Below are positions 1 to 64,000 of a stretch of DNA of 64,000 nt, one piece after another. The position numbers were made by a program, and so were the translations under genes. The notes beneath the pieces are model-generated. The model had not been told where the DNA came from. It did not search any database and worked only from the letters and a program-made list of their open reading frames with translations. Source of the DNA: Candidatus Dormiibacterota bacterium (lineage in GTDB: Bacteria > Chloroflexota > Dormibacteria > Aeolococcales > Aeolococcaceae). How positions within the stretch are numbered: the first letter of the stretch is position 1; each line of letters opens with the position of its first letter. The DNA is taken from contig DASYKI010000016.1 of assembly GCA_035995545.1 (NCBI GenBank), positions 820,335 to 884,334 of the forward strand, written 5' to 3'.

Positions 1-1963
<1,963 letters not shown>

Positions 1964-1967
<4 letters not shown>

Positions 1968-2320
1968 CGGTCCTGAAGCAGCCCCAGGACGTTGCCGTCG
2001 GGGTCGGTGACGGTGGCCACCAGGCGGCCGCCACCGACGTCGCGCACGGGCTCCTTCAGGGTGGCACCGGCAGCGGTGACCTCGGCGAGCTTGGCCTCGA
2101 TGTCCGGCACGTGCCAGTAGGGCACCGGCGAGGTCATCTGCTGCGGTCCACCGCCCGGCACGAGCCCGATGTGCTGGTCGCCGGCGTCGAAGCCGACGTA
2201 GTAGGGCGCGTCGGCCTGCGGCGCGATGCCGAGCAGCGCGGTGTACATCGCCTTGGCGGTGGCGAGGTCGGAGACGGGAACCAGCACGGTCCTGATTCCC
2301 TGGGTGGGGGTGCCGGTCAT
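1964..2320 (-). CDS. VOC/glyoxalase-bleomycin-resistance family protein (118 aa)
   Basis: This is the C-terminal 118 codons of track ORF 1964..3076 (MTGTPTQGIRTVLVPVSDLATAKAMY..DPDGNVLGLLQ). AGGAG lies 5 nt upstream of ATG 2320. The stop TGA 1964-1966 overlaps the ATG of the UvrA-like gene (ATGA). Confidence 0.85.
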
Positions 2321-2352
2321 GGTCGCTCCTGAATCGGTGATGTCCATGCCGG

Positions 2353-2919
2353 TCACACTAGCTGCGGCTCGGTGAGGGGCGCTTCTCGATTCCTGACCGG
2401 TCTGGTCACCTGCTTGGACAGGCACGACGGCATCCCCGCCGTCGCCCGCGCCGCCAGGCGCCGGTAGGTGCTGGGCGGGACGCCGACCAGCGCGGTGAAG
2501 CGGGTGCTGAAGGTGCCCAGCGACGAGCAGCCCACCGCGAAGCAGGCGTCGGTGACGCTGACGTCGCCACGACGGAGCAGCGCCATGGCCCGCTCGATGC
2601 GCCGGGTCATCAGGTAGCCGTACGGCGCCTCGCCGTAGGCGAGCCGGAACTCGCGGCTGAGGTGCCCGGCCGACATGTGGGCACCCCGGGCGAGCGCCTC
2701 GACGTCCAGCGGCCGCGCGTACTCCCGGTCGATCCGGTCGCGGACGCGGCGCAGCCGGGCGAGGTCGCGCAGGTGCTGGTCCGCGGCCGGGCTGCTGGTC
2801 ACCTGCGAGATCGTGCCACGTCGCGGCGGAGGTGCGGGCGGCTTGGCGGCCGATCTGGAGGGGGCGGGTGGCCTTCGGTCCCGGAACCCACGCGGCGTGG
2901 GTGATTCCGTCGGAATCAC
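2353..2919 (-). CDS. AraC-family transcriptional regulator (small, HTH only)
   Basis: AraC-type double HTH: LDVEALARGAHMSAGHLSREFRLAYGEAPYGYLMTRRIERAMALL..VTDACFAVGCSSLGTFSTRFTALVGVPPSTYRR. The start is uncertain: 2919 is the longest GTG start, and an alternative GTG lies at 2802. Confidence 0.85.
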   Translation of the reverse strand: MIPTESPTPRGFRDRRPPAPSRSAAKPPAPPPRRGTISQVTSSPAADQHLRDLARLRRVRDRIDREYARPLDVEALARGAHMSAGHLSREFRLAYGEAPYGYLMTRRIERAMALLRRGDVSVTDACFAVGCSSLGTFSTRFTALVGVPPSTYRRLAARATAGMPSCLSKQVTRPVRNREAPLTEPQLV

Positions 2920-2957
2920 CGAAGGAGTGGCCGTTCGGCGCGAGTAAGGTCGGGGGC

Positions 2958-4409
2958 GTGAAGGGCTGGCATCCTCGTCGCGTCGCCTGGGCGGCGCTGG
3001 CCGCCGGGCTCGGAGCTGCGGCCGGAGCGATTCCCGCGCACGCCGCGCCCCTCCCGCCCGTGGTCGGGCTGCCCAACTACGGCGGGCCGAGCACCACCGG
3101 CACCGCCGCGATCCGGGCCGACGCCGCCAACGCCCAGCTGCGCGGCGCGGACGGGGCTCCCCTGGACGGGCGCGGGACGTCCGTCGCGATCATCGACACC
3201 GGCGTCGACCCCACCCATCCCGCCTTCGCGCTGCCCGACGGGTCGAGCAAGGTGGCGCTGAGCCTGTCGGCACTGCCCTGCCTGGCCCAGGAGTACACCG
3301 CGCCCACGGACGGATCGTGCATCAGCGCCCTGCCCGCGTCGGTGGACAGCGACACCGGGCACGGCGGGCACGGCAGCATGGTCGCGGGCGTTGCCGTCGG
3401 CACCCCGTACCTGCTGCCGGACGGGACCAGGGTGGGCGGCGTGGCGCCGGGCGCCCGGATCGTGATGATCTCGGCGACGGCGGCGCTGGTGGCCATCGAC
3501 AACGCGTTCTCCTGGGTGCTGCAGCACCACGCGGCGCCGTGCGGGGCCGGTGTGCCGGCGGCGGTCTGCCCGCCGATCCGCGTGCTCAGCTGCTCGTGGG
3601 GGGTGAACGACCCGGTGATCACCGCGCTGGAGGACAGGCTGGCGGCGGCGGGAGTGCTCACGGTGTGGGCCAACGGCAACCAGGGCGGCGACGGCACCAC
3701 CAGCCAGTCGAACCCAGGTCCGGCGGCGGATCCCACGCCGGGCGTGATGAGCGTGGCGTCGTTCGACGACGCCGGGACGGGCACGCGCGACGGCACCGTG
3801 TCCGCGACGTCGTCGCGCGGGGCGGCGGCGAAGCCCGCGACGTGGCCGGACATCTCGGCGCCGGGGGCGAACATCGTGTCGGCGTGCCGACCCTACCTGG
3901 CCATCTGCAACGCCATCGGCACCGGGCCCCGCAACGGGCCGGGGGCGGCCGATGTCGGTACCTACAACACCGCGTCGGGGACGTCCTTCTCGGCGCCCTC
4001 GCTGGCGGGGGTGATCGCCATGCTCTTTCAAGCCGATCCCGACGCAACCGCGGCGCGGATCGACGGCGCCCTGGTCGGGACGGCGTACAAGTACCGCGAC
4101 GGGGCGCCGTACCAGGCGGTCGGGTCGTACACGTCGAGCTTCGACAAGGGCGCCGGCCTGGTGGACGCGTTTGCCGCCGCGCTGGCCCTGGGCGCCAAGG
4201 GTGGCGGCGATCGCGTCGGCGATGTCGGGACCATTGGCCAACGTGTCGCGGCCGAAGCCGGTCCCGCGACGGTGACCGGGCTGCCGAACACCGCCGCCGG
4301 GTCTGGCCAGGCCACGCTTCCCGCGCTGCTCCTGGGTCTCGCTGCCGCGACCGGTGTGCGGCGCATCCGGCAGCGCAGAAACGTTGGCAGGGCTCGAGCG
4401 CGGCGATGA
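2958..4409 (+). CDS. Secreted subtilisin-like serine protease (peptidase S8) with a C-terminal cell-surface sorting-like signal
   Basis: Catalytic motifs IIDTGVD (Asp), HGGHGSMVAG (His) and SGTSFSAPSLAG (Ser). GTG 2958 gives a signal-peptide-like N-terminus (VKGWHPRRVAWAALAAGLGAAAGAIPAHA). The C-terminus has GLPNTAAG, then a hydrophobic stretch, then an Arg-rich tail. The track ORF is 2832..4409 and the start is uncertain. Confidence 0.9.
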   Translation: MKGWHPRRVAWAALAAGLGAAAGAIPAHAAPLPPVVGLPNYGGPSTTGTAAIRADAANAQLRGADGAPLDGRGTSVAIIDTGVDPTHPAFALPDGSSKVALSLSALPCLAQEYTAPTDGSCISALPASVDSDTGHGGHGSMVAGVAVGTPYLLPDGTRVGGVAPGARIVMISATAALVAIDNAFSWVLQHHAAPCGAGVPAAVCPPIRVLSCSWGVNDPVITALEDRLAAAGVLTVWANGNQGGDGTTSQSNPGPAADPTPGVMSVASFDDAGTGTRDGTVSATSSRGAAAKPATWPDISAPGANIVSACRPYLAICNAIGTGPRNGPGAADVGTYNTASGTSFSAPSLAGVIAMLFQADPDATAARIDGALVGTAYKYRDGAPYQAVGSYTSSFDKGAGLVDAFAAALALGAKGGGDRVGDVGTIGQRVAAEAGPATVTGLPNTAAGSGQATLPALLLGLAAATGVRRIRQRRNVGRARARR

Positions 4410-5812
4410 CTCTCGCAACCACTCCGGCCTTGGCCCTGCAGCAGCGACTCGACGAGCTCGCCGCGCGGCACAACGTCGTCGGTGCGTCGTTCGCGGTCCG
4501 GCACGGCGACGAGACCATCGAGGTCGCCACCGGCATCGCCAGCATGCGCACCGGCGCACCGGCAACGCCCGAGACACTCTTCCAGGTCGGCTCGATCACC
4601 AAGGTGTACACGGCGACACTGGTGATGCAGCTCGTAGAACGCGGCGTCCTCGACCTCGACGCGCCGGTGGCGCGCGCGCTGCCCGAGCTGCGTCTCAGCA
4701 CTCCGGACCTGCCCGAGCAGATCACCCTGCGACATCTGCTGACGCACACCAGCGGCATCGACGGCGACCACTTCGCCGACATGGGCCGCGGCGACGACGC
4801 GGTGGAGCGCTACGTCGCATCGTGCCGGCAGCTGCCGCAGATCTTCGCGCCCGGACGGATGTGCTCGTACTCCAACGCGGGGTACGTGATCCTCGGCCGC
4901 GTCCTCGAGGTGACACTGGGGACGACGTGGGACCGCGCGCTCGCGGAGAACGTGCTCAGGCCGCTGCAGTGCGCCGCGACGGTGACCCTGCCGGAGGACG
5001 CGATCCTGCACCCCGTCGCCATCGGGCACCTGCCCGGCGAGGGTGGCGACGTCACCGCGCCGCGTCCCACCCCGGTGTGGTCGCTGCCGCGCTCGGTGGG
5101 GCCGGCTGGACACGTCGTCGCCACGGCAGCGGACGTGCTGCGCTTCGCGCACATGCACCTCGACGGCGGCCGCGCCGCCGACGGCGCCCAGGTGCTCGAC
5201 GCGCAGACGGTGGCCGGCATGCGGCAGCCGCAGGTGGAGCTGATCGACCCCATGCTCGGCGACCACTGGGCGCTGGGCTGGTTCGGCTCGCACTGGGAGG
5301 GCGGCCGCACCGTCGGGCACGACGGCGCCACCATCGGCCAGGGCGCCTTCCTGCGCCTGCTGCCCGACCACCACCTCGCCGCCGTGCTGCTCACCAACGG
5401 CGGCTCGGTGCGCGCACTCTACGAGGACCTGTTCAGCGAGGTGCTCGCCGACCGCGCCGGCGTCGCCCTGCGGCGCACACCGGCGATCCCGCCGCCGGGA
5501 GGCGACACGCACCTCGACGTCGACCTCGATGCCCTCGAAGGCACGTACGAACGCTACGGGTTCCGCTACGAGATCGCCGCGCAGGACGACGGCACGCTGC
5601 AGCTGACGCCGTCGATCACCGTCGACGAGCCGCTGCTGGCCCTGGCCGCGCTGCCCACCCTGCGCATGGTGCCGTACCAGGGACTCACCGTCGTCTGCCA
5701 TCCGCCGGCGCTGCCGCAGGCGCGCGCGACGGGAACCTTCGCCGGCGTCGAGAACGGGCGCGCGCAGTGGCTGCACATCGGTGGCCGGGTGGCGCGCAGA
5801 GTGTCGCGTTGA
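4406..5812 (+). CDS. Serine hydrolase of the beta-lactamase/transpeptidase-like fold (class C / D-aminopeptidase / esterase type), cytoplasmic
   Basis: ATG 4406 overlaps the S8 stop (ATGA). Motifs are SxxK (SITK) and Y-S-N (SYSNAGY). There is no signal peptide, and there is an extra C-terminal domain of about 100 aa. Only the second part of track ORF 3317..5812 is real. Confidence 0.88.
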   Translation: MTLATTPALALQQRLDELAARHNVVGASFAVRHGDETIEVATGIASMRTGAPATPETLFQVGSITKVYTATLVMQLVERGVLDLDAPVARALPELRLSTPDLPEQITLRHLLTHTSGIDGDHFADMGRGDDAVERYVASCRQLPQIFAPGRMCSYSNAGYVILGRVLEVTLGTTWDRALAENVLRPLQCAATVTLPEDAILHPVAIGHLPGEGGDVTAPRPTPVWSLPRSVGPAGHVVATAADVLRFAHMHLDGGRAADGAQVLDAQTVAGMRQPQVELIDPMLGDHWALGWFGSHWEGGRTVGHDGATIGQGAFLRLLPDHHLAAVLLTNGGSVRALYEDLFSEVLADRAGVALRRTPAIPPPGGDTHLDVDLDALEGTYERYGFRYEIAAQDDGTLQLTPSITVDEPLLALAALPTLRMVPYQGLTVVCHPPALPQARATGTFAGVENGRAQWLHIGGRVARRVSR

Positions 5813-8021
5813 TCGAGGAACCGCAGGCCGGCATCGAGGCGGTGCGGGCGGCGGGACGCGCGGCCATGGGCGTCACCGGCCAGGACGTGCGCGAGTCGCT
5901 GCGCAGCGCGCTGCGCGCATCGCACGCGGGGTGGTACCCGCTGCTGGCGCTGGGCCTCCTGGCCATCATCGACACCTTCCAGCTCTACGCCTACGTCACC
6001 CTCGGGCCCGACATCAGCGCCTCGCTGGGAATCAGCAAGACCGCGGTGACCATGATCCTGGTGCTCGACCAGCTGGCCATCGTGCTGGCCAGCCTGGCCG
6101 CCGCGGGGCTCGTCCAGCGCGTGCCGCGGCGCGGCCTGGTGGCCAGCACCACGGGCATGGCCTGGAGCCTGATGACGTTGCTCACCGGACTGGTGACGTC
6201 GATCTGGCAGCTCGGCCTGGTGATGGTCGCCGACGGCGCCAGCAGCGGGTCGGTGCACGCGGTGCACAAGCCGCTGCTGCTGGACACCTATCCGGCCGCG
6301 ACGCGCGTGCGTGTGCTCAGTGCGTACCAGGTCGCCGCGGTGACGGGGACCATCCTCTCGCCGGCGCTGGTCGCGCTCCTCACCGGAGTCGTGCATCTGG
6401 GCTGGCGTGGCGTCTTCGTGGTCATGGGCCTGATCTGCGTGGCCAGCAGCCTGATCGCGGTGCGGCTGCGCGATCCCGGTTTCGGCGGCCAGGACACCGG
6501 CCGGCTGCGCGACGCCGTGCGCGCCGACGCGACCCGCCGCGACGGTGGCGGCAGCGCAGCGCCGGTTCCGCAGAGTGGCGATCCCGCAACCAGCCTGCGC
6601 GTGATGGAGATCGTGCAGCGCCTGATGATCATCCCCACCATGCGGCGCACCCTCGCCGTCGCCGCCGCGCTCGGCGTGGGACTGGTGCCGCTCAACAGCT
6701 ACTTCTCCTTCTTCCTCGAACAGCGCTGGGGCCTGGGGCCGACGCAGCGCGCGCTGTTCTTCGCCCTGGTGCCTGTGTTCACCGCGATCGCGCTGGTGGT
6801 CGGCTCGCGACACGGCGAGTCGCTGTACCGCCGTGACCCTGCCCGGCTGATGCGCCTCGGCGCGCTGCTCATCGGTGGCGCCGCGGTCAGCCTGATCGCG
6901 GTGGTGGCGGCGCCGGTGTTCTGGATGATGGCGCTCGCCTTCGCGCTGACCAGCGCGATGCTGGCCGGCGTGGTGCCCGCGCTGTACACCGGTGCGCTGT
7001 CGGTGGTGGCGCCGCGCATGCGGCCGCACGCGTCGGCGCTGCTCGGCGTCTTCCTGGTTGCCGTCGGCGGCATCCTGGGCCTGCTGGTGCTGGGCAGCGC
7101 CGATTCGCGCTACGGGCCGGCGGGGTCGGTGGTGGCGGTGTGCTTCCCGTGCATCGTGGCCGCGCTGCTGATGCGCTCGGCGGCGGGCAGCGTCAACACC
7201 GATCTCGACAACCTCATCGACGAGATCGTCGAGGCGGAGCAGCTGACCCGCCTCGACGCTCGCGGCGTGCAGCTCCCGCTGCTGAGCTGCCGGCGGGTGA
7301 GCTTCTCCTACGGCGCGCTGCAGGTGCTCTTCGACGTCGACTTCAGCGTCGAGGACGGCGAGATGGTGGCCCTGCTCGGCACCAACGGCGCGGGCAAGTC
7401 GACGTTGCTGCGCGTCATCGCCGGCACCGGCCTGCCCTTCAGCGGCAGCGTGCGCTATCGCGGCGCGGACATCACCTATCTCGACGCCGAGCGCCGCGTG
7501 CGGCTCGGCATCGCCCAGGTCCCGGGCGGGCGCGCCGTGTTCGGGCGCATGTCCGTCGTCGACAACATGCGCGTCTTCGGCTTCACCCACGGACGCGACC
7601 GCCGCGCCGTCGACCGCGGTATCGAGCGCAGCCTGGCCGCGTTCCCCCGTCTCGGCGAGCGGCGCAACCAGGCGGCGGGAACGCTGAGCGGCGGCGAGCA
7701 GCAGATGCTGGCTCTGTCCAAGGCGCTCATCCTCGAGCCGAGACTGCTGTGCATCGACGAGCTCTCGCTGGGACTGGCGCCCAAGGTGGTCGGCGAGCTG
7801 CTCACCATGGTGCGCGCCATCAACGCGACGGGCACCGCGGTGGTGCTGGTCGAGCAGTCGGTCAACGTCGCGCTGTCGCTGGTCGAGCGTGCCTATTTCA
7901 TGGAGAAGGGGGAGGTGCGCTTCCAGGGCCGCGCGTCGGAGCTGCTCGACCGCGACGACCTGCTGCGCTCGGTGTTCCTCGAAGGCGCGGCGCGCGGTCT
8001 CGCCGGCGCCGGGACCGGGCG

Positions 8022-8025
<4 letters not shown>
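5809..8025 (+). CDS. Fusion protein: MFS-like polytopic membrane domain plus LivF-like ABC ATPase
   Basis: This is the real part of track ORF 4354..8025. Start candidates are TTG 5809 (TTGA overlap with the upstream stop at 5810-5812), GTG 5842 and ATG 5866. About 12 hydrophobic helices are followed by Walker A GTNGAGKST, signature LSGGEQQM and Walker B LLCIDELS. Confidence 0.85.
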
Positions 8026-10847
<2,822 letters not shown>

Positions 10848-10858
10848 GGAGGACGACC

Positions 10859-13366
10859 GTGACCAACCACCGAGCCACCGTCGCGCCTCTCCGCGCGCTG
10901 CTCTGCGCCGCACTCGCCGTCGCCGCGTCGGCCGGTGCCGCACTCAGCTTCGTCCGCGCCGCCGGCGCCGAGGTGGCCGGCACCCCGATGAACCTCCACG
11001 TTGACGCGCAGGAGTACGCGGCGACGGCTCCCGCCGACCCGTACCAGCACGACGCGGCGGCCATCCACGTCAGCGTCGCCGGCGGCCAGGACACCACGCG
11101 CAGCTACGTCCACGTCGACCTGGCCGGGCTGGTCGGCGGCGCCATGCCGACCTCGGTCCTGCTCAGCCTGACTCCCAACGGCGACGCCGCCGCCAACGCC
11201 AACGGCAGCGCGGCGACGCTGCAGGCGTGTCCGCTGCTGGGATCGCTGGAGCCGTTCAACCCGACCTCGCCGCCCGGTTTCGACTGCACCAGCGCGGCGC
11301 ACGGCACGCCGGCCGCCGCGGGCACGTGGACCTTCGAGCTGGCCCCGCTGATGCAGCGCTGGCTGCTCGAAACCAACCGCGGCGTCGCCATCGTCGCCGA
11401 CCACAGCGCCGCGACCGCGACCTGGTTCACCGCCTTCGATAGGAGCAAGACACGGGCGATCGCGGTCGTGCCGGTGAGCGACTCGCCACCGCTGTCGACG
11501 TACACCTTCCCCGCGGTGCCGGCAGCGCCGCCACCCGCACCGCCGCCCGCGGCCGTGGCGCCGCCGTTCCTGTCAGTACCGGCCACAACTCCGGGGCCAC
11601 CGAGCGCGGCAACACCGGGGCCGTCGCCGTCGCCGAGCAGCGCCGCGAGTGCAGCCGGCGGAGCCGGCACCGGCACCCCACCCGCGCCGGGTGCCGCCAC
11701 CATGCACGTGGAACCCGCCAGCACCTGGCTGTGGTGGCTGCTCGGCTCCGTCCTGCTCGGCGCCGCAGCCGCGCTGGCCATGGTGGTGCAGCGCGCGGTG
11801 CGAGATGCCCACCGTCTTCCCGACGCCGCCGCGCTGCGCGCCGCCCTGCGCCATCCCGACCTGCGCCTCTCTCGCGCCGGCGCGCTGGTCATGATCGGCG
11901 CCGTCGTCGCCGTCGGCTTCTCCAACCGCCTCGCCGTCCAGGGCAGTCCCGCCGCAGCGGGCAGCTCCGGACCGCAGGCGGCTGCGGGCGCAACCCCCAG
12001 CAGCGGCGCAGCCGGCGGCGGCAACACCGGCGCCACGGCGCCACCACCCGGCGCAGCGAGCGGGCCCGCCGCCGCACAGAGCGCAGCCGCCGCCGCCCAG
12101 AGCGCCGCCGCCGCCGCAGCAGCAGCGGGAGCGCAGGCACCCACCGGCGACATCCCCGGCGTGACCGCCACCACCATCCGCATCGGCTTCATGACCGAGA
12201 CCAACCGCTCGGCGGGCAACGGCGCCATCGGAGCCAAGAACATCGGCGACTACGGCAACGTGCCCGCCCAGGCGCAGGCGATGGCCGACTGGCTCAACCG
12301 CAACGGGGGCATCGCCGGACGCCGGGTGATCCCGGTGATGGAGAACTTCGACGCCTCCAACACCGACCCCAACCAGGAGGCGGCGCTCTGCACCAAGTTC
12401 ACCCAGGACGACCACGTCTTCTCCGTCGTCGACATCGAGTCCAACCTCGACTACGGAGCGTGCTACGCGCACGCGCACACACTCGTGGTCGAGGCGCAGA
12501 CCTACCAGGGCGACACGCAATTGATGGACCACCTCGCCCCGTACGTGTTCGACTCGACCACGCCACCCAACGAGCGCGCCTTCCAGGTGCACGCCGACGG
12601 CCTTGCCCAGCAGGGATTCTTCGGCAAGACCGACAAGGTGGGCATCATCGTCGCCGACGATCCGCTGATCCGCCGCGACTTCACCGAGGTGGCCATGCCG
12701 CGCCTCGCCCGCGCCGGGGTGACCAATCCCGACCTCTACTACGTCAACCCCTACTCCGACACCGGCACCAAGGCGCGCGACCTGGGCACCGCGGTGACCC
12801 GCATGCACAGCAACGGCGACACCGAGGTCATGCTCTTCGGCGACTCCGGGGGCGGCGCCACCCTGATCACCATGGCCGCGGCCAAGGGCCAGGGCTGGTA
12901 CCCCAAGTGGGGTCTCGACACCAGCAGCGCACCCGGCGCGCTGGAGACCATCAGCCAGATCTCCGACGAGATGAAGACCGCGGTGGTGGTCGGCTACAAC
13001 CGCACCTACGACGCGGAGAGCGACAGGGGCGGCGAGCCGGTGCCGGCCTCGCCGCTGGAAAAGCTCTGCGTCGACACCTACAGGGCGGCGGGGATCAGCT
13101 TCGCCACCCGGCTCAACTCGGTGGTCGCCTACCGCTACTGCGACTACGCCTTCCTGCTGCACCAGGCCTCGCAGGGGCTCGGCGCCAACCTGAGCATCCA
13201 GACCCTGATGGCGCAGGCGTGGCACCTGGGCAGCTCGTACATGTCGGTCAACGCCTACCACGCCACCTTCAACGGCCGGCCCTACGGCACCGACGGCTAC
13301 CGCATGCTCGGCTACGACACCGGGTGCTCATGCTTCAAGTACAGCAGCCCGACCTACACGTTCTGA
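10859..13366 (+). CDS. Composite envelope protein: signal peptide + unknown beta-rich domain + Pro-rich linker + 2 TM helices + Ala/Gly linker + Liv-type (type I PBP) substrate-binding domain
   Basis: GTG 10859 is preceded by GAGGAGG (6-nt spacer) and lies 11 nt after the upstream stop. The signal peptide is LLCAALAVAASAGAALS. The TM helices are WLWWLLGSVLLGAAAALAMVV and ALVMIGAVVAVGF. The SBP-like part starts GVTATTIRIGF. Only the last 835 codons of track ORF 7889..13366 are real. Confidence 0.8.
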   Translation: MTNHRATVAPLRALLCAALAVAASAGAALSFVRAAGAEVAGTPMNLHVDAQEYAATAPADPYQHDAAAIHVSVAGGQDTTRSYVHVDLAGLVGGAMPTSVLLSLTPNGDAAANANGSAATLQACPLLGSLEPFNPTSPPGFDCTSAAHGTPAAAGTWTFELAPLMQRWLLETNRGVAIVADHSAATATWFTAFDRSKTRAIAVVPVSDSPPLSTYTFPAVPAAPPPAPPPAAVAPPFLSVPATTPGPPSAATPGPSPSPSSAASAAGGAGTGTPPAPGAATMHVEPASTWLWWLLGSVLLGAAAALAMVVQRAVRDAHRLPDAAALRAALRHPDLRLSRAGALVMIGAVVAVGFSNRLAVQGSPAAAGSSGPQAAAGATPSSGAAGGGNTGATAPPPGAASGPAAAQSAAAAAQSAAAAAAAAGAQAPTGDIPGVTATTIRIGFMTETNRSAGNGAIGAKNIGDYGNVPAQAQAMADWLNRNGGIAGRRVIPVMENFDASNTDPNQEAALCTKFTQDDHVFSVVDIESNLDYGACYAHAHTLVVEAQTYQGDTQLMDHLAPYVFDSTTPPNERAFQVHADGLAQQGFFGKTDKVGIIVADDPLIRRDFTEVAMPRLARAGVTNPDLYYVNPYSDTGTKARDLGTAVTRMHSNGDTEVMLFGDSGGGATLITMAAAKGQGWYPKWGLDTSSAPGALETISQISDEMKTAVVVGYNRTYDAESDRGGEPVPASPLEKLCVDTYRAAGISFATRLNSVVAYRYCDYAFLLHQASQGLGANLSIQTLMAQAWHLGSSYMSVNAYHATFNGRPYGTDGYRMLGYDTGCSCFKYSSPTYTF

Positions 13367-13404
13367 GCAGCGGCGCGGCCCCGGCGCCCGCCTATGCTGC
13401 CCAC

Positions 13405-14991
13405 GTGGTCACCCTGGAGCAGGTCCTCGACTCGCTCGGCGTCGACGTGCTGCGCCCGCTGGCCGCGCCGCAGGGGCTGCAGATGCCGGTGTCGGCGTTG
13501 AGCATCTTCGACCCCGACGATCCCACCCCGGCCGGCGAGGGCACGGTGGTTCTCGGCATCGGCCTGCGTCCCGACCGCGACCTGCGCCAGGTGATGGAGC
13601 GGCTGGCCGAGCAGGGCGCGGTGCTGGCCATCAAGGTTCCCGCCGGCGTGCAGGCGCGCCTGGCGGCCGACGCCGAGTCGCTCGGCCTCACCGTGCTGGC
13701 GGTTGCGCCGGGCGCGGCCTGGGTGCACCTCGTCGCCCTGCTGCGCTCGGTGATGGAGTCGGTGCCCGGCGAGCGGTCCGGCGAACGCCTCGGTGGCGCG
13801 GCGGCGGGCGACCTCTTCGCGGTGGCCAACGCGGTGGCCGCACTGGTCGACGCACCGGTGACCATCGAGGACGCGCAGTCGCGCGTGCTCGCCTACTCGG
13901 GCCGCCAGGACGAGGCCGACGAGGCGCGCAAGCTGACCATCCTCGGCCGCCAGATCCCCGAGGCCTACTACCGCAGGTTCCAGCGCGACGGCGTCTACCG
14001 CCGCCTCTCGAGCAGCCGTGAGCCGCTCTACCTCGACAGCCTCGGCCCCGACGTGCTGCCGCGCGTCGCCGTCGGTGTCACCGCGGGCGACGAGGTGCTC
14101 GGTTCCATCTGGGCAGCGGTGCGCACCAGGCCCAGCGACGCGCAGATGCGCGAGCTGGCCGAGGCGGCCAGCTTCGTCGCCATCCACCTGCTGCGCCACC
14201 GCCTCGCCGTCGACGTGCAGCGCAGCCTGCACACAGATCTGGTCGCTGTTGTCATCAACGGGGGCAGCCTCGCCGCCGACGCGGCCGGCCGGCTCGGCCT
14301 GGTGGGGGAGGGGTTTCGCGTCCTCGCCGTCGGCCTGCGTCCCGATGCCCAGGAGGACAACGAGCTGGCCCTGCTGCGCGCCTGGGACACGCTGTCGATG
14401 CACCTCTCGGTGGTGCACCGGCGCGCCGCCAGCGGCCTGGTCCAGGGTGTCGTCTACGCGGTGCTGCCCGCGCCGTCCGACCCCGCGCAGAGCCGCCGCG
14501 CCGCCGAGCAGGCGGCGGAGGGGTTCCTGGCGCGCATCCCCGCACCGCGCCGCGAGCAGCTCATCGTCGCCGCCGGCGGACACGCCGCCGACCTGGTAGC
14601 GCTGCCCCAGTCGCGGCGCGACGCCGACCGCGTGCTCCGCGTCCTGGGGTCTCGCACACCACGCGCGCAGTCGAGCGTCGGTGCCATCGACGACCTGCGC
14701 CTGCAGGTGCTGCTGCTCCGTCTCGCCGAGCTGGCCGACGAGGAGTCGATCTCCGAGACCGGCCCGCTGCACGACCTGGTCGAGCACGACCGCCGCCACC
14801 GCACCCACCACGTCGCCACCCTGCGCGCCTACCTCGACTGCTTCGGCGACGTCCTCGCCGCCGCGCGCTCCCTCGGCGTCCACCACAACACCTACCGCTA
14901 CCGGTTGCAGAAGCTGCGCCAGCTCCCCGGCATCGACCTCGACGACCCCGACCAGCGTCTCGCCCTGATGCTGCAGCTGCGGTTGACGTAG
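13405..14991 (+). CDS. PucR/CdaR-family transcriptional regulator
   Basis: The start is GTG 13405 (VVTLEQVLDSLG). There is a C-terminal PucR-type HTH (LRAYLDCFGDVLAAARSLGVHHNTYRYRLQKL). This is the real part of track ORF 11731..14991. Confidence 0.88.
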   Translation: MVTLEQVLDSLGVDVLRPLAAPQGLQMPVSALSIFDPDDPTPAGEGTVVLGIGLRPDRDLRQVMERLAEQGAVLAIKVPAGVQARLAADAESLGLTVLAVAPGAAWVHLVALLRSVMESVPGERSGERLGGAAAGDLFAVANAVAALVDAPVTIEDAQSRVLAYSGRQDEADEARKLTILGRQIPEAYYRRFQRDGVYRRLSSSREPLYLDSLGPDVLPRVAVGVTAGDEVLGSIWAAVRTRPSDAQMRELAEAASFVAIHLLRHRLAVDVQRSLHTDLVAVVINGGSLAADAAGRLGLVGEGFRVLAVGLRPDAQEDNELALLRAWDTLSMHLSVVHRRAASGLVQGVVYAVLPAPSDPAQSRRAAEQAAEGFLARIPAPRREQLIVAAGGHAADLVALPQSRRDADRVLRVLGSRTPRAQSSVGAIDDLRLQVLLLRLAELADEESISETGPLHDLVEHDRRHRTHHVATLRAYLDCFGDVLAAARSLGVHHNTYRYRLQKLRQLPGIDLDDPDQRLALMLQLRLT

Positions 14992-15023
14992 CAACCGCCA
15001 GCAGCGGGTATCGTCGTAGCGTT

Positions 15024-15338
15024 ATGAGCGACACCACCGACACCGCGTCCGCCTGCACCCACCTCGACGCCGTCGCCACCGACCTCACCCCCAGCGGCCA
15101 GGGCTGCAAGCAGTGCCTGGAGTCCGGAGGGCGCTGGCTGCACCTGCGCCTCTGCCTGGAGTGCGGGGAGGTGGGCTGCTGCGACGACTCGCCCAACCGC
15201 CACGCCACCGCGCACTTCCACGCCAGCGGCCATCCCCTGATCCGCTCCTACGAGCCCGGCGAGGACTGGTGGTGGTGCTTCGTCGACGAGATGGTCTTCG
15301 AGGTCGACGACGACCCCTTCAGCGGCCTCCACCACTGA
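15024..15338 (+). CDS. UBP-type zinc-finger domain protein
   Basis: The Cys/His pattern CKQCLESGGRWLHLRLCLECGEVGCCDDSPNRHATAHFHASGH is typical of small actinobacterial Znf-UBP proteins. Confidence 0.85.
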   Translation: MSDTTDTASACTHLDAVATDLTPSGQGCKQCLESGGRWLHLRLCLECGEVGCCDDSPNRHATAHFHASGHPLIRSYEPGEDWWWCFVDEMVFEVDDDPFSGLHH

Positions 15339-15750
15339 GCCAGGGCAGCGCCTCGGCCATGGGGGCGAGCAGCACGGCCCGGTGCGACCTGTCGAGCTGA
15401 GGCTGGGCGGTCAGGGCCAGGGCGGCCCCGAGCAGCGCGCTCTCGGCATGGTGGCCGGTCTCGCCGTGCTCCTGCCGCCAGGCCACCAGCGCCCCCCTGT
15501 TCTCGGTGAGGCCGAGGATGCGGTTGCGCAGCTCGTCCCACGCCATGGCGCGCAGCGTGGTCTCGACGACGTGCAGCGCCGCCTGCTCCGCCTCGTGCCA
15601 CGACTCGTGGGCGCCCGCGCCGGCGTGGGTCACCCATCCCTGGGCGGCGCGCTCGACGCCCAGCGGTGAGAGGGTGCGGGCGTCCTCGAGGAGCCGGTCG
15701 ATGTCGCTCTGTCCCTCGCGCGGGCCGTAGCCCTCTCTGTCGGTCGTCAT
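15319..15750 (-). CDS. Hypothetical protein (143 aa)
   Basis: This is the last 143 codons of track ORF 15319..17355, starting at ATG 15750 (MTTDREGYGPREGQSDIDRLLEDARTL). Its composition is balanced, unlike the Arg-rich upstream part. I recognise no domain. Its 3' end overlaps gene 15024..15338 by 20 nt (convergent). Confidence 0.55.
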   Translation of the reverse strand: MTTDREGYGPREGQSDIDRLLEDARTLSPLGVERAAQGWVTHAGAGAHESWHEAEQAALHVVETTLRAMAWDELRNRILGLTENRGALVAWRQEHGETGHHAESALLGAALALTAQPQLDRSHRAVLLAPMAEALPWLSGGGR

Positions 15751-15779
15751 GCGATGTCGTGCCTCTGCTCGTTGATGGG

Positions 15780-17414
15780 TCAGCCGTCGAAGCGGACGGT
15801 GGCGTTGGTGGTGCTGAGATGGGCGGCGCCGGTGCTGCTCACGTGCGTGCCGGCGATGCTCATGTTGCTGACGATCACGGTGACGCCGCGGACTGTGGAG
15901 TCCGACGGGCTGGGACTGTACGCGGTGTAGTCGGACACCGTGATCGGCGTCGCCTGCCCCGCGGTGACCTCGATCTCGATGAGCTTCTGCTTGGCGTCGC
16001 CGCCGACGGTCTCGGAGAAGTCGTTGCTGTAGGTGACGCTGCCGAGGTTGCCGCCGTCGCCCATGTACACCGCCAGGGCGCGGTCGGCGTGCACCACGTT
16101 GTTGTTGGCGAAGACCACGTTGGAGATGCTGTGCGTGCTCTCGGTGCCGATCTTGAGCGCCGACTTGTGCGTCCAGCAGACCGCGCCCTGGACGCGGATC
16201 CTGTCGGTGGGGCCGGCGCCCGACGATGTTGCCTTGACCGCGAAGCAGTCGTCGAAGGTGTACACGAAGGGGTTGGTGATGGTGACGTCGCTCGACGAGT
16301 CGGGGTCGATGCCGTCGAGTCCCGGTCCCAGGTTGAGGTTGTTGACCACGTGCACGTTGGACACGGTGACGTGCGATGCGCCCTGGATGTGCACCGTCCA
16401 CGACGCCGAGTCGCGGAGCAGCACGTCGTTGAGGGTCACGTTCTGCCCGCCCTCGATGCGCAGCAGCTTGGTCTTGCTGCCGGCGGGCCGCAGCACTGTG
16501 CCGTCGGTGTCGATGATGCCGTGGCCGGCGATGCCCACGTTGCTGGCGCCGCTGGTGCGCAGCAGCGATCCCGAGGTGTAGTCGGACGGCCTCGACGACC
16601 CCTGGATGCGCGCGCCGCTCTGCAGGTACAGGGTCATGTTGCTGCGCAGCTGCAGTGAACCGGTGAGGTAGACGCCGTTCGGCACGTAGAGCACACCGTG
16701 CCGTGTCGAGGCGGTGTCGATGGCGCTCTGGATGCGCGACGTCTGCATCGTCGTGCCGGTGTTGTCGGTGATGTAGCTGGCCAGGTTGATCACGCCGCTG
16801 CCGCCGATGCCCGGCGCGCTGGTCTCGGGTGCGTCGGCCATGATCAGCAGGCGGTGCAGGCCGTTGACGGTGACGATGAGGTTGCGCGGCATGCCGATGG
16901 CGAAGCTCAGCGTGGTGCCGCTGGCCGCGCCGTTGATGTTGTAGCTGCGCGGGCTGATGCTGAAGCTGCCCACCGGCTCCGCGGTGCCGACCACCGCGTT
17001 GACGCTCCCGGTGATGGCAAAGCGCGCGTAGGCCGCGTCGCCGAACTTGTCGACGGGGATCTTCTGCCCGTTGACGGTGAGTGTGTAGGCGGTGTCGTCG
17101 ACGGCGCCCGGCGTGCGGTCGTAGGCGACCACCGTGCCGGGTCCGGTGCTGATGCTGCCGCTGGCGGTGGCCGCGGCGCTGGACGTGCTGCTCGGCAGCG
17201 TCGCCAGGGGCGTCGGCGTGACGCCGGGCAGCCCGCCGGTGCCGGGGCCGGTCGAGCCGCCGCCCATGGCCCGCACCACCACCGTGGCGACCACGATCAC
17301 GACGAGCACCACGGCGACCATCGTCACCCGGGCTCGCGTTCCCGAGGCCCACCATCGCGTCACACCGTTCACCTCCATGGCCGTGGCAATCCGGCGCCTG
17401 CCCGCCGCAACCAT
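15780..17414 (-). CDS. Membrane-anchored glycoside hydrolase family 28-like (pectin-lyase-fold beta-helix) protein
   Basis: GH28-like blocks GIDPDSSSDV, FDDCFAVKA and CWTHKSALKIGTES. There is an N-terminal TM helix (MVAVVLVVIVVATVVV) and a Ser/Thr/Pro linker. The start could be 17414, 17378 or 17321. Confidence 0.8.
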   Translation of the reverse strand: MVAAGRRRIATAMEVNGVTRWWASGTRARVTMVAVVLVVIVVATVVVRAMGGGSTGPGTGGLPGVTPTPLATLPSSTSSAAATASGSISTGPGTVVAYDRTPGAVDDTAYTLTVNGQKIPVDKFGDAAYARFAITGSVNAVVGTAEPVGSFSISPRSYNINGAASGTTLSFAIGMPRNLIVTVNGLHRLLIMADAPETSAPGIGGSGVINLASYITDNTGTTMQTSRIQSAIDTASTRHGVLYVPNGVYLTGSLQLRSNMTLYLQSGARIQGSSRPSDYTSGSLLRTSGASNVGIAGHGIIDTDGTVLRPAGSKTKLLRIEGGQNVTLNDVLLRDSASWTVHIQGASHVTVSNVHVVNNLNLGPGLDGIDPDSSSDVTITNPFVYTFDDCFAVKATSSGAGPTDRIRVQGAVCWTHKSALKIGTESTHSISNVVFANNNVVHADRALAVYMGDGGNLGSVTYSNDFSETVGGDAKQKLIEIEVTAGQATPITVSDYTAYSPSPSDSTVRGVTVIVSNMSIAGTHVSSTGAAHLSTTNATVRFDG

Positions 17415-17463
17415 AGGGGAAGGGCGGCCGCGCGGCGTCCCGCCCGCGCGCCTGCCGAGCGGA

Positions 17464-18594
17464 TCAGCCCAGCAGGTCCTCGATCAGGCCGGCCACCAGC
17501 GCGGCGCGGTCGGGCATGGTCGCGGCGATGACGTGCTCGTCCTCGGCGTGGGCGCCGCCGCCGACGGCGCCGAGTCCATCGAGGGTCGGGGTGCCCTGGG
17601 CGGCGGTGAGGTTGCCGTCGGAGCCACCGCCCACCTCGACGCCGTCGAGCGCGTCCAGCCCCAGCCGTTCGGCGACCGACGTCGCGCGCTGGAAGAGGTC
17701 CTGGGCCATGCGCGACGGCAGCGGCGGCCGGTCGGGCCCGCCGCGCAGGCTGAGGCGCGCGCCGGGCAGCGTCGCGGCGAGGTCGTGCATCTCGTCGTCG
17801 ACGCGGCGCTGCTCCTCGGGGCTCAGCGCGCGCACGTCGACGTGCAGGTGCGCGGACGCGGGCACCACGTTGGTCGCCGTCCCGCTCGACGCCACCGTGG
17901 GCGTGACCGTTGTGCCCAGCTCCGGACGGGCGATGCGCGCCAGCCCCAGCACGGCGTGGGCCAGCTCGACGGTGGCGTTGACGCCCTTCTCCGGCTCCAG
18001 CCCCGCGTGCGACGCCCTGCCCTCGACGTCGAGCTGGTACGTCGACACGCCCTTGCGCGCGATCTTGAGGGCGGCGCCCTGGCTGGGTTCGAGGACGAGC
18101 ACGGCCTGCACCCGGCGGGCGGCGTCCTTGATGACGCCGCGCGACGTCGCCGAGCCGACCTCCTCGTCGGAGGTGAACAGGATCTCGACGCCCTCTCGGT
18201 GCCTGCCGGCGAGGGCCGCGACGGCGAAGAAGCCCTGCACGATGCCCGCCTTCATGTCGAAGACGCCGGGACCGGTGAGGCGGCCGTCCACCTCGGCGAA
18301 GGGGATGCGCTGCAGCGTGCCCAGCGGCCACACGGTGTCGAAGTGGCCGAGCAGCAGGACGCGTGGCTGCGCGCCGAGCCGCCAGTGCAGGTGGGGGAGA
18401 CCGCCGCTCTCGATCCACTCCGGGGCGGCGCCCATGACCTCCTCGCCGACGCGCGCGACGACGTCTGCGCAGGCGCGCAGGGCCGCCGCGTCGGACGAGG
18501 GCGATTCCATCTCGACCAGCGCGCGCACCGCGTCGCGCATCTGCGCCTGGCGGTCGCGGAGATCAGTTGTGGGCACGGTTGTCTCAATCTCCAT
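17464..18594 (-). CDS. M20-family metallopeptidase (carboxypeptidase G2 / N-acyl-L-amino-acid amidohydrolase type)
   Basis: M20 blocks LLLGHFDTVWP, GPGVFDMKAG and TSDEEVGS, a central dimerisation-domain-like segment, and a C-terminal GGSDGN..GGGAHAEDEH. Confidence 0.88.
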   Translation of the reverse strand: MEIETTVPTTDLRDRQAQMRDAVRALVEMESPSSDAAALRACADVVARVGEEVMGAAPEWIESGGLPHLHWRLGAQPRVLLLGHFDTVWPLGTLQRIPFAEVDGRLTGPGVFDMKAGIVQGFFAVAALAGRHREGVEILFTSDEEVGSATSRGVIKDAARRVQAVLVLEPSQGAALKIARKGVSTYQLDVEGRASHAGLEPEKGVNATVELAHAVLGLARIARPELGTTVTPTVASSGTATNVVPASAHLHVDVRALSPEEQRRVDDEMHDLAATLPGARLSLRGGPDRPPLPSRMAQDLFQRATSVAERLGLDALDGVEVGGGSDGNLTAAQGTPTLDGLGAVGGGAHAEDEHVIAATMPDRAALVAGLIEDLLG

Positions 18595-18606
18595 TGCGGC
18601 TGCGCT

Positions 18607-19596
18607 CTAGGCTTCGCGCAGCGCGTCGACGGCGAGGCGGGCGATGCTGCCGACGGCGCGGTCGGCATCGGGGTCGTGCAGCGCGGGAGCGGCGGCCGTG
18701 GTGAACACCGCCACCGCGTACCTTCCGCCGCCGGGATACTCGACGACGCCGGCCTCGTTGCGCACGAAGGGCAGCGTGCCCGTCTTGCCGCTCGTCCTCA
18801 CGCTGCCGGGAAACCCGGCGCGCAGGCGGTGCGGCCAGACCTGCTGCCCCATGATGCGGCGCACGAACGCGCAGGCATCCGGAGGCGCGGCCTGGTCCTT
18901 CCAGATCAGCTCCAGCAGGCGGGTGATCTCGCGTGGGGTCGAGCGGCTCGTCGCCGGCGGCTGCAGGTCGCGACAGCGCTGCCAGCGCACCGGTGCGATG
19001 GCGCTGAGCACGTCGTCGTCGCCCTGCTCCAGGCGGGCGCGCTCGGCGGGGGTGAGGTCGAGGTCGGCGACGAGGCGGCCGAGCAGGAAGGCGCAGTCGC
19101 CTTCGAGCACGGTGCGGTGCAGCCCCAGGCCCCGCATCGTGGCGTTGACGCTGTCGCGTCCGGCTCGCGCCATGACGACGTCGGTGGCGGCGTTGTCGCT
19201 GACGGCGATCATCAGCTGGGCGAGGTCGCGCAGCGACATCTCGACCGCGTCCTGCAGCGCCGACAGCCCCGTGCCGCCGCCGGTCCTGCCCTCGGCGGCG
19301 ACGCGGATGCGCTCGGTGGGCTGCAGTGTCCCGCTCTCGAACTGCCGGGTCAGCTCGACGGCGACGGGCACCTTGAAGACCGAGGCCAGCACCACCGGCT
19401 CGTCGGCGTCGACACCCGCCTCGGTGCCGCCGTCGAGGTCGCGCGCGTGGACCCAGGCGCGCAGCCCGAGGGGTTCGCACACGGCGGCGACGGCGTCCGA
19501 CAGGCCGGACACGGCGGTGCTCACCCGCGGAGTGTGGCACGTCGTGCCTTGGCGCCGAGTCCCAAATGCGCATGCCGAGTTGGGCTTCTCTGCCAA
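18607..19596 (-). CDS. Class-A-beta-lactamase-related serine hydrolase
   Basis: SxxK (SVFK), SDN (AVSDNAATD) and KTG (SGKTGTL) occur in class A order. No obvious signal peptide is visible. The start is uncertain (19596 or a downstream GTG near 19524). Confidence 0.8.
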   Translation of the reverse strand: MAEKPNSACAFGTRRQGTTCHTPRVSTAVSGLSDAVAAVCEPLGLRAWVHARDLDGGTEAGVDADEPVVLASVFKVPVAVELTRQFESGTLQPTERIRVAAEGRTGGGTGLSALQDAVEMSLRDLAQLMIAVSDNAATDVVMARAGRDSVNATMRGLGLHRTVLEGDCAFLLGRLVADLDLTPAERARLEQGDDDVLSAIAPVRWQRCRDLQPPATSRSTPREITRLLELIWKDQAAPPDACAFVRRIMGQQVWPHRLRAGFPGSVRTSGKTGTLPFVRNEAGVVEYPGGGRYAVAVFTTAAAPALHDPDADRAVGSIARLAVDALREA

Positions 19597-19614
19597 GGCA
19601 CTCGCGGCGGGGCG

Positions 19615-20517
19615 ATGCTACTGTCAGGGTGCCTCATGCGTGCACATGGCGCCGTTCTGCTCGACTCTGCGACTGCCGATGCCACCCTCGACGCGGCCCG
19701 CGCCGCGGCCGAGCGGGCGGCGCGGTCGGCCGGCGTGCGCATCGCGACGCCCACCGAGGTCGCCGACCTCGACCCCGCCGCCGCCCTCTGGCGGAAGGTG
19801 TGGAGCCCCGAGGCCGAGCCTCCCGTCTCCGGCGAGATGCTGCGCGCCCTCACCCACGCGGGCAACTACCTGAGCTGTGCCTACGACGGCGACCGCCTCG
19901 CCGGCGCGCTGCTCGGCTTCTTCGGCGGCGGCGCGCACGTCGACCACCTGCACTCGCACATCCTCGGCGTCGAGCCCGAGTTCGAAGGGCGCGGTGTCGC
20001 CTTCGCCCTCAAGCTGCACCAGCGCGCCTGGGCCCTGCAGCGCGGCATCGAGCGCATCAGCTGGACGTACGACCCGCTGGTGCGCCGCAACGGGCACTTC
20101 AACCTGGTCAAGCTGGGTTGCCGCGGCGTCGAGTACCTTGTCGACTTCTACGGCGTCATGCCCGACGCCATCAACGGTGGCGACCCCACCGACCGCATCC
20201 TGGTGGAGTGGGACGTGGCCGCCGGCGAGCGCGCTGCTGTTCCTGATGACGTCGACGCGTGGCTCGCCCGCGGTGCCGAGGTCGTGCTCGACGCCGACGC
20301 GGCGGGGTTGCCGCAGCGTCGCGATGTCTCGGGTGCAGGCGCGCTGCTGTGCGCGACGCCGTCCGACATCGTGGCGCTGCGTCGCAGCGATGCGGCGGCG
20401 GCGCGCGACTGGCGCCACGCGCTGCGTGACGTGGTGTGCGCCGCGTTCGGCAATGGGATGCGGCTGCGCACCATGGCGCGCGGCGGCTGGTACGTGCTGG
20501 CGCGCGACGGCGACTGA
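19615..20517 (+). CDS. GNAT-superfamily acyltransferase of the type found next to NSAR/OSBS genes (COG3375-like)
   Basis: This is the real part of track ORF 17134..20517. The start is ATG 19615 or 19636. The core reads HLHSHILGVEPEFEGRGVAFALKLHQRAWALQRGIERISWTYDPLVRRNGHFNLVKLG. Confidence 0.75.
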   Translation: MLLSGCLMRAHGAVLLDSATADATLDAARAAAERAARSAGVRIATPTEVADLDPAAALWRKVWSPEAEPPVSGEMLRALTHAGNYLSCAYDGDRLAGALLGFFGGGAHVDHLHSHILGVEPEFEGRGVAFALKLHQRAWALQRGIERISWTYDPLVRRNGHFNLVKLGCRGVEYLVDFYGVMPDAINGGDPTDRILVEWDVAAGERAAVPDDVDAWLARGAEVVLDADAAGLPQRRDVSGAGALLCATPSDIVALRRSDAAAARDWRHALRDVVCAAFGNGMRLRTMARGGWYVLARDGD

Positions 20518-20564
20518 GATCCGTTGTCCTGCAGCGTGCGGCCCTGTGCGGCCCGCTGCGGCCG

Positions 20565-21707
20565 TTACTCGCCGGGGCGCACGACCTGCGTCGAGGTGGC
20601 CAGCGCGTCGACCACATCGCGGTGCACGTCGACACCGATGCCGGGTCCCTGCGGTACGGCGATGGTGCCGTCGGGATCGAGCACGAAGGGCGCGGTGAGG
20701 TCCTGCTTGTAGTAGCGGTCTGACGCGGAGGTGTCGCCCGGCAGGGTGAAGCCGGGCAGCGCCGCGAGCGCGAGGTTGGCGGCGCGTCCCACGCCGGTCT
20801 CCAGCATGCCGCCGCACCACACCGGCACGCCGCGCTCCCGGCAGACGTCGTGGATGCGCACCGACTCCAGGTAGCCGCCGACGCGTCCCGGCTTGATGTT
20901 GACGATGCTGCACGCCTGCATCTCGATCGCCTCCTCGGCGACCACCGCGGACACGATGGACTCGTCGAGGCAGATCGGGGTGCGCACCTGGCGCGCCAGC
21001 ACGGCGTGGGCGAGGATCTGCTCCTCCGGCAGCGGCTGCTCGATGAGCAGCAGGCCGAACTCGTCGAGCCTGGCCAGCTGCGGCGCGTCGTCGAGGGTGT
21101 ACGCGGTGTTGGCGTCGACCTGCAGCAGCATGTCGTCGCCGAAGCGCCGGCGCACCGCGCCCACCGGCTCGACGTCCCAGCCCGGTTCGATCTTCAGCTT
21201 GATGCGCGCATATCCCTGGGCCACGTACTGGTCGACGGTGTCGAGCAGCTGCGCGATCGACGGCATGATGCCGACCGACACGCCGCTCGACACGCGGTCG
21301 TGCACCGCGCCCAGGTGGGCGGCCAGCGAACGCCCCGCACTGCGCAGCTCCGCGTCGAGCCACGCCGCCTCCAGCGCCGCCTTGGCCATGCGATGTCCCT
21401 TGACCGGGGCCAGGATCTCGGCGACCTGCTCGGCCGTCACCGGCTGCCTGAGCAGGCGGGGGAGGAGGTGCTCGGTGATCACCCGCTGCGCCGCGTCCAC
21501 GTACTCCGACGAGTACAGCGGCTCCTGCATGGCGACGCACTCGCCCCACCCCTCCGCGCCGCCCGCGATGACGTGCACCAGCAGCACGTCGCGCCGGGTC
21601 TCGGTCCCGAAGGAGGTCCGGAACGGCGCCACCAGGGGCAGCTCGACCCGGATCAGCTCCACCGCCTCGATGGCGACGGGCGCAGCCAGGGAATTCGCGG
21701 TTGCCAT
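20565..21707 (-). CDS. Enolase-superfamily o-succinylbenzoate synthase / N-succinylamino acid racemase-like enzyme
   Basis: The start is ATG 21707 (MATANSLAAPVAIEAVELIRV). MLE-subgroup catalytic blocks are KLKIEPGWD (KxK), VDANTAY, IEQPL, LDES and NIKPGRVGG. It encodes 380 aa. Confidence 0.9.
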   Translation of the reverse strand: MATANSLAAPVAIEAVELIRVELPLVAPFRTSFGTETRRDVLLVHVIAGGAEGWGECVAMQEPLYSSEYVDAAQRVITEHLLPRLLRQPVTAEQVAEILAPVKGHRMAKAALEAAWLDAELRSAGRSLAAHLGAVHDRVSSGVSVGIMPSIAQLLDTVDQYVAQGYARIKLKIEPGWDVEPVGAVRRRFGDDMLLQVDANTAYTLDDAPQLARLDEFGLLLIEQPLPEEQILAHAVLARQVRTPICLDESIVSAVVAEEAIEMQACSIVNIKPGRVGGYLESVRIHDVCRERGVPVWCGGMLETGVGRAANLALAALPGFTLPGDTSASDRYYKQDLTAPFVLDPDGTIAVPQGPGIGVDVHRDVVDALATSTQVVRPGE

Positions 21708-21867
21708 GCAGCCGAGTGTAGGCCGACGCCCGCCCCCCGACTTGTGCGGGGCGCCAAGTGACCGGCCGCAGCTTCGTCTGAATCTCTCTCGAATAATCCC
21801 ATTGTCAACGGACGGCGTGCCGGCGAGGTGCCGGTACTCTGGGAAGCGAGCCAGTTCCATGCCTTCC

Positions 21868-22524
21868 ATGACCACAAAACGCAATCCCCCCAAGCGCAGC
21901 AACCCCAAGCCCAAGCCGAAGCGCCGCAACCCCTGGATCTTCATCCTCCTCGGCGCCGTCATCGCCCTCGGGGCCGTCGTCACCGTCGTCAGGGCGACCA
22001 GCTCCTCCCCGACGACCCCGGCCGCCACGATCCAACCCCTGGCCGGTGTCGACACGGCCGCCACGGGCACCACCGTCGACGGCATCCAGTGTCAATCGTC
22101 CGAACAGGTCCTCTTCCACGTCCACTCCCACCTCGCCGTCTACGTCAACGGCGTGCAGCGCAGCATCCCCGAGGGGATCGGCGTCGCCCCGCCTCGCCAG
22201 ACGCAGCAGCAGGCCGACGGCACTCCCTTCGTCGTCTCCGGCTCGTGCTTCTACTGGCTGCACAGCCACACCGCCGACGGCATCATCCACGTCGAATCCC
22301 CGGTGCAGCGCACCTACACCCTGGGCAACTGGTTCGACATCTGGGGCCAGCCGCTCAGCGCCACCCAGGTGGGACCCGCGCGCGGCACGGTGATTGCCTA
22401 CGTCGACGGGCAGCGCTTCACCGGCAACCCGCGGGACATCCCGCTGGGCGATCACACGCTGATCCAGCTCGACGTCGGCAGTGACGTGGCGCCGCAGGGG
22501 TTCACGTTCCCGCCGGGGCTCTGA
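21868..22524 (+). CDS. Membrane-anchored extracytoplasmic protein of unknown function with His-rich motifs
   Basis: The start is ATG 21868. There is a Lys/Pro-rich N-terminus and one TM helix (WIFILLGAVIALGAVVTVV). The ectodomain carries HVHSH and WLHSH motifs and 2 Cys. I do not recognise a family name. Confidence 0.7.
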   Translation: MTTKRNPPKRSNPKPKPKRRNPWIFILLGAVIALGAVVTVVRATSSSPTTPAATIQPLAGVDTAATGTTVDGIQCQSSEQVLFHVHSHLAVYVNGVQRSIPEGIGVAPPRQTQQQADGTPFVVSGSCFYWLHSHTADGIIHVESPVQRTYTLGNWFDIWGQPLSATQVGPARGTVIAYVDGQRFTGNPRDIPLGDHTLIQLDVGSDVAPQGFTFPPGL

Positions 22525-22639
22525 GCGACAGGCACGCGGTCTCAAGTACCGGAGCTCCGGGGGGCACGGGGTACGAGAGATGGGGCATCATCTCCCTCCA
22601 GGAAGCGTTTTCGATCCTCTGCAGGGAGGCCCTTTGCAC

Positions 22640-24421
22640 ATGCAGCGTGCGAGCGTATTGCGACTTGGCGCGGCCATCGCCCTGGCCACGGCGATGGCCG
22701 CGGCAACCCCCCGCGGCCAGGCCAGCACCACGGCGCTCGACCCTGGGGCGGCGATCCCCGGCACGTCGTCGAACTTCACCCTGGTCGGCCACGAGTCCCT
22801 CTACAATCGCGGCGAGAACGCGGCGATGACGCTCTACGACCACTACGCCTACATCGGCAGCCGCACCGACTCGGAGCCGCACCACCTGCATCCCGGCGTC
22901 CTCGTCGTCGACACCGCCGACCCCGCGCAGCCCAGGGTGGTCAACGAGGTCAGCGTCACCACCGTCGACCCCCGCCTGGTCGACGGCTACACCTCGCGCG
23001 AGCTGCGCGTCTGGCCGCAGCAGAAGATGCTGATGGTGGTCTACATGACCTGCAGCGACATCCTGCACCAGTGCGCCGGCAACGGCGACGTCGGTGGTCC
23101 ACCCAACTTCCAGCAGATCGCCTTCTTCGACCTCACCGATCCCGCCGCGCCCAGGCTGGTCACCACCTTTGTCCCCACCGCGATGCCGCACGAGCTGTTC
23201 CTCTGGGTCGACCCGCACAACCCGTCAGGACGCGCGCTGATCTACTCGACGTCGCCCAACCAGTCGTCGAAGTCGATGTCGCTGTCGGTGTTCGACATCA
23301 GCAACTGGCGGCAATCGCACGTCAGCGAGCTGACCCACTTCGACATCGTGGCCCAGTTCGCCGCCAACCAGAAGAACTTCTGCCCGATTCCCGACGACGG
23401 CACCACGCCGTGCTTCGACGCGCGCATGCACTCGATCAGCCTCACCCCCGACGGGACCACGCTGTTCATGGCCCACCTCGGCGGCGGCTTCCTCATCGCC
23501 GACACCTCGCAGGTCGCCGGCAACCTGGCCAGCCCGAAGATCTCGCTGGTCACTCCGGTCGCCAACCGCGCCTACTGGGACAACCAGGGCGCGCACTCGG
23601 CGGTGAAGATCCCCGGCCGCCCCTACGTGTTCGCCACCGAGGAGATCTACGGCAAGCTCGGCTACGCGGGCACGCAGGCCTTCGGCCGCGCGCTGAGCGG
23701 CTGCCCGTGGGGTTGGGCGCGCGTCATCGACGTCCACGATCCCACCCATCCCGCCGTCGTCGCGCAGTACAAGATCGACAAGAACCAGCAGACGTCGTGC
23801 ACCGCGCCGACCAGCCCCGGCTACATCACCGTGATGGCCGAGGACTCCTTCAGCAGCTACGCCTCGCACAACCCCACCGTGCTGCCGGACGTCGCCCTGG
23901 TCACCTGGCACTCCGGCGGCCTGCGCGCGGTCGACCTCAGCGACCCCACCCGTCCCAGCGGCGCCGGCTTCTACCTCCCGACTCCCAACGCGTACTCGGT
24001 CACTCCCGACCCTGCGCTGGAACCGGGCAGCAACGGCGTCATCGCCTGGAGCTACCCGATCATCCGCAACGGGCTCATCTACTACATCGACATCCGCAAC
24101 GGGCTCTACATCGTGCGCTACAGCGGGCCCCACGCCAACCAGGTCCGCGGCGTCCGCTTCCTCGAAGGCAACTCCAACCTCGGCGACGCGTACCGGTTGG
24201 AGTACGGTGATCGCGAGGAGTCGCGCGTCGTCGAGGAGTCGCTGGGCGGCGCCAGCCCGGCGCAGCTCGCAGCGGCGGCCCCGGCCGCCCGTGCCGCGGC
24301 CGTCGGGTTGCCGTCAACCACGGCAGCAACGGCAACAGCGCAGGGCGCGGCCGCGGCCGCATTGGGACTTGCCGGTGCAAGCGTTGCAGCGCGCCACAGG
24401 CGAAGGCGCGGGCAACGCTGA
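22640..24421 (+). CDS. Secreted LVIVD-repeat beta-propeller protein with a C-terminal sorting-like signal
   Basis: ATG 22640 has GGGAGG upstream and is followed by a signal peptide (MQRASVLRLGAAIALATAMAAA). LVIVD-type repeats are VLVVDTADPAQP, FLIADTSQ, ARVIDVHDPTHP and LRAVDLSDPTRP. The C-terminus has GLPSTTAA, a hydrophobic stretch and an Arg-rich tail. Confidence 0.82.
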   Translation: MQRASVLRLGAAIALATAMAAATPRGQASTTALDPGAAIPGTSSNFTLVGHESLYNRGENAAMTLYDHYAYIGSRTDSEPHHLHPGVLVVDTADPAQPRVVNEVSVTTVDPRLVDGYTSRELRVWPQQKMLMVVYMTCSDILHQCAGNGDVGGPPNFQQIAFFDLTDPAAPRLVTTFVPTAMPHELFLWVDPHNPSGRALIYSTSPNQSSKSMSLSVFDISNWRQSHVSELTHFDIVAQFAANQKNFCPIPDDGTTPCFDARMHSISLTPDGTTLFMAHLGGGFLIADTSQVAGNLASPKISLVTPVANRAYWDNQGAHSAVKIPGRPYVFATEEIYGKLGYAGTQAFGRALSGCPWGWARVIDVHDPTHPAVVAQYKIDKNQQTSCTAPTSPGYITVMAEDSFSSYASHNPTVLPDVALVTWHSGGLRAVDLSDPTRPSGAGFYLPTPNAYSVTPDPALEPGSNGVIAWSYPIIRNGLIYYIDIRNGLYIVRYSGPHANQVRGVRFLEGNSNLGDAYRLEYGDREESRVVEESLGGASPAQLAAAAPAARAAAVGLPSTTAATATAQGAAAAALGLAGASVAARHRRRRGQR

Positions 24422-24425
24422 CTCC

Positions 24426-24742
24426 TCAGGTCGACTCGACGCTCAGCCGGCTGACGCCGCCCACGATCTCGATGACGTAGCGGTCTGCGTCCTCCGCGGC
24501 GGCGTGCCCTCCACGTGGGCGCGGTACAGCTCCGACATCGCGGTGTCGCTGTCGATGGTCGTGTTGGCGGTCATCGCCCCCGCGCTCATCACCACGGCGA
24601 GGCACTGCAGGTTCGGTGACGTTGATCTTGAGGCGGTCGGCGACGCCCAGCGGTGTCGCTGCTCTGGGCGGCGGGATTTGTCGCGGTGTTCGCACCGCTC
24701 GCCGTCGCCAGGTTCCGGCGCGGGTGAGCGCCGCAGCCTCGT
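24426..24742 (-). pseudogene. Possible frameshifted gene remnant (or sequencing-error-split small gene)
   Basis: A coding-like minus-strand peptide is split over two frames: ..PLGVADRLKINVTEP / NLQCLAVVMSAGAMTANTTIDSDTAMSELYRAHVEG / AAAEDADRYVIEIVGGVSRLSVEST(stop). I recognise no family. Confidence 0.25.
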
Positions 24743-25708
24743 CTAGCGCTCGACCTCTGACGCCGGGATGGTGCCCATGCGCCCGGCGCGGAAGTCGTCG
24801 AACGCCTGGCTCAGCTCCTCGCGGGTGTTCATCACGAACGGTCCGTACCAGGCCACCGGCTCGCCGATGGGCTGGCCGCCCAGCACCAGCACGTCGAGGT
24901 TGGGCGCGTTGGAGTCCTGCGACTGCTCGGCCGACACGGTGATGGCATCGCCCGAACCGAAGACGGCGAGCTGTCCCTTGTGCAGCGGCGCCCGCTGCGG
25001 TCCCGCGGTGCCGCGGCCGGCCAGCGCGTAGACCAGCGCGTTGTACTGGCGCGGCCAGGGCAGCACCAGCTCGGAGCCAGGCGCGAGTGTCGCGTGGACG
25101 AACGCCATCGGCGTGTTGGTGGATCCGGGGCCGGAGTGCCCGGCGACGTCACCGGCGATGACGCGCACCAGCGAGGCGCCGTCGTGCGACCCGAGCAGGG
25201 CGACGTTGCCGGCGCGGATGTCCTGGTACTGCGGCGCAACCAGCTTGCGCGCCGCCGGCAGGTTGACCCACAGCTGGATGCCGTGGAACAGTCCGCCGCT
25301 CATCACCAGCTGCTCGGGCGGACGCTCGATGTGCAGGATGCCCCCACCCGCCGTCATCCACTGCGTGTCGCCGTTGGTGATCATCCCGCCGCCACCGGTG
25401 GAATCGCGGTGCTGGAAGGTGCCGTCGATCATGTAGGTGACGGTCTCGAAGCCGCGATGGGGATGCCACGCGGTGCCCTTCGGCTCGCCGGGGGCGTACT
25501 CGACCTCGCCCATCTGGTCCATGTGGATGAAGGGGTCGAGGAGATTGGTGTCGACGCCGGCGAAGGCGCGGCGGACGGGAAATCCCTCCCCCTCGAAGCC
25601 CGACGGCGCGGTGGTGACGGAGACGACCGGGCGCTGCACGGTGGTGGCCTGGTCGGGACGCGGGATGCGCGGAAGGGCGAGCGGGTTGTCGACGGTGACT
25701 GCGGGCAT
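24743..25708 (-). CDS. Pirin-family protein (bicupin)
   Basis: ATG 25708 has AGGAGG 9 nt upstream. The pirin N-terminal motif WHPHRGFETVTYMIDG is present. It encodes 321 aa and is the real part of track ORF 24743..26737. Confidence 0.92.
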   Translation of the reverse strand: MPAVTVDNPLALPRIPRPDQATTVQRPVVSVTTAPSGFEGEGFPVRRAFAGVDTNLLDPFIHMDQMGEVEYAPGEPKGTAWHPHRGFETVTYMIDGTFQHRDSTGGGGMITNGDTQWMTAGGGILHIERPPEQLVMSGGLFHGIQLWVNLPAARKLVAPQYQDIRAGNVALLGSHDGASLVRVIAGDVAGHSGPGSTNTPMAFVHATLAPGSELVLPWPRQYNALVYALAGRGTAGPQRAPLHKGQLAVFGSGDAITVSAEQSQDSNAPNLDVLVLGGQPIGEPVAWYGPFVMNTREELSQAFDDFRAGRMGTIPASEVER

Positions 25709-25767
25709 AAGGGGGGACCTCCTGAGGGCAACGGTACCCGGGTGTGCGGGTCCGAAACCAGCCCGAC

Positions 25768-26877
25768 TCAGCGGCGGCCGCGGCGGCGCCGGGAGCGCCC
25801 GACGACCGGCCCGTCGCGATGGGGGAGATAGGAGCGATCCCCGATCCACGGCGCGGGCGGCATGAACAGCCGGCGGGTGAGCCGGTTGAGCCACGGCGCG
25901 TACGCCGACCGCACCTGGGTGAACTCCTGCCACGCCGCGTCCTCGGGGCGCATGCGGTACCCGGCCGCGCGCAGCCGCGCCCAGGCGTCGGCGAACTCCT
26001 CGCGCTCGACGAAGGCCTCGCGCTCGCCGCTGTAGCGGTAGTAGCGCCCCAGGTCCTCGATGAGGTGGTTGCCGACCTTGAGCATGAGATGCGCGGGTCC
26101 CTCCGGACCGCCCTCGATGGTGGTCGACACCAGCGCCGCCGCGTCCATGACGGCGCCGAACGAGTTGGGCCAGGCCTCGTTGTCGTGGCTGGACCGGAAG
26201 TACAGCAGCAGCGGGTAGGCGAGGTGGCTCTCCAGCACCTCGACGGTCCAGGTCCGCCACTCCAGGAAGGTGGTGGCGACCTGCTCGGGCATGTGGTACC
26301 GGGCGCAGTTCTCCAGCATCTGCACCCCCGACGGCGGCGCACCGGCGATGGCGTCGAGCGCGACCACCGCGGTCTCGCGGCGCTGGAAGGCGTTGAACAG
26401 CGCGAAGAGCAGGCTGATCACCAGGGCGAAGAGGGCGAACCCGGTGGCCGCCTCGAAGCCCACCAGGACGCGGGCGGCGTTGCCGGTCGGCTCCATGCCG
26501 TCGACGCCGAAGGACAGCATGTTTCCCACCGAAAAGAACAGCGTGGTGCCGAACGTCCCGGGCGTGGGACGGAGCTGGTCGCGCAGGCCGTGCAGCACCA
26601 GCGCATAGCCCGTGATCAGCGCGAACCCCCAGATGAGCAGCAGCACCACCACCATCAGCGGCCCGAAGGCGGCGAGCAGCCCCTCGCGCGTCTGCAGCCG
26701 TCGCGGCTGCGCGGCCACCGGCTGCCAGGCCATCCAAAGGTAGCGGACCAGGGTCGGGCTGAGGCGCACCCGCCCCACCGCGGGGCGCGGCAGCACCACC
26801 GACTGGAACAGGTCGTAGAAGGTGGCCGCGAGCAGCAGGCTGCCCACGCCGATCTCGATGCCGTCGCTGGCACTCAC
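25768..26877 (-). CDS. Ion-channel-like membrane protein (2TM/pore-loop, Ion_trans_2-like) with a large cytoplasmic C-terminal domain
   Basis: This is the real part of track ORF 25768..27696. The start is GTG 26877 and is uncertain. A pore-helix-like segment TLFFSVGNMLSFGVDG lies between hydrophobic helices, followed by a soluble tail of about 200 aa. Confidence 0.65.
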   Translation of the reverse strand: MSASDGIEIGVGSLLLAATFYDLFQSVVLPRPAVGRVRLSPTLVRYLWMAWQPVAAQPRRLQTREGLLAAFGPLMVVVLLLIWGFALITGYALVLHGLRDQLRPTPGTFGTTLFFSVGNMLSFGVDGMEPTGNAARVLVGFEAATGFALFALVISLLFALFNAFQRRETAVVALDAIAGAPPSGVQMLENCARYHMPEQVATTFLEWRTWTVEVLESHLAYPLLLYFRSSHDNEAWPNSFGAVMDAAALVSTTIEGGPEGPAHLMLKVGNHLIEDLGRYYRYSGEREAFVEREEFADAWARLRAAGYRMRPEDAAWQEFTQVRSAYAPWLNRLTRRLFMPPAPWIGDRSYLPHRDGPVVGRSRRRRGRR

Positions 26878-26985
26878 GTGGGCATCAGCGTAGCCGGGTG
26901 ACACCCAGGTTTTCTCAGCAATGCCAGGCGATTCCCAGCCGCCTGTGAGTGTGGCGCCGGGACTCGGGGCGTAGCGTGTGCTGCG

Positions 26986-27921
26986 ATGAGCCCGCTCGCT
27001 TGGGTGGACGACCGCGCCCTCGGCACCGGCGTGCGCGTGGTGGTGACGCGTCCCGACCGTCTCGGCGCGGCCAAGTCCGCCGTCGACACGGTGCTGCGCG
27101 ACATCGACATGGCCTGCAGCCGTTTTCGCGACGACAGCGAGCTCTCGCGCCTCAACGCGCGGCCGGGTGTGGAGACGCAGGTCAGCGAATTGCTGGCACG
27201 CGCGCTGGAGGAGGGGCTGCGCGGTGCCCGCCTCACCGGCGGCGACGTCGATCCCACCGTGGGCACGGCGATGCGCCTGGCCGGCTACGACGTCGACTTC
27301 GCCTCGGTGGCGCCGGACGCGGGGCCACTGGTGCTCACCGCCGCCGCGGTGCCGGGATGGCAGACGGTGCGGTTCAACCGGGTCACGCGCAGCGTGGTGT
27401 TTCCCGCGGGCGTCGAGATCGACCTGGGCGCGACCGCCAAGGCGCTCGCCGCCGACATGGCCGCGCGTGCAGGACTGGACGTGCTCGGCGAGGGTGCCGG
27501 CATCCTGGTCAGCCTCGGCGGTGACATTGCTCTCGCCGGCGTGGCGCCCGAGGGCGGCTGGATCGTTCAGGTCAGCGATGACAGCAACGATCCGATCGAC
27601 GCCGCGGCGGAGAGCATCGCGCTGCACGGTGGGGGAATCGCCAGCTCCAGCACGCGGGTGCGTCGCTGGCGGCGCGGCGGCGTCGAGCTGCACCACATCA
27701 TCGATCCGCGCACCGGCCTGCCCGCGCAGACACCGTGGCGGCTGGCCAGCGTCGTCGCCGACACCTGCGTCGACGCCAACATCGCGTCCACCGCCGCCAT
27801 CGTGCGCGGCGTGGCGGCGGTGGAGTGGCTGGAGGGACTCGGGCTGCCGGCGCGGCTGGTCAGCGGCGACGGCGAGGTGGTGCGCACCGTGCCCTGGCCG
27901 TCGCCGCCGCAGGCTCTGTAG
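26986..27921 (+). CDS. apbE: FAD:protein FMN transferase (ApbE family)
   Basis: ApbE blocks are DPTVGTAMRLAGYD, IDLGATAKALAAD, VSLGGDIA, IASSSTRVRRW and HHIIDPRTG. No signal peptide or lipobox is visible. Confidence 0.88.
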   Translation: MSPLAWVDDRALGTGVRVVVTRPDRLGAAKSAVDTVLRDIDMACSRFRDDSELSRLNARPGVETQVSELLARALEEGLRGARLTGGDVDPTVGTAMRLAGYDVDFASVAPDAGPLVLTAAAVPGWQTVRFNRVTRSVVFPAGVEIDLGATAKALAADMAARAGLDVLGEGAGILVSLGGDIALAGVAPEGGWIVQVSDDSNDPIDAAAESIALHGGGIASSSTRVRRWRRGGVELHHIIDPRTGLPAQTPWRLASVVADTCVDANIASTAAIVRGVAAVEWLEGLGLPARLVSGDGEVVRTVPWPSPPQAL

Positions 27922-28022
27922 CGCGGCTCACAGCAACCTCACAGCGGCGTCGCAGTGCGGGTGGAGCGGCGCGCCGCAGAGTGGGCACCGTCCCCCCAGC
28001 CCTGCAACGAGGTTCACCAGCG

Positions 28023-28367
28023 ATGCCCGGCACTCGGCCCACCCACACCGCCGGCGACCGCGACAGAGCCCTGCGCCGGCTGCGCCGGGTGACCGTGTCC
28101 GCCGCCCTCGGCGGCGTGGGCGCCGTCGGCCTGATCGGCTACGGGCTCGCCGCCGGCAGCCACGCGGCTGCGAGCACGGCGACGTCGTCCTCGACCGTGG
28201 CGACCAGCAGCGCCACCACCACGACCCTGCCCTCGACCGGCGGCACCACCACCGCGACCTCCTCGTCGTCGTCCACGTCGAGCTCGCTGAGCACCTCGCA
28301 GACGGTGACGTCGAGCAGCTCCAGCAGCGCGGCGCACGTGGTCAGCGGCGGCTCGGGACACGGGTGA
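28023..28367 (+). CDS. Small membrane protein with a Ser/Thr-rich low-complexity ectodomain
   Basis: The start is ATG 28023. There is one TM helix (VTVSAALGGVGAVGLIGYGLAA), then about 70 aa of Ser/Thr-rich sequence ending AAHVVSGGSGHG. This is the last 114 codons of track ORF 27735..28367. Confidence 0.5.
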   Translation: MPGTRPTHTAGDRDRALRRLRRVTVSAALGGVGAVGLIGYGLAAGSHAAASTATSSSTVATSSATTTTLPSTGGTTTATSSSSSTSSSLSTSQTVTSSSSSSAAHVVSGGSGHG

Positions 28368-28395
28368 GACCCGATGCGTCGCGCCGCCGGACCGG

Positions 28396-29148
28396 CTATC
28401 GCCGCTGCACCGCCGCCTGGTAGGCGCCCAGGAACAGCGCCGCCAGCGCCGCGTGTCCCCGCGGGCTGGGATGCAGCCCGTCCGGCGCGATGTTGGCGGG
28501 GTCGTTGGCGATGTCCGCGGCGTGCGCGGCGACGTCGACGAGCACCGCACCCTCGCGGGCGACCACGCGCGCCACCGCCGCGTTGTAGGCGTCGACCATC
28601 GCATTGACCGCGGCGGGTCCGGGCACGCTGAATCCCTTGGCCAGCGGGCAGAACGCACTTCCGGACAGACATGCCCGATACGCGGGCAGCTGGTCGATGT
28701 GCGGTGCGTTGCCCACCAGCACGATCGCCCGCCCACCCTGCCGCACCGCGTGCACGATGACCTCGAGGTTGGTCTCGTAGTCGGTTGCCGGCACGCCCGC
28801 CACCAGGTCGTCGATGGTGAAGAACACGGTGGCCACGGTGGGATGCAGCGTCAGCGCCGGTGCCACCTCGCTCTGCTGCGCCGCCGCCGTGGTGATGCCG
28901 GGGACGGCGAGGTTGTACATCGTCGCCGCCCGCGGCAGCGCCTCGTTGAAGAAGAGCTGTGCCCAGGTGTCGCGCAGCCGCAGCGCCTCGTCGTTGAGTC
29001 CGGTGCCCACCGTCTCGCTGGCGCCCAGCGCGACGTACACCTCGGCCCTGCCGGCGTCGCCCACCGCGGGCCCCGGATGCAGCGACCCCGGCGAGCTGGC
29101 GCCACAGGCCGCCAGCAGCAGCACCGCAGCGCCCGCAGTTGCTGCCAT
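28396..29148 (-). CDS. SGNH/GDSL-family hydrolase lipoprotein
   Basis: ATG 29148 gives MAATAGAAVLLLAAC-G (lipobox). SGNH block I is VALGASETVG and block V is PDGLHPSPRG. Confidence 0.82.
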   Translation of the reverse strand: MAATAGAAVLLLAACGASSPGSLHPGPAVGDAGRAEVYVALGASETVGTGLNDEALRLRDTWAQLFFNEALPRAATMYNLAVPGITTAAAQQSEVAPALTLHPTVATVFFTIDDLVAGVPATDYETNLEVIVHAVRQGGRAIVLVGNAPHIDQLPAYRACLSGSAFCPLAKGFSVPGPAAVNAMVDAYNAAVARVVAREGAVLVDVAAHAADIANDPANIAPDGLHPSPRGHAALAALFLGAYQAAVQRR

Positions 29149-29174
29149 CAGCGGCCGCAACGCACGACCGCGGG

Positions 29175-30518
29175 TCACAGCACGCCCACCGCTTCCCGCG
29201 CCGGCAGACGCGCCGCGCGCAGCGCCGGCCACGCCGCCGCCAGCAGCGCCAGCAGCGCCGACCCGCCGACGCCGATGAGCGCCGTCAGCAGCGGGATGCC
29301 ACCCAGGTCGATCCCGGCCAGTCCCTGCTGCACCAGGTAGCCGTTGACCACGGCACCGGTCGCCGCCACCGCGCCCAGGCCCGCCGCCGTGCCCAGCACA
29401 CCGCCCGCAACGCCGCTGAACAGCGCCTCGGCGAGGAACCAGCGCAGCACGTCGCGGTCGCGCGCGCCGATGGCCTTGAGCACCCCGATCTCGCGCCGCC
29501 GCTCGCGCACCGCGGCGAGCAGCGCGTTGGCGATGCCCAGCGCGGCGATGGTCAGCGCGATCAGCCCGATCGACCCCAGCACGATGTCGACGACGTGCAG
29601 GTAGCGCTGCACGGTGGCCACCAGGTGCTCGGGCGCGCTGGTCGAATATCCCAGCGTGGTGATCTCGGCGCGCACGGTGTGGATGTCGTCGAGGGAGCTG
29701 GCCACGACGATCACGCCGGAGTACTTGGTGCTCGGCAGCGGCAGCCCCACCGCGGTGCCGTCCACCCCGGAGGTCTGCCAGCTCCGCGCTGCCCCGACGA
29801 ACTGGCTGGACGCGAGGAACGTCCCCTCGCCCACCTGCTGGGCGACCACCCCGGTGATGGCCACCCGCGTCCAGCGGGCGCGGACGCGGATGTCGCCGGT
29901 GGCCTGCACCTGCGGCGTGCCCAGCTCGACCTCGCTGCCGAGCACCGCCTCGGGGCGCTTGACGTCGAGGTGCAGCCGGTCGAGGTAGTCGAGCCCGACC
30001 GCGACCTCGGTGACCGACCCGGCCGCGGGGATGCGGCCGGCCAGCAGGGTGACGGGCAGGCTGCCGACGGCGTTCAGATCCACCCCGACGGCCACCGCGT
30101 TGAAGGGCTGGACCAGCCCGCGGTCGGGATCGGTGCCGTCGAAGGCGGGAATCGACCGCCCCAGCGGCGGCGGCACCACGATCACCTGCTGGGCCAGCAC
30201 CGGCGTCGCCGACTGCACCGACGGCGCGCCGCGGATCGCCCGCAGCGCGGCGTCGTCCAGGGCACGGGGCGCTCCGGCGCGCGGTGTGTCGCTGTCCGGG
30301 GCGATCGGGTCGGGCGCGGCGGCGGCCACCTTGATCGCGGTGGCCGGGCCGCCCTTGCCCAGTTCGCCGATCACCCGGGTGTCGGCCACCTGGGCGATGG
30401 CCGCCAGGGCCACCAGCAGGCCGCTGCCCAGGGCCACGGCGAGCACGGTCAGCGCCGTGCGCGCCGGACGGCGAAGCACGCTGCGCAGCGCCAGCAGCAG
30501 GCCATCGCGCCAGCTCAT
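29175..30518 (-). CDS. ABC transporter permease, MacB/FtsX type
   Basis: ATG 30518 overlaps the stop of the upstream ATPase (ATGA). There is an N-terminal TM helix, an extracytoplasmic domain of about 260 aa, and a C-terminal FtsX bundle (RRREIGVLKAIGARD). Confidence 0.88.
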   Translation of the reverse strand: MSWRDGLLLALRSVLRRPARTALTVLAVALGSGLLVALAAIAQVADTRVIGELGKGGPATAIKVAAAAPDPIAPDSDTPRAGAPRALDDAALRAIRGAPSVQSATPVLAQQVIVVPPPLGRSIPAFDGTDPDRGLVQPFNAVAVGVDLNAVGSLPVTLLAGRIPAAGSVTEVAVGLDYLDRLHLDVKRPEAVLGSEVELGTPQVQATGDIRVRARWTRVAITGVVAQQVGEGTFLASSQFVGAARSWQTSGVDGTAVGLPLPSTKYSGVIVVASSLDDIHTVRAEITTLGYSTSAPEHLVATVQRYLHVVDIVLGSIGLIALTIAALGIANALLAAVRERRREIGVLKAIGARDRDVLRWFLAEALFSGVAGGVLGTAAGLGAVAATGAVVNGYLVQQGLAGIDLGGIPLLTALIGVGGSALLALLAAAWPALRAARLPAREAVGVL

Positions 30519-31252
30519 CCGTGCACCACCCCGTCGCGGAGGTGGAGCTGCACCCCCGCCCAGGCCGCCACCCGCGGGTTGTGGGTGACCACCACCAGGG
30601 TGCAGCCGCGCTCGGTGACCACCTCGTGGAGGAGGTCGAGGACCCGGTCCGTGGACTCCTCGTCGAGGTTGCCGGTGGGCTCGTCGGCGAGCAGCAGGCG
30701 GGGCTGGTTGGCCAGGGCCCGGGCGATGGCGACGCGCTGCTGCTCGCCGCCGCTGAGCTGGCCGGGCCGGTGGCCGGCGCGGTCGCCCAGGCCGACGGCG
30801 CCGAGCATCTCGTCGGCGCGACGCCGCCGCTGCCCGGGCGGGACTCCGGCCAGGCTCATCGCCAGCATCACGTTCTCGCGCGCGGTGAGCACCTCGACCA
30901 GCCCGAAGTGCTGGAAGACGAAGCCGACCACCTCGCGCCGGTAGGCGGCCAGCCGTGCGCCGCGCAGGCCCGGCAGGTCGACGCCGCCGACCCGCAGCTC
31001 GCCTCCGGTGGGAGGCTCCAGGCCGCCGAGCAGGCTGAGCAGGGTGCTCTTGCCCGCCCCCGACGGCCCCTGCAGCGCGACGTGGCTGCCCGGCTCGAGG
31101 TCGAGGTCGACGCCGCGGAGCACGGGGACGGCGCGCGCGCCGCGGCCGTAGGTGTGGGTCAGCCCCCGCGCCCGCACGGCCACTCCGGCGCCGGCCACGG
31201 CGCTGCCACCGCGGTGCGGCACGGACACGGGACGGCGGAGCACCTCGGACAT
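30515..31252 (-). CDS. ABC transporter ATP-binding protein (MacB/LolD type)
   Basis: The start is ATG 31252. Motifs are Walker A GPSGAGKST, signature LSGGEQQR and Walker B LLLADEPTGNLD. It encodes 245 aa. Confidence 0.92.
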   Translation of the reverse strand: MSEVLRRPVSVPHRGGSAVAGAGVAVRARGLTHTYGRGARAVPVLRGVDLDLEPGSHVALQGPSGAGKSTLLSLLGGLEPPTGGELRVGGVDLPGLRGARLAAYRREVVGFVFQHFGLVEVLTARENVMLAMSLAGVPPGQRRRRADEMLGAVGLGDRAGHRPGQLSGGEQQRVAIARALANQPRLLLADEPTGNLDEESTDRVLDLLHEVVTERGCTLVVVTHNPRVAAWAGVQLHLRDGVVHG

Positions 31253-31336
31253 CGGCGCCCATGGTGCACGGGAACCGATGAGTCGGCGCCCCCGCGCTCG
31301 TCTCACCACTACGCCATCCGTCACAGGAGACATGAC

Positions 31337-31714
31337 ATGGGCCAGCCGGTCGTTCACTTCGAGATCATGGGCAAGGACGGAGCCGCGCTCCGCGAGTACT
31401 ACGCATCGCTGTTCGGGTGGGCGTTCGACACCGCCAACCCGATGGACTACGGCACCGTCGACCCCAAGCAGAACCCCACCAACGACGGCCGGGTGGGCAG
31501 CATCGGCGGTGGGGTGGGGACCGCTCCGGAGGGATACGACGGCCACCTCACCTTCTACATCGCCGTGGACGACGTCGAGGCGGCGCTGGCCAGGGCCGAA
31601 AGCCTGGGCGGCAAGCGCCTGATGGGCCCGTTCACGGTCACCGAGGGCATCGAGATCGGCCAGTTCGCCGACCCCGAGGGGCACATGGTGGGTCTCGTTC
31701 GGGGAAGCATGTAG
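31337..31714 (+). CDS. VOC/glyoxalase family protein (125 aa)
   Basis: ATG 31337 has CAGGAGA upstream. The sequence reads MGQPVVHFEIMGKDGAALREYYASLFGW...FADPEGHMVGLV. Confidence 0.85.
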   Translation: MGQPVVHFEIMGKDGAALREYYASLFGWAFDTANPMDYGTVDPKQNPTNDGRVGSIGGGVGTAPEGYDGHLTFYIAVDDVEAALARAESLGGKRLMGPFTVTEGIEIGQFADPEGHMVGLVRGSM

Positions 31715-31734
31715 GCTTGGCGACCACGACGGCC

Positions 31735-32763
31735 ATGCCAGCGCAGACCATGGAGGCACCGGTGAGTCAGCTCGTCCGTGAGGGGGTGACTCCTCGGATC
31801 CCCCTGGCCGACCCGACCCAGCTCGACCTCGACGGCCATCGTGCCGAGCTGACCGGCTACTGCTACCGCATGCTGGGCTCGACCTTCGAGGCCGACGACG
31901 CGGTGCAGGAGACCCTGCTGCGCGCGTGGCAGGCGGTGGACCGCTTCGAGGGGCGCGCCTCGCTGCGTTCGTGGCTGTTCCGCATCGCCACCAACGTCTG
32001 CCTCGACGCCCTGCGCGGTCGCAAGCGCCGTGCCATCCCCATGGACCTCTCGTCGCCGGTGCCGTGCAGCACCGAGCCCGGCGACATCACCCCCGAGAAC
32101 GTCTGGGTGACTCCGATCGCGGACGCCGACGCGGGGCTCAGCGCCGCCGACCCCGCCGAGCGGGTGATCGCCCAGGACAGCATCCGGCTCGCCTTCGTCG
32201 CGGCGCTGCAGCACCTGCCACCGCGACAGCGCGCCGTGCTGCTGCTCCGCGAGGTGCTGCAGTGGTCGGCCGCCGAGGTCGCCGAGCTGCTCGACACCAG
32301 CGTGGCCTCGGTGAACAGCGCGCTGCAGCGGGCGCGCGCCACCATCGACGCGCGCAACGTCAGCGCCGACGACCCCACCGGCCCGCTCGGCGACCGCGAG
32401 CGCGAGCTCCTCGCCCGCTACGTGCAGCTCTTCGAGAGCTACGACATCGACGGCCTGGTCTCACTGATGCACCGCGACGCAAGCATCTCCATGCCGCCGT
32501 ACCCGTTCTGGCTGCGCGGCCGCGACGACCTGCGCGGCTGGTACCTCGGTCACGGTATCGGCTGCAAGGGTTCGCGCCTCGTCCCCATCGCCGTCAACGG
32601 CTCGCCCGGCTTCGCCCAGTACCGCGCCAGCGGGCCCAACGGCGAGCACGAGCCGTGGTCGATCCAGGTGCTGGAGATCAGCGACGGGCAGGTGGTGCAC
32701 GTGCACCACTTCCTCGATCCCGCGCTGTTCGCGCGGTTCGGCGTCCCGGCGCGGCTCAGCTAG
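31735..32763 (+). CDS. ECF-type sigma-70 factor with a fused C-terminal NTF2/SnoaL-like domain
   Basis: Region 2 is DDAVQETLLRAW..WLFRIATNVCLDALR. Region 4 is LPPRQRAVLLLREVLQWSAAEVAELLDTSVASVNSALQRAR. An extension of about 130 aa follows. The start is ATG 31735, with alternatives TTG 31717 and ATG 31750. Confidence 0.88.
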   Translation: MPAQTMEAPVSQLVREGVTPRIPLADPTQLDLDGHRAELTGYCYRMLGSTFEADDAVQETLLRAWQAVDRFEGRASLRSWLFRIATNVCLDALRGRKRRAIPMDLSSPVPCSTEPGDITPENVWVTPIADADAGLSAADPAERVIAQDSIRLAFVAALQHLPPRQRAVLLLREVLQWSAAEVAELLDTSVASVNSALQRARATIDARNVSADDPTGPLGDRERELLARYVQLFESYDIDGLVSLMHRDASISMPPYPFWLRGRDDLRGWYLGHGIGCKGSRLVPIAVNGSPGFAQYRASGPNGEHEPWSIQVLEISDGQVVHVHHFLDPALFARFGVPARLS

Positions 32764-33087
32764 CTAGCAGCCCGCCACCGCGCCCCGCAGCCCCAGCCAG
32801 CCCAGCAGCGACGCCAGCTCGGGGCTCATCGCCCAGAGCTGCAGGTCGGCGCCGAGACGGTGGGCGGCCAGGCGCAGTCGCGCCAGCGTGTTGACCACGG
32901 CGATGTCGGGCGCCACCAGGCGCGAGAGGTCGCAGACGATGACGCCGCCGCGCGTGTGCAGGGCGCAGACGCACTCACCGATGCGGGCCAGCTCGGCGGG
33001 CGTCGTCACGGTGCCGGAGACCAGCACCGACCAGCCGGCGGCTCGCCACAGCGGTGCAGCGGCGCCGGCCAGCGGTGCGGGGTCCAT
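32764..33087 (-). CDS. STAS-domain protein (anti-sigma-factor-antagonist-like)
   Basis: It encodes 107 aa. The STAS-like core is VLVSGTVTTPAELARIGECV..VIVCDLSRLVAPDIAVVNTLARLRL. Its stop abuts the stop of the sigma gene (tagcta). Confidence 0.6.
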   Translation of the reverse strand: MDPAPLAGAAAPLWRAAGWSVLVSGTVTTPAELARIGECVCALHTRGGVIVCDLSRLVAPDIAVVNTLARLRLAAHRLGADLQLWAMSPELASLLGWLGLRGAVAGC

Positions 33088-33207
33088 CGACGGGCGCCTC
33101 CTGCGCGCGGGAAATTCGTCCTCTGCGCCATCGGGCGCCGAGATGTTGGACGTTCGGGGCCGCGCGGACTCATCGGCGCGGAGCCCGCGCGGTTAACGTC
33201 TCGCGGC

Positions 33208-34638
33208 CTACGCCGCCGGCGTGAGTTCGACGGCGTCTTCGATTGCAGGCTCCTCAGGCTGCACCGGCGCGGCGGTGCGGCGCAGACGGGGCACGGCCAG
33301 GGCTGCGAAGCCACCCGCGGCGAGGACCGCCGCGCCCACGAAGATGGCGGGGATGACGCCGTCGGCGAAGATCTGCGGCGTCGCGTAGCCGCCGAAGTTG
33401 CTGAACACTGTGGCCAGAACTGCGACGCCGAGGACGCCGCCCAGCTCGCGGATGGCGTTGGTGGCGCCCGACGCCTGGCCCGCCTCCTCCGGCCGCACCG
33501 CGGCGAGCACCGCGTTGGCCGAGGGCGCGAAGACCAGGGCCATGCCGGTGCCGGCGAGGATGAACGGTCCCAGCAGGTCGACGTAGGGCGCGGTGGGCGC
33601 GAGCACCAGGCCCAGCCACCCCAGCGCGACGGCCTGCAACCCGAGACCGGCGACCATCAGCGGACGGCTGCCCACCCGGTCGCTGAGGATGCCCGCGACC
33701 GGCGCCACGAACATCGGCATGATCGTCCACGGCAGGGTGCGGATCCCCGCCTCCAGCGGCGAATAGTGCTGCGCCGTCTGGAAGAACTGGGCGAGCAGGA
33801 AGATCGAGCCGAACATCCCGAAGTACATCGCCAGCGACACCGCGTTGGTGGCGCTGAAGGCGCGGCTGCGGAAGAAGCGCAGCGGCAGCATCGGCGTCGC
33901 GGTACGCGTCTCCTGCACGGCGAAGGCGGCCAGCAGCGCAGCACCGCCGAGGCCGGCGCCGAGGACGGTGGCGCTGGTCCAGCCCAGCGCGCTGGCGCGA
34001 ACGATGGCGTAGACGATGCCGAACAGCCCGGCGCTGGCGAGGACGAGGCCGCGAAGGTCGAGATGGCGCGCGGTGCCGTGGCTCTCCCTGAGCCGGGCCA
34101 GTGCCAGCGGGACGACGACCATGCCGACGGGGACGTTGAGCCAGAAGATCCAGTGCCAGCTGAGCCCGTTGACCACCGCGCCGCCGACCACCGGGCCGAG
34201 GGCGACGCCGAGCCCGCTGATGCCCGCCCAGATGCCCAGCGCGACGCCGCGGCCGCCCTCGGGGAAGGCTTCGCTGAGCAGCGTCAGGGTGAGCGGTAGG
34301 ACCATGGCGGCACCGGCGCCCTGCAGCGCACGCGCGGCGATCAGTGCGGTGATCGACGGCGACAGCGCCGCCGCGGCCGATCCCAGCGTGAAGACGGAGA
34401 GGCCGATGGCGAACATGCGGCGGCGCCCGAAGCGGTCGCCGAGGGCGGCGCCGGTGAGCAGCAGGACGGCGAAGCTCAGCGTGTAGGCGTTGACCGTCCA
34501 CTCCAGCGAGTCGATCCCGCCACCGAGCTGCGCGCGGATGCTGGGCAGCGCGGTGGTGACCACCAGGTTGTCGAGGGTGACCATGAACAGCGCCGCCGAG
34601 ACCAGCGCCAGTGTCCATGCAGCTCGAGTTCTGGTCAT
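33208..34638 (-). CDS. MFS transporter, DHA2/EmrB-like (14 TM) drug:H+ antiporter family
   Basis: ATG 34638 has AAGGAG 6 nt upstream. The sequence contains LFMVTLDNLVVTTALPSI and GDRFGRRRMF, and about 14 hydrophobic helices. Confidence 0.9.
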   Translation of the reverse strand: MTRTRAAWTLALVSAALFMVTLDNLVVTTALPSIRAQLGGGIDSLEWTVNAYTLSFAVLLLTGAALGDRFGRRRMFAIGLSVFTLGSAAAALSPSITALIAARALQGAGAAMVLPLTLTLLSEAFPEGGRGVALGIWAGISGLGVALGPVVGGAVVNGLSWHWIFWLNVPVGMVVVPLALARLRESHGTARHLDLRGLVLASAGLFGIVYAIVRASALGWTSATVLGAGLGGAALLAAFAVQETRTATPMLPLRFFRSRAFSATNAVSLAMYFGMFGSIFLLAQFFQTAQHYSPLEAGIRTLPWTIMPMFVAPVAGILSDRVGSRPLMVAGLGLQAVALGWLGLVLAPTAPYVDLLGPFILAGTGMALVFAPSANAVLAAVRPEEAGQASGATNAIRELGGVLGVAVLATVFSNFGGYATPQIFADGVIPAIFVGAAVLAAGGFAALAVPRLRRTAAPVQPEEPAIEDAVELTPAA

Positions 34639-34667
34639 CTCTGTCTCCTTCTTGTCTTTGCAGTGAT

Positions 34668-34681
34668 TGATTGATCTATCA
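34668..34681. promoter_or_regulatory. Near-palindromic 14-mer TGATTGATCTATCA, candidate TetR operator between the tetR-like stop and the MFS start
   Basis: 12 of 14 positions are self-complementary. It sits in a visibly AT-richer 65-nt spacer directly upstream of the RBS of the MFS gene. Confidence 0.3.
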
Positions 34682-34703
34682 GTTGTCGGGGCAAAAAAGG
34701 GGG

Positions 34704-35264
34704 TCAGGCGCCGTGCGTCTTCTGCTCGAACAGCGGCCCGCACAGGTCGGCGAGGTCGAGCGCGGTGGTGACGTTGGCGAACATCCCGGCGGCGAAGAAC
34801 ATGGCCACCTCTTCGTGCGACGCCCCGCTGCGGCGCTGCACCTCGTCGAAGAGGGCGCGGTACTCGCGGGCGACGTGGGCTCGGATCTCGGGGTCGGCGA
34901 CCGCGTAGCTCTGCAGCTGGAGGAGCAGGGCGTAGCGGTCGGCGATCAGCCCCGGGTACTGCATGCCCATGCGGTGCAGCGCGTCCTCGGGAGAGGTCGC
35001 GCCCGTGACCGCCTCGCCGAAGGCCAGCCGGATCCGCTCGATGACGTGGTCGTGAACCGCCACGAAGAGCTCCTGCTTGTTGGGGAAGAGCGCGTAGATG
35101 TAGGGCTGGGAGATGCCGGCGCGGCGGGCGATGGCCGCGGTGCTGGCCGCCTGGTAGCCCTGCTCGGCGAACTCGCGCAGCGCCGCCAGGATCACCTGGT
35201 CGCGGCGGTCGGCGGCGCTCTGGCGCTGCCGGAGGGCGGTTCGCTGGGAGGGGGTCATCGCCAC
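34704..35264 (-). CDS. TetR/AcrR-family transcriptional regulator
   Basis: The N-terminal HTH is ILAALREFAEQGYQAASTAAIARRAGISQPYIYALFPNKQELF. It encodes 186 aa. Confidence 0.92.
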   Translation of the reverse strand: MAMTPSQRTALRQRQSAADRRDQVILAALREFAEQGYQAASTAAIARRAGISQPYIYALFPNKQELFVAVHDHVIERIRLAFGEAVTGATSPEDALHRMGMQYPGLIADRYALLLQLQSYAVADPEIRAHVAREYRALFDEVQRRSGASHEEVAMFFAAGMFANVTTALDLADLCGPLFEQKTHGA

Positions 35265-35282
35265 TGATTATTGGTTGACCGA

Positions 35283-36566
35283 TCAGAAGATGTCAAGGGG
35301 GGCATCCTGGCGCGGGACGGGCTCGGCAGCTACCAACGCCATGCTGCTCAGCCGTCCCAGCGGAGTCGCGAAGACGGTCACGCTGCTGGCCAGCGCGATC
35401 ATCCCGCCGAGGATCAGCGTCTGCGCGTGTCCCCACGTCGACGCCAGCAGGCCGCCGAGCACCGACGCCACCGGCTGCACGCCCCAGAAGAAGGCGCGGA
35501 AGGTGGCGTTCATGCGGCCTTGCAGCCGCGCCGGCGTCAGCAGCTGGCGCAGGCTCACCTGGTTGACGTCGTACGCCACGGCCGCCAGGCCGAGCAGGAA
35601 GGACAGGATGGCCAGCGTCGGCACCGCGGGAGTGAGCAGCGTGAGTGGCAGGCCCGCCACGGTCAGCGCGGTGAGCGCCTGCATCACCGCCAGGGTGGGC
35701 CCCAGGCGGAGCAGACGCACCAAGCGTGCGGCGAGCAGCGCGCCGAGCAGCTGGCCGATGCCTTCGAGGGCGAAGACCAGGCCCGCGGTGGCCGGCGCCA
35801 GGTGCAGGTCCTCGTAGATGAAGATGAGCATGATCGGCAGGGCGAGATACAGGCCCAGGCAGGCGCCGGTGCTGGTGAGCAGCAGGCTGCGCAGGATCTC
35901 GTGCCCGAAGACGAGGCGAACGCCTTCGCCCAGCTCGCTGCGCATGCCGCGGCGCGGGTGCGCCGCATCGCTCGCGGTGGCTTGTTCCGGTGTTCTGATC
36001 AGCAGCAGCGCGGCGACGGACACCACGTAGGAGACGGCGTCGGCGAGCATCGACCTGGCGGCACCGAAGCCCTGGATCAGCACGCCGGCAAGGCTCGGTC
36101 CCAGCAGCCCCGAGATCGAATAGCTGATCTGCAGCTTGGTGTTTCCCTCGACCAGGTCACGGGACTCGACGAGCGACGGCAGGTAGGCGAGATAGCTGAC
36201 GTCGAAGGCGACGCTGAAGGTGCCGAGCAGCACGGCGACCGCGTACAGGTGGGTGAGCGTCAGGTCACCCCCCATCGCTGCCACCGGGATCGAGGCCACC
36301 GCCAGCGCCCGGCCGACGTTGGCGGCGATCATGATCGGCCTGCGTCGCACGCGATCCACCCAGACGCCGGCGAACAGCGCGAGCAGCGGAAAGGGAATGC
36401 GCTGCACCGCCGCGAGCAGACCGACGTGCAACGGGCTGGCGTGCAGCACCAGGATCGCGATCGTGGGCAGGGCCAGCATGGTCACCGCCGTTCCCACCAG
36501 GCTGACCGTCTGCCCCGCCCAGAGCTTGAGAAAGTCGGTCTGCCGCCACAGCCGCCCCGCGAACAT
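35283..36566 (-). CDS. MFS transporter (EntS/MFS_3-like, 12 TM)
   Basis: The start is ATG 36566 (MFAGRLWRQTDFLKLWAGQTVSLVGT), 2 nt after the stop of the upstream ArsR-like gene. This is the real part of track ORF 35283..36746. Confidence 0.88.
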   Translation of the reverse strand: MFAGRLWRQTDFLKLWAGQTVSLVGTAVTMLALPTIAILVLHASPLHVGLLAAVQRIPFPLLALFAGVWVDRVRRRPIMIAANVGRALAVASIPVAAMGGDLTLTHLYAVAVLLGTFSVAFDVSYLAYLPSLVESRDLVEGNTKLQISYSISGLLGPSLAGVLIQGFGAARSMLADAVSYVVSVAALLLIRTPEQATASDAAHPRRGMRSELGEGVRLVFGHEILRSLLLTSTGACLGLYLALPIMLIFIYEDLHLAPATAGLVFALEGIGQLLGALLAARLVRLLRLGPTLAVMQALTALTVAGLPLTLLTPAVPTLAILSFLLGLAAVAYDVNQVSLRQLLTPARLQGRMNATFRAFFWGVQPVASVLGGLLASTWGHAQTLILGGMIALASSVTVFATPLGRLSSMALVAAEPVPRQDAPLDIF

Positions 36567-36568
36567 GG

Positions 36569-37177
36569 CTACACCACGGGCAGCGTGCGGATCGACACGT
36601 GGCACTGCCGCGCACCCGCGGGGCGCGCGCTCTTGTCCTGGCGCACGTACGGCGCGACGATCTCGGCCATGCGGCGGCCGATGTCGCGGAGCTCCTCGGC
36701 GGTTGCGTGGATGCCGGTGTCGTCGAGCAGCGACGCGGCCAGCCACGCCTCCTCGACCTCACCGCGCTCCGCCGCGTCGAGGAAGGCCAGGGCCACGTCG
36801 GTCCCGTCACGCAGCGAGGCTGCCGCCACCGCGATCGCCGGCGTCCGCGTCGCCGGGGCCAGAAACGCGCCGGCCTCGATCCGCGTCCCCCGCTGCCCGG
36901 CCCGCCACCAACGCTCGCGGCCGACCCCCCGATCGGGCACCTCCTCGACCAGCCCGTGGGCGCCAAGCTGCCGGAGGTGGTAGCTGGCCGACGCCGGGCT
37001 CTGCCGGGTGGCCTCGCCGAGCATCGTCGCCGTCGCCGGCCCCTCGGCACGAAGCCGGCGGAGCAGCTCGAGCCGCCGCGGATGGGCCAGCGCCCGCATC
37101 ACCCGAGGGTCGTGGACGGCCGGCGCGGCGGTGCTCTCGCTGGTCCGGGCACGCCGGCTGCGCTTCTCGAAAGACAT
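36569..37177 (-). CDS. ArsR-like winged-helix transcriptional regulator
   Basis: The start is ATG 37177 (MSFEKRSRRARTSE). The wHTH is VMRALAHPRRLELLRRLRAEGPATATMLGEATRQSPASASYHLRQLGAHGLV. Confidence 0.8.
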   Translation of the reverse strand: MSFEKRSRRARTSESTAAPAVHDPRVMRALAHPRRLELLRRLRAEGPATATMLGEATRQSPASASYHLRQLGAHGLVEEVPDRGVGRERWWRAGQRGTRIEAGAFLAPATRTPAIAVAAASLRDGTDVALAFLDAAERGEVEEAWLAASLLDDTGIHATAEELRDIGRRMAEIVAPYVRQDKSARPAGARQCHVSIRTLPVV

Positions 37178-37226
37178 GTTGCGAAAGATATCTTGCGAGA
37201 GAACCGGCGTCAAGCGGGCTCCAGGC

Positions 37227-37817
37227 CTACCTGCCGCTCGCGTCGCGGGCCGCCTGCTCCACCCGGAGGCGATGGGCCTCCCACCAGTCCCGGTCGCCCT
37301 CGGGCAGGTTGGACACACCCTCGCGCAGGCCCACCGCCCCGTCGATGAGCTCGCGGACGATGTCGGCATGCCCGGCGTGGCGGTTGGTCTCGGCGACGAC
37401 GTGGACGAGGACGCGGTGCAGCGGTGTCTCGCGCCGGTCCGGCGGCCACCACGGCACGGTGCCCATGGTGTCGAGGGGTAGCTCGGTGATGGTCACGTCG
37501 GCGTGGGCCCAGACGCGCCGGTAGAGGCCGGCGATGTCCGCCCCGGATTCCTCGGGCGTGGCCCACAGGTCGGCGTTGGGCTCGGCCCCCTCGTCGGACC
37601 ACGGCATCGGCTCGGGGAAGGGGCGCCCGAAGGTCGCGCCGAAGTAGCCGGCCTCGACGCCGGCGAGGTGCTTGACCAGGCCGAGCACGTTGGTGCCCGT
37701 GGGGGTGAGCGGCCGCCGCGCGTCGTACTCGCTCAGCCCGTCGAGCTTCCACAGCATGGTCTCGCGAGCGGTCTGCAGGTAGCGGTGGAGGTCCGACTTG
37801 GGGTCGTGGGCAGCCAT
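37227..37817 (-). CDS. DinB/DUF664-family protein
   Basis: The sequence reads DLHRYLQTARETMLWKLDGLSEYDARRPLTPTGTNVLGLVKHLAGVE...HVVAETNRHAGHADIVRE. The start is 37817, with the longer option at 37862. Confidence 0.85.
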   Translation of the reverse strand: MAAHDPKSDLHRYLQTARETMLWKLDGLSEYDARRPLTPTGTNVLGLVKHLAGVEAGYFGATFGRPFPEPMPWSDEGAEPNADLWATPEESGADIAGLYRRVWAHADVTITELPLDTMGTVPWWPPDRRETPLHRVLVHVVAETNRHAGHADIVRELIDGAVGLREGVSNLPEGDRDWWEAHRLRVEQAARDASGR

Positions 37818-37916
37818 GGCCCGAGCATGCCACGCGGCCGGCCATGCGCACTGGCTCCGCATCGCTCACAATCGCGGCGAGCGGTGCCCGCCGCACAGGT
37901 CACACCAGGGGGTCGC

Positions 37917-40118
37917 ATGCCAGGCAGGCCGGGTGGGTCGCGGCGCCGTCTTCTCGCCGCCGTGCTCGGCGCGGCCTTCGCGGCCGCCCTGGTGCCGCTG
38001 CCGGCCGGGGCGGCGACCCCGTCGCCCTCGGCGTCGCCGACGGTCGCGCCCACGCCGGACACCGCACCGCCTCCCAGCGGCGCCGGCTCGATCACCCGGC
38101 TCAAGCTCGGCGGGGCCAACGAGGTGGTGACCCGCTGCCTGGCGAGAACCGCCGACGGCGCCGTCTGGGCGCTCATCGCCGGCCCCAGGTACCGGCTGGT
38201 GCGGGTTGGGACCGACCAGTCGGTCAGCTCGTTCGCGCTGCCGGGGCCGGGAGCCTCGCCGGGCCTCGTCAACCAGTGCATGGCGGTGTCGAGCGACGGC
38301 GGCATCTGGCTGGCCGGCACCGACCCAACGTCGGTGGTGCGCTTCGACCCGGCGACGCACGCCACCAGGCGGCTGGCCACGCCCACCGCCGCCGCGAGAC
38401 CCACCGAGATCGCCGCAAGTCCTGACGGGACGGTGTGGTTCGACGAGTCGGCGCCGCACAACGTGGCCCACGTCGACGCAGCAGGACGCGTCACCGAGTA
38501 CGCGCTGCCGGGTGCCAACTTCGGCCCCTACACACTGACGGTGACTCCCGACGGCCACGTGTGGGCGGGCGCCAACGGCGGCAGCGCAACCGACCCGGCA
38601 ACCGGCAACACGGTGCGAGAATCCATCTTCGAGCTGGATGCGCGGGGCACCGTGCTGCACCAGCTGGCCGCCGCCCAGAGCGTCGTCGGCGCCATCTCCA
38701 TCGGGCTCCACGTCTACGCCGTCGCCGCGGGTCCGGGCGCCCGTCCGTACTTCAGCTGGGGCCCATACCCGTACGGGCTCGGTGTGGTGCAACCCGGCCC
38801 ATCGGTCAAGCAGATCGGCTGGCCGGTGGGCGACATCCCCTCGGTGCTCGCCAGGGGCGACGACGACCGCCTCTGGTTCGTCGTCCCGCCGACGTTGAAC
38901 TACGGGTACTTCGACCCGAAAACCCAGGCGGTGCGGGCATTTCACGCGCCCAAGGGGGTGCAGCCCGCGGGGCTCACCGCGGGGCCCGGTGGCAGCATGT
39001 CCTTCACCGCCGACGACGCCTTCCTCTACCGCGTCGAGACCGGCGTCGCCTCGGGCAACGCGCCGCTTGCGACGGTGGCGCCGTCGTCGACCGCCACCTC
39101 GCTGCCGACTCCGGCCCGCGCCTTCGGCAACGCGGCGGTGGTGGTCACCAGCGTCGCCCTCGCCGTCGGCGGCACGCTGTTCATCACCTTCCCGGCGCAG
39201 CTCTTCAACCTCACCTTCCAGGAGAACTACCCGACCATCGCCGCCTGGCTGGCACGGCGCCGGGGGCGCCGCCGCGGCAGGGCGGCGACGCCGAGACGCA
39301 GGCGCCTCACCTTCGCCGCGGTGATCGCGGTCGGCGCCCTCTTCGGCGCGCTGCTCGACCCGGGCTTCGGACGCAGCTGGAGCTCGGCGACGAGCTGGCT
39401 GGCCACCGCGCTGGCGCTGCTCGCGGCCGCATCGGTGATCGGCGCGGTCACCAGCGTGTATCACCGCCGCGCCGGCCACCCCGAGCGACCCTACCCGCTG
39501 GCGCTGCCGCTGGGTCTCGCCGTCGCCGCGGCCTGCGTGCTGGTCTCGCGACTCGCGTCCTTCCAGCCGGGGTATCTCTACGGCGTCGTCTGCGTCTTCG
39601 CCTTCCGCCGCACGTTGACCACGCGCGAGCAGGGACACGTGGCCACCGTGTCGACGCTCACCACCCTGGTGGTCAGCGTGATCGCATGGCTGCTGTGGCT
39701 GCCGGTCAGCCACGCCGCCACGCAACCGGGGGCATGGTTCGGCGCGGTGCTCGTGGACGACTTCCTCGCCGCGATCTTCGTCTCGGGCCTGGTGGGCAGC
39801 GCCATCGGCCTGCTGCCACTGCGATTTCTGGCCGGCGGCGCGATCCGGCAGTGGCGGCCGGTGGTGTGGGCGTCGCTGTTCTCGCTGGCGATGTTCGGCG
39901 TCATCGACGTGCTGCTGCGCTCACCGGTGTCGCCCGGGGCAGGCCATGCACCGCTGCTCACCACCGTCGTGCTCTTCGTCGTCTTCGGCGGCGTCGCCGT
40001 CGCCTTCCGCGAGTACTTCGCGCGGCGCTGGCGCGCCGAGCACGGGGTTACTGTGCGCGGGTTCCGGGCGTGGGCACGCGACCTGTTGTCGTCACATGTG
40101 GCTCCAACTCCGCGATAG
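37917..40118 (+). CDS. Secreted Vgb/streptogramin-lyase-like beta-propeller fused to a C-terminal polytopic membrane domain
   Basis: ATG 37917 is followed by a signal peptide (RRRLLAAVLGAAFAAALVPLPAGA). Propeller-like repeats include PTEIAASPDGTVWFDESAPHNVAHVDAAGRVTEYALP and TLTVTPDGHVWAG. The last roughly 330 aa contain about 7-8 hydrophobic helices. Confidence 0.75.
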   Translation: MPGRPGGSRRRLLAAVLGAAFAAALVPLPAGAATPSPSASPTVAPTPDTAPPPSGAGSITRLKLGGANEVVTRCLARTADGAVWALIAGPRYRLVRVGTDQSVSSFALPGPGASPGLVNQCMAVSSDGGIWLAGTDPTSVVRFDPATHATRRLATPTAAARPTEIAASPDGTVWFDESAPHNVAHVDAAGRVTEYALPGANFGPYTLTVTPDGHVWAGANGGSATDPATGNTVRESIFELDARGTVLHQLAAAQSVVGAISIGLHVYAVAAGPGARPYFSWGPYPYGLGVVQPGPSVKQIGWPVGDIPSVLARGDDDRLWFVVPPTLNYGYFDPKTQAVRAFHAPKGVQPAGLTAGPGGSMSFTADDAFLYRVETGVASGNAPLATVAPSSTATSLPTPARAFGNAAVVVTSVALAVGGTLFITFPAQLFNLTFQENYPTIAAWLARRRGRRRGRAATPRRRRLTFAAVIAVGALFGALLDPGFGRSWSSATSWLATALALLAAASVIGAVTSVYHRRAGHPERPYPLALPLGLAVAAACVLVSRLASFQPGYLYGVVCVFAFRRTLTTREQGHVATVSTLTTLVVSVIAWLLWLPVSHAATQPGAWFGAVLVDDFLAAIFVSGLVGSAIGLLPLRFLAGGAIRQWRPVVWASLFSLAMFGVIDVLLRSPVSPGAGHAPLLTTVVLFVVFGGVAVAFREYFARRWRAEHGVTVRGFRAWARDLLSSHVAPTPR

Positions 40119-40299
40119 CGCCGCGGATCAGTCGCATGGTCGCGTCGAGCTCGTCGAGCGCCTCGTGCAGGCCGGCCGCAACGCCGGCGTCGCTCACCTT
40201 GGCCGCCGCCACCTGGATGGCCAGGCCGGTGGCGAAGAGCCGCTGCAGCACCACGTCGAAGAGGTCCTGCGCGGCGCCCGTCTGGTTCACGGCGACCAT
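40048..40299 (-). CDS. Stand-alone HisKA_3-like DHp mini-protein lacking the phospho-acceptor His (or a kinase remnant)
   Basis: AAQDLFDVVLQRLFATGLAIQ...LDELDATMRLIRGAIAEL matches the HisKA_3 helix pair but reads DLFD where DLHD is expected. There is no ATPase domain. The start is ATG 40299 or the longest-ORF start at 40323. The 3' 71 nt overlap the end of gene 37917..40118. Confidence 0.5.
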   Translation of the reverse strand: MVAVNQTGAAQDLFDVVLQRLFATGLAIQVAAAKVSDAGVAAGLHEALDELDATMRLIRGAIAELEPHVTTTGRVPTPGTRAQ

Positions 40300-40379
40300 C
40301 GTGCCGCAGCGTCCCCGGGGCAAACCAGGGCCGAACGTCTCGACCAGGGGAGTGCTGTTCGGCCCGGAGCGGCCGTTCG

Positions 40380-41306
40380 TCAGCGGGCCGGAGGCGCCGG
40401 CGCGGCTTCCAGGGCGGCGCGATCCCAGTGGCCGAGCTCGGCGGCCGCCTCGTAGGTGCTCTGCAGGAAGTTCAGGACAGTCCTGTCAGGATCGGGCGAG
40501 CGCCGCACCTCGGCATAGGGAAGGAGGAACTCGCGCATGGCGGCGTCGTAGTACGCGGGCGCGGCCACCGGCCAGCCGCCGAACCCCTCCGGCTCCGGAT
40601 ACGCGTAGGCGTAGAAGGCGCCCTCGCCGCCGGCGCCCGGCCAGAAGCCCGCGCTCGACAGCTCGTGGCTGTAGGCCAGCTCCTGCACCCAGTCCGGGCA
40701 GTTGGGAACTCCCCCCGGGTGCCTGGGCGCGGGCCGGCCGGAGAAGCGCGTGGCGGCCATGTCCGCGCCGCCCCAGAAGAAGTGCACCGGGCTGGCCTTG
40801 CCGATGAAACCGGAGCGGAACTGCGTCAGCAGCCGGTGGGTCTGCAGCAGGGCCTGCCAGAAGCGCCGCGCCGCGCCGGCATCGTAGGCGCGTTCGGCGA
40901 CGTCCTCGGGGAAGGGGATGGCCACCATCACCTCCTGAGGGCGCGGGTAGATGCTCACGTGCACGCCGACGTCGTCGAGCGCCGCCATCACGGCGGCGTA
41001 GAAGCTGGCCACCGAGCGCGGCTGCAGCGCCACCGTGCGCCGCTGCCCGTCGCTGGTGCGCACCACCAGCACGTCGTCGAGGAAGTCGAACTCCAGCTCG
41101 ACGCCGCGGTCGCCCGCGGGCATCGTCGACGTGGTCAGCCCGCGCGCCGACACGTACAGGGTGACGTGCCACCAGTGGTTGACCATCGGCGCCAGGGCCA
41201 TGCGCACCTTGCCGGCGATCTGCGTCCAGAGGTGCAGGGTGTCGCGCGTGTCCGCCCAGCGCGACAGGGTCAGGTCCGGCCAGGCGCTCACGTCGACGCT
41301 TGCCAT
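40380..41306 (-). CDS. DUF5996-family protein
   Basis: The start is ATG 41306. The sequence reads WPDLTLSRWADTRDTLHLWTQIAGKVRMALAPMVNHWWHVTLYVSARGLTTS, which I recognise as characteristic of DUF5996. Confidence 0.8.
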   Translation of the reverse strand: MASVDVSAWPDLTLSRWADTRDTLHLWTQIAGKVRMALAPMVNHWWHVTLYVSARGLTTSTMPAGDRGVELEFDFLDDVLVVRTSDGQRRTVALQPRSVASFYAAVMAALDDVGVHVSIYPRPQEVMVAIPFPEDVAERAYDAGAARRFWQALLQTHRLLTQFRSGFIGKASPVHFFWGGADMAATRFSGRPAPRHPGGVPNCPDWVQELAYSHELSSAGFWPGAGGEGAFYAYAYPEPEGFGGWPVAAPAYYDAAMREFLLPYAEVRRSPDPDRTVLNFLQSTYEAAAELGHWDRAALEAAPAPPAR

Positions 41307-41376
41307 GCCTGCGATGATGACAGCCCGGACGGTGCTCAGCGACCCGGAACGGGCGTGCGCACGGAGCCGATCCGCA

Positions 41377-42342
41377 TCATTCGCGGGGCACGTCGTCGGT
41401 GGAGACGATGCCGACCAGCCGGTCACCGTCGACCACGAGCACGCGCGTTGCCGGGTACCGGTCCACGCGTCCGAGCAGCTCCACCAGCGGCTCGTCGGGA
41501 CTCGCGACGGCGTACTCATCGGGCCACGACATCACGTCGCGCACGCGGAGATCGCCAGGGGCGCGCACCGCAACCGGCTGGGGTGCCATGGCACGCGCCA
41601 GCGGCATGCCGCGCAGCGTGTCTCGCAATATCGACTGGGTCGCCTCGGCGCGCGCCGCACCGGCGAGGAACCAGCCCAGGAAGATCAGCCAGATGCCGCC
41701 CAGGCTGCCGGTGGCCAGCAGCTCCACCACGCCGCCGACTCCCAGCAGCCAGCCGAAGAAGTAGCCGGCGCGGGCGGCGGTGCGGGTTGCCGCGATGCGA
41801 TCGCGGCGGCGGCGCCAGAGGATGGCGCGCAGCACGCGCCCGCCGTCGAGCGGAAAGGCGGGCAGCAGGTTGAAGACGGCCAGCAGTGCGTTGACCCACG
41901 CCAACCAGGCGGGCACGGCCACGATGAGCGCGGGAACGTGCAGCGCCGACAGCACGAACGCGAGCACTCCCATCACTACCGCGATGACAAAGCTGGTGGC
42001 CGGTCCGACGATCGCGATGCGCAGCTCGGAGCGCGGATCGCGCGGGTCGCCCTGCAGCCGCGAGACCCCGCCGAACAGCCACAGCGTGATTCCCTCGACG
42101 GCCATGCCCCGCCGCCGCGCCACCAGCGAATGGGCGATCTCGTGGGCCAGCAGGGACACGTAGAAGATCAGTGCGGCAAGGACGGCGGCACCCCAGTACG
42201 CGGCGCTCCCCGCGCCCGGCGCGGCGTTGGGAAAGACGGTCTGGGCGAGGCTCCACGACACCAGCCAGAAGACGAAGATCAGGCTCCAGTTGAGCCCGAC
42301 ACGGATACCGAAGATGCGTCCCAGCGGCACGCTCTCGCCCAT
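41377..42342 (-). CDS. Site-2 protease (peptidase M50) with a C-terminal CBS domain
   Basis: Motifs are the HEIAH zinc motif, [11 protein letters not shown], and a C-terminal CBS-like segment [25 protein letters not shown]. Confidence 0.9.
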
Positions 42343-42351
42343 ATCAACCCA

Positions 42352-45012
42352 TCATCCACCGATGTCCTGCGCCGTGTGGGGCGATGAGCCGGCGTCGCCG
42401 TGAATCGCCGCGGCCACCCCGGCCACCAGGGTGCGCTCGTCGAACGGCTTCTGGATCAGGGTCAATCCCGGTGCCAGCTCGCCCTGCGGACCGAGCACAC
42501 CCTCGCTGTATCCCGACATGTACACCACGGGCACGCCTGGCCGCCGCTGGCGGATGCGCTCCGCCACCTCGCGGCCGGACATCTGCGGCATCAGCACGTC
42601 GGTGAGCAGCAGGGCGAACTCGTTGCTGGCGGCGAGTGCGAGCGCCTCCTCGGCGGTCCCCGCCTCCAGCACTCGATACCCGTTGCGCCGCAGCATGCGC
42701 ACCGTCACGGTGCGCACGGCGTCGTCGTCCTCGAGGACGAGCAGTGTCTCGCCACTGGACTGGTGCGGCGCGGGCAGTGCCGTGTCGGCCGCGGCGATGG
42801 CCTCCTCGTCGGCCACCGGGAGGTGGACGCGGATCGTCGTGCCCAGCCCGTTCTCCGAGTAGATGCCCACGTGGCCGCCCGCCGCCGACACGATGCCGTA
42901 GACGGTGGCAAGCCCGAGGCCGGTGCCGAATCCCTTTGGCTTGGTGGTGAAGAAGGGCTCGAAGGCGTGGGCGATGACCTCGGCGCTCATGCCGGTGCCG
43001 GTGTCGCTCACCATCAGCCGCGCGTAGGCGCCGGGCTGGACGTCGCGCTGGGTGCTCGCCTGCTCGTCGTCGATGACCACCGCGCCGGTCTCGATGGTCA
43101 GCGTGCCGCCGTTGCGCATGGCGTCACGCGCGTTGACGGCGAGGTTGACCAGGATCTGCTCCATGCGTCCCCGGTCGGCGCGCACCGGCGGCGCCGACGA
43201 GTCGGTGTGCACCACCAGCTCGATGTGCTCACCCAGGGTGCGCTGCAGCAGCGAGTGCATGTCGGACACCACGCCGTTGATGTCGAGGATCTCGGCGTCG
43301 ACGGAGTCCTGGCGCCCGAAGATGAGCAGCTGCCGGGTCAGGCGCGCGGCGCGTTCCGCCGCCTTGCGGATCTCCTCGGCGTCGCGCCGCACCGACTCCT
43401 CGGTGGCGCCCTCGACGACGAACTGCGCGTAGTTGAGGATCACCGCCAGCAGGTTGTTGAAGTCGTGGGCGACGCCGCCGGCGAGCTGGCCGAGGCTCTG
43501 CAGCCGTTCCGAGCGTCGCAGCCGCCGCTCGATCTCCTCGCGCTCGCGCTCGGCACGGACTCGCTCGGTGACGTCGACGGCCACGGTGACGATGCCGTCG
43601 GGGTTGCCCGCCTGGTCGCGCAGCGGGCTGTAGCGGACGTCGAGAATGCGGCCGTACGCCTCCACCTCGGCGGTCATCGCCTCGCCGGCGAGGACGCGCC
43701 GCATGCGGTCCGCGTGTCCCGGGTAGGCGGTGAACAGCTCGTCGATCGACCGGCCCACCAGCCCCTGCGGTCCGAAGCCCTCGCCGAGGCTGCGGCCGAC
43801 CTGGATGTAGGTCATCACGCCGGCGTCGTCGTAGGCGCTGAGCCCGACGGGGGCGTTCTCGAGCACGGCCTGCATGCGCGCCTCGGCGGCACGGCGGGCG
43901 TCCTCGGCCTCGACGACGTCGGTGATGTCGCGCGCGATCCTGGAGATGCCGGTGACCCTGCCGTCGACGTCCGCGATGGGCGACGCCGACACCGAGACGT
44001 GCACCGAACGCCCGCTGCGGTGGACGCGCGTGGTCCGGTACGGCGGGATGGTTGCCCCGCCCGCGACGGCGGCGCGCATCTCGACCTCCGCGGTGAGTCC
44101 TTCGGGGGGCACCAGCGCGTCGATGCTGCGTCCCAGCACCTCGGATTCCGCATAGCCGTAGAGCGACTGCGCGGCGCGGTTCCAGCTGGTGATGTCGCCG
44201 TCCAGCGTGGTGGCGATGATGGCATCGCCGGAGGAGGTGACGATCGCCGCCTGCCGCTCGGTGCGTTCCTGCTCGCTGAGGTCGCGGATCACGGTGGCGA
44301 CGCCGGTGATGCTGCCGCTCTGGTCGCGGATCGGTGAGACGGTGAGCGACACGTTGACCGTCGTCCCGTCCTTGCGCATGCGCTGGGCGTGATGCTCCTC
44401 GACGCGCTCACCGGCCTGGACGCGGCGCAGCAGCTCGCTGCCACCGCTGCGCTCGGCGGGGAGCAGCAGGAACTCGCCGCGGGTGCCGAGCACCTCCTCC
44501 GCCGCGTACCCGAAGATGCGCTCGGCGGAGCGATTCCAGCTGGTGATGACGCCGTCGCCGATGCCGATGATGGCGTCGTACGACGACTGCACGATGGCGG
44601 CGAGGCGCGCCTGCGCCTCCTCGGCCAGCTTGCGCGCGGTGATGTCGACGACGACCACCTGCATGTAGTCGGGCTCGCCGTTGCCGCTGTGCACCATCCG
44701 CGCGGAGATGTCGCCCCAGACGATGCTCCCGTCGGGGCGCAGGAACCGCCGCTCCACGCGCACGTCCTGCAGCGTCCCATCGTCGAGGGCGCGCCGCGTC
44801 GCCGTCGAGTCCACCCTGTCGTTGGCGGCGAGGAGGTCGCCGTGGGTGGCCTGCAGCAGCTCCTCCTCGGTGCGGCCGAGCATGTCGCACAGAGCGCGGT
44901 TGACGGCGAGGACCTCGCCCTCCAGCCTGGCGAAGGCCATGCCCACCGGCGAATCGGCGAACAGCGTGCGCAACCGCTGCACCATGGGATCCGTCATCGG
45001 CGTGCCGTTCAC
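42352..45012 (-). CDS. Hybrid sensor histidine kinase: 4 PAS-like domains + HisKA + HATPase_c + receiver
   Basis: There are four PAS-like repeats. The H-box is GVAHDFNNLL, the N box is NLAVNARDAM, and the G boxes are DTGTGM and GTGLGLA. The C-terminal REC is LLVLEDDD..TDVLMPQMSG. No TM helix is visible. Confidence 0.92.
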   Translation of the reverse strand: MNGTPMTDPMVQRLRTLFADSPVGMAFARLEGEVLAVNRALCDMLGRTEEELLQATHGDLLAANDRVDSTATRRALDDGTLQDVRVERRFLRPDGSIVWGDISARMVHSGNGEPDYMQVVVVDITARKLAEEAQARLAAIVQSSYDAIIGIGDGVITSWNRSAERIFGYAAEEVLGTRGEFLLLPAERSGGSELLRRVQAGERVEEHHAQRMRKDGTTVNVSLTVSPIRDQSGSITGVATVIRDLSEQERTERQAAIVTSSGDAIIATTLDGDITSWNRAAQSLYGYAESEVLGRSIDALVPPEGLTAEVEMRAAVAGGATIPPYRTTRVHRSGRSVHVSVSASPIADVDGRVTGISRIARDITDVVEAEDARRAAEARMQAVLENAPVGLSAYDDAGVMTYIQVGRSLGEGFGPQGLVGRSIDELFTAYPGHADRMRRVLAGEAMTAEVEAYGRILDVRYSPLRDQAGNPDGIVTVAVDVTERVRAEREREEIERRLRRSERLQSLGQLAGGVAHDFNNLLAVILNYAQFVVEGATEESVRRDAEEIRKAAERAARLTRQLLIFGRQDSVDAEILDINGVVSDMHSLLQRTLGEHIELVVHTDSSAPPVRADRGRMEQILVNLAVNARDAMRNGGTLTIETGAVVIDDEQASTQRDVQPGAYARLMVSDTGTGMSAEVIAHAFEPFFTTKPKGFGTGLGLATVYGIVSAAGGHVGIYSENGLGTTIRVHLPVADEEAIAAADTALPAPHQSSGETLLVLEDDDAVRTVTVRMLRRNGYRVLEAGTAEEALALAASNEFALLLTDVLMPQMSGREVAERIRQRRPGVPVVYMSGYSEGVLGPQGELAPGLTLIQKPFDERTLVAGVAAAIHGDAGSSPHTAQDIGG

Positions 45013-45030
45013 CTTCTTCGTACAGACCGA

Positions 45031-46227
45031 TCAGTCAGGAGGCTTGGCGGCGGTCAGTGGCTGGGGCCGTCCGAGCAGGTACCCCTGCCCGCGGCTCACC
45101 CCCAGTTCGAGCAGGGTGTCGAGCTCCTCCTCGGTCTCGATGCCCTCGGCGATGATCTCCTTGCCCGTGCGCGAGGCGAAGCTGATCATCGCCGCGGCCA
45201 GCGCCTGCAGGGAGGGATCGGCGTCGATGCCGCGGGTCAGCGCGATGTCCAGCTTGATGATGTCCGGGCCCAGCTTGACGATGTGGCGCAGGCTGGCGAA
45301 GCCGGCGCCGACGTCGTCGACGGCGAGACGCACGCCGCGCGCGGCCAGCGGTGCCAGGGCGTCGCGGAGGCGGTCGTAGTCCTCGACCGGGGCGTGCTCT
45401 GTGACCTCGACCACCACCACGCCGGCGCCGGCGAGGTGGTCGAGCACCTCCTGGGCGCTGCGGTTCATGACCGTCGCCGGGGAGGCGTTGACGGCGAGGA
45501 AGACACCCCGGGGGAGCAGTGGGTGGAGCTCGGCGGCGGTGCGGAGCGCGGCCACCTCCAGCTCGGTGCCGCGGCCCAGCGCCGCGGCCTCGGCGAACCA
45601 GTGGTCGGGCGGCCGCTCCGGGGTCATCGCGAAGCGGCTCAGCGCCTCGTAGCCGACCACGCGCCGGGTGGTCAGCTCCACGACGGGCTGGAACACCATG
45701 TGCAGCGCCCCACTCAGCGCCTGCTCGATCAGCCCCAGCCGCTCGCGTCGCACCTCCATCTCGGCGGTGTCCGCCTGAAGGCGCGCGCTGAGGTCGCGGA
45801 CCACGCCGTGGGCGATCTCGTCGGAGAGCGGCGAGCGTCCCTTGGCGACGCGATGGATCGCCTCCAGGATCGCCGAGGGCATCTCGCCCTTGACCAGGTA
45901 GCCGACCGCCCCGGCGCGGAGCATGTCGAGCACGCTGTCGGCGCTGCCGGAGGCGGACAGGGCGACGATGCGGGTGCGCGGTGAGCGGATGCGGATCGCC
46001 CGCGCCGCCTCGACGCCGCCACCGGGCATGCGCACGTCGAGCAGGGCGACGTCGGGCAGGGTGCTCTCGGCCAGGTCGGCGGCCTCGCGGGCGTCGGCGC
46101 CCTTGGCGACCAGCTCCAGGGAGGGGTCGCTGCGGATCAGGTCGCCGAGGGCGTCGCGCACGGTGTCCTCGTCGTCGGCGATGAGGACCCGGACGCGGGG
46201 GCCTCCGGCCGGATTGTCGGCCGTCAT
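45031..46227 (-). CDS. Response regulator with an EAL (c-di-GMP phosphodiesterase) output domain
   Basis: ATG 46227 overlaps the upstream stop (ATGA). The REC is VLIADDEDTVRD..LLDVRMPGGG. EAL blocks are GYEALSRF, AVDDVGAGF, IKLD, EGIETEEE and QGYLLGRP. Confidence 0.9.
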   Translation of the reverse strand: MTADNPAGGPRVRVLIADDEDTVRDALGDLIRSDPSLELVAKGADAREAADLAESTLPDVALLDVRMPGGGVEAARAIRIRSPRTRIVALSASGSADSVLDMLRAGAVGYLVKGEMPSAILEAIHRVAKGRSPLSDEIAHGVVRDLSARLQADTAEMEVRRERLGLIEQALSGALHMVFQPVVELTTRRVVGYEALSRFAMTPERPPDHWFAEAAALGRGTELEVAALRTAAELHPLLPRGVFLAVNASPATVMNRSAQEVLDHLAGAGVVVVEVTEHAPVEDYDRLRDALAPLAARGVRLAVDDVGAGFASLRHIVKLGPDIIKLDIALTRGIDADPSLQALAAAMISFASRTGKEIIAEGIETEEELDTLLELGVSRGQGYLLGRPQPLTAAKPPD

Positions 46228-47354
46228 CGCCCCGCGGCCGCGGCCACTGGAGCGGCGGGGACCCACACCTCGACCACCGTGCCGCGCCCCGGCGCGCTGC
46301 TCACCGTGCACCAGCCGCCAGCCATGGAGGCCCGCTCGCGCATGCCCGAGAGGCCGAGATGGCCCGCCTCGGCGACGGCGAGCACCGCGGGGTCGCAGCC
46401 CTGCCCGGTGTCGCTGACCTGGAGCAGGACGCCGCCGTCGCGCTCGTCGACCATGACCACCACCAGGCACGGGCCGGCGTGCTTGCGCACGTTGATCAGG
46501 GCCTCCTGGGCGACCCGGTAGAGGAGCGTGCGGACCGACTCGGGGGGCTGCTCGGCGAGGCGCTCGACCAGCTCCCACTCCATGCCCCAGTCCTTGCCCT
46601 GCTGGTCCAGGTAGGCGCGCAGCGCAGCGCCCAGTCCGCTGGTGGCCAGCGCGGGCGGGCTGAGGTCGAAGAGCAGCCCGCGCAGGCGGCTGATCGAGAG
46701 CGACACCGACTCCTCCAGCTTGAGCGCGGCCGCCGCCTGCTCTGGGTCGGAGAGGCCGCGGCGCAGCACCTCGAGACGGAAGTTGACCGCGGTCATCACC
46801 TGCACGGCGTCGTCGTGGACGTCGCCGGCGATGCGGCGGCGCTCCTCCTCCTGGGCGTCGACGAGGCGGGCAAGCAGCCGGCGGCGGCGCTCGTCGGAGA
46901 CCTGCAGCGAGCGCAGCGCGTCGGCCAGCGCCGCGGTGCGCTCGGCGACGCGCGCCTCCAGCTGGCTCTGGTTGGCCCGGTTCTCCGCCTCCAGCCGGGC
47001 GCGGCGCAGGGCGTTGGCCACGGCGATCAGCACCTGGTTGCTGTCGAAGGGCTTGGTGACGTAGCCGTAGGCGCCGTAGTCGATGGCCGCCGCCGCCAAG
47101 TAGGGATCGCCGATGCCCGACACCATGACGATGGGCAGGTCGGGATGCACGGCGCGCACGTGGCGCAGCAGGCTGATGCCAGTCTCGTCAGGCATGTTCA
47201 CGTCGGAGATGACCAATTCCCAATCATTGGCCTGCTGCAAGGCCTCACGCGCCTGGGCGCCGCCCTTTGCCTCCACGCAGCGGTACTCGTGCCGCTCCAG
47301 GATGCGGCGCAGCAGCGCGCGCACGTGGGGATCGTCGTCGACGATCAGAATCAT
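46224..47354 (-). CDS. Receiver-domain-fused HisKA_3-type histidine kinase (REC + DHp + HATPase_c)
   Basis: The REC is ILIVDDDPHVR..ISDVNMPDETG. The HisKA_3 H-box is EERRRIAGDVHDDAVQ. The ATPase has LINVRKHAG, DTGQG and GLSGMRERA. Confidence 0.9.
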   Translation of the reverse strand: MILIVDDDPHVRALLRRILERHEYRCVEAKGGAQAREALQQANDWELVISDVNMPDETGISLLRHVRAVHPDLPIVMVSGIGDPYLAAAAIDYGAYGYVTKPFDSNQVLIAVANALRRARLEAENRANQSQLEARVAERTAALADALRSLQVSDERRRRLLARLVDAQEEERRRIAGDVHDDAVQVMTAVNFRLEVLRRGLSDPEQAAAALKLEESVSLSISRLRGLLFDLSPPALATSGLGAALRAYLDQQGKDWGMEWELVERLAEQPPESVRTLLYRVAQEALINVRKHAGPCLVVVMVDERDGGVLLQVSDTGQGCDPAVLAVAEAGHLGLSGMRERASMAGGWCTVSSAPGRGTVVEVWVPAAPVAAAAGR

Positions 47355-47662
47355 CGGCGCCTGCCGCGCACGTTGTGAACCGCCATGTCGTCCTCAACCA
47401 ACGCCTGTCCCCGCTCGCCGATTATGCGCGCTTTCCGGCGTGTGCAAGCCTGCAAACACATGGGGGATGCAACGAAGCTGCAACGCTCGACGCGTTGACC
47501 GGCGGTTGATTCACAAAGGCTTCACCGGCTGCCGTCCGCGAAATGCGGGCGCGTCGCTGGACGTTTCGTCTAGCTTGCGGCCCGACGGTACGGGGCGGCG
47601 CCGCGCTTGCGGCGGAGCGGCCGGCGGCCCCATCATGTCGCCCCGGAACGGGTTGGATCGGG

Positions 47663-49204
47663 TTGGAGGAGCCTGCCATCAGCAACATCGCCGAGCTGTT
47701 CGACGACGGCCTGCGCCGTCACGGCGAGCATCCCTCGCTCTGGTTCGAGGGACGCTGGTACGGCAGCACCGAGCTCAACCGCGCCGGCCACGGCCTCGCC
47801 GGCGGGCTGCGCGACCTCGGCCTCCAGCCGGGCGAGCGCGTCGTGGTGACGATGATGAACTGCCCCGAGGTGGGCATCAGCTACATGGGCGCCTGGACCG
47901 CGGGGCTCGCCGTCGTGCCGGTGCTCTTCCTGCTCACCGCCGAAGAGCTGCGCATGATCGCCGAGGACTCCGGCGCCACCGCCATCGTCACCACGCCGGA
48001 GCTGCTGCCCAAGGTGCGCGAGGTGGCCGCGGCGGTGCCGTCGCTGCGCCACGTGATCTGCGCCGGCGGTGGCGCCGGCGACGGCGTGCTCGACTTCGCC
48101 GAGCTCTGCGACACCGCTGCCGTCGACACGCCCCTGCCCGTCGACGACGGCGAGGCCGCGGTGATCCTCTACACGTCCGGCACCACCGGGCGTCCCAAGG
48201 GCGTGATGCTCACCCACGGCAACCTGCACGCCATGGCCGAGAACGTGCACGCGGCCTGGGACCCGGGTGACGGCCACGTCGGCCTGGCCTGCCTGCCCCT
48301 CTCGCACGTCTACGGGTTGAGCACGACTCTGGCAGGAACCTACCGCCGCGGCCAGGCGGTGCTGATGCGGTGGTTCGACCCCACGCAGGTGCTGCAGCTC
48401 ATCGAGGAGCACCGCGTCACCATGACCGCGCTGGTGCCGGCGATGATGGTCGGGCTGCTCGACCATCCCGACCGGCCGTCGCGCGACCTCTCGTCGCTGC
48501 AGTTCGTCATCAGCGGCGCGGCGCCGTTGCCACTCGACCTGCTGCAGCGCTTCGAAAGCGCCTTCGGCTGCACCGTCCTGCAGGGCTACGGGCTCAGCGA
48601 GAGCGCGGCCCAGTGCGCGCTGAACACGCCGCAGGCCAACCGTCCCGGCTCGGTGGGGCGGCCGGTGCCCGGTGTCGAGGTGGCCATCCTCGGCAGCGAC
48701 GGCGCGCCGCTCGCCGCCGGTGAGGACGGCGAGATCGCCATGCGCGGCGCCAACGTGATGCGCGGCTACCACGGCATGCCCGAGGAGTCGGCGAAGACCG
48801 TCGTCGACGGCTGGCTGCGCACCGGCGACGTCGGCCACCTCGACGCCGACGGCTTCCTCTACGTGCTCGACCGCAGCAAGGACCTGATCATCCGCGGCGG
48901 GTTCAACATCATCCCGCGCGACGTCGAGGAGGTGCTGGTGGCCCATCCCGCGGTGTCGCAGGCGGCGGTGATCGGCTTGCCGCACGAGCGACTCGGCGAG
49001 GTGGTGCACGCAGTCGTCGTCCTGACACCCGGCGCCAGTGCCACGGACGAGGAGCTGATCGCCCACTGCCGCGAGCGGCTCGCCTCGTACAAGTGCCCGC
49101 AGAGCCTGGAGCTTCGCGGCGGGCTGCCGACCAACAGCACCGGCAAGGTGCTCAAGCGCCAGCTGCGCGAGGAGCACGTCGCAGCGGCCGCCACGGCCTC
49201 ATGA
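47663..49204 (+). CDS. AMP-dependent acyl-CoA synthetase/ligase (FadD-like)
   Basis: The AMP-binding motif is ILYTSGTTGRPKGVMLTHGN. Other blocks are GYGLSE and TGDVGHLDADGFLYVLDRSKDLIIRGGFNI. The start is uncertain: TTG 47663 is assumed, and a perfect GGAGGAG sits 6 nt before ATC 47678. Confidence 0.88.
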   Translation: MEEPAISNIAELFDDGLRRHGEHPSLWFEGRWYGSTELNRAGHGLAGGLRDLGLQPGERVVVTMMNCPEVGISYMGAWTAGLAVVPVLFLLTAEELRMIAEDSGATAIVTTPELLPKVREVAAAVPSLRHVICAGGGAGDGVLDFAELCDTAAVDTPLPVDDGEAAVILYTSGTTGRPKGVMLTHGNLHAMAENVHAAWDPGDGHVGLACLPLSHVYGLSTTLAGTYRRGQAVLMRWFDPTQVLQLIEEHRVTMTALVPAMMVGLLDHPDRPSRDLSSLQFVISGAAPLPLDLLQRFESAFGCTVLQGYGLSESAAQCALNTPQANRPGSVGRPVPGVEVAILGSDGAPLAAGEDGEIAMRGANVMRGYHGMPEESAKTVVDGWLRTGDVGHLDADGFLYVLDRSKDLIIRGGFNIIPRDVEEVLVAHPAVSQAAVIGLPHERLGEVVHAVVVLTPGASATDEELIAHCRERLASYKCPQSLELRGGLPTNSTGKVLKRQLREEHVAAAATAS

Positions 49205-49376
49205 CTTGCAAAATCCACAAACGCACCAACTAGTGCAATAGCAACGAAAATCAGGCTCCGGTTGGAGGCCGCGACGCCACTTCGCGCTTGACAGTCGGGG
49301 TGCGCCCTTCGACACTTCCGGTCGGAAGGTCTTGTGGGAACACATCCCGCACCTCGTCGGTTGGAGGCTTGCCACC

Positions 49377-51203
49377 ATGCGCATCCTGCTGTCCACTCTC
49401 GGACGTTATGCGCCTGTCGGTGTGCTGGCGGGCATCCAGCTTGCGGTGATCGCCATGGCGCCCTCGGTGGCGCCGTCCAACCTGGCCGAGGCGCCGGCGG
49501 CGATCGGCAGCAGCGCCGACGCCGGCACGGGAGCCGGTGGCGCCGGCGGCGCGGGCGGTGCTGCATCCGGTGGCGCCGCGGGTGCGGTCACCGGACCGGT
49601 GACGGGAGGCGCGGTCGCCGGAGGGGCCGCTGCGGCCGGCGGCCCGGCCGCGGCGCACGCCGCCGCGGCGGGACCGGTGGCGGCCAGCGGCGACACCTCG
49701 CACTGCGTCGGCGGCCGGGAGTTCGACGTGGCCCTTGCCTGGTTCGCGCCGCCGTGCGTGGCGGGGACGCCCGGCGGCACCGACATCGCCAACGGCGGCG
49801 CGACCTACCGCAGCGGGGTGACCGGCAACACCATCGAGATCGTCGACTACATCACCAACTACGGCGCCGAGATCAACGCCATCCTGGCGGCGCAGCACCA
49901 GCTGGTGACCGCCGAGGAGGCCACCAAGTACGACGCCGCCGTCCAGAACTTCCTCAACAAGAAGTTCGTGCTCTGGGGCCGGAAGATCCACATCGACACC
50001 GTCGCCGGCCAGTGCAACTACCAGGACGACAACTGCATGATCCCCGAGCTCGAAGGGGTGATCAAGAACTACCACCCGTACATGATGTTGTGGTTCACCA
50101 CGGTGTGCCCCGAGTGCTTCAGCTACATCGCCAGCCGCGGTGTCATCGCCGTCGGTGGGCTGGGCTTCAGCGGCGACTTCGCCAAGGCCAATGCGCCGTT
50201 CTACTACTCGGCGACGGGCTCCTCGACGCTCATCGAGGAGGCCTTCGCGGAGTGGTGGTGCTCGAGCATGTCGAGCGCCAACTCCAGCCGGGTGGTGACC
50301 TACACGGGCGACCAGAACGTCAGCCAGAAGATGAACGGCCGAAAACGCGTCCTCGGCTTCATCTCGCCCAACAAGCCGGACAACGAGAACACCATCCAGA
50401 ACTACCTCTGGCCGCGCCTCAAACAGCTCTGCGGTGAGGATCCCAGCACCTTTCACCACTACTGGTACGCCCAGGACATCAACACCGCGGCGCAGCAGGT
50501 GCAGGCCGGCAACGCGCAGATGGACACGCCGACCAACCCGGCCACCTCGGTGGTCTGCATCTGCGACGTGGTCGCGCCCGAGTTCACCTACCAGGGCGAG
50601 CAGAACAACAACTACTGGCCGGAGAACATCATCGCCGACGTGCAGGGCATGGGCCAGGACCCCTCGGCGCAGCCCTACGACGCCGCCTTCTCCTGTCCCA
50701 ACGGCAACGCCAGCAATCCCTGCTCCTTCGACGACGCGGTGGGAGTCACCGTCGCCGATCCCCCGGAGGACCAGAACAACGACCCCGGCATCCGCATCTG
50801 GCACGAGGGCGGCGGCACCGGGCCGCTTCCCGGCGACTCCCAGGGTGACCAGCTCAGCGGGATCCTCGCCTCGTCGCTGTCCGCACAGTGGGTGATGATG
50901 GCCACCCTGATCGAGAACGCGGGACCGCGCTTGGAGCCCTACTCGATGCAGAAGGCGGCGCTGCAGATCCCGCCGATCAGCGGTGGCAACCACCCGGTGC
51001 TGCAGTTCAGCGCCGACGACTGGCACTGGACGCGAAGCGTGCGCGTGGTGTGGTGGGACGCGCATCGCAAGTCGTCGTACAACAACCAGAACGGCACCTG
51101 GGTGAGCTGGCCGAGCCCGACCACCTGGTTCACCATGCGCAGCTTCCCCGACGAACCGGGCGGGCCGCCAGGCATCCCGCCGGCGCGGCAGCGAACCTCG
51201 TGA
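49377..51203 (+). CDS. TM-anchored, Cys-rich divergent Liv-type (type I PBP-like) substrate-binding protein
   Basis: ATG 49377 has GGAGG 9 nt upstream. There is an N-terminal TM helix (VGVLAGIQLAVIAMAPSV), a Gly/Ala-rich linker, then GVTGNTIEIVDYI, the same kind of start as in SBP 10859..13366. I count 12 Cys in the ectodomain. Confidence 0.7.
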   Translation: MRILLSTLGRYAPVGVLAGIQLAVIAMAPSVAPSNLAEAPAAIGSSADAGTGAGGAGGAGGAASGGAAGAVTGPVTGGAVAGGAAAAGGPAAAHAAAAGPVAASGDTSHCVGGREFDVALAWFAPPCVAGTPGGTDIANGGATYRSGVTGNTIEIVDYITNYGAEINAILAAQHQLVTAEEATKYDAAVQNFLNKKFVLWGRKIHIDTVAGQCNYQDDNCMIPELEGVIKNYHPYMMLWFTTVCPECFSYIASRGVIAVGGLGFSGDFAKANAPFYYSATGSSTLIEEAFAEWWCSSMSSANSSRVVTYTGDQNVSQKMNGRKRVLGFISPNKPDNENTIQNYLWPRLKQLCGEDPSTFHHYWYAQDINTAAQQVQAGNAQMDTPTNPATSVVCICDVVAPEFTYQGEQNNNYWPENIIADVQGMGQDPSAQPYDAAFSCPNGNASNPCSFDDAVGVTVADPPEDQNNDPGIRIWHEGGGTGPLPGDSQGDQLSGILASSLSAQWVMMATLIENAGPRLEPYSMQKAALQIPPISGGNHPVLQFSADDWHWTRSVRVVWWDAHRKSSYNNQNGTWVSWPSPTTWFTMRSFPDEPGGPPGIPPARQRTS

Positions 51204-53521
51204 TGCCGGCCGCGCTCCGGGGCCTGGAGCCACAGCTCCAGCGCCTGCAGCGCCTCCGCGACGCGCCGCAGCTCCGCCCTGCCCCGGTGCGCTGGGCGGC
51301 GGTGGGGGTGATCTTCCTGCTCGTCTTCCAGTCGATCTTCCACCTCACCGTCGGCAACTACATCAACGGGCTCATGCTCGGCGCCCTCTACGGCGTCCTG
51401 GCGGTGGGCATCATCCTCATCTACCGGGCGCTGCGGATCATCAACTTCGCGGCGGCGGCGGTCGGCTCGGTGCCGGCCATCTTCGCGTTCATGGCGGACA
51501 TCAAGGGCTGGATCAACTACGTCGAGGCGCTGCCCATCGCGTTGATCGGCGGCGCGCTCGCCGGGCTGCTGACCGACGTGGTGGTGATGCGGCGTTTCGC
51601 GCGCGGCTCGCGGCTGATCGCCACCGTCGCCACCATCGGCGTCGCCCAGAGCTTCGCCATCCTCGCCTTCTTCATCCCCATCTGGATGGGCAAGGACGCG
51701 GCCACCCCCTCGTACGTGCCGACACCGTGGAGTGAGTGGCGCATCACCGACGGGCGCGGCGCGCCGCTGCTCACCGGCAACCAGGTCTTCGCCCTGGTGT
51801 CGGTGCTGGTCGCCTCGGTCGCGGTCTGGGCCTTCCTGCGCTACAGCCGCATCGGCATCGGCCTGCGCGCCGCGTCGGAGAACGCCGACCGCGCAGGGCT
51901 GCTGGGCATCCCCGTGCGCACCGTGCAGACGGTGGCATGGACGCTGGCCGGTGCGCTCGCCGCGCTGGCCATCTACGGCCAGGGTCCGTTGATCGGCGTG
52001 CCGCGTGACACCACGCTGGGCTTCAACACGCTGCTGTACGGGCTCGCCGCCGCCGTGATCGCGGGCATGGAGGGGATCTGGACAGCGCTCGCCGCCGGCC
52101 TGGCCATCGGCCTGGTGATCTTCGGGTCGGTGGCCAACTACGGCGAATCCGACCTCGCCTCGGCGCTGATGCTGGTGATCATCATCGCGGCGCTGCTGGC
52201 ACGGCGCAGCCAGCTGGCGCGCGCCTACACCACCGGCGTGGCGACGTGGCGCGAGGTCAAGATCTTCCGTCGCGTCCCGTCGCAGCTGGTCCACCTGCCC
52301 GAGGTGTGGGGCGCCAAGCTGGGCATCGGCGTCGCCTTCCTGGCGCTGGCACTGCTGCTGCCGCTCAAGCTGGTCGGCGCCGCCGACGTGCCCATGCTGA
52401 CCATCCTGCCGGTGTACGGGATCATCGCCGTGTCGCTGGTGGTCCTGACCGGCTGGGCCGGCCAGATCTCGCTGGGACAGTTCGGCATCGTGGGCATGGC
52501 GGCGGGCGTGTCCGGTGGACTTGTGGCCAACCATGGCATCGACTTCTTCGCCGCCCTGGCCATTGCCGTTCTGGTGGGCGCGCTGTCGGCGGTGGTCATC
52601 GGGCTGCCGGCGCTGCGCATCCAGGGCCTGTACCTGGCGGTGACCACGCTGGCCTTCGGCTTCGTCGTTCCCGACTTCATGCTCAACAATCACTACGCTG
52701 TCGGGGCGCACATCATGCCCACGGGCTACGCGGCGCAGATCCGGCGGCCCCTGCTCTACGGCCGCTTCGACCTCAACGACGACACCATCTTCTATTTCGT
52801 CTGTTTGGGATTGCTGGTGCTGGCGATGGCGGCCGCGGCGGCGTTCCGCCGCTTTCGCAGCGGGCGCATCCTGCTCGCCGCGCGCGACAACCAGCGCGCC
52901 GCCATGGTCTACGGCATCCACGTCACCCGGGCACGCCTGGCCGCCTTCGCCGTGTCCGGCGCCATCGCCGGCCTGGCCGGAGTGATGATCCCGTACGCCC
53001 ATCACACGGTGATCCCCGCCGACTACAGCGCGCAGTACGGCATCGGCATCTTCCTCGCCGCCGCCATCGGCGGTCTCGGCTCCCTGCCCACCGCGGTCGC
53101 CGGCGCCATGCTGCTGGAGGCGACGGTGGTCTTCGGTCCGCGGCTGTACACGCTGCTCGGTCCAACCTGGGCGACCGTGCTGCCGCTGATGGTGACCGGA
53201 CCCCTGCTGGTGCTGCAGCTCACCTTCTACCCCGGCGGCCTCGCCCAGCAGGTCCACGACGTGCGCGACCGGTTCCTGCGCTGGGTGGCGCGGCGGCGGG
53301 GGATCGAGGTCCCCTCACTGCTGGCCGACCGCGCGGCCACCGAACAGCAGCCGGCCTTCAGCGAGGCGCTGGGCGGCGCCACCGAGGAGCTGGAGCGCAC
53401 CCACACGTACGACATCGTCTGCCCGGTGTGCTCGGAGGGATTGTCGATGGAGCAGGCGCGATTGCATCCGCACCTGCGCGTGCCGCAGGAGACCGCCGCG
53501 GTCGCCGGCGGGGGAGGGTGA
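51200..53521 (+). CDS. Fused LivH-like + LivM-like ABC permease
   Basis: GTG 51200 or ATG 51203 overlaps the SBP stop (GTGATG). The LivH-like block is LYGVLAVGIILIYRALRIINFAAAAVG. The LivM-like block is VVLTGWAGQISLGQFGIVGMAAG. There is a soluble C-terminal tail with CPVCSEG. Confidence 0.88.
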   Translation: MMPAALRGLEPQLQRLQRLRDAPQLRPAPVRWAAVGVIFLLVFQSIFHLTVGNYINGLMLGALYGVLAVGIILIYRALRIINFAAAAVGSVPAIFAFMADIKGWINYVEALPIALIGGALAGLLTDVVVMRRFARGSRLIATVATIGVAQSFAILAFFIPIWMGKDAATPSYVPTPWSEWRITDGRGAPLLTGNQVFALVSVLVASVAVWAFLRYSRIGIGLRAASENADRAGLLGIPVRTVQTVAWTLAGALAALAIYGQGPLIGVPRDTTLGFNTLLYGLAAAVIAGMEGIWTALAAGLAIGLVIFGSVANYGESDLASALMLVIIIAALLARRSQLARAYTTGVATWREVKIFRRVPSQLVHLPEVWGAKLGIGVAFLALALLLPLKLVGAADVPMLTILPVYGIIAVSLVVLTGWAGQISLGQFGIVGMAAGVSGGLVANHGIDFFAALAIAVLVGALSAVVIGLPALRIQGLYLAVTTLAFGFVVPDFMLNNHYAVGAHIMPTGYAAQIRRPLLYGRFDLNDDTIFYFVCLGLLVLAMAAAAAFRRFRSGRILLAARDNQRAAMVYGIHVTRARLAAFAVSGAIAGLAGVMIPYAHHTVIPADYSAQYGIGIFLAAAIGGLGSLPTAVAGAMLLEATVVFGPRLYTLLGPTWATVLPLMVTGPLLVLQLTFYPGGLAQQVHDVRDRFLRWVARRRGIEVPSLLADRAATEQQPAFSEALGGATEELERTHTYDIVCPVCSEGLSMEQARLHPHLRVPQETAAVAGGGG

Positions 53522-53523
53522 CC

Positions 53524-55149
53524 GTGGAGCCCGGCCCGTTCCTCAGCTGCCGCACACTCGACGTCGGCTACGCAGGGGTGCAGGTGCTGTTCGGCGTCGA
53601 CTTCGACGTGGAGCGCGGCGAGATCGTCGCCCTGCTCGGCACCAACGGCGCCGGCAAGTCCACGCTCCTGCGCGCCATCTCGGGGCTGGTGCATCCCAGC
53701 AGTGGCACCATCGTCTTCGACGGCAGGGTGATCACGGAAGCCGAGCCGCACCAGACCGCGCGCATGGGCATCGTGCACGTCCCCGGCGGCCGCTCCGTGT
53801 TCCCGACGATGACCGTCTCCGACCATTTCAAGGCGGCCAGCTGGCTGCTCGGCGGCGACTGTCCCGACGTCAGCGCGCGCACCGACGAGGTGCTGCAGCG
53901 CTTCCCGCACCTGCAGCGGCGCCAGCACACCATGGCCGGCAACCTCAGCGGCGGTGAGCAGCAGATGCTGGGGCTGGGCATGGCGTTCCTGGCCCGTCCC
54001 AAGCTGCTGGTCATCGACGAGCTCTCGCTGGGACTTGCGCCCGCGGTGGTCGAGCTGCTGCTCGACATGGTGCGGGCCATCCACACCGAGGGGTCGACCA
54101 TCGTGCTCGTCGAGCAGTCGGTCAACCTCGCCCTCACCCTGGCGCAGCGCGCCTACTTCATGGAGAAGGGCGAGGTGCGATTCCAGGGCCCCGCCCCGCA
54201 GCTGCTCGAACAGCGCGAGCTGCTGCGCTCCGTCTTCCTCGAAGGCGCCGCCGCCGCGCTGCCGGGTGCTGCGCCGAGTCGCGACGTCAGCCTGCGCGGG
54301 CGCGACGCGCGCACCGCCGATGCCGATGCCGATGCCGCACAACCTCCGCTGCTCGAAGTGCGCGGCCTGAGCCGCAGCTTCGGTGGCGTCGTCGCCGTCG
54401 ACGGCGTCAGCTTCGCCCTGCAGCCGCACGGCATCCTCGGCTTCATCGGACCCAACGGCGCCGGCAAGACGACGCTGTTCGACATGATCAGCGGCCTGCT
54501 GCCCGTCGGCGCCGGCGAGATTCGCCTGCGCGACCGCGACATCACCCGCTGGTCGGCGCCGCGACGTGCCATGGCGGGGCTCGGTCGCTCGTTCCAGGAT
54601 GCGCAGCTCTTCCCCTCACTGACGGTGGCCGAGAACCTGGCCATCGGCCTGGAGCGCCACGTCGCGGTGCGCGACCACCTCGCCGCCATGCTGGCGCTGC
54701 CCGCCATCCAGGAGTCCGAGCGCCAGGTCGCCTTCGCCGTCGGTGACCTGGTCGAGCTCTTCGGCCTCGGCAACTACCGCGACAAGTTCGTCGGCGAACT
54801 GTCGACCGGCTCCCGGCGCATCGTCGACCTGGCCATGGCGCTGGCCCACGACCCCGACGTGCTGCTCCTCGACGAGCCCTCGTCCGGCATCGCCCAGCGC
54901 GAGACGGAGGCGCTGGTGCCGCTGCTGCGTCGCGTGCGCAGCGAGACGGGATGCGCGCTGCTGGTGATCGAGCACGACATGCCGCTGATCACCACCCTCG
55001 CCGACGAGCTGATCGCGCTCGACCTCGGCCGTGTCATTGCCCGCGGCCGTCCCGACCAGGTGGTCAACGACCGCGAGGTGGTGCGGGCCTACCTCGGCGG
55101 GGACGTCGCCGCCATCCAGCGCTCCGGCGTGTTGGGAGGAATCGCATGA
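53524..55149 (+). CDS. Fused LivF-like + LivG-like tandem ABC ATPase
   Basis: The start is GTG 53524 (GGGGGAGGG upstream), with GTG 53518 as an alternative. Domain 1 has GTNGAGKST, LSGGEQQM and LVIDELS. Domain 2 has GPNGAGKTT, LSTGSRR and LLLDEPS. There are long identical peptide blocks with genes 5809..8025 and 8022..10847. Confidence 0.9.
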   Translation: MEPGPFLSCRTLDVGYAGVQVLFGVDFDVERGEIVALLGTNGAGKSTLLRAISGLVHPSSGTIVFDGRVITEAEPHQTARMGIVHVPGGRSVFPTMTVSDHFKAASWLLGGDCPDVSARTDEVLQRFPHLQRRQHTMAGNLSGGEQQMLGLGMAFLARPKLLVIDELSLGLAPAVVELLLDMVRAIHTEGSTIVLVEQSVNLALTLAQRAYFMEKGEVRFQGPAPQLLEQRELLRSVFLEGAAAALPGAAPSRDVSLRGRDARTADADADAAQPPLLEVRGLSRSFGGVVAVDGVSFALQPHGILGFIGPNGAGKTTLFDMISGLLPVGAGEIRLRDRDITRWSAPRRAMAGLGRSFQDAQLFPSLTVAENLAIGLERHVAVRDHLAAMLALPAIQESERQVAFAVGDLVELFGLGNYRDKFVGELSTGSRRIVDLAMALAHDPDVLLLDEPSSGIAQRETEALVPLLRRVRSETGCALLVIEHDMPLITTLADELIALDLGRVIARGRPDQVVNDREVVRAYLGGDVAAIQRSGVLGGIA

Positions 55150-56195
55150 ACAGCCGCGCTCTGCGACGCGCCATCTACGCGCCGCTGCTCGCCCTGGTCG
55201 CGCTGCTCGCCCTGGGCTCGGCAACGCCGGCGCGGGCCGCCGCCGCAACGCTGGTCCAGTACGGCTGGTGGACCGAGGCGAACTACGTCAACGGCGTCAA
55301 CGGTCCAACCGACCAGACGCCCGACAAGGCCGACCTGCACGCATCGATCGGGCCCATGGTCTACGACGACCCCTACTCGCTCCAGAACGACAGCAAGACC
55401 GGGACCACCGAGGTCTCGGCGGTGATGTTCAACCTGCCGCAAGCCGTGCCCACCACGGTCGACCCGGCCGCGCCGGTGGCCAACCTCCGGCTGACCGTCG
55501 ACCCCGCCTACCCGCCGGCCGGCACGGTGACCGTGCTCGCCTGCCGGACCCTGGAGGGCTGGTCCGCCGAGCTGGGTGGCAACTGGACCCAGCGCGCCTC
55601 CTACCAGAGCGGCTGCGCGGTTGGCGTCACCAACGACGGCGGCAAGAGCTACGACTTCACCGTCCTGGCCAGCCAGGTCAAGGGTGGCCGCACCGTCGAC
55701 ATGGCCATCGCACCGACGCTGGATCCCACCGCCCTGCCCTTCAAGGTGTGGTTCAAGCCGCCCACCGGCGCCGATCTCACCACCCTGGCACTGCCGGTGG
55801 CGGCGCCCGACACCTTCGGGGTGCCCCAGCAGCAGGCCGACACGCAGATCACGGCACTGGCGGACACCGGCAGCGGCTACCCGGTGACCGCGTTCTCATC
55901 CGGCGGCGGCGCCCTACCGGCTCCCCCCGCCGCCGTGCCCCCGGCCGCGGCACCGCCGGCGCCGGCGGCACCGCCCGCAGCGATTCCCCGAGCGGCGACG
56001 CCGCAGCTCGCCGGGGCCCGACAGGTCCTCGACACCGGGGCACGCATCCTCGCCGGCGTGCTGTTGCTGGCCGTCGTGCTGGCGGTGATGTCAGCGGCGG
56101 GCCTCGACCTGCAGCGGCTGCTCACCCCCGCTGGACAGGTCGGTGGCGTGGGCCGGTTCCGCCGCCAGCGAACGGGACCTCCGCTGCCGCTCTGA
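55146..56195 (+). CDS. Secreted unknown-domain protein with a Pro-rich linker and a C-terminal TM anchor (paralog of the N-terminal half of 10859..13366)
   Basis: ATG 55146 overlaps the upstream stop (ATGA). The signal peptide is LLALVALLALGSATPARA. A beta-rich domain of about 200 aa with 2 Cys (VLACRTL, QSGCAVG) is followed by a Pro/Ala-rich linker and the TM helix ILAGVLLLAVVLAVMSAAGL. Confidence 0.75.
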   Translation: MNSRALRRAIYAPLLALVALLALGSATPARAAAATLVQYGWWTEANYVNGVNGPTDQTPDKADLHASIGPMVYDDPYSLQNDSKTGTTEVSAVMFNLPQAVPTTVDPAAPVANLRLTVDPAYPPAGTVTVLACRTLEGWSAELGGNWTQRASYQSGCAVGVTNDGGKSYDFTVLASQVKGGRTVDMAIAPTLDPTALPFKVWFKPPTGADLTTLALPVAAPDTFGVPQQQADTQITALADTGSGYPVTAFSSGGGALPAPPAAVPPAAAPPAPAAPPAAIPRAATPQLAGARQVLDTGARILAGVLLLAVVLAVMSAAGLDLQRLLTPAGQVGGVGRFRRQRTGPPLPL

Positions 56196-56304
56196 CCGCG
56201 CCACGTCGGCGCCTCAGCCCGCCGCTGACCCGCCCCTGCGGCGCGGCGCGCGTCTGCGGCATCCTTCTCGGGGCTGCCGGACGCAGACGGTGTGGAGGAC
56301 GCTG

Positions 56305-57078
56305 ATGGACGCAGTCGACACCGGGGTGCGCGTCGAGCGCCGCGGCGGCGTGCTCTGGCTGCGCCTGCACCGCCCCGAGTCGCGCAACGCGCTGACCCTG
56401 GGGGACATGCACGCGCTGGCCACGGCGCTGCGCGACGTGGACGCCGGCGAGGACCGCTGCGCGGTGATCACCGGGCACGAGCCGGGCACCTTCTGCTCGG
56501 GGTTCCGGCTCGACGAGGGCGCCGCCGGCGACATGGCCTCGGGGCGCGCCAAGCAGGCCGCCGACGATCTCTTCGCCCTCCTGCCCGTCGCCCCCATCCC
56601 GGTGATCGCGGTCGTCGACGGCCCCGCACGGGGCGCCGGCTGCGAGCTCGCCCTGCGCTGCGACCTGCGCATCGCCTCCGACCGGGCCAGCTTTGGCATT
56701 CCCGCCGCCCGCCTGGGCGTGCCCTACACACCGCCGAGCATCGCCTTCCTGGTGCGCCGCTACGGCCAGGGACCGGTGGCGCAGCTCTTCTACGCCGCCT
56801 CGATCCTCGACGGCGACGCGGCGCTCCGCAGCGGGCTGGTGCACGAGCTGGTCGGCGCTCGCAAGCTGCCGTCCCGTGTCGCCGAGCTGACCGAGCGCAT
56901 CGCCGCGTCGGCGCCACTGGTGCAGCGCTTCTTCAAGGCGGCCGTCGCCGCCGCCGAGGGAGTGGGGGAGGAGGCCGCCATCGACGCCGCCCTCGCCCGG
57001 GTCACCGCCAGCGAGGACTTCGCCGAGACGCTGCGCGCCATCGGCGAGCGCCGCGAGCCGCGCTTCACCGGGGGCTAG
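56305..57078 (+). CDS. Enoyl-CoA hydratase/isomerase (crotonase) family protein
   Basis: ATG 56305 has GGAGGA upstream. The sequence reads LHRPESRNALT..FCSGFRL..VIAVVDGPARGAGCELALRCDLRIA. The 3' end overlaps the GT39 gene by 14 nt (convergent). Confidence 0.88.
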   Translation: MDAVDTGVRVERRGGVLWLRLHRPESRNALTLGDMHALATALRDVDAGEDRCAVITGHEPGTFCSGFRLDEGAAGDMASGRAKQAADDLFALLPVAPIPVIAVVDGPARGAGCELALRCDLRIASDRASFGIPAARLGVPYTPPSIAFLVRRYGQGPVAQLFYAASILDGDAALRSGLVHELVGARKLPSRVAELTERIAASAPLVQRFFKAAVAAAEGVGEEAAIDAALARVTASEDFAETLRAIGERREPRFTGG

Positions 57079-59128
57079 TCAGGTCGTAGAGCGTCACCCC
57101 ACCCACGGTGGTGCTGCTGAACGTCGCCTGCACCCAGGCCGTGATCGCGCTCGACACACTCGACGTCGCTGCTCCTGGACCGCCGGGGCCTCCCCGCCCG
57201 CCGGCGATGAACCAGTGGATGCTGCCCTGGGCGACGAGCTGCTGGAACTGCGCCAGCGTCGGCGCCGGATCGGTGCCGTTGAACCCGCCGATGGCCAGCA
57301 CGGGATCACCGGTGGCCAGCTGGTACCCCGCCGCCGAGTTCGCGCCCACAGTGGCCGCAACCCACGTGTAGCGGCTCGCGCCCGCGCCCAGCGTCTGGGT
57401 GAGCTGCGCACTCGGCGTGCTCCCGTTGAGCAATCCGCCCGCCCCGCCTCGGGGACCGCCGCCCGGCAGCGCGCCGCCGCCGAACCTCGGAATCCCGCCG
57501 TTGAATCCCGGGGCGCCGCCGGGCAGCCCACCGGGGCCGCCGCCGCCCGCAAACGGTGTCGCGGCGGCGGGGCCGGCACTCGGAATCGCCCCCGCGTGCG
57601 CCGTGACCACCGTGTCGAGCGTGTACGCCGCCGGCCCCGCCAGCGCGGCCAGCACCGCGACGGCGGCGACGGCGTTCACCGCGTACCGGGGGCGAATCCA
57701 CGGCAGCGCCACCAGCCCCACCGCACCCACGATGCCGCCGCCGAGCACGAGCACCTGCAACCAAGGCGTCCACCCCGCGCTGCGCTCGAGCAACACCCAG
57801 GCCCACACAGCGGTGGCCAGCAGCACACCGCCCAGCAGCAATCGCGCCCACAGTGCCTCCCGCCGCGCCCACAGCATCGCGGCGCCGATGCCAGCGATCC
57901 CGCCGACGGCCGGCGCCAGCGCCACCGTGTAGTAGGGATGAATGATCCCCGCCGCATAGCTGAACACCACCCCGGTGACGATCAGCCACAAGCCCCACAG
58001 CAGCAGCGCCGCCCGCGTCCGATCGGTCCGCGGTGAACCCCGCCGCATCCACAATCCGACCGCGAGCAACGCCAGCGCCGCGGGCAGCAGCCACGAGATC
58101 TGGCCACCCATGTCCGCAAGGAAGAGCCGGTCCCACCCCGTCGGCCCCCAGCGCGACCCCGCCGCGGCGGCGCCGAAGCCACCGACGCTGCCGGTCTCAT
58201 TGCCACTCAGCCGCCCAAGCCCGTTGTATCCGAAGATCAGGTTGAGCAGGCTGTTGTCCTGCGACCCGCCGATGTAGGGTCGTTGCGACGCCGGCACCAG
58301 CTGCACGGCCGCAACCCACCAGCCCGATGCCATCAGCAGCGCGCCCGTCGCGGCCAGCAGGTGCAGCAGGCGGCGCCGCAACGGCACCGGTGCCGCCAGC
58401 AGGTACACCCCCGCGAGTGCCGGCAGCACCAGGAACGCCTGCAGCATCTTGGTGATGAACCCGGTGCCCACCAGCGCCGCCGCGAACATCAGCCACCGCA
58501 TGCTGCCCCGCTCCAGGGCACGCACCGTCGCGTAGGCGGCGGCAACGAGCAGCAGCACCAGCAGTGCATCGGGATTGTTGAAGCGGAACATCAGCGCCGC
58601 CACCGGAGTCAGCGCCAGCACCGCGCCCGCGGTCAGTGCGGCACCCGGCGAGAACCACCGCCGCACCGTTGCATACAGCAGCGCCACCGCCGCCACGCCC
58701 TCCAGCGCCTGCGGCACCAGGATGCTCCACGCGTTGACGCCGAAGATGCGCGCCGAGATGTCCATCACCCACAGCGCCGCGGGTGGCTTGTCCACGGTGA
58801 TGAAGCTGGCCGCGTCGAAGGAGCCGAAGAAGAACGCCTTCCAGCTGCTGCTGCCCGCCTGCACCGCGGCGGAGTAGAACGAGTTCGCCCACCCCGACGC
58901 ACCCAGGTCCCACAGGTAGAGCAGGGCCGTGACGGCGAGCAGCGCGATCAGGCTGGGCCGCACCCATGCCGGGTCGGCGACCCGGCCGCGCAGCAGGCCG
59001 CGCAGCCGCCCTCCGAAGCGAGAGCGCACCGGAGCGGTGTGGCGCTGGACCTCGACCGGCGCCTCCGGAGTCTGCAGGGTTGCGGTCATGAACGGCAGTT
59101 TCGCCGAGCCCGCTGGGACCCGTTGCAA
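57065..59128 (-). CDS. Glycosyltransferase family 39 (ArnT/PMT-like GT-C) membrane protein
   Basis: Multiple TM helices are present. N-terminal blocks are YLWDLGASGWANSFYSAAVQAG..FFGSFDAASFITVDKPP. There is a Gly-rich segment and a soluble C-terminal domain. The start is 59128 or ATG 59089. Confidence 0.88.
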   Translation of the reverse strand: MQRVPAGSAKLPFMTATLQTPEAPVEVQRHTAPVRSRFGGRLRGLLRGRVADPAWVRPSLIALLAVTALLYLWDLGASGWANSFYSAAVQAGSSSWKAFFFGSFDAASFITVDKPPAALWVMDISARIFGVNAWSILVPQALEGVAAVALLYATVRRWFSPGAALTAGAVLALTPVAALMFRFNNPDALLVLLLVAAAYATVRALERGSMRWLMFAAALVGTGFITKMLQAFLVLPALAGVYLLAAPVPLRRRLLHLLAATGALLMASGWWVAAVQLVPASQRPYIGGSQDNSLLNLIFGYNGLGRLSGNETGSVGGFGAAAAGSRWGPTGWDRLFLADMGGQISWLLPAALALLAVGLWMRRGSPRTDRTRAALLLWGLWLIVTGVVFSYAAGIIHPYYTVALAPAVGGIAGIGAAMLWARREALWARLLLGGVLLATAVWAWVLLERSAGWTPWLQVLVLGGGIVGAVGLVALPWIRPRYAVNAVAAVAVLAALAGPAAYTLDTVVTAHAGAIPSAGPAAATPFAGGGGPGGLPGGAPGFNGGIPRFGGGALPGGGPRGGAGGLLNGSTPSAQLTQTLGAGASRYTWVAATVGANSAAGYQLATGDPVLAIGGFNGTDPAPTLAQFQQLVAQGSIHWFIAGGRGGPGGPGAATSSVSSAITAWVQATFSSTTVGGVTLYDLTSPR

Positions 59129-59181
59129 TGCCCGCTGGGAGGTGGCTGGGAAACCCCGCGCCGAGCCGGCCGGGCCGTCGC

Positions 59182-59934
59182 TCAGCCGTGCCGCAGGTGC
59201 AGGTCGAACTCCATGGTCGCCTGGTCGGTGACGCTGACGAACCCGCCCACGTTGGGCACCCGCATGCCGAAGTCACCCCACGGGAAGGTGATCGATCCGA
59301 CCACCTCGACCTCCGTGGCGGACAGGTGCGCCTGGGCGGGGATGGTCTCCAGCTTGGTGACGCCGTGGATGGTGAGATTGCCGCTCAGGTCCACCTTCAC
59401 CGTCTGGCCGCCCGCGGCGGTTGCCGCCAGTGTCGCCGGCTGGGTGAGCACGAAGCCGGCGGTGGGAAACCGGCTCGACTCCAGGCCGATCGAGTGGATG
59501 CGGTCATCGCGCATGGTGCGGTCGCTGCTCAGCGTCGAGACGTCGGCCTGGAACGACGCGGCGGTCACCGTCAGCGCGTCCGTCGTGCCGCCCAGGGTCG
59601 CCGAGCCGCTCACCTTCGACGTGCGTCCCACGGCGTCGCTCGGCGCCGAGAGGAAGGCGAGCTGCTCGCGCACCCGGTAGCCCACGACCGATCCGCTGCT
59701 GGAACTCCACGTTCCGGGCAGCTGCGACGCATCGACCGGTGACGCCTGCGCGCTGCCGCTCGGCGTCGCGGTGCTGAGCGTCAGTGGCGGGGGCGACGAG
59801 GTGCCGAACACCACGAACCACAGGAAGGCGAATGCCGCCGCGCCCAGCAGCAGCACGGCAGCAACCGCGCTGAGGATCCAGCTGCGAAGCGTGTGGGGGA
59901 CCAGGCGTCGCAGCACGTGCATCAGGGCCAGCAT
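59182..59934 (-). CDS. YceI-family protein with an N-terminal membrane anchor
   Basis: There is a TM helix (ILSAVAAVLLLGAAAFAFLWFVVF). The YceI-like core is SGSVVGYRVREQ..VDLSGNLTIHGVTK. Confidence 0.85.
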   Translation of the reverse strand: MLALMHVLRRLVPHTLRSWILSAVAAVLLLGAAAFAFLWFVVFGTSSPPPLTLSTATPSGSAQASPVDASQLPGTWSSSSGSVVGYRVREQLAFLSAPSDAVGRTSKVSGSATLGGTTDALTVTAASFQADVSTLSSDRTMRDDRIHSIGLESSRFPTAGFVLTQPATLAATAAGGQTVKVDLSGNLTIHGVTKLETIPAQAHLSATEVEVVGSITFPWGDFGMRVPNVGGFVSVTDQATMEFDLHLRHG

Positions 59935-59979
59935 CCTCGCGATTGCTGGGAATCTGCTGAGGGTTGGCTCAGAGCTAGC

Positions 59980-61182
59980 CTAGGCGCCGCGGTAGATGTG
60001 GGCGGTGTCCGACCAGTACAGGGCATGGTCGGGGCCCTGCTTGACGTCGAGCCTGCACGTCGAGGGACCGCCGGCCACCGAGCCGTGCGGGGTTCCCGCC
60101 GTGAAGATCTTCATGCCGGCCGTGAACGTGCAGAAGACGATGTGGCCCGCATACGCGCTCGGACCCGACGCGTCGACGAAGCTGACGCCGGTGGGGACAA
60201 CGGTGCCCGTCTCGCTGCTCCAGTCGGGCTCGGGCTGCCCGGCGGGACAGGATGCGGTGGCCAGCGGATGGCTGTAGCCATAGCAGTCGGGCCACTGGTA
60301 GCCGGTGCCACGCCGCACGGCGGCGTACAGCTCGTCGTAGCCGGTGGTCGGCGAGCCGGCGTCGCCGGATGGGCCGTTGCTGGTCACCGCCATCTGCCCC
60401 GTCGCCGAGAAGGCGATGCCGAAGGGGTTGCGAAACCCGTATGCCCACACGGGATTGGCGGCGCCGAAGGGGTTGTCGGTGGGGACGCTGCCGTCGGGCC
60501 TGTAGCGCAGGATCTTGCCGCGCACGTCGCCGGTGTCCTGGGCGAGCTGCGAGCTGTGCTCCTCGCCGAGGGTGACGTAGAGCATGCCGTCGCTGCCGAA
60601 GCCGAGCCGTCCACCCTTGTGGCAGCAGTCGTTTCCGGCGGGAAGGGTGACGATCACCTGCGCCTCCGAGCTGACCCCCTTGCAGTCGCGCCAGCGGATG
60701 ACGTGCTGCTGGGTGCGGTTGGTGTCGGAGTAGAAGGCGTAGACGTAGCGATCGGTGGCGAAGCCGGGGCCGATGGCAATGCCGAGCAGGCCGCGTTCGC
60801 TGTAGTTGCCGTTCGCCTCGGTGGTCACCGTGGCCACGCTGGCGAAGTCGTGCGCGCCGCCGTCCTGCCAGACCTTCACAGTTCCGGTCCGCTCTGTCCA
60901 GAACAGCCGGCCGTCGGGGGCGAAGGCGAGCGCCGTGGCGTAGCTGGCCGCAATGGTGCCCTGCGGTGGCGTCTGCGGCCCGACGGCGCAGGGCGACGCT
61001 GTGGTGGTGGCCGTGGCGCTCGCGGTCGGCGCCGTGGGTGTCGCGGTGGCCGGCGCTGTCGGCGTGCTGTGTGGAGTTGCCGTCGGCGCTGGCGACGGAG
61101 TGCCGCCGCAGGCGACGGCGACGGCCGCGAGGACGAGGGCACCGGCGAGCCGGGGGACACGATGCAAGGGGGGCCGGGTCAC
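59980..61182 (-). CDS. PQQ-dependent sugar (glucose/sorbosone) dehydrogenase-like beta-propeller lipoprotein
   Basis: The lipobox is LAAVAVAC-G, followed by a Thr/Pro/Ala-rich linker. Blocks are GLLGIAIGPGF, CCHKGGRLGFGSDGMLYVTLGE, GKILRYRPDGSVPTDNPF and YGFRNPFGIAF. Confidence 0.88.
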   Translation of the reverse strand: MTRPPLHRVPRLAGALVLAAVAVACGGTPSPAPTATPHSTPTAPATATPTAPTASATATTTASPCAVGPQTPPQGTIAASYATALAFAPDGRLFWTERTGTVKVWQDGGAHDFASVATVTTEANGNYSERGLLGIAIGPGFATDRYVYAFYSDTNRTQQHVIRWRDCKGVSSEAQVIVTLPAGNDCCHKGGRLGFGSDGMLYVTLGEEHSSQLAQDTGDVRGKILRYRPDGSVPTDNPFGAANPVWAYGFRNPFGIAFSATGQMAVTSNGPSGDAGSPTTGYDELYAAVRRGTGYQWPDCYGYSHPLATASCPAGQPEPDWSSETGTVVPTGVSFVDASGPSAYAGHIVFCTFTAGMKIFTAGTPHGSVAGGPSTCRLDVKQGPDHALYWSDTAHIYRGA

Positions 61183-61264
61183 GCCAGGCAGGGTAGCGTC
61201 GGTGCCCTCGCCTCCGTCGCGAACGTGCGGAGAGGCCGTCTCGGCTGCGCGGGCGGTGCGCGAC

Positions 61265-62098
61265 TCATGGCAACGCCGCCGCGTGGCGCGGCGCCCAGGC
61301 GAGACGCCAGATGCCGCGCAGGTCCTCGATGGCGGTGGGCAGGATGTCGACGCGCGAATCGGCGTCGTCCACCCAGTCCACCGCGACCTCGTGGACGCGC
61401 AGGCCGCTGCGCCGGGCCAGGGTGAGCAGCTCGGTGTCGAAGAACCAGGAGTTGTCGCGCACCTGGGGCAGCAGCACGCGGGCGGCCGGTGCCGTCACCG
61501 CCTTGAAGCCGCACTGCGCGTCGCGCACGCCGGTGCGCAGGATGCTGCGCACCAGCAGGTTGTAGCCGCGCGAGATCACCTCGCGGCGGGCGCCGCGGAC
61601 CACGCGCGCGCCCGCCGCCAGGCGGCTGCCGATGGCGGCGTCGCTGTGTCCGGAGATGAGTGGCGCCACCAGGGGAAGCAGCGCGTCCAGCCCGGTCGAC
61701 AGGTCGACGTCCATGTAGGCGAGCACCGGCGAGTCGCTGAGCATCCAGGCGGTGCGCAGCGCCAGGCCGCGGCCCTTTTCCTCCACGCGCACGGCGCGGA
61801 CGTCGCACAGCTGCCGCCCCAGCCACCGAGCTGTCGCCCAGGTGCGGTCGGTGCTGGCGTTGTCGACGATGGTGATGCGCGCGCTGAAGGGGAAGCGATC
61901 GCCCAGGTAGGCGTGCAGGCGACGCACGCTGGGCTCGAGGTCGGCCTCCTCGTTGTGCACCGGGATGGCCACGTCCACCAGCGGCGGCACGGCGCGTCCG
62001 GTTGTGGCCATCTGCGGCACCAACGTGGCGTCCGGCAGCGTCCGCGCCGCTCGCGGCGGGGCTGCCACCAGGGGGCGGGGGAGGAGCTGCGGTGCCAT
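61265..62098 (-). CDS. GT2-family polyprenyl-phosphate glycosyltransferase (dolichyl-phosphate glucosyl/mannosyl-transferase-like)
   Basis: The sequence reads VDVAIPVHNEEADLE..ITIVDNASTDRT..YMDVDLST..DAQCGFKA. The start is 62098 or ATG 62011. Confidence 0.88.
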   Translation of the reverse strand: MAPQLLPRPLVAAPPRAARTLPDATLVPQMATTGRAVPPLVDVAIPVHNEEADLEPSVRRLHAYLGDRFPFSARITIVDNASTDRTWATARWLGRQLCDVRAVRVEEKGRGLALRTAWMLSDSPVLAYMDVDLSTGLDALLPLVAPLISGHSDAAIGSRLAAGARVVRGARREVISRGYNLLVRSILRTGVRDAQCGFKAVTAPAARVLLPQVRDNSWFFDTELLTLARRSGLRVHEVAVDWVDDADSRVDILPTAIEDLRGIWRLAWAPRHAAALP

Positions 62099-62198
62099 GT
62101 CACCACTCTCGCGCCGCCGTCTCAGACCGCTCCGATGGTCTGCTCAGAGTTTGCTGGGGGCCTCCAGCGCGCTACTGTCCGTCGCGGAGGACGCCTGC

Positions 62199-63086
62199 AT
62201 GACCGTGACCACCGCGATGCCCTTCGCCCGCCGCGCCTGGACCTGCTACGAGCCTGTCCACGCCCTGGTCTACTTCGCTCCGGAGAAGAAGGACGCCTAC
62301 GACGCCGCCGGACTGCGCGGCGGCTGGATGGGGTACTTCGCCTCCCGCTCGGCGGCGATGGGCGCGGTCGAGCCGGCGGTTGTGGCCGCAACCTTCCACA
62401 ACTTCCAGCCTGCCATGGTGGCGCGCGCCATCCCCGACGCCTGGACCTTCTCGACCCCCGCGCGCGTGCTGCAGGCGCGCCACGACGCCGTCGACCGCGC
62501 CCTGCGCCGCCTGTGGGGCGACGCCGTCGACGCCGGCTCGACCGCCGAGGCCGCCGACCTCGCCCTGCTCGTCGCGCGGGTGGCGAACGTCGCGGGCCGG
62601 CCCATCTTCGCGGCACACGCGGCGCTCCCGGTGCCGCCCGCGGATGCGCCGCACATGCGCCTCTGGCATGCCTGCACCCTGCTCCGCGAGCACCGCTTCG
62701 ACGGGCACGTCGCCACCCTGACCCGGCACGGCCTCGACGGCTGCGAGACCCTGGTCACCGCCGTCCTGGCCGGCGGCGGCGCGCCCGACGCCGAGGGCCT
62801 GCGCTCGGTCCGCGGCTGGACCGCCGAGGAATGGGCGGCCGCCGAGCGCCGCCTCCGCGACCGCGGCCTGGTCGGCGACGGCGGCCTGACCCCGCGCGGC
62901 GCCGCCCTCCGCGCCGAGGTGGAGGCGGAGACCGACGAGCTCGCCGCCGCGCCGTGGCAGGTCCTCTCCGCCGGCGAGCAGGAACGCCTGCTGGCCGTGC
63001 TGCGCCGCCTGGTGGACCTCCTGGACGCGCCCGACGGCGTGCCCTACCCCAACCCCGTCGGGGTTCCACGGCCGCTCACCGGGTGA
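62199..63086 (+). CDS. Conserved actinobacterial hypothetical protein (resembles the SCO6745 family)
   Basis: ATG 62199 has GGAGGA 7 nt upstream. The sequence reads ARRAWTCYEPVHALVYFAPEKKDAYDAAGLRGGWMGYFASRSAAMGAV. The family name is from memory and is not verified. Confidence 0.7.
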   Translation: MTVTTAMPFARRAWTCYEPVHALVYFAPEKKDAYDAAGLRGGWMGYFASRSAAMGAVEPAVVAATFHNFQPAMVARAIPDAWTFSTPARVLQARHDAVDRALRRLWGDAVDAGSTAEAADLALLVARVANVAGRPIFAAHAALPVPPADAPHMRLWHACTLLREHRFDGHVATLTRHGLDGCETLVTAVLAGGGAPDAEGLRSVRGWTAEEWAAAERRLRDRGLVGDGGLTPRGAALRAEVEAETDELAAAPWQVLSAGEQERLLAVLRRLVDLLDAPDGVPYPNPVGVPRPLTG

Positions 63087-63116
63087 GGCAGCCCTTTCGG
63101 GTATCCTCCTCCGCCT

Positions 63117-63190
63117 CCCAGGGTGGCCAAGTGGTCTAAGGCAACGGTCTGTAAAACCGTGTATCGGTGGTTCGAATCCACCCCCTGGGA
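63117..63190 (+). tRNA. tRNA with anticodon GTA (Tyr); 74 nt, short 5-nt variable loop, C1-G72, A73, no encoded CCA
   Basis: Hand fold: acceptor CCCAGGG/CCCTGGG; T8 G9; D stem GCC/GGC with an 11-nt loop containing GG; anticodon stem ACGGT/ACCGT with loop CTGTAAA; variable GTATC; T arm GGTGG-TTCGAAT-CCACC; discriminator A. A TATCCT -10-like hexamer lies at 63102-63107. Confidence 0.8.
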
Positions 63191-63229
63191 CGCTCTAAGC
63201 ACGAATCCATAGGCCGTCTCCGGCCTGCG

Positions 63230-63252
63230 GAGGCCACCTAGGGCCTCATTTT
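63230..63252 (+). terminator. Candidate intrinsic terminator downstream of the tRNA
   Basis: A 6-bp GC-rich stem GAGGCC (63230-35) / GGCCTC (63242-47) with a 6-nt loop is followed by ATTTT (63248-52). Confidence 0.4.
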
Positions 63253-63291
63253 GGCGGTTGATTACCCCAAAATTTACCCCACGTCTAGAGC

Positions 63292-63681
63292 TCAGTGGCG
63301 GAAGGCGGCGCACCCGGTATTGGTGGCTCCAGCCGGCCCGATCTGACCGGCGTACGCCTGGAGATTGACCACCACGCCGGACGCGAAAGTGGCCAGCAGA
63401 ATCGTGGCGTCATGGTCCCACTCGGCGTACGTGTAGCCGGGCGGCAGCCCTAGGTTCTTGAGGTAGGAGTCGGCCTGATGACCATTGGCCGAGCCCATGG
63501 CGCTCATAGCCGCCTGTTCCGACTCGCCGATGACGAGGGCGCACCAGCGGGCGTCAAGGCTGACCGCCGGGCTTGCGGACTGAGGCGGCGGGGTCGCGGT
63601 GGTACTAGTGCTGACAGCGGCTCCACTGCCGCAGGCAGCCAAAAGGAGTGCCGCAGCCGCGATGGCTGGCGTCGCCTTCAT
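63292..63681 (-). CDS. Small lipoprotein of unknown function
   Basis: ATG 63681 gives MKATPAIAAAALLLAAC-G (lipobox). This is the last 129 codons of track ORF 63292..63750. The ATG overlaps the stop of the upstream ORF (ATGA at 63678-63681). Confidence 0.65.
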   Translation of the reverse strand: MKATPAIAAAALLLAACGSGAAVSTSTTATPPPQSASPAVSLDARWCALVIGESEQAAMSAMGSANGHQADSYLKNLGLPPGYTYAEWDHDATILLATFASGVVVNLQAYAGQIGPAGATNTGCAAFRH

Positions 63682-63962
63682 GGCTTGCAATTCGGTTCGT
63701 AGGAGTAAGTGCAGGGCGGCAACGTCGGCGTCGGTTGCGGCGTGGAGCACGCAGAACAGCCAGGGTCGCAGCTCGGATTACCGCCCTGCCCGCAACGCCA
63801 ACCGGGGTCCGGGTACTGAGTCGGGGTCGGGGCGGGGGTCGAAGGTGCGGCGCTAGGCGCCGCGGGCGCGGTAGCCGCGCGGGGAGCGCTCGTACGCGCG
63901 GGCTGAGGTGCAACCGATGACGGCGCGGCCACTGAGGAGGGCGGAAGCGTGATCACGACCAC
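63678..63962 (-). CDS. Pro-rich protein with a Cys-rich C-terminus; the 5' end may lie beyond the window
   Basis: The track ORF is 63678..63962. The C-terminus reads WRCGQGGNPSCDPGCSACSTPQPTPTLPPCTYSYEPNCKP. It is translationally coupled to the lipoprotein gene. No signal peptide appears in the visible part. Confidence 0.35.
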   Translation of the reverse strand: MVVITLPPSSVAAPSSVAPQPARTSAPRAATAPAAPSAAPSTPAPTPTQYPDPGWRCGQGGNPSCDPGCSACSTPQPTPTLPPCTYSYEPNCKP

Positions 63963-64000
63963 AGGCGACGCTGTAACGGTCTCTACGGCCCCAGTCCCGG

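What the first reader, a model, noticed from the sequence alone, without database searches (positions are those of the whole stretch)
2958..14991. A 10.4-kb translationally coupled operon joining a surface protease, a cytoplasmic serine hydrolase and a fully domain-shuffled Liv-type ABC importer
Seen in sequence: five consecutive plus-strand genes are joined by overlaps or tiny gaps. These are ATGA at 4406-4409, TTGA at 5809-5812 (or a 53-nt gap if ATG 5866 is used), ATGA at 8022-8025, and an 11-nt gap with GAGGAGG before GTG 10859. A PucR-type regulator starts 38 nt later. The content is an S8 subtilase with a cell-surface sorting-like tail, a signal-less beta-lactamase-fold hydrolase, MFS::LivF, LivH::LivM::LivG, and unknown-domain::SBP. 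Inference: this looks like an extracellular cleavage, uptake and intracellular hydrolysis route for a peptide-like (possibly D-amino-acid-containing) substrate. I know of no described system with this composition and fusion pattern.
Basis: partly seen in the sequence, partly recalled or inferred. Interest (0 to 1): 0.8.

Follow-up and report, generated by a model that had tools for sequence, protein, structure and literature searches.

The report
D-amino-acid scavenging locus with fused ABC importer
A soil actinobacterial gene cluster joins a wall-anchored protease, a cytoplasmic D-peptidase-type hydrolase and an oddly fused Liv-type ABC importer, and its conserved neighbours suggest that it scavenges D-amino-acid compounds, which has not been tested.

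Summary
Five plus-strand genes (2958-13366) are joined by ATGA, TTGA and ATGA overlaps and one 11-nt gap with GAGGAGG. A PucR gene starts 38 nt later. All domain calls hold.

The unknown domain of gene 5 is a CBM-like beta-sandwich. A transmembrane hairpin tethers it to a LivJ/AmiC-fold binding protein.

The fusion pattern is not unique. MFS::LivF plus LivH::LivM::LivG is a widespread family in Actinomycetota, Acidimicrobiia and Dormibacterota. I found no paper describing it. It nearly always has a small lipoprotein gene ("sm") just upstream, and the window has lost that gene.

The S8/S12 pair occurs only in the window's close clade. In two relatives it is a separate two-gene unit. PucR probably has its own leaderless promoter.

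New evidence comes from the window itself, 2.5-6.7 kb downstream. [quoted passage not shown] This trio, S12 hydrolases and a D-aminoacylase homologue recur beside the transporter in independent loci.

Best reading: uptake and salvage of D-amino-acid compounds, confidence about 0.5. This is a new variant of a known kind.

The parts
2945..2950 (+). Candidate -10 hexamer TAAGGT, 7 nt upstream of the S8 start codon. It fits a leaderless-mRNA-type promoter for the operon.
   Evidence: A TANNNT hexamer lies 6-7 nt before a conserved GTGAAGGG start in the window, L002, L166 and L167. This is inference; no transcript data.
2958..4409 (+). Gene 1: secreted S8 subtilase, 483 aa. It has a signal peptide, catalytic residues D80, H135 and S343, and oxyanion N239. 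The C-terminal LPNTA sorting signal is followed by a hydrophobic stretch and an Arg-rich tail.
   Evidence: Pfam Peptidase_S8 at 112 bits. Motifs and tail. The tail is LPDTG in L002 and LPNTA in L166 and L167. The mycosin model scores 71 bits against a cut-off of 279, so it is not a mycosin.
4406..5812 (+). Gene 2: cytoplasmic S12-family (beta-lactamase-fold) serine hydrolase, 468 aa. Motifs are S63-x-x-K66, Y155-x-N157 and H305-x-G307. About 130 extra C-terminal residues are probably a lipocalin-like lid.
   Evidence: Pfam Beta-lactamase at 228 bits. The class C beta-lactamase model scores 87 bits against a cut-off of 415. Best solved relatives: IS11 7spn at 1.7e-58, SurE 6ksu at 1.6e-46, Ulm16, alkaline D-peptidase and Pab87. 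Motifs.
5809..8025 (+). Gene 3: MFS::LivF, 738 aa. An MFS domain of about 12 TM segments (residues about 40-465) is fused to a LivF-type ABC ATPase (residues about 490-738). The ATPase has Walker A GTNGAGKS and signature LSGGEQQM.
   Evidence: The family is conserved: 70 invariant columns in the MFS part. The TTG start is homologous to GTG in relatives.
8022..10847 (+). Gene 4: LivH::LivM::LivG, 941 aa. It contains two BPD_transp_2 permease domains and a LivG-type ATPase with the BCA_ABC_TP_C tail.
   Evidence: It lies next to MFS::LivF in 19 of 19 loci that have at least 6 kb on both sides.
10859..13366 (+). Gene 5, 835 aa. In order: signal peptide; CBM-like beta-sandwich (10964-11524); Pro/Ala linker; TM hairpin (about 11723-11938) with an Arg-rich cytoplasmic loop; Ala/Gly/Ser linker; LivJ/AmiC-fold binding protein (12134-13363).
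   Evidence: N-domain model has pLDDT 91. Its best solved match is the chondroitin-sulfate-binding CBM 8wab, TM 0.67-0.69. SBP model has pLDDT 71.5, with top Foldseek hits to Leu/amide/urea binding proteins at E 1e-14. Peripla_BP_6 scores 28.7 bits, below its cut-off of 31.7. TM segments. The two halves are separate adjacent genes in L083.
13393..13398 (+). Candidate -10 hexamer TATGCT, 6 nt upstream of the PucR GTG. It suggests a leaderless promoter of PucR's own.
   Evidence: TATAGT or TATATT lies 7-8 nt before the homologous GTG in L166, L086 and L167. No Shine-Dalgarno sequence is present. Inference only.
13405..14991 (+). Gene 6: PucR-family transcription regulator, 528 aa.
   Evidence: HTH_30 at 76.7 bits. 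GGDEF_2 at 23.9 bits, below its cut-off of 24.5. It recurs near the transporter in 7 of 30 loci and in L166 and L167.
17464..18594 (-). M20 metallohydrolase, 376 aa. It is the candidate N-succinyl-L-amino-acid desuccinylase.
   Evidence: Peptidase_M20 plus M20_dimer. Homologues at 54-72% identity lie next to the transporter in L090, L096, L108, L133, L155, L166 and L167. The function is assigned by context only. The nearest solved structure is carboxypeptidase G2.
19615..20517 (+). GNAT-fold protein, about 300 aa (start codon uncertain). It is the candidate D-amino-acid N-succinyltransferase.
   Evidence: Acetyltransf_6 and Acetyltransf_1. No curated NCBIfam family. It lies next to NSAR in the window, L096, L101, L108 and L167, and is present in 7 of 30 loci.
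20565..21707 (-). [quoted passage not shown]
   Evidence: 1SJA (Amycolatopsis NSAR) at E 1.4e-152. K161, K163, D189, E214, D239, K263 and R266 are all conserved. TIGR01928 scores 322 bits against a cut-off of 200.65.

Best explanation
The locus is a scavenging route for D-amino acids or small D-amino-acid-containing compounds, such as short peptides or N-acyl or amide derivatives. These would most plausibly come from cell-wall and other microbial debris. The route is built around a Liv-type (HAAT-family) ABC importer.

Shown by sequence and homology:
- A leaderless-type promoter candidate precedes five overlapping genes.
- Gene 1 is a secreted S8 protease with a sortase sorting signal, so it would sit on the cell wall.
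- Gene 5 puts two domains outside the membrane, held by a TM hairpin. One is a CBM-like beta-sandwich and the other a LivJ/AmiC-fold binding protein.
- Genes 3 and 4 form the translocator. LivH-LivM-LivG is one chain, and a 12-TM MFS domain fused to LivF is the other. Both ATPase domains have intact motifs.
- Gene 2 is a signal-less S12 hydrolase with an intact catalytic site.
- A GNAT, an NSAR/OSBS and an M20 hydrolase lie 2.5-6.7 kb downstream.

Inferred:
1. The protease and the CBM-like domain work at the wall or on debris to release and hold substrate.
2. The binding domain delivers the substrate to the importer.
3. The S12 hydrolase frees D-amino acids in the cytoplasm.
4. GNAT succinylates them, NSAR racemises them, and M20 removes the succinyl group to give L-amino acids.
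5. PucR, made from its own promoter, controls the set.

The role of the MFS domain is unknown. It is too conserved to be a dead anchor.
For: Domains and motifs.

S12 relatives. Among the solved relatives are SurE, Ulm16, alkaline D-peptidase, Pab87, ClbP, R61 DD-peptidase and D-amino-acid amidase. From my own knowledge most of these act on D-configured acyl groups. A 2026 paper places D-specific peptidases Lip3 and Lip7 in family S12 and names IS11 and SurE as their closest structures (PMC12903863).

Binding protein fold. CBM-like domain.

NSAR/OSBS is about 70% identical to Amycolatopsis NSAR. All catalytic residues and the NSAR specificity residue R266 are conserved. R266's role is described in PMC12006748.

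Co-conservation despite rearrangement:
- L166 order: S8, S12, then M20 and GNAT on the minus strand, then sm, MFS::LivF, LivHMG, gene 5, PucR.
- L167 order: S8, S12, then NSAR and GNAT on the minus strand, then sm, MFS::LivF, LivHMG, gene 5, a D-aminoacylase homologue, PucR, M20.
- The D-aminoacylase homologue matches 1M7J at E 3.5e-93.

More distant loci (51-58% identity) also carry GNAT, NSAR, M20 or S12 genes within 10 kb, in varied order.

Counts by gene-order class:
- Order sm, MFS::LivF, LivHMG: 17 of 24 loci have such a gene.
- Order LivHMG, sm, MFS::LivF: 0 of 7.
- Fisher p = 0.0013, with categories chosen post hoc. Without the S12 genes it is 11 of 24 against 0 of 7, p = 0.033.
Against: - No experiment of any kind.
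- To my knowledge, HAAT-type binding proteins take amino acids, urea, amides or aromatic or fatty acids, not peptides. The protease-to-importer link is therefore weak.
- The closest solved relative of gene 2, IS11, is a carboxylesterase with no apparent enantio-preference on esters (PMC9972953).
- About half or more of the family's loci show no D-amino-acid gene within 10 kb.
- The one cultured carrier seen, Dactylosporangium (L003), has acyl-CoA-type neighbours.
- The GNAT matches no curated family.
- The nearest solved relative of the M20 is carboxypeptidase G2, so both the GNAT and M20 roles rest on context.
- In the window, three unrelated genes (zf-UBP, a 143-aa hypothetical, GH28) separate PucR from the trio.
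- NSAR/OSBS enzymes can also serve menaquinone synthesis.
Confidence: 0.5

Rival explanations
1. The system imports N-acylated amino acids, amino-acid amides or esters, or similar small xenobiotic or natural compounds. Gene 2 would act as an esterase or amidase rather than a D-peptidase. The D-amino-acid enzymes would then be only one of several downstream fates.
For: - The closest solved relative, IS11, is an esterase.
- L167 has an N-acyl-D-amino-acid deacylase homologue inside the operon.
- By fold, the relatives of the binding protein include amide, urea and aromatic-acid binders. By profile the nearest is the 4N03 fatty-acid binder, though at a weak E of 0.02.
Against: - This does not explain the surface S8 protease or the repeated GNAT-NSAR adjacency, unless the acyl amino acids are D-configured. 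In that case it merges with the main explanation.
- The esterase activity of IS11 came from a screen on esters. One search found no mention of D-amino acids in that paper.
Confidence: 0.2
2. It is an ordinary branched-chain or hydrophobic L-amino-acid importer, as databases annotate it. The hydrolase, protease and racemase genes would be chance or loosely related neighbours.
For: - The NBDs score best against the LivF and LivG models.
- The permease domains are BPD_transp_2.
- Top fold matches of the binding protein include Leu-bound proteins.
- Many family loci have no D-amino-acid genes nearby.
Against: - All equivalog scores are far below cut-off: LivF 193 against 441, LivG 205 against 362.
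- The binding protein is too divergent for Pfam.
- NSAR-type genes are, to my knowledge, few per genome, yet they lie within 10 kb in at least 7 independent arrangements.
- The S8-S12-transporter-PucR-GNAT/M20 set stays together through several rearrangements.
Confidence: 0.15
3. It is an antibiotic-related island that takes up, exports or detoxifies beta-lactams or D-amino-acid-containing non-ribosomal peptides. Two beta-lactamase-fold genes and an MFS domain would serve this role.
For: - An S12 gene and a class-A beta-lactamase-like gene (18607-19596) are present.
- The MFS domain shows weak similarity to drug-efflux models.
- A UvrA-like ATPase lies upstream.
Against: - Gene 2 lacks a signal peptide and scores 87 bits against the class C cut-off of 415.
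- The class-A-like gene scores 92 bits against a cut-off of 200. It is absent from related loci.
- A binding-protein-dependent Liv-type system is an importer.
- The best MFS model hit is a D-galactonate-type permease at 63 bits against 395.
- The upstream genes are on the other strand and are not conserved with the set.
Confidence: 0.07

Closest known systems
LivJ/K-LivHMGF of Escherichia coli and other HAAT-family (TC 3.A.1.4) ABC importers
   Same: It has two BPD_transp_2 permease domains, LivG-like and LivF-like ATPases, and a type I (LivJ/AmiC-fold) binding protein.
   Different: - LivH, LivM and LivG are one polypeptide.
- LivF carries a conserved 12-TM MFS domain at its N-terminus.
- The binding protein is tethered by a TM hairpin and fused to a CBM-like domain.
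- In most of the family a small lipoprotein gene overlaps the start of MFS::LivF, but not in the window.
- Every equivalog score is well below cut-off.
- The substrate is unknown.
[quoted passage not shown] 2006, as cited in bioRxiv 10.1101/2022.03.03.481873 and PMC12006748)
   Same: All three enzyme types are present together in the window at 17464-21707. They recur beside the transporter in other loci. The NSAR has every catalytic residue and R266.
   Different: - Here the trio is linked to an ABC importer, an S12 hydrolase, an S8 protease and a PucR regulator.
- A term search of PMC12006748 found no occurrence of 'transporter', so at least that paper does not link the pathway to an uptake system.
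- In the window the three genes are not one operon. They lie on mixed strands, with a class-A beta-lactamase-like gene between them.
- The GNAT and M20 assignments rest on context.
S12-family hydrolases with a C-terminal lipocalin-type domain: IS11 esterase (7SPN), SurE and Ulm16 peptide cyclases, Pab87 peptidase
   Same: The beta-lactamase fold with SxxK, YxN and HxG motifs, a comparable length (456-471 aa against 468 aa), and an extra C-terminal region.
   Different: - No NRPS genes were noticed among the window's reading frames, which were not all annotated. A cyclase role is therefore unlikely.
- The C-terminal 100-130 residues are not aligned by sequence, so the lipocalin lid is inferred.
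- The activity is unknown.
Murein-peptide recycling in Gram-negative bacteria: Mpp/Opp uptake, LdcA, L-Ala-D/L-Glu epimerase YcjG and a dipeptidase (from my own knowledge)
   Same: The logic is the same: import a D-amino-acid-containing fragment, process it in the cytoplasm, use an enolase-superfamily enzyme to invert a D-centre, then hydrolyse.
   Different: - A different transporter family: HAAT rather than the peptide family.
- A different enolase-superfamily branch. NSAR scores 322 bits, against about 60 bits for the L-Ala-D/L-Glu epimerase models.
- A succinylation step.
- A surface protease.
Mycosins (type VII secretion S8 proteases with a C-terminal anchor)
   Same: An S8 protease with a signal peptide and a C-terminal hydrophobic anchor region. 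The NCBIfam model aligns to its very end.
   Different: - The score is 71 bits against a cut-off of 279.
- No type VII secretion genes were seen among the annotated neighbours.
- The tail has an LPNTA or LPDTG sortase motif.

Membership tests
HAAT-family (Liv-type) ABC importer | Two BPD_transp_2 (LivH/LivM-type) permease domains | tested here: met
   PF02653 at 184 bits, in two stretches, in gene 4.
HAAT-family (Liv-type) ABC importer | A LivG-type and a LivF-type ATPase with intact Walker A, signature and Walker B motifs | tested here: met
   The best NCBIfam models are LivF (193 bits) for gene 3 and LivG (205 bits) plus BCA_ABC_TP_C for gene 4. Both are below the equivalog cut-offs of 441 and 362. 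Walker A and the signature motif were found in both genes. The Walker B pattern search matched only gene 4; in gene 3 Walker B was read by eye as LLCIDE.
HAAT-family (Liv-type) ABC importer | Type I (cluster B, Peripla_BP_6) substrate-binding protein | tested here: met
   Foldseek top hits are Leu, amide and urea binding proteins at E 1e-14 to 1e-11, probability 1.0. The model pLDDT is only 71.5 and TM about 0.4. Pfam Peripla_BP_6 scores 28.7 bits, below its cut-off of 31.7. The homologue P0135 carries PF13458.
HAAT-family (Liv-type) ABC importer | Transports hydrophobic L-amino acids | not testable with these tools
   Needs binding or uptake assays.
Major facilitator superfamily | MFS_1 profile match and about 12 TM segments in a 6+6 arrangement with a central loop | tested here: met
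   PF07690 at 90.4 bits against a cut-off of 33.4. A crude hydropathy scan gives about 6+6 segments around a loop at residues 223-311. No curated MFS subfamily is reached: the best is 63 bits against 395.
Subtilase (peptidase S8) | Asp-His-Ser triad in the order D, H, S, with an oxyanion Asn | tested here: met
   D80 (DTG), H135 (HGGH), N239 (NGN), S343 (GTSFSAP). Pfam scores 112 bits.
Sortase-anchored surface protein | An LPXTG-like motif, then a hydrophobic stretch, then a positively charged tail at the C-terminus | tested here: met
   LPNTA at 442, then LPALLLGLAAATGV, then RRIRQRRNVGRARARR. The motif is LPDTG in L002 and LPNTA in L166 and L167.
Sortase-anchored surface protein | A cognate sortase in the genome | tested here: inconclusive
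   A motif scan of the 64-kb window found no convincing sortase. The rest of the genome is not available.
Mycosin (type VII secretion protease) | Score above the TIGR03921 cut-off | tested here: not met
   71 bits against a cut-off of 279.
Peptidase S12 / family VIII esterase (beta-lactamase fold) | SxxK, YxN and a third H/K-x-G motif on a PF00144 fold | tested here: met
   S63ITK, Y155SN, H305DG. PF00144 scores 228 bits.
Class C beta-lactamase | Score above the NF033085 cut-off, and secretion | tested here: not met
   87 bits against a cut-off of 415. There is no signal peptide.
PucR/CdaR-family regulator | C-terminal PucR-type helix-turn-helix (HTH_30) | tested here: met
   PF13556 at 76.7 bits. 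The GGDEF_2 middle domain scores 23.9 bits against a cut-off of 24.5.
NSAR/OSBS subfamily of the enolase superfamily | A family model above cut-off; KxK, D, E, D and K catalytic residues; and the NSAR-specificity residue R266 | tested here: met
   TIGR01928 at 322 bits against a cut-off of 200.65. 1SJA matches at E 1.4e-152 with K161, K163, D189, E214, D239, K263 and R266 all aligned and identical. The role of R266 is described in PMC12006748.
[quoted passage not shown] | GNAT succinyltransferase, NSAR and M20 desuccinylase encoded together | tested here: met
   All three lie within 4.3 kb in the window. The GNAT-NSAR adjacency is repeated in L096, L101, L108 and L167.
[quoted passage not shown] | Succinyl transfer to D-amino acids and L-specific desuccinylation | not testable with these tools
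   The GNAT has no curated family. The nearest solved structure to the M20 is carboxypeptidase G2. Enzyme assays are needed.

The most novel reading that the evidence does not exclude
MFS::LivF + LivH::LivM::LivG, usually with a coupled small lipoprotein, would be a distinct architectural class of ABC importer. In it an MFS-fold domain is a working third membrane module. It might be a second pathway, a by-product exporter, or the docking site for the lipoprotein or binding protein. One branch of the class would be the missing uptake step of the D- to L-amino-acid salvage pathway in soil Actinomycetota and relatives.
Probability: 0.25. Interest if true: 0.8.

Novelty: new variant of a known kind. 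Interest (0 to 1): 0.6.

Why it matters
From general knowledge, D-amino acids from cell walls and microbial peptides are a steady nitrogen and carbon pool in soil. The NSAR pathway that turns them into L-amino acids is not linked to an uptake system in the two NSAR papers I consulted. This locus and its relatives offer a concrete candidate: a binding-protein-dependent importer sitting with the pathway genes, with S12 hydrolases and, in one relative, a D-aminoacylase homologue.

Separately, an MFS domain conserved as part of an ABC importer subunit is structurally odd. I found no description of it. Databases currently label at least 120 protein clusters simply 'MFS transporter' or 'LivF'.

Both points can be tested directly with purified domains.

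Tried and rejected
1. The genome-contig scan with the full MFS::LivF alignment chose LivF-domain patterns. I repeated the idea on metagenome contigs with the MFS part only, and that worked.
2. The word-indexed homologue search with whole gene 5 was swamped by low-complexity linkers and gave 11 hits. The SBP part alone gave 8. The exhaustive search with the N-domain gave 139 representatives.
3. The P0034 look-up found no record.
4. The promoter and terminator consensus scan found nothing above the shuffled background.
5. I looked for a shared operator upstream of the S8, sm, GNAT and PucR genes. A CCGAA-N10-TTCGG inverted repeat appears only in the window and L002, so I did not pursue it.
6. 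The sortase motif scan of the window gave no credible hit.
7. A profile of the SBP family against PDB sequences gave only marginal hits, 4N03 at E 0.02. No ligand-contact residues could be read.
8. Literature searches for an MFS-LivF fusion or for a transporter linked to NSAR found nothing relevant.
9. I considered and rejected three identities. Mycosin is rejected on score. A SurE-type cyclase is unlikely because no NRPS genes were noticed. A class C beta-lactamase is rejected on score and because gene 2 has no signal peptide.
10. I considered whether the sm lipoprotein equals the gene 5 N-domain. No similarity appeared in tblastn, and L166 and L167 carry both.

Full report
**Source and gene structure**

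The junctions are as described: ATGA at 4406, TTGA at 5809, ATGA at 8022, an 11-nt gap holding GAGGAGG before GTG 10859, and 38 nt before the PucR GTG at 13405.

An 82%-identical relative from an NCBI metagenome-assembled genome (L002) has the same gene order and the same overlaps. The arrangement is therefore real and not an assembly artefact. Four-base overlaps are ordinary in high-G+C operons, so the coupling itself is not remarkable.

**What each gene is**

- **Gene 1** is an S8 subtilase with an intact triad (D80, H135, S343) and a signal peptide. Its tail is LPNTA, then a hydrophobic stretch, then an Arg-rich end. Orthologues carry LPDTG (L002) or LPNTA (L166, L167) in the same place. 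It is therefore a sortase-type sorting signal. It is not a mycosin: 71 bits against a cut-off of 279.
- **Gene 2** is a signal-less S12/beta-lactamase-fold hydrolase with S63xxK, Y155xN and H305xG. It is far from class C beta-lactamases (87 bits against 415). Its closest solved relatives are IS11, SurE, Ulm16, alkaline D-peptidase and Pab87. IS11 is a beta-lactamase-like domain capped by a lipocalin lid (PMC9972953). IS11 and SurE are also the closest structures to newly described D-specific S12 peptidases (PMC12903863).
- **Gene 3** is an MFS domain (90 bits) fused to a LivF-type ATPase.
- **Gene 4** is LivH::LivM::LivG.
- **Gene 6** is a PucR-family regulator.
- **Gene 5** had no family above threshold. 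I modelled its two halves separately.

*Gene 5, C-terminal half.* The last 410 residues fold as a type I binding protein. Their top matches are Leu-, amide- and urea-binding proteins at E 1e-14 to 1e-11. Pfam Peripla_BP_6 scores 28.7 bits, just under threshold.

*Gene 5, N-terminal half.* Residues 36-222 give a confident beta-sandwich (pLDDT 91). Its best solved match is a chondroitin-sulfate-binding carbohydrate-binding module, TM 0.67-0.69, followed at much weaker score (E 1e-2, TM about 0.4) by an alginate-binding module.

*Between the halves.* Two hydrophobic segments flank an Arg-rich loop. This fits a TM hairpin that leaves both domains outside the cell.

In L083 the two halves are separate neighbouring genes. 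In an exhaustive search, many of the N-domain's 139 representatives are about 800 aa and many others about 200-400 aa, which fits fused and free-standing forms.

**How common the fusion pattern is**

It is common. All 120 best homologues of MFS::LivF carry both MFS_1 and ABC_tran. They come from Actinomycetota, Acidimicrobiales and Dormibacterota assemblies, named only 'MFS transporter' or 'LivF'.

I collected 80 metagenome loci with an MFS-domain-only alignment and mapped all components by tblastn:

| Component near MFS::LivF | Frequency |
|---|---|
| LivH::LivM::LivG adjacent | 19 of 19 loci with at least 6 kb on both sides |
| Gene-5C-like binding protein | 17 of 19 |
| Gene for a ~150-aa lipoprotein ('sm'; no Pfam hit) directly upstream | 69 of 72 |
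| Gene-2-like S12 hydrolase | 10 of 19 |
| Gene 5 N-domain | 8 of 19 |
| PucR | 6 of 19 |
| S8 | only the window and L002 |

The exceptions to the sm rule are the window, the matching copy in L002, L086 and the distant L003. I found no paper that describes this architecture.

**The informative neighbours**

An all-against-all clustering of reading frames from 38 loci showed three further recurrent neighbours:
- a GNAT-like protein of about 300 aa;
- an enolase-superfamily protein;
- an M20 hydrolase.

All three are also in the window, just beyond the reported region: M20 at 17464-18594 (-), GNAT at 19615-20517 (+) and the enolase-superfamily gene at 20565-21707 (-).

The enolase-superfamily protein is an NSAR/OSBS. 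It matches Amycolatopsis N-succinylamino-acid racemase at E 1.4e-152, with K161, K163, D189, E214, D239, K263 and R266 all conserved. It passes TIGR01928 at 322 bits against a cut-off of 200.65. R266 is a published NSAR-specificity residue (PMC12006748).

**Close relatives of the window**

| Locus (MFS::LivF identity) | Gene order |
|---|---|
| L166 (83%) | S8, S12, then M20 and GNAT on the minus strand, then sm, MFS::LivF, LivHMG, gene 5, PucR |
| L167 (78%) | S8, S12, then NSAR and GNAT on the minus strand, then sm, MFS::LivF, LivHMG, gene 5, amidohydrolase, PucR, M20 |

The amidohydrolase in L167 matches D-aminoacylase 1M7J at E 3.5e-93.

The same parts therefore stay together through several rearrangements. 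This is the usual sign of a functional unit. It also shows that the window's single S8-to-binding-protein operon is a derived state. The segment between the S12 gene and MFS::LivF was lost or moved, along with sm. The start codon kept its place, overlapping the upstream stop: TTGATCGAG in the window against GTGATCGAC in relatives.

More distant loci (51-58% identity) also carry GNAT, NSAR, M20 or S12 genes in varied orders. Counts by gene-order class:
- Order sm, MFS::LivF, LivHMG: 17 of 24 loci have at least one such gene.
- Order LivHMG, sm, MFS::LivF: 0 of 7.
- Fisher p = 0.0013, with categories chosen after seeing the data. Without the S12 genes it is 11 of 24 against 0 of 7, p = 0.033.

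**Transcription signals**

The consensus scan was empty. Comparison was more useful.

A TANNNT hexamer sits 6-7 nt before a conserved GTGAAGGG S8 start in four loci. Another sits 6-8 nt before the PucR GTG in four loci, with no Shine-Dalgarno sequence. From my own knowledge this is the usual layout of leaderless transcripts in Actinomycetota.

It fixes the S8 start at 2958, not 2868 as the database gene call has it. It fixes the PucR start at 13405. It also suggests that PucR is its own transcription unit. No transcript data exist.

**Most likely mechanism**

The steps are inferred unless marked.
1. A wall-anchored protease and a CBM-like domain act at the cell surface.
2. A tethered binding protein hands a D-amino-acid compound to a two-chain importer with two ATPase domains. 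The architecture is shown; the function is inferred.
3. The cytoplasmic S12 hydrolase releases D-amino acids.
4. GNAT, NSAR and M20 convert them to L-amino acids.

I put this at about 0.5. The weak points are these:
- To my knowledge, Liv-type binding proteins are not known to take peptides.
- IS11, the nearest solved relative of gene 2, is an esterase with no apparent enantio-preference on esters.
- About half or more of the family's loci show no D-amino-acid gene within 10 kb. The only cultured carrier seen, a Dactylosporangium at 37% identity, has acyl-CoA-type neighbours. The family as a whole clearly serves more than one substrate.
- The GNAT and M20 roles rest on context.

The rivals are an importer for N-acyl, amide or ester compounds (0.2), a plain hydrophobic L-amino-acid importer (0.15) and an antibiotic-related island (0.07).

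**Verdict**

The D-amino-acid idea is strengthened. The claim that the fusion pattern is unique is not upheld. The protease, the hydrolase and PucR are accessory or separately transcribed parts rather than core.

The system is a new variant of a known kind: a Liv-type ABC importer. Two features deserve experiments:
- a conserved MFS domain built into an ABC importer subunit, whose role is unexplained;

Noticed in passing
window 47543-57078 (+): A second Liv-type system with a different build. In order: acyl-CoA ligase (47543-49204), unknown 623-aa protein (49332-51203), LivH::LivM fusion (50888-53521), separate LivF (53518-54261), separate LivG (54259-55149), then an enoyl-CoA hydratase (56143-57078). 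It has no MFS domain and looks like an organic-acid uptake and activation operon.
   Followed up: partly
window 3-2802 (-): A divergent unit upstream of the S8 gene: AraC-family regulator (2353-2802), a glyoxalase/VOC protein (about 1964-2350), and a UvrA-like double-ABC ATPase that runs off the left end of the window. It is not conserved with the transporter set in relatives.
   Followed up: partly
window 18607-19596 (-): A class-A beta-lactamase-like gene lies between the M20 and GNAT genes. PF13354 scores 198 bits. The NCBIfam class A model scores 92 bits against a cut-off of 200. It is not found in the related loci.
   Followed up: partly
window 15024-17414: A zf-UBP protein (15024-15338, +), a 143-aa hypothetical (15319-15750, -) and a GH28 glycoside hydrolase (15780-17414, -) separate PucR from the M20 gene. 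None occurs in related loci, so this is probably an insertion. In L167, PucR is followed directly by M20.
   Followed up: partly
L002 1505-1951; L083 9480-9998; L085 1785-2222; L166 7814-8272; L167 9552-10004: A ~150-aa predicted lipoprotein ('sm') with no Pfam family. Its gene lies directly upstream of MFS::LivF in 69 of 72 loci, and its stop overlaps the MFS::LivF start in L166 and L167. It is missing in the window, in L002 copy 2 and in L086. Its function is unknown.
   Followed up: partly
L002 1-6986: The 82%-identical relative carries a second, paralogous system just upstream of its S8 gene. It comprises an SBP, sm, MFS::LivF (59% identity) and LivHMG.
   Followed up: no
L167 3130-4263 (-) and 17528-19099 (+): A diaminopropionate ammonia-lyase (318 bits against a cut-off of 276) lies next to the S8 gene. 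A D-aminoacylase homologue lies inside the transporter operon of a 78%-identical relative.
   Followed up: partly
L083 19790-20857 (-): A Peptidase_M19 (renal-dipeptidase-type) gene sits between two gene-2-like S12 hydrolase genes beside a 54%-identical transporter. From my own knowledge, some bacterial M19 enzymes prefer L-Xaa-D-Xaa dipeptides.
   Followed up: no
window 2890-2940 and L002 upstream of S8: An inverted repeat CCGAA-N10-TTCGG lies just upstream of the candidate -10 of the S8 gene in the window. A similar one (CCGAA-N11-TTCG) is in L002. It was not found in L166 or L167 by the pattern used. It may be an operator or may be chance.
   Followed up: partly

What the first reader, a model, noticed from the sequence alone, without database searches (positions are those of the whole stretch)
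5809..8025. MFS-like 12-helix domain covalently fused to a LivF-type ABC ATPase
Seen in sequence: one uninterrupted ORF encodes about 430 aa with about 12 hydrophobic helices, followed by a complete LivF-like ATPase (GTNGAGKST, LSGGEQQM, LLCIDELS). Established knowledge: HAAT/Liv importers use LivH and LivM as their membrane domains, and both are already present (fused to LivG) in the next gene. MFS proteins are secondary carriers that do not use ATP. The transporter would therefore carry a third, MFS-like membrane module tethered to one of its two ATPases. The paralogous system at 53524..55149 lacks this module and has LivF fused to LivG instead. Inference: the MFS-like module may be a regulatory or sensing domain, or a coupled second translocation path.
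Basis: partly seen in the sequence, partly recalled or inferred. Interest (0 to 1): 0.65.

Follow-up and report, generated by a model that had tools for sequence, protein, structure and literature searches.

The report
MFS carrier fused to ABC ATPase
A genuine, widely conserved gene of uncultured soil actinobacteria joins a complete secondary-carrier (MFS) membrane domain to one of the two ATPases of a Liv-type ABC importer; this hybrid architecture sits unnamed in databases and its function has never been tested.

Summary
Window 5809..8025(+) is one 738-aa gene. It holds a full 12-helix MFS domain (Pfam MFS_1, 90 bits), a conserved helical linker and an intact LivF-type ABC ATPase. Independent contigs from the source soil metagenome show no stop or indel at the junction.

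The fusion is not a one-off. More than 115 protein clusters and 57 of 63 gene copies in 61 genome loci carry it. These come from Actinomycetota, Dormibacterota and Chloroflexota, plus one cultured species, Phytoactinopolyspora halotolerans. The fused gene almost always sits beside a LivH-LivM-LivG fusion, which supplies the only partner ATPase.

The MFS clade also has free-standing members, found in hydrolase/amidase/peptidase gene clusters. It occurs in other fusion orders too: MFS-LivF-LivG, LivG-MFS and MFS-hydrolase. The domain keeps the hallmarks of a working carrier.

My best reading is a two-chain Liv-type (HAAT-family) importer with a third, carrier-competent membrane module tethered to LivF. 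This module probably acts as a coupled second path or a gate. That mechanism is inferred, not shown.

I found no paper on this fusion and no solved structure of LivH/LivM relatives. I rate it a new variant of a known kind, of moderately high interest.

The parts
5809..8025 (+). MFS-LivF fusion gene (738 aa, TTG start, TGA stop)
   Evidence: The AF2 model has mean pLDDT 93.5 and pTM 0.91.
5809..5934 (+). N-terminal cytoplasmic segment (residues 1-42) with a conserved amphipathic helix (family consensus LRxxARxALGVxG)
   Evidence: Alignments (R17 and G21 at 90% or more); helix 6-19 in the model.
5935..7185 (+). 12-helix MFS domain (residues 43-459)
   Evidence: Pfam MFS_1, 90 bits. Helices. Foldseek matches to Spns1/2, DgoT and an Rv1410 homologue, TM-scores up to 0.72/0.82. 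Residue conservation.
7186..7278 (+). Conserved helical linker (residues 460-490, motif DLDxxxDEIVExEE; D465 invariant)
   Evidence: pLDDT in the low to high 90s across the linker.
7279..8022 (+). LivF-type ABC ATPase domain (residues 491-738). Walker A K530, signature S627-G629, Walker B D650 and E651 are invariant in the 28-sequence alignment; K530, S627-G629 and D650-E651 remain invariant in the 117-sequence one.
   Evidence: 1ji0, E 1e-51; 1ji0, TMt 0.89.
8022..10847 (+). LivH-LivM-LivG fusion (941 aa): both canonical membrane domains plus the partner ATPase
   Evidence: ATGA overlap with the preceding gene.
10859..13366 (+). Secreted domain, then a TM anchor, then a divergent LivJ/K-type (Peripla_BP_6) substrate-binding domain. 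The start is GTG at 10859 (preceded by AGGAGG) or GTG at 10844.
   Evidence: Peripla_BP_6 28.7 bits, below cut-off 31.7; homologous to the binding proteins of related loci, E 1e-32 to 1e-57. Start candidates.
4406..5812 (+). Cytoplasmic beta-lactamase-family (PF00144) serine hydrolase, translationally coupled upstream
   Evidence: The SITK motif and the lack of a signal peptide are read directly.
2958..4409 (+). Secreted subtilisin-like S8 protease, first gene of the apparent operon
   Evidence: The same S8, beta-lactamase-family, MFS-LivF, LivHMG, binding-protein order occurs in L004.
13405..14991 (+). PucR-family regulator (C-terminal HTH_30). Start uncertain: 13330 or 13405.
   Evidence: PucR-type regulators also flank a free-standing MFS relative.
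53524..55149 (+). Paralogous LivF-LivG fusion of a second Liv-type system that has no MFS module (comparison partner, not part of the same machine)
   Evidence: Its relative L003 carries MFS-LivF-LivG.

Best explanation
SHOWN. 5809..8025 is a real gene. Its product has a complete MFS-fold membrane domain, a rigid conserved linker and an intact LivF-type ATPase. It is translationally coupled to LivH-LivM-LivG, and the fusion is conserved across phyla.

INFERRED, high confidence. The two polypeptides, together with the membrane-anchored binding protein of 10859..13366, form one HAAT-type ABC importer. Its LivG/LivF ATPase pair sits under LivH/LivM, so the MFS domain is held in the membrane beside them at 1:1 stoichiometry.

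INFERRED, moderate to low confidence. The MFS module still works as a carrier. It descends from free-standing secondary carriers found in hydrolase/amidase/peptidase clusters. It keeps 12 helices and conserved cavity helices TM1/4/7. It keeps the intramembrane acids D55 and D142 and the motif-A-like cytoplasmic arginine loops of both halves. The most likely mechanism is a two-path uptake unit. One path is ATP-driven, depends on the binding protein and has high affinity. The other is proton-linked and runs through the MFS module. Both would serve the same nutrient class, here probably amino acids, small peptides or amides, given the S8 protease, the PF00144 hydrolase and the PucR regulator. The nucleotide state of LivF would be transmitted through the linker to gate the MFS cytoplasmic face, or the reverse.
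For: - Gene reality.
- Conservation: more than 115 clusters share the architecture at 45-84% identity.
- A scan seeded only on MFS peptides recovered 63 copies. Of these, 57 are fused in frame to LivF, 2 are cut by contig ends and 4 lie in frameshift-ridden long-read MAGs.
- LivHM lies within 1 kb in 42 of the 63 copies, and in 37 of those it is fused to LivG. No other LivF is present in the loci.
- Several fusion orders involve the same partners: 72 MFS+NBD, 12 MFS+2 NBD and a LivG-tail+MFS form.
- Fold: pLDDT 93.5 and pTM 0.91 for the whole chain. The MFS-only model matches Spns1/2, DgoT, MHAS2168, MCT1 and OxlT.
- Carrier hallmarks: TM1, TM4, TM7 and TM11 are the most conserved helices. D55 is 95% conserved and D142 82%. 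R108, R166, R168, R200, R314 and R405 are 100% conserved.
- Free-standing relatives in catabolic clusters: P0138 and P0166. They are nested among the fused forms in a rough NJ tree.
- ATPase motifs are invariant.
Against: No experiment exists for any member. Canonical motif A is degenerate in the main clade: VQxxPRR, with Asp replaced by Gln. Gene neighbourhoods differ between loci, with amino-sugar, acyl-CoA or peptidase genes, yet the MFS part stays similar. That fits a generic role (gate, sensor or scaffold) at least as well as a substrate-specific second path. The MFS-less paralogue in the same window suggests the ABC core works without the module. A 150-aa lipoprotein accompanies the fusion in 57 of 63 copies but is absent here. 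Its role is unexplained.
Confidence: 0.4

Rival explanations
1. Sensor or regulator. The MFS domain no longer moves substrate. It binds a ligand, or senses proton-motive force through D55/D142, and switches the LivF ATPase on or off. This would resemble MFS-type sensors such as UhpC or the yeast transceptors (named from general knowledge).
For: The domain is similar across loci with very different metabolic neighbours, which points to a generic role. The linker and cytoplasmic loops are rigid and highly conserved: helix 263-275 has a mean top-residue frequency of 0.81, and DLD at 465-467 is conserved. Whole-chain pTM is high. Motif A is degenerate. The ABC core exists without the module in the same genome.
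Against: The cavity helices TM1/4/7 are among the most conserved, and all 12 helices are kept. Close free-standing relatives look like ordinary carriers. Sequence alone cannot separate a sensor from a carrier.
Confidence: 0.25
2. Anchor or assembly scaffold. LivF is the only subunit not otherwise tied to the membrane, because LivG is fused to LivH-LivM. The MFS domain would keep LivF at the membrane in 1:1 ratio, or offer a docking surface for the extracytoplasmic partners (the lipoprotein or the anchored binding protein). It would have no transport cycle of its own.
For: There is a general trend towards fusing all subunits in these lineages: LivH-LivM-LivG, LivF-LivG and MFS-LivF-LivG. Periplasmic motifs are conserved (LGPEISxxLGIS; ERWxLGPxxR with R314 invariant), and a lipoprotein gene is tightly coupled upstream in 57 of 63 copies.
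Against: A single helix would be enough as an anchor. Purifying selection on the intramembrane acids and on the cavity-lining helices would not be expected for a passive anchor.
Confidence: 0.17
3. Rosetta-stone fusion of two independent transporters. The MFS carrier and the ABC importer act in the same pathway, for example import plus product export, but without allosteric coupling. The fusion would only ensure co-expression and co-localisation.
For: The same MFS clade is also fused to, or adjacent to, alpha/beta-hydrolases (P0161, L066, L067). It therefore tends to fuse with pathway partners.
Against: The linker is conserved in sequence and predicted to be rigid. Fusion to either ATPase of the same ABC family recurs in at least three orders.
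Confidence: 0.15
4. Artefact: a missed stop, a frameshift or a chimeric assembly joined two separate genes.
For: The sequence is a metagenome assembly of 72% GC, where long spurious ORFs are common.
Against: Independent contigs agree base for base across the junction. Fifty-seven independent genomes and more than 115 protein clusters carry the same in-frame fusion with a conserved linker. The coding GC3 signature is continuous.
Confidence: 0.01

Closest known systems
E. coli LivJ/K-LivHMGF and the HAAT family of ABC importers (TC 3.A.1.4; includes UrtABCDE)
   Same: Two BPD_transp_2 membrane domains (LivH, LivM). A heterodimeric ATPase pair: LivG with its BCA_ABC_TP_C tail, and LivF. A Peripla_BP_6-type binding protein. 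One operon.
   Different: LivH, LivM and LivG form a single chain. LivF carries a 490-residue N-terminal MFS domain plus linker. The binding protein is divergent (below the Pfam cut-off) and fused to an extra secreted domain and a TM anchor. The LivF score is far below the NCBIfam equivalog cut-off (193 against 441), so this is a family member, not an orthologue of E. coli LivF.
Free-standing MFS carriers of the same clade (P0138, P0166 and about 30 further representative clusters)
   Same: They share the family motifs (RLRDPGxGRxD, VPTxRR, ERWxLG) and score 220-400 bits against the MFS-only profile.
   Different: They end just after TM12 and have no ATPase. They sit next to alpha/beta-hydrolase, amidase, M16 peptidase, PF00144 and PucR genes, not next to ABC genes.
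ABC importer ATPases that carry an accessory domain, such as NrtC/CmpC of cyanobacterial nitrate/bicarbonate importers or MalK/MetN regulatory domains (from general knowledge; PMC10945777 appeared but was not read)
   Same: One ATPase subunit of an importer is extended by an extra domain thought to modulate transport.
   Different: Those accessory domains are soluble and C-terminal. Here the extra domain is a 12-helix integral membrane carrier fold and is N-terminal.
LprG-Rv1410 (a lipoprotein plus MFS pair of mycobacteria); the structure of the homologue MHAS2168 (8pnl) is the second-ranked Foldseek hit
   Same: An actinobacterial MFS protein encoded directly after a small lipoprotein gene. 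That arrangement holds for 57 of 63 family members.
   Different: The 150-aa lipoprotein here has no Pfam match, and I did not test it for relatedness to LprG. The window's own system lacks it. Rv1410 is not fused to an ATPase. The fold match is no better than to many other MFS proteins.
Half-size ABC exporters (a membrane domain N-terminal to the ATPase)
   Same: Same domain order: a membrane domain, then a helical connection, then the ATPase.
   Different: The membrane domain here has an MFS fold, not an ABC exporter fold. Foldseek alignments to Atm1-type exporters have rmsd above 20 A.

Membership tests
Major facilitator superfamily (Pfam MFS_1, PF07690) | Profile score above the curated threshold | tested here: met
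   90.4 bits against a gathering score of 33.4, residues 49-424.
Major facilitator superfamily (Pfam MFS_1, PF07690) | Twelve transmembrane helices in two six-helix bundles (the MFS fold) | tested here: met
   AF2 models with pLDDT 93.5 and 86.6. Foldseek matches to Spns1 (TMq 0.72, TMt 0.82), Spns2, DgoT, MCT1 and OxlT.
Major facilitator superfamily (Pfam MFS_1, PF07690) | Motif A, GxxxD(R/K)xGR(R/K), in the TM2-TM3 loop | tested here: inconclusive
   The window has GLVQRVPRRG. The two arginines are kept (R107 90%, R108 100%) but the Asp is Gln. The distant branch P0118/P0119 has a canonical DRxxRR.
Major facilitator superfamily (Pfam MFS_1, PF07690) | Carrier activity (uniport, symport or antiport) | not testable with these tools
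   No experiment or expression data are available.
HAAT-family ABC ATPase, LivF type | Walker A, Q-loop, LSGG signature, Walker B with catalytic Glu | tested here: met
   GTNGAGKST, Q570, LSGGEQQM and LLCIDE are present. K530, S627-G629 and D650-E651 are invariant in 117 sequences.
HAAT-family ABC ATPase, LivF type | NCBIfam LivF equivalog cut-off (orthology with E. coli LivF) | tested here: not met
   193.5 bits against a cut-off of 441; UrtE scores 179.8 against 285.8. It is LivF-like, not an equivalog.
HAAT-family ABC ATPase, LivF type | Encoded with LivG and LivH/LivM partners | tested here: met
   The next gene is LivH-LivM-LivG. This adjacency is conserved.
HAAT ABC importer (TC 3.A.1.4) as a whole system | Extracytoplasmic binding protein of the LivJ/K (Peripla_BP_6) type | tested here: inconclusive
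   The C-terminal 412 aa of the 10859..13366 product score 28.7 bits against a cut-off of 31.7 (E 1.4e-6). They are homologous to the binding proteins of related loci.
HAAT ABC importer (TC 3.A.1.4) as a whole system | Physical complex of the subunits and ATP-driven uptake | not testable with these tools
   No multimer prediction was available. No solved structure of any LivH/LivM relative was found by sequence search.

The most novel reading that the evidence does not exclude
The LivF ATPase directly powers or gates the MFS carrier. ATP binding and hydrolysis would drive, or license, alternating access of an MFS fold. The result would be a true hybrid of primary and secondary active transport, possibly fed by the same binding protein. 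This would be a mode of energising an MFS carrier that has not been described.
Probability: 0.15. Interest if true: 0.9.

Novelty: new variant of a known kind. Interest (0 to 1): 0.6.

Why it matters
ABC transporters and MFS carriers are the two largest transporter superfamilies, and textbooks treat them as mechanistically separate: ATP-driven versus gradient-driven. Here a carrier-competent MFS domain is obligatorily tethered to an ABC ATPase in a conserved, multi-phylum family. That raises a directly testable question: can the two machines be allosterically or energetically coupled?

The family also shows that Liv-type (HAAT) importers in abundant, mostly uncultured soil Actinomycetota and Dormibacterota have a subunit plan unlike the E. 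coli model. They use heavy fusion, an extra membrane module, a dedicated lipoprotein and divergent binding proteins. Current annotation labels the product either "MFS transporter" or "LivF", and each label hides half of the protein. One cultured carrier, Phytoactinopolyspora halotolerans (L044), makes experiments possible.

Tried and rejected
- Foldseek with the whole-chain model returned only ATPase matches and meaningless exporter alignments (rmsd above 20 A). I therefore built and searched an MFS-only model.
- The first genome scan, with a 12-sequence MFS alignment, failed because no stretch was conserved enough. A 5-sequence alignment worked.
- I suspected that the N-terminal secreted domain of the 832-aa protein and the 352-aa protein of the second system were homologous. 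BLASTP found nothing significant (E 1.9). By eye they share an ACPL...YDC-like cysteine pattern, but I do not claim homology. The same holds for the 607-aa protein against the binding-protein part.
- I looked for an MFS gene near the second system. There is none.
- I looked in the window for the family's 150-aa lipoprotein. There is none among ORFs of 90 aa or more.
- Eight literature searches and one paper look-up found no description of an MFS-LivF or MFS-ABC fusion, and no LivH/LivM cryo-EM study. The library lacks most subscription journals and TCDB itself, so absence is not proven.
- PDB sequence searches found only ATPase domains. Nothing matched LivH/LivM.
- The idea that this MFS clade is always fused was rejected. 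Free-standing members exist.
Full report

The window is 72% GC, so long open frames occur by chance on both strands. The frame of 5809..8025 nevertheless carries a continuous coding signature, with third-position GC above 0.85. Its translation gives a 738-aa protein.

Pfam finds MFS_1 at residues 49-424 (90.4 bits, curated cut-off 33.4) and ABC_tran at 508-651. NCBIfam ranks LivF first for residues 491-725 (193 bits) and UrtE second (180 bits). Both scores are below the equivalog cut-offs, so the ATPase is LivF-like and belongs to the HAAT family, but it is not an orthologue of E. coli LivF. The closest solved structure by sequence and by fold is the Thermotoga LivF-like protein 1ji0 (E 1e-51; TMt 0.89).

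The start is TTG at 5809, overlapping the stop of the upstream gene in the sequence TTGA. The stop overlaps the ATG of the next gene in ATGA. The protein database independently holds exactly this 738-aa product (P0001).

The window comes from a soil metagenome run that holds 99% of its sampled words. That run's independently built contigs cover 5600-7401 in one piece with no difference, then continue to 8300 with no substitution or indel reported. Bins of very high depth at 7329-7419 and 7602-7783 coincide with the Walker A and signature regions; I take them to be words shared with other ABC genes of the community.

**2. Surroundings in the window**

The next gene, 8022..10847, has two BPD_transp_2 stretches (LivH and LivM) followed by a LivG-type ATPase with the BCA_ABC_TP_C tail.

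The gene after that, 10859 (or 10844)..13366, encodes four parts in order: a signal sequence with a roughly 200-aa secreted domain, a proline-rich stretch, one TM helix, and a C-terminal domain of about 410 aa. That C-terminal domain scores just below the Peripla_BP_6 threshold (28.7 against 31.7 bits). It is clearly homologous to the binding proteins of related loci (E 1e-32 to 1e-57).

Two genes lie upstream. One is a secreted S8 subtilase (2958..4409). The other is a beta-lactamase-family (PF00144) serine hydrolase (4406..5812), which has an SITK motif and no signal peptide. Both are joined to their neighbours by 4-nt overlaps. A PucR-type regulator follows. The apparent operon therefore runs from 2958 to 13366.

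It contains only one LivF, the fused one, and only one LivG, the one fused to LivH-LivM. The LivG/LivF pair that HAAT transporters need (established knowledge for the Liv system) can therefore form only between these two polypeptides. This is the main argument that the MFS domain is physically part of the transporter.

**3. The second system**

Its LivF half is 57% identical to the fused LivF, and no MFS gene lies nearby.

A relative of this system does carry the module. In locus L003 the order is a 622-aa secreted protein, LivH-LivM, then MFS-LivF-LivG (984 aa, P0119), then a 336-aa secreted protein. The 622-aa protein matches the window's 607-aa protein (E 2.6e-16). The MFS module is therefore an accessory that is present or absent within one transporter subtype.

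**4. How widespread is the fusion?**

A protein search returned more than 115 clusters (clustered at 90% identity) with the same MFS_1 + ABC_tran architecture. They show 45-84% identity over the full length. They come from MAGs labelled Actinomycetota, Acidimicrobiales, Frankiaceae, Dormibacteraeota and Acidobacteriota. Their database names are either "MFS transporter" or [quoted passage not shown].

To avoid bias from the ATPase, I scanned one genome per species (185,579 species) with two peptide patterns taken only from the MFS part. This gave 60 loci. Nearly all are MAGs of Actinomycetota (Acidimicrobiia, Mycobacteriales, Frankiales, Nitriliruptorales, Microthrix), Dormibacterota and Chloroflexota. 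One is labelled Burkholderiales. One is a cultured species, Phytoactinopolyspora halotolerans.

I then annotated all loci with phmmer:
- There are 63 MFS copies in total, and 57 are fused in frame to LivF.
- Two copies are cut by contig ends.
- Four copies lie in long-read MAGs whose genes are visibly broken by frameshifts, with the LivF part in the adjacent frame.
- LivH-LivM lies within 1 kb in 42 copies, and in 37 of those it is fused to LivG. Where found in the other copies, it lies within about 3 kb.
- A binding-protein homologue is present in 45 loci.

Locus L004 repeats the window's gene order exactly: S8, beta-lactamase family, MFS-LivF, LivHMG, then an 829-aa binding protein that is 64% identical to the window's. 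It also carries a second MFS-LivF system in tandem.

**5. The MFS domain itself**

AlphaFold2 on a 117-sequence alignment gives mean pLDDT 93.5 and pTM 0.91 for the whole chain. The model shows a short N-terminal amphipathic helix, twelve long helices, a helical linker and the ATPase. The high pTM suggests a defined orientation between the two domains, but I could not inspect coordinates.

An MFS-only model (pLDDT 86.6) matches canonical MFS structures. The best are Spns2 (8ex5), the Rv1410 homologue MHAS2168 (8pnl), DgoT (6e9n) and Spns1 (9boi, TMq 0.72, TMt 0.82). MCT1, OxlT, NorC and others follow with similar scores, so no subfamily can be assigned.

Conservation across 114 family members:
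- TM1, TM4, TM7 and TM11 are the most conserved helices.
- The amphipathic helix before TM7 (residues 263-275) is the most conserved element of all.
- D55 in the middle of TM1 is 95% conserved, and D142 in TM4 is 82% conserved.
- R108, R166, R168, R200, R314 and R405 are invariant.
- Family-specific motifs include RLRDPGFGRxD after TM6, ERWxLGPxxR on the outer face between TM7 and TM8, and DLDxxxDEIVExEE in the linker.

Canonical motif A is altered in the main clade (VQxxPRR, Asp replaced by Gln) but canonical in the P0118/P0119 branch. In MFS proteins generally, TM1, 4, 7 and 10 line the cavity (general knowledge). Conservation of TM1/4/7 and of intramembrane acids is what one expects of a domain that still binds something in its cavity.

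**6. Origin of the module**

I ran a profile of the MFS part alone against 1.84 billion representative proteins. It found 506 with E at or below 1e-30. The best 153 classify as follows:

| Class | Count |
|---|---|
| MFS + one ATPase domain | 72 |
| MFS + two ATPase domains | 12 |
| Complete MFS, nothing after TM12 | 34 |
| Fragments | 26 |
| Other | 9 |

The "other" group includes an MFS + alpha/beta-hydrolase fusion (P0161) and a protein with a LivG tail in front of the MFS (P0184).

Two of the free-standing forms were checked in their genomes and are real. P0138 lies between an alpha/beta-hydrolase and an amidase/GMC-oxidoreductase group. P0166 lies between a PucR-type regulator and an alpha/beta-hydrolase, two M16 peptidase genes and a PF00144 gene. 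Two more, on short contigs, are also not followed by an ATPase.

In a rough neighbour-joining tree the free-standing forms are nested among the fused ones. This suggests repeated fusion or fission, but the tree is not robust enough to count events.

The module therefore descends from ordinary secondary carriers that work in hydrolytic catabolic clusters. It has been joined to HAAT ATPases in at least three orders: MFS-LivF, MFS-LivF-LivG and LivG-MFS.

**7. What it most likely does**

Shown:
- a real fused gene;
- a complete MFS fold;
- an intact ATPase;
- obligatory pairing by gene content;
- deep conservation.

Inferred with high confidence: one HAAT-type importer built from two chains plus an anchored binding protein, with the MFS domain as a third membrane module at 1:1 stoichiometry.

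Inferred with modest confidence (about 0.4): the module is still a carrier and provides a second, proton-linked path or gate that is coupled to LivF through the rigid linker.

The rivals are:
- a ligand or pmf sensor that regulates the ATPase (0.25);
- a passive anchor or docking scaffold (0.17);
- a fusion of two independent transporters without allostery (0.15);
- an artefact (0.01).

The main arguments against my preferred reading are these. The module looks generic across loci with very different neighbours, such as an amino-sugar cluster in L005 and acyl-CoA metabolism in L002. The ABC core exists without it in the same window.

The likely substrate class of the window's own system is amino acids, small peptides or amides. 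This rests only on the co-transcribed S8 protease, the PF00144 hydrolase and the PucR regulator, and it is a weak inference. PF00144-like genes lie within 10 kb of 23 of 63 copies, but I did not measure a genomic background rate.

**8. Comparison with what is known, and novelty**

The system is a member of the HAAT family by its LivH/LivM, LivG and LivF-like parts, and the N-terminal domain is a member of the MFS. The combination is what is unusual.

Known ABC importers do carry regulatory domains on their ATPases, but those are soluble and C-terminal (general knowledge). Half-size ABC exporters have the same domain order but a different membrane fold. Eight literature searches found no description of this fusion. 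No LivH/LivM relative has a solved structure detectable by sequence.

The architecture is visible in public databases but only under half-names. I therefore rate it a new variant of a known kind. It is uncharacterised rather than undiscovered. Interest is about 0.6: a transporter specialist would be surprised by an obligatory MFS-ABC ATPase fusion, and it makes the question of cross-talk between the two transport principles testable. No functional evidence exists yet.

Noticed in passing
L001 1785-2222; L002 9538-10008; L004 1505-1951; L005 9537-10004; and 57 of 63 copies in L006-L065: A lipoprotein of about 150 aa lies directly upstream of MFS-LivF in almost every relative. It has a signal peptide with a lipobox Cys, no Pfam match, and the consensus FRxDxRL...P...V.LP.tv.W...FAVFVDRxPxPPG...H..TVVLLD..G.RIGE. 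It stays next to MFS-LivF even when LivHMG is elsewhere in the locus. It is absent from the window and from the window's ortholog in L004.
   Followed up: partly
window 10859-13366: The binding protein is unusual. It has a secreted cysteine-containing domain of about 200 aa (no Pfam match), a Pro-rich stretch, a TM helix and an Ala/Gly/Ser-rich spacer, and only then the divergent Peripla_BP_6 domain. The N-terminal domain recurs fused to binding proteins in L004, L006, L011 and L014, and as a separate gene in L015 and L040.
   Followed up: partly
window 47660-57078: The second Liv-type system consists of a 607-aa secreted protein with no Pfam match, LivH-LivM, LivF-LivG and a 352-aa secreted, C-terminally anchored protein. 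It is flanked by an acyl-CoA synthetase and an enoyl-CoA hydratase. Its putative binding protein (49380-51203) has no detectable similarity to Peripla_BP_6.
   Followed up: partly
window 2958-4409: The S8 subtilase ends with LPNTAAG, a hydrophobic stretch and a basic tail, which looks like a sortase (LPXTG-type) cell-wall sorting signal. Four consecutive genes (S8, PF00144, MFS-LivF, LivHMG) are chained by 4-nt start/stop overlaps.
   Followed up: no
P0161 (718 aa); L066 910-2999; L067 8001-10120: Free-standing members of the same MFS clade are fused to, or overlap by 4 nt with, an alpha/beta-hydrolase (Abhydrolase_1/S33-like) gene. This is a second recurrent partnership of the carrier clade.
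   Followed up: partly
L004 1-17543: One MAG contig carries two complete MFS-LivF/LivHMG systems in tandem. One has the lipoprotein. The other is the window-type system with the S8 and PF00144 genes.
   Followed up: no
L039, L054, L061, L063, L065: In several long-read MAGs (MFD isolates) the MFS-LivF and LivHMG genes are split over many frames. This looks like assembly indel error rather than pseudogenes.
   Followed up: no
window 3-1967 (-): A UvrA-like double-ABC excinuclease paralogue runs off the left end of the window.
   Followed up: no
L030: One locus with the fusion comes from a MAG labelled Burkholderiales, while all others are Actinomycetota, Dormibacterota or Chloroflexota. This could be mis-binning or horizontal transfer. 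I did not check.
   Followed up: no
L005 12169-18914: In a Frankiaceae MAG the MFS-LivF gene is followed by SIS, ROK kinase, PIG-L deacetylase, GH20 hexosaminidase and DUF6259 genes. This suggests an amino-sugar or chito-oligosaccharide substrate for that member. The family's substrates are therefore clearly not limited to amino acids.
   Followed up: no

What the first reader, a model, noticed from the sequence alone, without database searches (positions are those of the whole stretch)
10859..13366. Rosetta-stone fusion: unknown secreted domain + 2 TM + Liv-type binding domain in one 835-aa protein
Seen in sequence: the order is signal peptide, then a beta-rich domain of about 200 aa with 2 Cys (LQACPLL, FDCTSA), then a Pro-rich linker. 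Next come TM1 (WLWWLLGSVLLGAAAALAMVV), a short Arg-rich loop, TM2 (ALVMIGAVVAVGF) and an Ala/Gly/Ser linker (AAQSAAAAAQSAAAAAAAAG). A PBP-type-I-like domain starting GVTATTIRIGF, with 6 Cys, comes last. The topology puts both globular parts outside the cell. In the second system the two halves are separate proteins. These are SBP 49377..51203 with an N-terminal TM and the unknown-domain protein 55146..56195 with a C-terminal TM. The fusion therefore equals those two proteins joined tail to head. Inference: the unknown domain works physically together with the binding protein, for example in substrate capture or presentation at the wall.
Basis: partly seen in the sequence, partly recalled or inferred. 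Interest (0 to 1): 0.7.

Follow-up and report, generated by a model that had tools for sequence, protein, structure and literature searches.

The report
Extra wall-facing domain on Liv-type importers
One real gene joins a CBM96/DNRLRE-like beta-sandwich to a Liv-type nutrient-binding protein through a two-helix membrane hairpin, and the same beta-sandwich is attached in many other actinobacteria to other parts of Liv-type ABC importers, so it looks like an undescribed extra component of these transporters.

Summary
ORF 10859..13366 (835 aa) starts at a GTG five bases after a GGAGGA site. It is the last gene of an operon that runs S8 peptidase, beta-lactamase-fold hydrolase, MFS-LivF, LivH-LivM-LivG.

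The C-terminal domain is a divergent Peripla_BP_6 (Liv-type) binding protein. The "unknown" domain is a divergent DNRLRE/CBM96-fold beta-sandwich (AF2 pLDDT 91.7; best PDB match 8wab).

An exhaustive profile search found 345 relatives. Of the 150 best cluster representatives, 30 are fused to a Liv-type binding protein, 14 to Liv permeases (one to a whole transporter), and 84 stand alone with a C-terminal anchor. Stand-alone genes lie next to orthologous Liv genes. Locus L013 is a clean split version of system 1.

The window's own second "unknown" protein (55146..56195) shares the architecture and operon position. Its sequence link is only marginal.

The Rosetta-stone inference (a functional link to the transporter) holds. 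The molecular role (wall or substrate capture versus docking) remains inferred.

The parts
10859..13366 (+). Whole fusion gene (835 aa plus stop): accessory beta-sandwich, TM hairpin, Liv-type binding domain
10859..10969 (+). Sec-type signal peptide (aa 1 to about 37; AXA sites VRA and AGA)
   Evidence: Read from the sequence. The N-terminal hydrophobic stretch is conserved in homologues. The cleavage site was not predicted with a dedicated tool.
10970..11485 (+). DNRLRE/CBM96-fold beta-sandwich ectodomain. C124 and C143 are conserved in 89% of relatives.
   Evidence: NCBIfam DNRLRE_dom E 3.1e-4 for this domain; 35 of 45 relatives match. AF2 pLDDT 91.7. Foldseek 8wab E 3.9e-5, TM 0.62-0.65. 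Conservation.
11486..11722 (+). Pro/Ala/Ser-rich linker (stalk), about 79 aa
11723..11788 (+). TM1 (TWLWWLLGSVLLGAAAALAMVV). It corresponds to the C-terminal anchor of the stand-alone forms.
11789..11875 (+). Conserved Arg-rich cytoplasmic loop (7 R, 3 D)
11876..11938 (+). TM2 (AGALVMIGAVVAVGFSNRLAV). It corresponds to the N-terminal anchor of a tethered binding protein.
11939..12145 (+). Ala/Gly/Ser-rich flexible tether, about 69 aa
12146..13363 (+). Divergent Liv-type (Peripla_BP_6, cluster B) substrate-binding domain with 6 Cys
8022..10847 (+). LivH-LivM-LivG fusion (2x BPD_transp_2, ABC_tran, BCA_ABC_TP_C). Its ATGA start overlaps the stop of the upstream gene.
5809..8025 (+). MFS_1-like membrane domain fused to a LivF-type ABC ATPase (start TTG 5809 or GTG 5767)
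   Evidence: the same gene occurs in L001, L002, L009 and L013
4406..5812 (+). Beta-lactamase-fold (PF00144) serine hydrolase, operon member
   Evidence: conserved in L001 and L002
2832..4409 (+). Peptidase_S8 subtilase (start codon not refined)
   Evidence: conserved in L001
13405..14991 (+). PucR-family regulator immediately downstream (start codon not refined)
   Evidence: also downstream in L002
49377..51203 (+). System 2: TM-anchored, very divergent Liv-type binding protein (608 aa)
   Evidence: hhalign probability 92.6%, E 4.7e-7 against the C-domain family. No Pfam or NCBIfam hit.
51200..53521 (+). System 2: LivH-LivM fusion
53518..55149 (+). System 2: tandem ABC ATPases (LivG/LivF-type fusion)
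55146..56195 (+). System 2: signal peptide, 2-Cys beta-rich ectodomain, Pro-rich linker, C-terminal TM. Probable very divergent stand-alone counterpart of the N-domain.

Best explanation
**What it is.** The gene encodes a two-headed, membrane-anchored subunit of a Liv-type (HAAT family) ABC importer.

**Topology.** After signal-peptide cleavage, a DNRLRE/CBM96-fold beta-sandwich sits outside the cell on a Pro-rich stalk of about 79 residues. TM1 runs inward. A conserved Arg-rich loop lies in the cytoplasm. TM2 runs back out. A flexible tether of about 69 residues carries a divergent Liv-type substrate-binding domain.

**Origin.** The protein equals a stand-alone 'beta-sandwich, stalk, C-terminal TM' protein joined to an anchored binding protein. 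Both exist as separate genes in related loci.

**Shown.**
- The beta-sandwich family is specifically tied to Liv-type importers.
- In different lineages it is fused to the binding protein, to the permease, or to a whole transporter polypeptide.
- When free, it is encoded beside orthologous Liv genes.

**Inferred (about 0.85 that it is a bona fide physical component of the transporter).** TM1 and its juxtamembrane R-x3-RD-x3-P motif anchor the domain to the LivHM membrane domains.

**Inferred further (about 0.4).** The stalked head works at a distance from the membrane, within the cell wall. There it would bind a wall or extracellular ligand. That would hold the tethered binding domain where substrate is released, and the binding domain would then shuttle substrate to LivHM. 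The fusion would fix 1:1 stoichiometry and proximity.

**Likely cargo of system 1 (inferred from neighbours only).** Amino acids or short peptides, possibly containing D-amino acids, produced by the co-encoded secreted S8 and beta-lactamase-fold hydrolases.
For: **Fusion is real and conserved.**

**C-domain is Liv-type.**
- Distant homologues P0014, P0015, P0017 and P0018 carry PF13458.
- The family profile hits PDB 4n03, a Liv-like binding protein, at 4.7e-8.
- The domain alone hits Peripla_BP_6 at 1.3e-6.
- Fused relatives P0024, P0045 and P0049 score above the Pfam cut-off.

**N-domain fold.**
- 35 of 45 relatives hit DNRLRE_dom, best 2.5e-13.
- 6 of 45 relatives hit Pfam CBM96.
- AF2 pLDDT is 91.7 and pTM 0.86.
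- Foldseek's top match is 8wab, a DNRLRE/chondroitin-sulfate-binding CBM, at E 3.9e-5. TGF-beta-family prodomains and CBM96 7vbo follow.

**Link to Liv transporters.**
- The exhaustive profile search gave 345 hits.
- Census of the best 150: 30 with a binding protein, 14 with BPD_transp_2 permeases, 84 stand-alone. The permease group includes P0037 (LivH+LivM) and P0062 (permeases plus 2 ATPases).
- Stand-alone genes lie 1-3 kb from LivHMG and MFS-LivF orthologues in L009, L013, L017, L018, L020 and L024.
- L013 holds a stand-alone N-domain protein plus a lipoprotein binding protein of the same family.

**Topology.** The loop has 7 Arg and 3 Asp. A Cys pair is conserved in the ectodomain.

**Stalk length kept in other architectures.** In the permease fusion P0074 the domain ends at about residue 192 and the first TM lies near residue 255.

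**Cargo hint.**
- In the window: S8, PF00144, M20 and Beta-lactamase2 genes.
- In L013: amidohydrolase, two PF00144 genes and a Peptidase_M55 D-aminopeptidase. In 11 metagenome loci (L009, L010, L012, L013, L015-L018, L020, L024, L025) an ORF of about 370-420 aa lies head-to-head with the stand-alone gene; the three tested with Pfam (L013, L017, L018) are MR_MLE.
Against: - No interaction, ligand or transport has been measured.
- The window's own N-domain and C-domain both score below the curated cut-offs of their families (20.9 against 34 bits; 28.7 against 31.7 bits).
- The N-domain family is acidic: mean net charge -8, 92% of members negative, few Lys. This is unlike the Lys/Arg groove that binds alginate in CBM96 (PMC9971899). 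Polyanionic glycan binding is therefore unlikely, and carbohydrate binding of any kind is unproven.
- Some binding-protein homologues (P0013, P0015, P0017) occur with no visible transporter or N-domain gene on their contigs. Those contigs are short.
- The stand-alone genes are separated from the Liv genes by a divergently transcribed gene, so they are neighbours and not proven operon members.
- The context sample of stand-alone genes covers one subfamily only.
Confidence: 0.6

Rival explanations
1. Docking or capping module. The beta-sandwich binds the binding domain itself, or the mouth of LivHM. It would act like the MalF P2 loop that receives MalE, or like a TGF-beta prodomain that caps its partner. 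In this way it would guide or gate delivery of the loaded binding protein. It would not bind wall material or substrate.
For: - The domain is fused either to the binding protein or to the permease, as expected for a part of their interface.
- Structural neighbours include BMP9 and TGF-beta prodomains, which are protein-binding arms. Two of 45 relatives hit TGFb_propeptide.
- The acidic surface argues against CBM96-style polyanion binding.
- The comparison with MalF P2 rests on established knowledge of the maltose transporter and was not tested here.
Against: - A Pro-rich stalk of about 60-80 residues separates the domain from its TM helix in all architectures, including the permease fusions. 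This does not fit a domain that must sit directly on the permease.
- The TM-scores to prodomains are modest (0.4-0.5).
Confidence: 0.25
2. Assembly or stability factor, or wall-spanning spacer. The domain and stalk have no ligand. They act as a scaffold or chaperone that helps the large fused Liv polypeptides insert, or that keeps wall polymers away from the transporter entrance.
For: - The transporters concerned are unusually fused (LivH-LivM-LivG, MFS-LivF).
- TM1 and the juxtamembrane motif are strongly conserved.
- The residues conserved across the family are mostly structural: Gly, Pro, Trp, Leu and the Cys pair.
Against: - A well-folded 170-aa domain conserved across 345 detectable relatives and three architectures is more than a spacer needs.
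- Conserved polar positions (E/D78, R81, D87, D142) suggest a functional surface.
Confidence: 0.1
3. Artefact or accident. The long ORF is a gene-calling or assembly artefact in 72% GC DNA. Alternatively it is a lineage-specific read-through fusion of two unrelated neighbouring genes, with no functional meaning.
For: - High-GC DNA gives very long spurious ORFs. The same frame is open from 7889.
- There is no BLASTP similarity between the two systems' proteins.
Against: - The same fusion, with a conserved hairpin, occurs in independent assemblies at 64-79% identity and in 30 clusters below 50% identity.
- GC3 is continuous in the frame and a Shine-Dalgarno site precedes the start.
- Independent fusions of the same domain to Liv permeases exist.
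Confidence: 0.02

Closest known systems
Liv/HAAT-family ABC importers (LivJ/K-HMGF; TC 3.A.1.4) with cluster-B, Peripla_BP_6 binding proteins
   Same: - BPD_transp_2 permeases are present.
- There is a LivG-type ATPase with the BCA_ABC_TP_C tail, plus a second ATPase.
- The binding domain is homologous to PF13458 members and to PDB 4n03.
   Different: - The binding domain is tethered by a TM hairpin and carries an additional N-terminal ectodomain.
- LivH, LivM and LivG are one polypeptide, and the LivF-type ATPase carries an MFS-like membrane domain.
- The binding domain scores just below Pfam's cut-off and has six Cys.
DNRLRE domain (NCBIfam NF033679) / CBM96 (Pfam PF24517; PDB 7vbo alginate-binding, 8wab chondroitin-sulfate-binding)
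   Same: - The beta-sandwich fold matches: Foldseek 8wab E 3.9e-5, TM 0.62-0.65.
- Most relatives hit DNRLRE_dom.
- The location is extracytoplasmic.
   Different: - Described members sit in polysaccharide lyases, S-layer or surface proteins, and bind anionic glycans through Lys/Arg grooves (PMC9971899, PMC2447325).
- This family is acidic, has its own conserved Cys pair, is membrane-anchored on a Pro-rich stalk, and is tied to ABC importers rather than carbohydrate-active enzymes.
- The window's copy scores below the curated cut-off.
ABC importers with covalently tethered binding domains (OpuA, GlnPQ type) and lipoprotein or TM-anchored binding proteins of Gram-positive bacteria
   Same: The binding domain is kept at the membrane next to its translocator. 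Fusion fixes stoichiometry and local concentration. This comparison rests on established knowledge of these systems.
   Different: - Here the binding domain is not fused to the permease. It is fused to a second ectodomain through a 2-TM hairpin.
- In sister lineages that second ectodomain, not the binding domain, is the part fused to the permease.
MalF P2 periplasmic loop of the maltose importer; TGF-beta-family prodomains
   Same: - MalF P2 is an extracytoplasmic beta-rich module attached to a transporter component that could contact the binding protein. This is an analogy from established knowledge.
- The prodomains are the next-best structural neighbours.
   Different: - No sequence relationship to MalF P2.
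- A long stalk separates the domain from the membrane.
- Similarity to the prodomains is modest (TM 0.4-0.5) and says nothing about function.

Membership tests
Peripla_BP_6 / Liv-type (cluster B) substrate-binding protein: C-terminal domain | Match to the Pfam PF13458 model at or above the gathering score | tested here: not met
   The domain alone scores 28.7 bits (E 1.3e-6) against a cut-off of 31.7. The full-length protein gave no hit. Fused relatives P0024, P0045 and P0049 score 111, 72 and 49 bits, above the cut-off.
Peripla_BP_6 / Liv-type (cluster B) substrate-binding protein: C-terminal domain | Detectable homology to binding proteins of this class with solved structures | tested here: met
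   The profile of alignment A3 hits 4n03_A, an 'ABC-type branched-chain amino acid transport systems periplasmic component-like protein', at E 4.7e-8. It also hits 4q6w, a Leu/Ile/Val-binding protein, at 0.0047.
Peripla_BP_6 / Liv-type (cluster B) substrate-binding protein: C-terminal domain | Two alpha/beta lobes joined by a hinge, with the ligand bound in the cleft | not tested
No model of the C-domain was made.
Peripla_BP_6 / Liv-type (cluster B) substrate-binding protein: C-terminal domain | Encoded with LivH/LivM-type permeases and LivG/LivF-type ATPases | tested here: met
   The gene lies immediately downstream of a gene with 2x BPD_transp_2, ABC_tran and BCA_ABC_TP_C, and of a second ABC ATPase gene. 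The same order occurs in L001 and L002.
DNRLRE domain (NF033679) / CBM96 (PF24517): N-terminal domain | Match to the family model at or above the curated cut-off | tested here: not met
   The window's domain scores 20.9 bits (E 3.1e-4) against a cut-off of 34. Of 45 relatives, 35 match at E <= 0.1, best 2.5e-13. Pfam CBM96 is hit by 6 of 45, best 3.9e-5, but not by the window's copy.
DNRLRE domain (NF033679) / CBM96 (PF24517): N-terminal domain | Beta-sandwich fold superposable on solved DNRLRE/CBM96 domains | tested here: met
   The AF2 model has pLDDT 91.7. Foldseek ranks 8wab_A and 8wab_B first (E 3.9e-5 and 8.8e-5, TM 0.62-0.66). 7vbo (CBM96) is seventh, at E 0.015 and TM 0.41.
DNRLRE domain (NF033679) / CBM96 (PF24517): N-terminal domain | Basic (Lys/Arg) groove that binds an anionic polysaccharide (PMC9971899) | tested here: inconclusive
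   Only composition could be checked. The family is acidic (mean net charge -8; 92% negative; 3.5 Lys per domain). One Arg (R81 in the fusion) is conserved in 68%. No coordinates were available to map a groove.
DNRLRE domain (NF033679) / CBM96 (PF24517): N-terminal domain | Attached to a carbohydrate-active enzyme or surface-layer protein | tested here: not met
   In the 150 best relatives the partners are Liv-type binding proteins (30), Liv permeases (14) and one YceI domain. Otherwise there is only a TM anchor.
DNRLRE domain (NF033679) / CBM96 (PF24517): N-terminal domain | Carbohydrate binding | not testable with these tools
   Needs binding assays.
Liv-associated stalked beta-sandwich family (defined here): membership of 55146..56195 | Architecture: signal peptide, ~170-200 aa beta-rich ectodomain with a Cys pair, Pro-rich linker, C-terminal TM, short basic tail | tested here: met
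   The Cys spacing is 24 residues, as in family member P0121 (about 23 residues).
Liv-associated stalked beta-sandwich family (defined here): membership of 55146..56195 | Statistically significant sequence or profile similarity to the family | tested here: inconclusive
   - BLASTP: none.
- hhalign P 0.059, 0.0045 and 0.084, always in the same register with both Cys aligned.
- phmmer to member P0121: 19.1 bits, E 6.3e-6 among 167 sequences, against a maximum of 12.9 bits in 300 shuffles.
- No direct DNRLRE or CBM96 hit.
Liv-associated stalked beta-sandwich family (defined here): membership of 55146..56195 | Encoded with a Liv-type transporter | tested here: met
   It is the last gene of the series binding protein, LivHM, ATPases. 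Its ATGA start overlaps the ATPase stop, and GGAGGA lies upstream. The same synteny occurs in L003.

The most novel reading that the evidence does not exclude
The stalked DNRLRE/CBM96-like beta-sandwich is a previously unrecognised, obligate extra extracytoplasmic subunit of a large group of actinobacterial Liv-type ABC importers. It has been fused repeatedly to the binding protein, the permease or the whole transporter. It couples uptake to the cell wall, or gates delivery by the binding protein. That would be a new architectural class of type I ABC importer.
Probability: 0.4. Interest if true: 0.7.

Novelty: new variant of a known kind. Interest (0 to 1): 0.58.

Why it matters
**Why it would matter.** Liv-type importers are textbook four- or five-component systems. 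No accessory ectodomain is part of that model.

**What was found.**
- One beta-sandwich family has 345 detectable relatives among 50%-identity cluster representatives.
- Pfam has no model for it beyond weak CBM96 hits.
- It is wired to these transporters in three different covalent ways.

This is the kind of evidence that has defined new transporter subunits before.

**If the domain proves to be a functional subunit, it would:**
1. Give a handle on how binding proteins work through a thick actinobacterial wall.
2. Extend the DNRLRE/CBM96/TGF-beta-prodomain fold to a role in transport.
3. Improve annotation of hundreds of 'hypothetical' genes.

**Testability.** It is directly testable with ectodomain pull-downs, ligand screens and uptake assays.

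**Limits.** The biology may still turn out modest, for example a wall spacer. The lineage in the window is uncultured.

Tried and rejected
- **Whole-protein scans.** Pfam and NCBIfam scans of the full-length proteins gave nothing, or only a weak DNRLRE hit. Low-complexity linkers suppress the scores. Domain-only scans worked.
- **PDB sequence search with single sequences.** No useful hits.
- **BLASTP between the two systems' proteins.** No similarity.
- **Word-indexed homologue search with the N-domain alone.** It returned nothing, not even the protein itself. The search with the full protein was swamped by low-complexity words and gave only 11 close relatives.
- **First AF2 job on the shallow 9-sequence alignment.** Unusable, pLDDT 40.7. 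The 45-sequence alignment solved this.
- **Searches for relatives of 55146..56195.**
  - The genome-contig scan found only one orthologue, L003.
  - The first metagenome scan found none. No deep profile could therefore be built, and its homology stays marginal.
  - Domain-only Pfam and NCBIfam scans of it were empty.
- **A 24-sequence alignment as scan query.** It was too divergent to use. A 4-sequence one worked.
- **Contexts of the orphan binding-protein homologues P0013, P0015 and P0017.** Uninformative: short contigs with no transporter genes.
- **Rough NJ tree of the N-domains.** It shows three broad groups (stand-alone, mostly permease-fused, mostly binding-protein-fused). Fragments on short contigs inflate the count of architecture changes (15), so I draw no conclusion on the number of fusion events.
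- **Lipoprotein reading of the N-terminus.** Rejected. The Cys at residue 16 is not in a lipobox and is not conserved.


Full report
**1. The observation**

The window is 72% GC.

The same frame is open from 7889, but that is a high-GC artefact. Third-position GC switches into this frame at about 10800 and stays there to 13350, dipping only in the Pro- and Ala-rich linkers. The upstream gene stops at 10845-10847. GGAGGA follows at once, and the GTG at 10859 lies five bases later.

Feature coordinates:

| Feature | Residues |
|---|---|
| Signal peptide | about 1-37 |
| Beta domain (C124, C143) | about 38-209 |
| Pro-rich linker | 210-288 |
| TM1 | 289-310 |
| Loop (7 Arg, 3 Asp) | 311-339 |
| TM2 | 340-360 |
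| Ala/Gly/Ser linker | 361-429 |
| Binding domain (6 Cys) | 430-835 |

The Arg-rich loop and the two Cys-bearing globular parts fit a topology with both heads outside.

**2. The fusion is real**

The word-indexed search returned seven full-length proteins of 821-856 aa from JGI and ENA metagenomes and one NCBI MAG. They are 64-79% identical over the whole length. In the alignment the TM1-loop-TM2 segment is one of the best conserved stretches, while both linkers drift freely.

Two of these proteins have the same gene order upstream:
- a PF00144 beta-lactamase-fold protein;
- an MFS_1 + ABC_tran fusion;
- a BPD_transp_2 + ABC_tran + BCA_ABC_TP_C fusion;
- the fusion gene.

The window has the same genes, with overlapping stop/start codons, preceded by a Peptidase_S8 gene and followed by a PucR-type regulator.

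**3. The C-terminal domain**

The full-length protein hits nothing in Pfam. Several results show that the domain is a divergent Liv-type (cluster B) binding protein:
- The domain alone hits Peripla_BP_6 at E 1.3e-6. At 28.7 bits it is just under the 31.7-bit cut-off.
- A search with the domain alone found distant homologues (26-33% identity, E down to 3.6e-44). Four of them carry PF13458, and JGI names two of these (P0014, P0017) branched-chain amino-acid binding proteins.
- A profile of this family hits PDB 4n03, a Liv-like binding protein, at 4.7e-8.
- More distant fused relatives exceed the Pfam cut-off.

The window's second binding protein (49377..51203) has no Pfam or NCBIfam hit. It aligns to the same profile over 368 columns (hhalign probability 92.6%, E 4.7e-7).

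**4. The 'unknown' domain**

NCBIfam gave a weak DNRLRE_dom hit. The word-indexed search with the domain alone failed. I therefore used the exhaustive HMMER search with a 9-sequence profile. It found 345 proteins at E <= 1e-3 and 76 at E <= 1e-10 among 50%-identity cluster representatives.

Results from a 45-sequence alignment of these relatives:
- 35 of 45 members hit DNRLRE_dom, best 2.5e-13. The window's copy scores 3.1e-4.
- 6 of 45 hit Pfam CBM96, and 2 hit TGFb_propeptide.
- AlphaFold2 gives a confident beta-sandwich (pLDDT 91.7, pTM 0.86). The shallow alignment had failed (pLDDT 40.7).
- Foldseek against the PDB ranks 8wab first (E 3.9e-5, TM 0.62-0.65). This is a chondroitin-sulfate-binding module deposited as a 'DNRLRE domain-containing protein'. 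BMP9 and TGF-beta prodomains and the CBM96 alginate-binding module 7vbo follow.

The DNRLRE domain was defined in archaeal and bacterial surface proteins (PMC2447325). Its CBM96 branch binds alginate in a Lys/Arg groove (PMC9971899).

The present family differs. It is acidic (mean net charge -8, 92% of members negative). Its best conserved positions are G76, C124, P139, D142, C143, L161, W168 and G175 in the fusion's numbering.

**5. What the domain keeps company with**

This is the main result. Census of the 150 best representatives:

| Architecture | Count |
|---|---|
| N-domain, 2 TM, Liv-type binding protein | 30 |
| N-domain fused to BPD_transp_2 permeases | 14 |
| Stand-alone, 250-399 aa, mostly with one C-terminal TM | 84 |
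| Short fragments | 18 |
| N-domain + YceI | 1 |
| Other, 400-599 aa, uncharacterised | 3 |

The permease group includes P0037 (LivH + LivM) and P0062 (1571 aa: permeases plus two ATPases). No other kind of partner was seen.

A metagenome scan seeded with four stand-alone members returned 19 loci. Where enough upstream DNA is present, orthologues of the window's MFS-LivF and LivH-LivM-LivG genes lie 1-3 kb upstream on the same strand. This holds for L009, L013, L017, L018, L020 and L024. L016 has the L013 layout, but its contig ends too early. Between them lies an ORF of about 370-420 aa on the opposite strand; it is seen head-to-head with the stand-alone gene in 11 loci, and the three copies tested with Pfam (L013, L017, L018) are MR_MLE enolase-superfamily genes.

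Locus L013 is a split version of system 1. It has a 325-aa N-domain protein with a C-terminal anchor. It also has a separate lipoprotein (LAAAC lipobox) of the same binding-protein family, which ends in the same CSCF.Y motif.

After TM1 the fused form reads VVQRAVRDAHRLP. After their anchor the stand-alone forms read GRLFTRDATP. The N-terminal half of the fusion therefore corresponds to a whole stand-alone protein.

**6. The window's second system**

The protein at 55146..56195 has the family architecture. It is translationally coupled to the ATPase gene of a second Liv-type operon. The synteny is kept in L003, which comes from the same MAG as L001.

Sequence evidence for homology is thin:
- BLASTP gives nothing.
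- hhalign gives P 0.059, 0.0045 and 0.084, always in one register with both Cys aligned.
- There is no direct DNRLRE or CBM96 hit.
- The best link is family member P0121. It scores E 5.6e-9 to the N-domain profile in the 1.8-billion-protein library and hits DNRLRE_dom at 1.7e-4. The system-2 domain matches it at 19.1 bits, against a mean of 5.3 and a maximum of 12.9 for the best hits of 300 shuffles.

I rate homology at about 0.7. No deeper profile could be built, because only one orthologue was found. No further copies of either domain occur in the window.

**7. How it most likely works**

Shown:
- The domain family is tied to Liv-type importers by three kinds of covalent fusion and by neighbourhood.
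- The window's gene joins it to the binding protein through a hairpin with a conserved cytoplasmic loop.

Inferred with good confidence (about 0.85): the domain is a physical component of the transporter, anchored by TM1.

Inferred with less confidence (about 0.4): the head acts away from the membrane, in the wall. The reason is that a Pro-rich stalk of 60-80 residues is kept in all architectures, permease fusions included. There the head would bind a wall or extracellular ligand. That would keep the flexibly tethered binding domain where substrate is produced.

The main rival (about 0.25) is a docking or capping role towards the binding protein. The prodomain-like fold and the acidic surface favour it. 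The stalk argues against it.

The cargo of system 1 is probably amino acids or small peptides, possibly containing D-amino acids. The evidence is neighbouring genes only:
- in the window: S8, PF00144, M20 and class-A-like beta-lactamase genes;
- in L013: amidohydrolase, two PF00144 genes and an M55 D-aminopeptidase, plus the MR_MLE genes.

System 2 sits between an acyl-CoA ligase and an enoyl-CoA hydratase. This hints at a carboxylic-acid cargo, so the accessory domain would not be tied to one substrate.

**8. Comparison and novelty**

The transporter is a Liv/HAAT system. The N-domain belongs to the DNRLRE/CBM96 fold. Both window domains fall below the curated cut-offs of their families, so I file them as divergent relatives rather than members.

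I found no description of a DNRLRE-type domain as part of an ABC importer. The 13 papers that mention DNRLRE concern surface proteins, lyases and other enzymes. A search on fused or accessory domains of branched-chain ABC importers gave nothing relevant. This literature check is limited to the held library.

I rate the finding a new variant of a known kind, with moderate to good interest. The Rosetta-stone signal is strong and broad, and it is directly testable. The molecular role is still open.

Noticed in passing
window 5809..8025; also L001 4948-7152, L002 4954-7179, L013 1-1479, L009 1-438: A 12-TM MFS_1-like domain (E 1.4e-25) is fused N-terminally to the LivF-type ABC ATPase of system 1. 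The fusion is conserved in all related loci. An MFS-like membrane domain on an importer's ATPase is unusual, and I have no explanation for it.
   Followed up: partly
window 8022..10847, 51200..53521, 53518..55149: The Liv components are heavily fused. System 1 has LivH-LivM-LivG in one 941-aa protein. System 2 has a LivH-LivM fusion and a LivG-LivF tandem ATPase. Adjacent genes overlap by 4 bp (ATGA).
   Followed up: partly
L009 3614-4729, L010 3-1121, L012 425-1675, L013 6550-7767, L015 29-1243, L016 1878-3026, L017 624-1763, L018 1751-2959, L020 947-2212, L024 978-2117, L025 1069-2283 (all minus strand): An ORF of about 370-420 aa lies head-to-head with the stand-alone N-domain gene in 11 metagenome loci. 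The three copies tested (L013, L017, L018) are MR_MLE (enolase-superfamily) genes. It could be a dipeptide epimerase or a related enzyme. Its specificity was not examined.
   Followed up: partly
L013 10628-17585: Downstream of the stand-alone N-domain gene lie an amidohydrolase, two beta-lactamase-fold genes (one with DUF3471), a Peptidase_M55 D-aminopeptidase and the lipoprotein binding protein. This is a coherent set for processing D-amino-acid peptides.
   Followed up: partly
window 49377..51203: The system-2 binding protein (608 aa, Cys-rich, with large insertions) has no Pfam, NCBIfam or PDB sequence hit. It is recognisable only by profile-profile comparison (probability 92.6%).
   Followed up: partly
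window 11780..11830 (after TM1); stand-alone proteins P0113, P0070, P0101, P0138: The fused form (VVQRAVRDAHRLP) and the stand-alone forms (GRLFTRDATP) share a juxtamembrane motif, R-x3-RD-x3-P, on the cytoplasmic side of the anchor helix. It is a candidate contact with the transporter.
   Followed up: partly
protein P0072 (634 aa) from the exhaustive search: One relative carries the N-domain fused to a YceI-like domain (PF04264) instead of a Liv component. It is the only non-Liv partner seen.
   Followed up: no
window 15780..17414 (-), 17464..18594 (-), 18607..19596 (-), 15024..15338 (+): Downstream of the PucR regulator lie a GH28-like beta-helix protein, an M20 peptidase, a class-A-like Beta-lactamase2 protein and a small zf-UBP protein. 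Whether they belong with system 1 is unknown.
   Followed up: no
window 47543..49204 and 56143..57078: System 2 is flanked by an AMP-binding acyl-CoA ligase and an enoyl-CoA hydratase. This suggests a carboxylic-acid cargo, different from system 1.
   Followed up: no
L004, L005, L006 (proteins P0017, P0013, P0015): Binding-protein homologues with the same conserved motifs (GIAGRRV, C..FT.D..VF, GCSCF.Y) occur as apparent orphans next to TetR, MarR or PadR regulators and hydrolases. No transporter genes are visible on these short contigs.
   Followed up: partly
window 30518..32086 (-): There is another ORF with ABC-ATPase similarity, unrelated to the two Liv systems.
   Followed up: no
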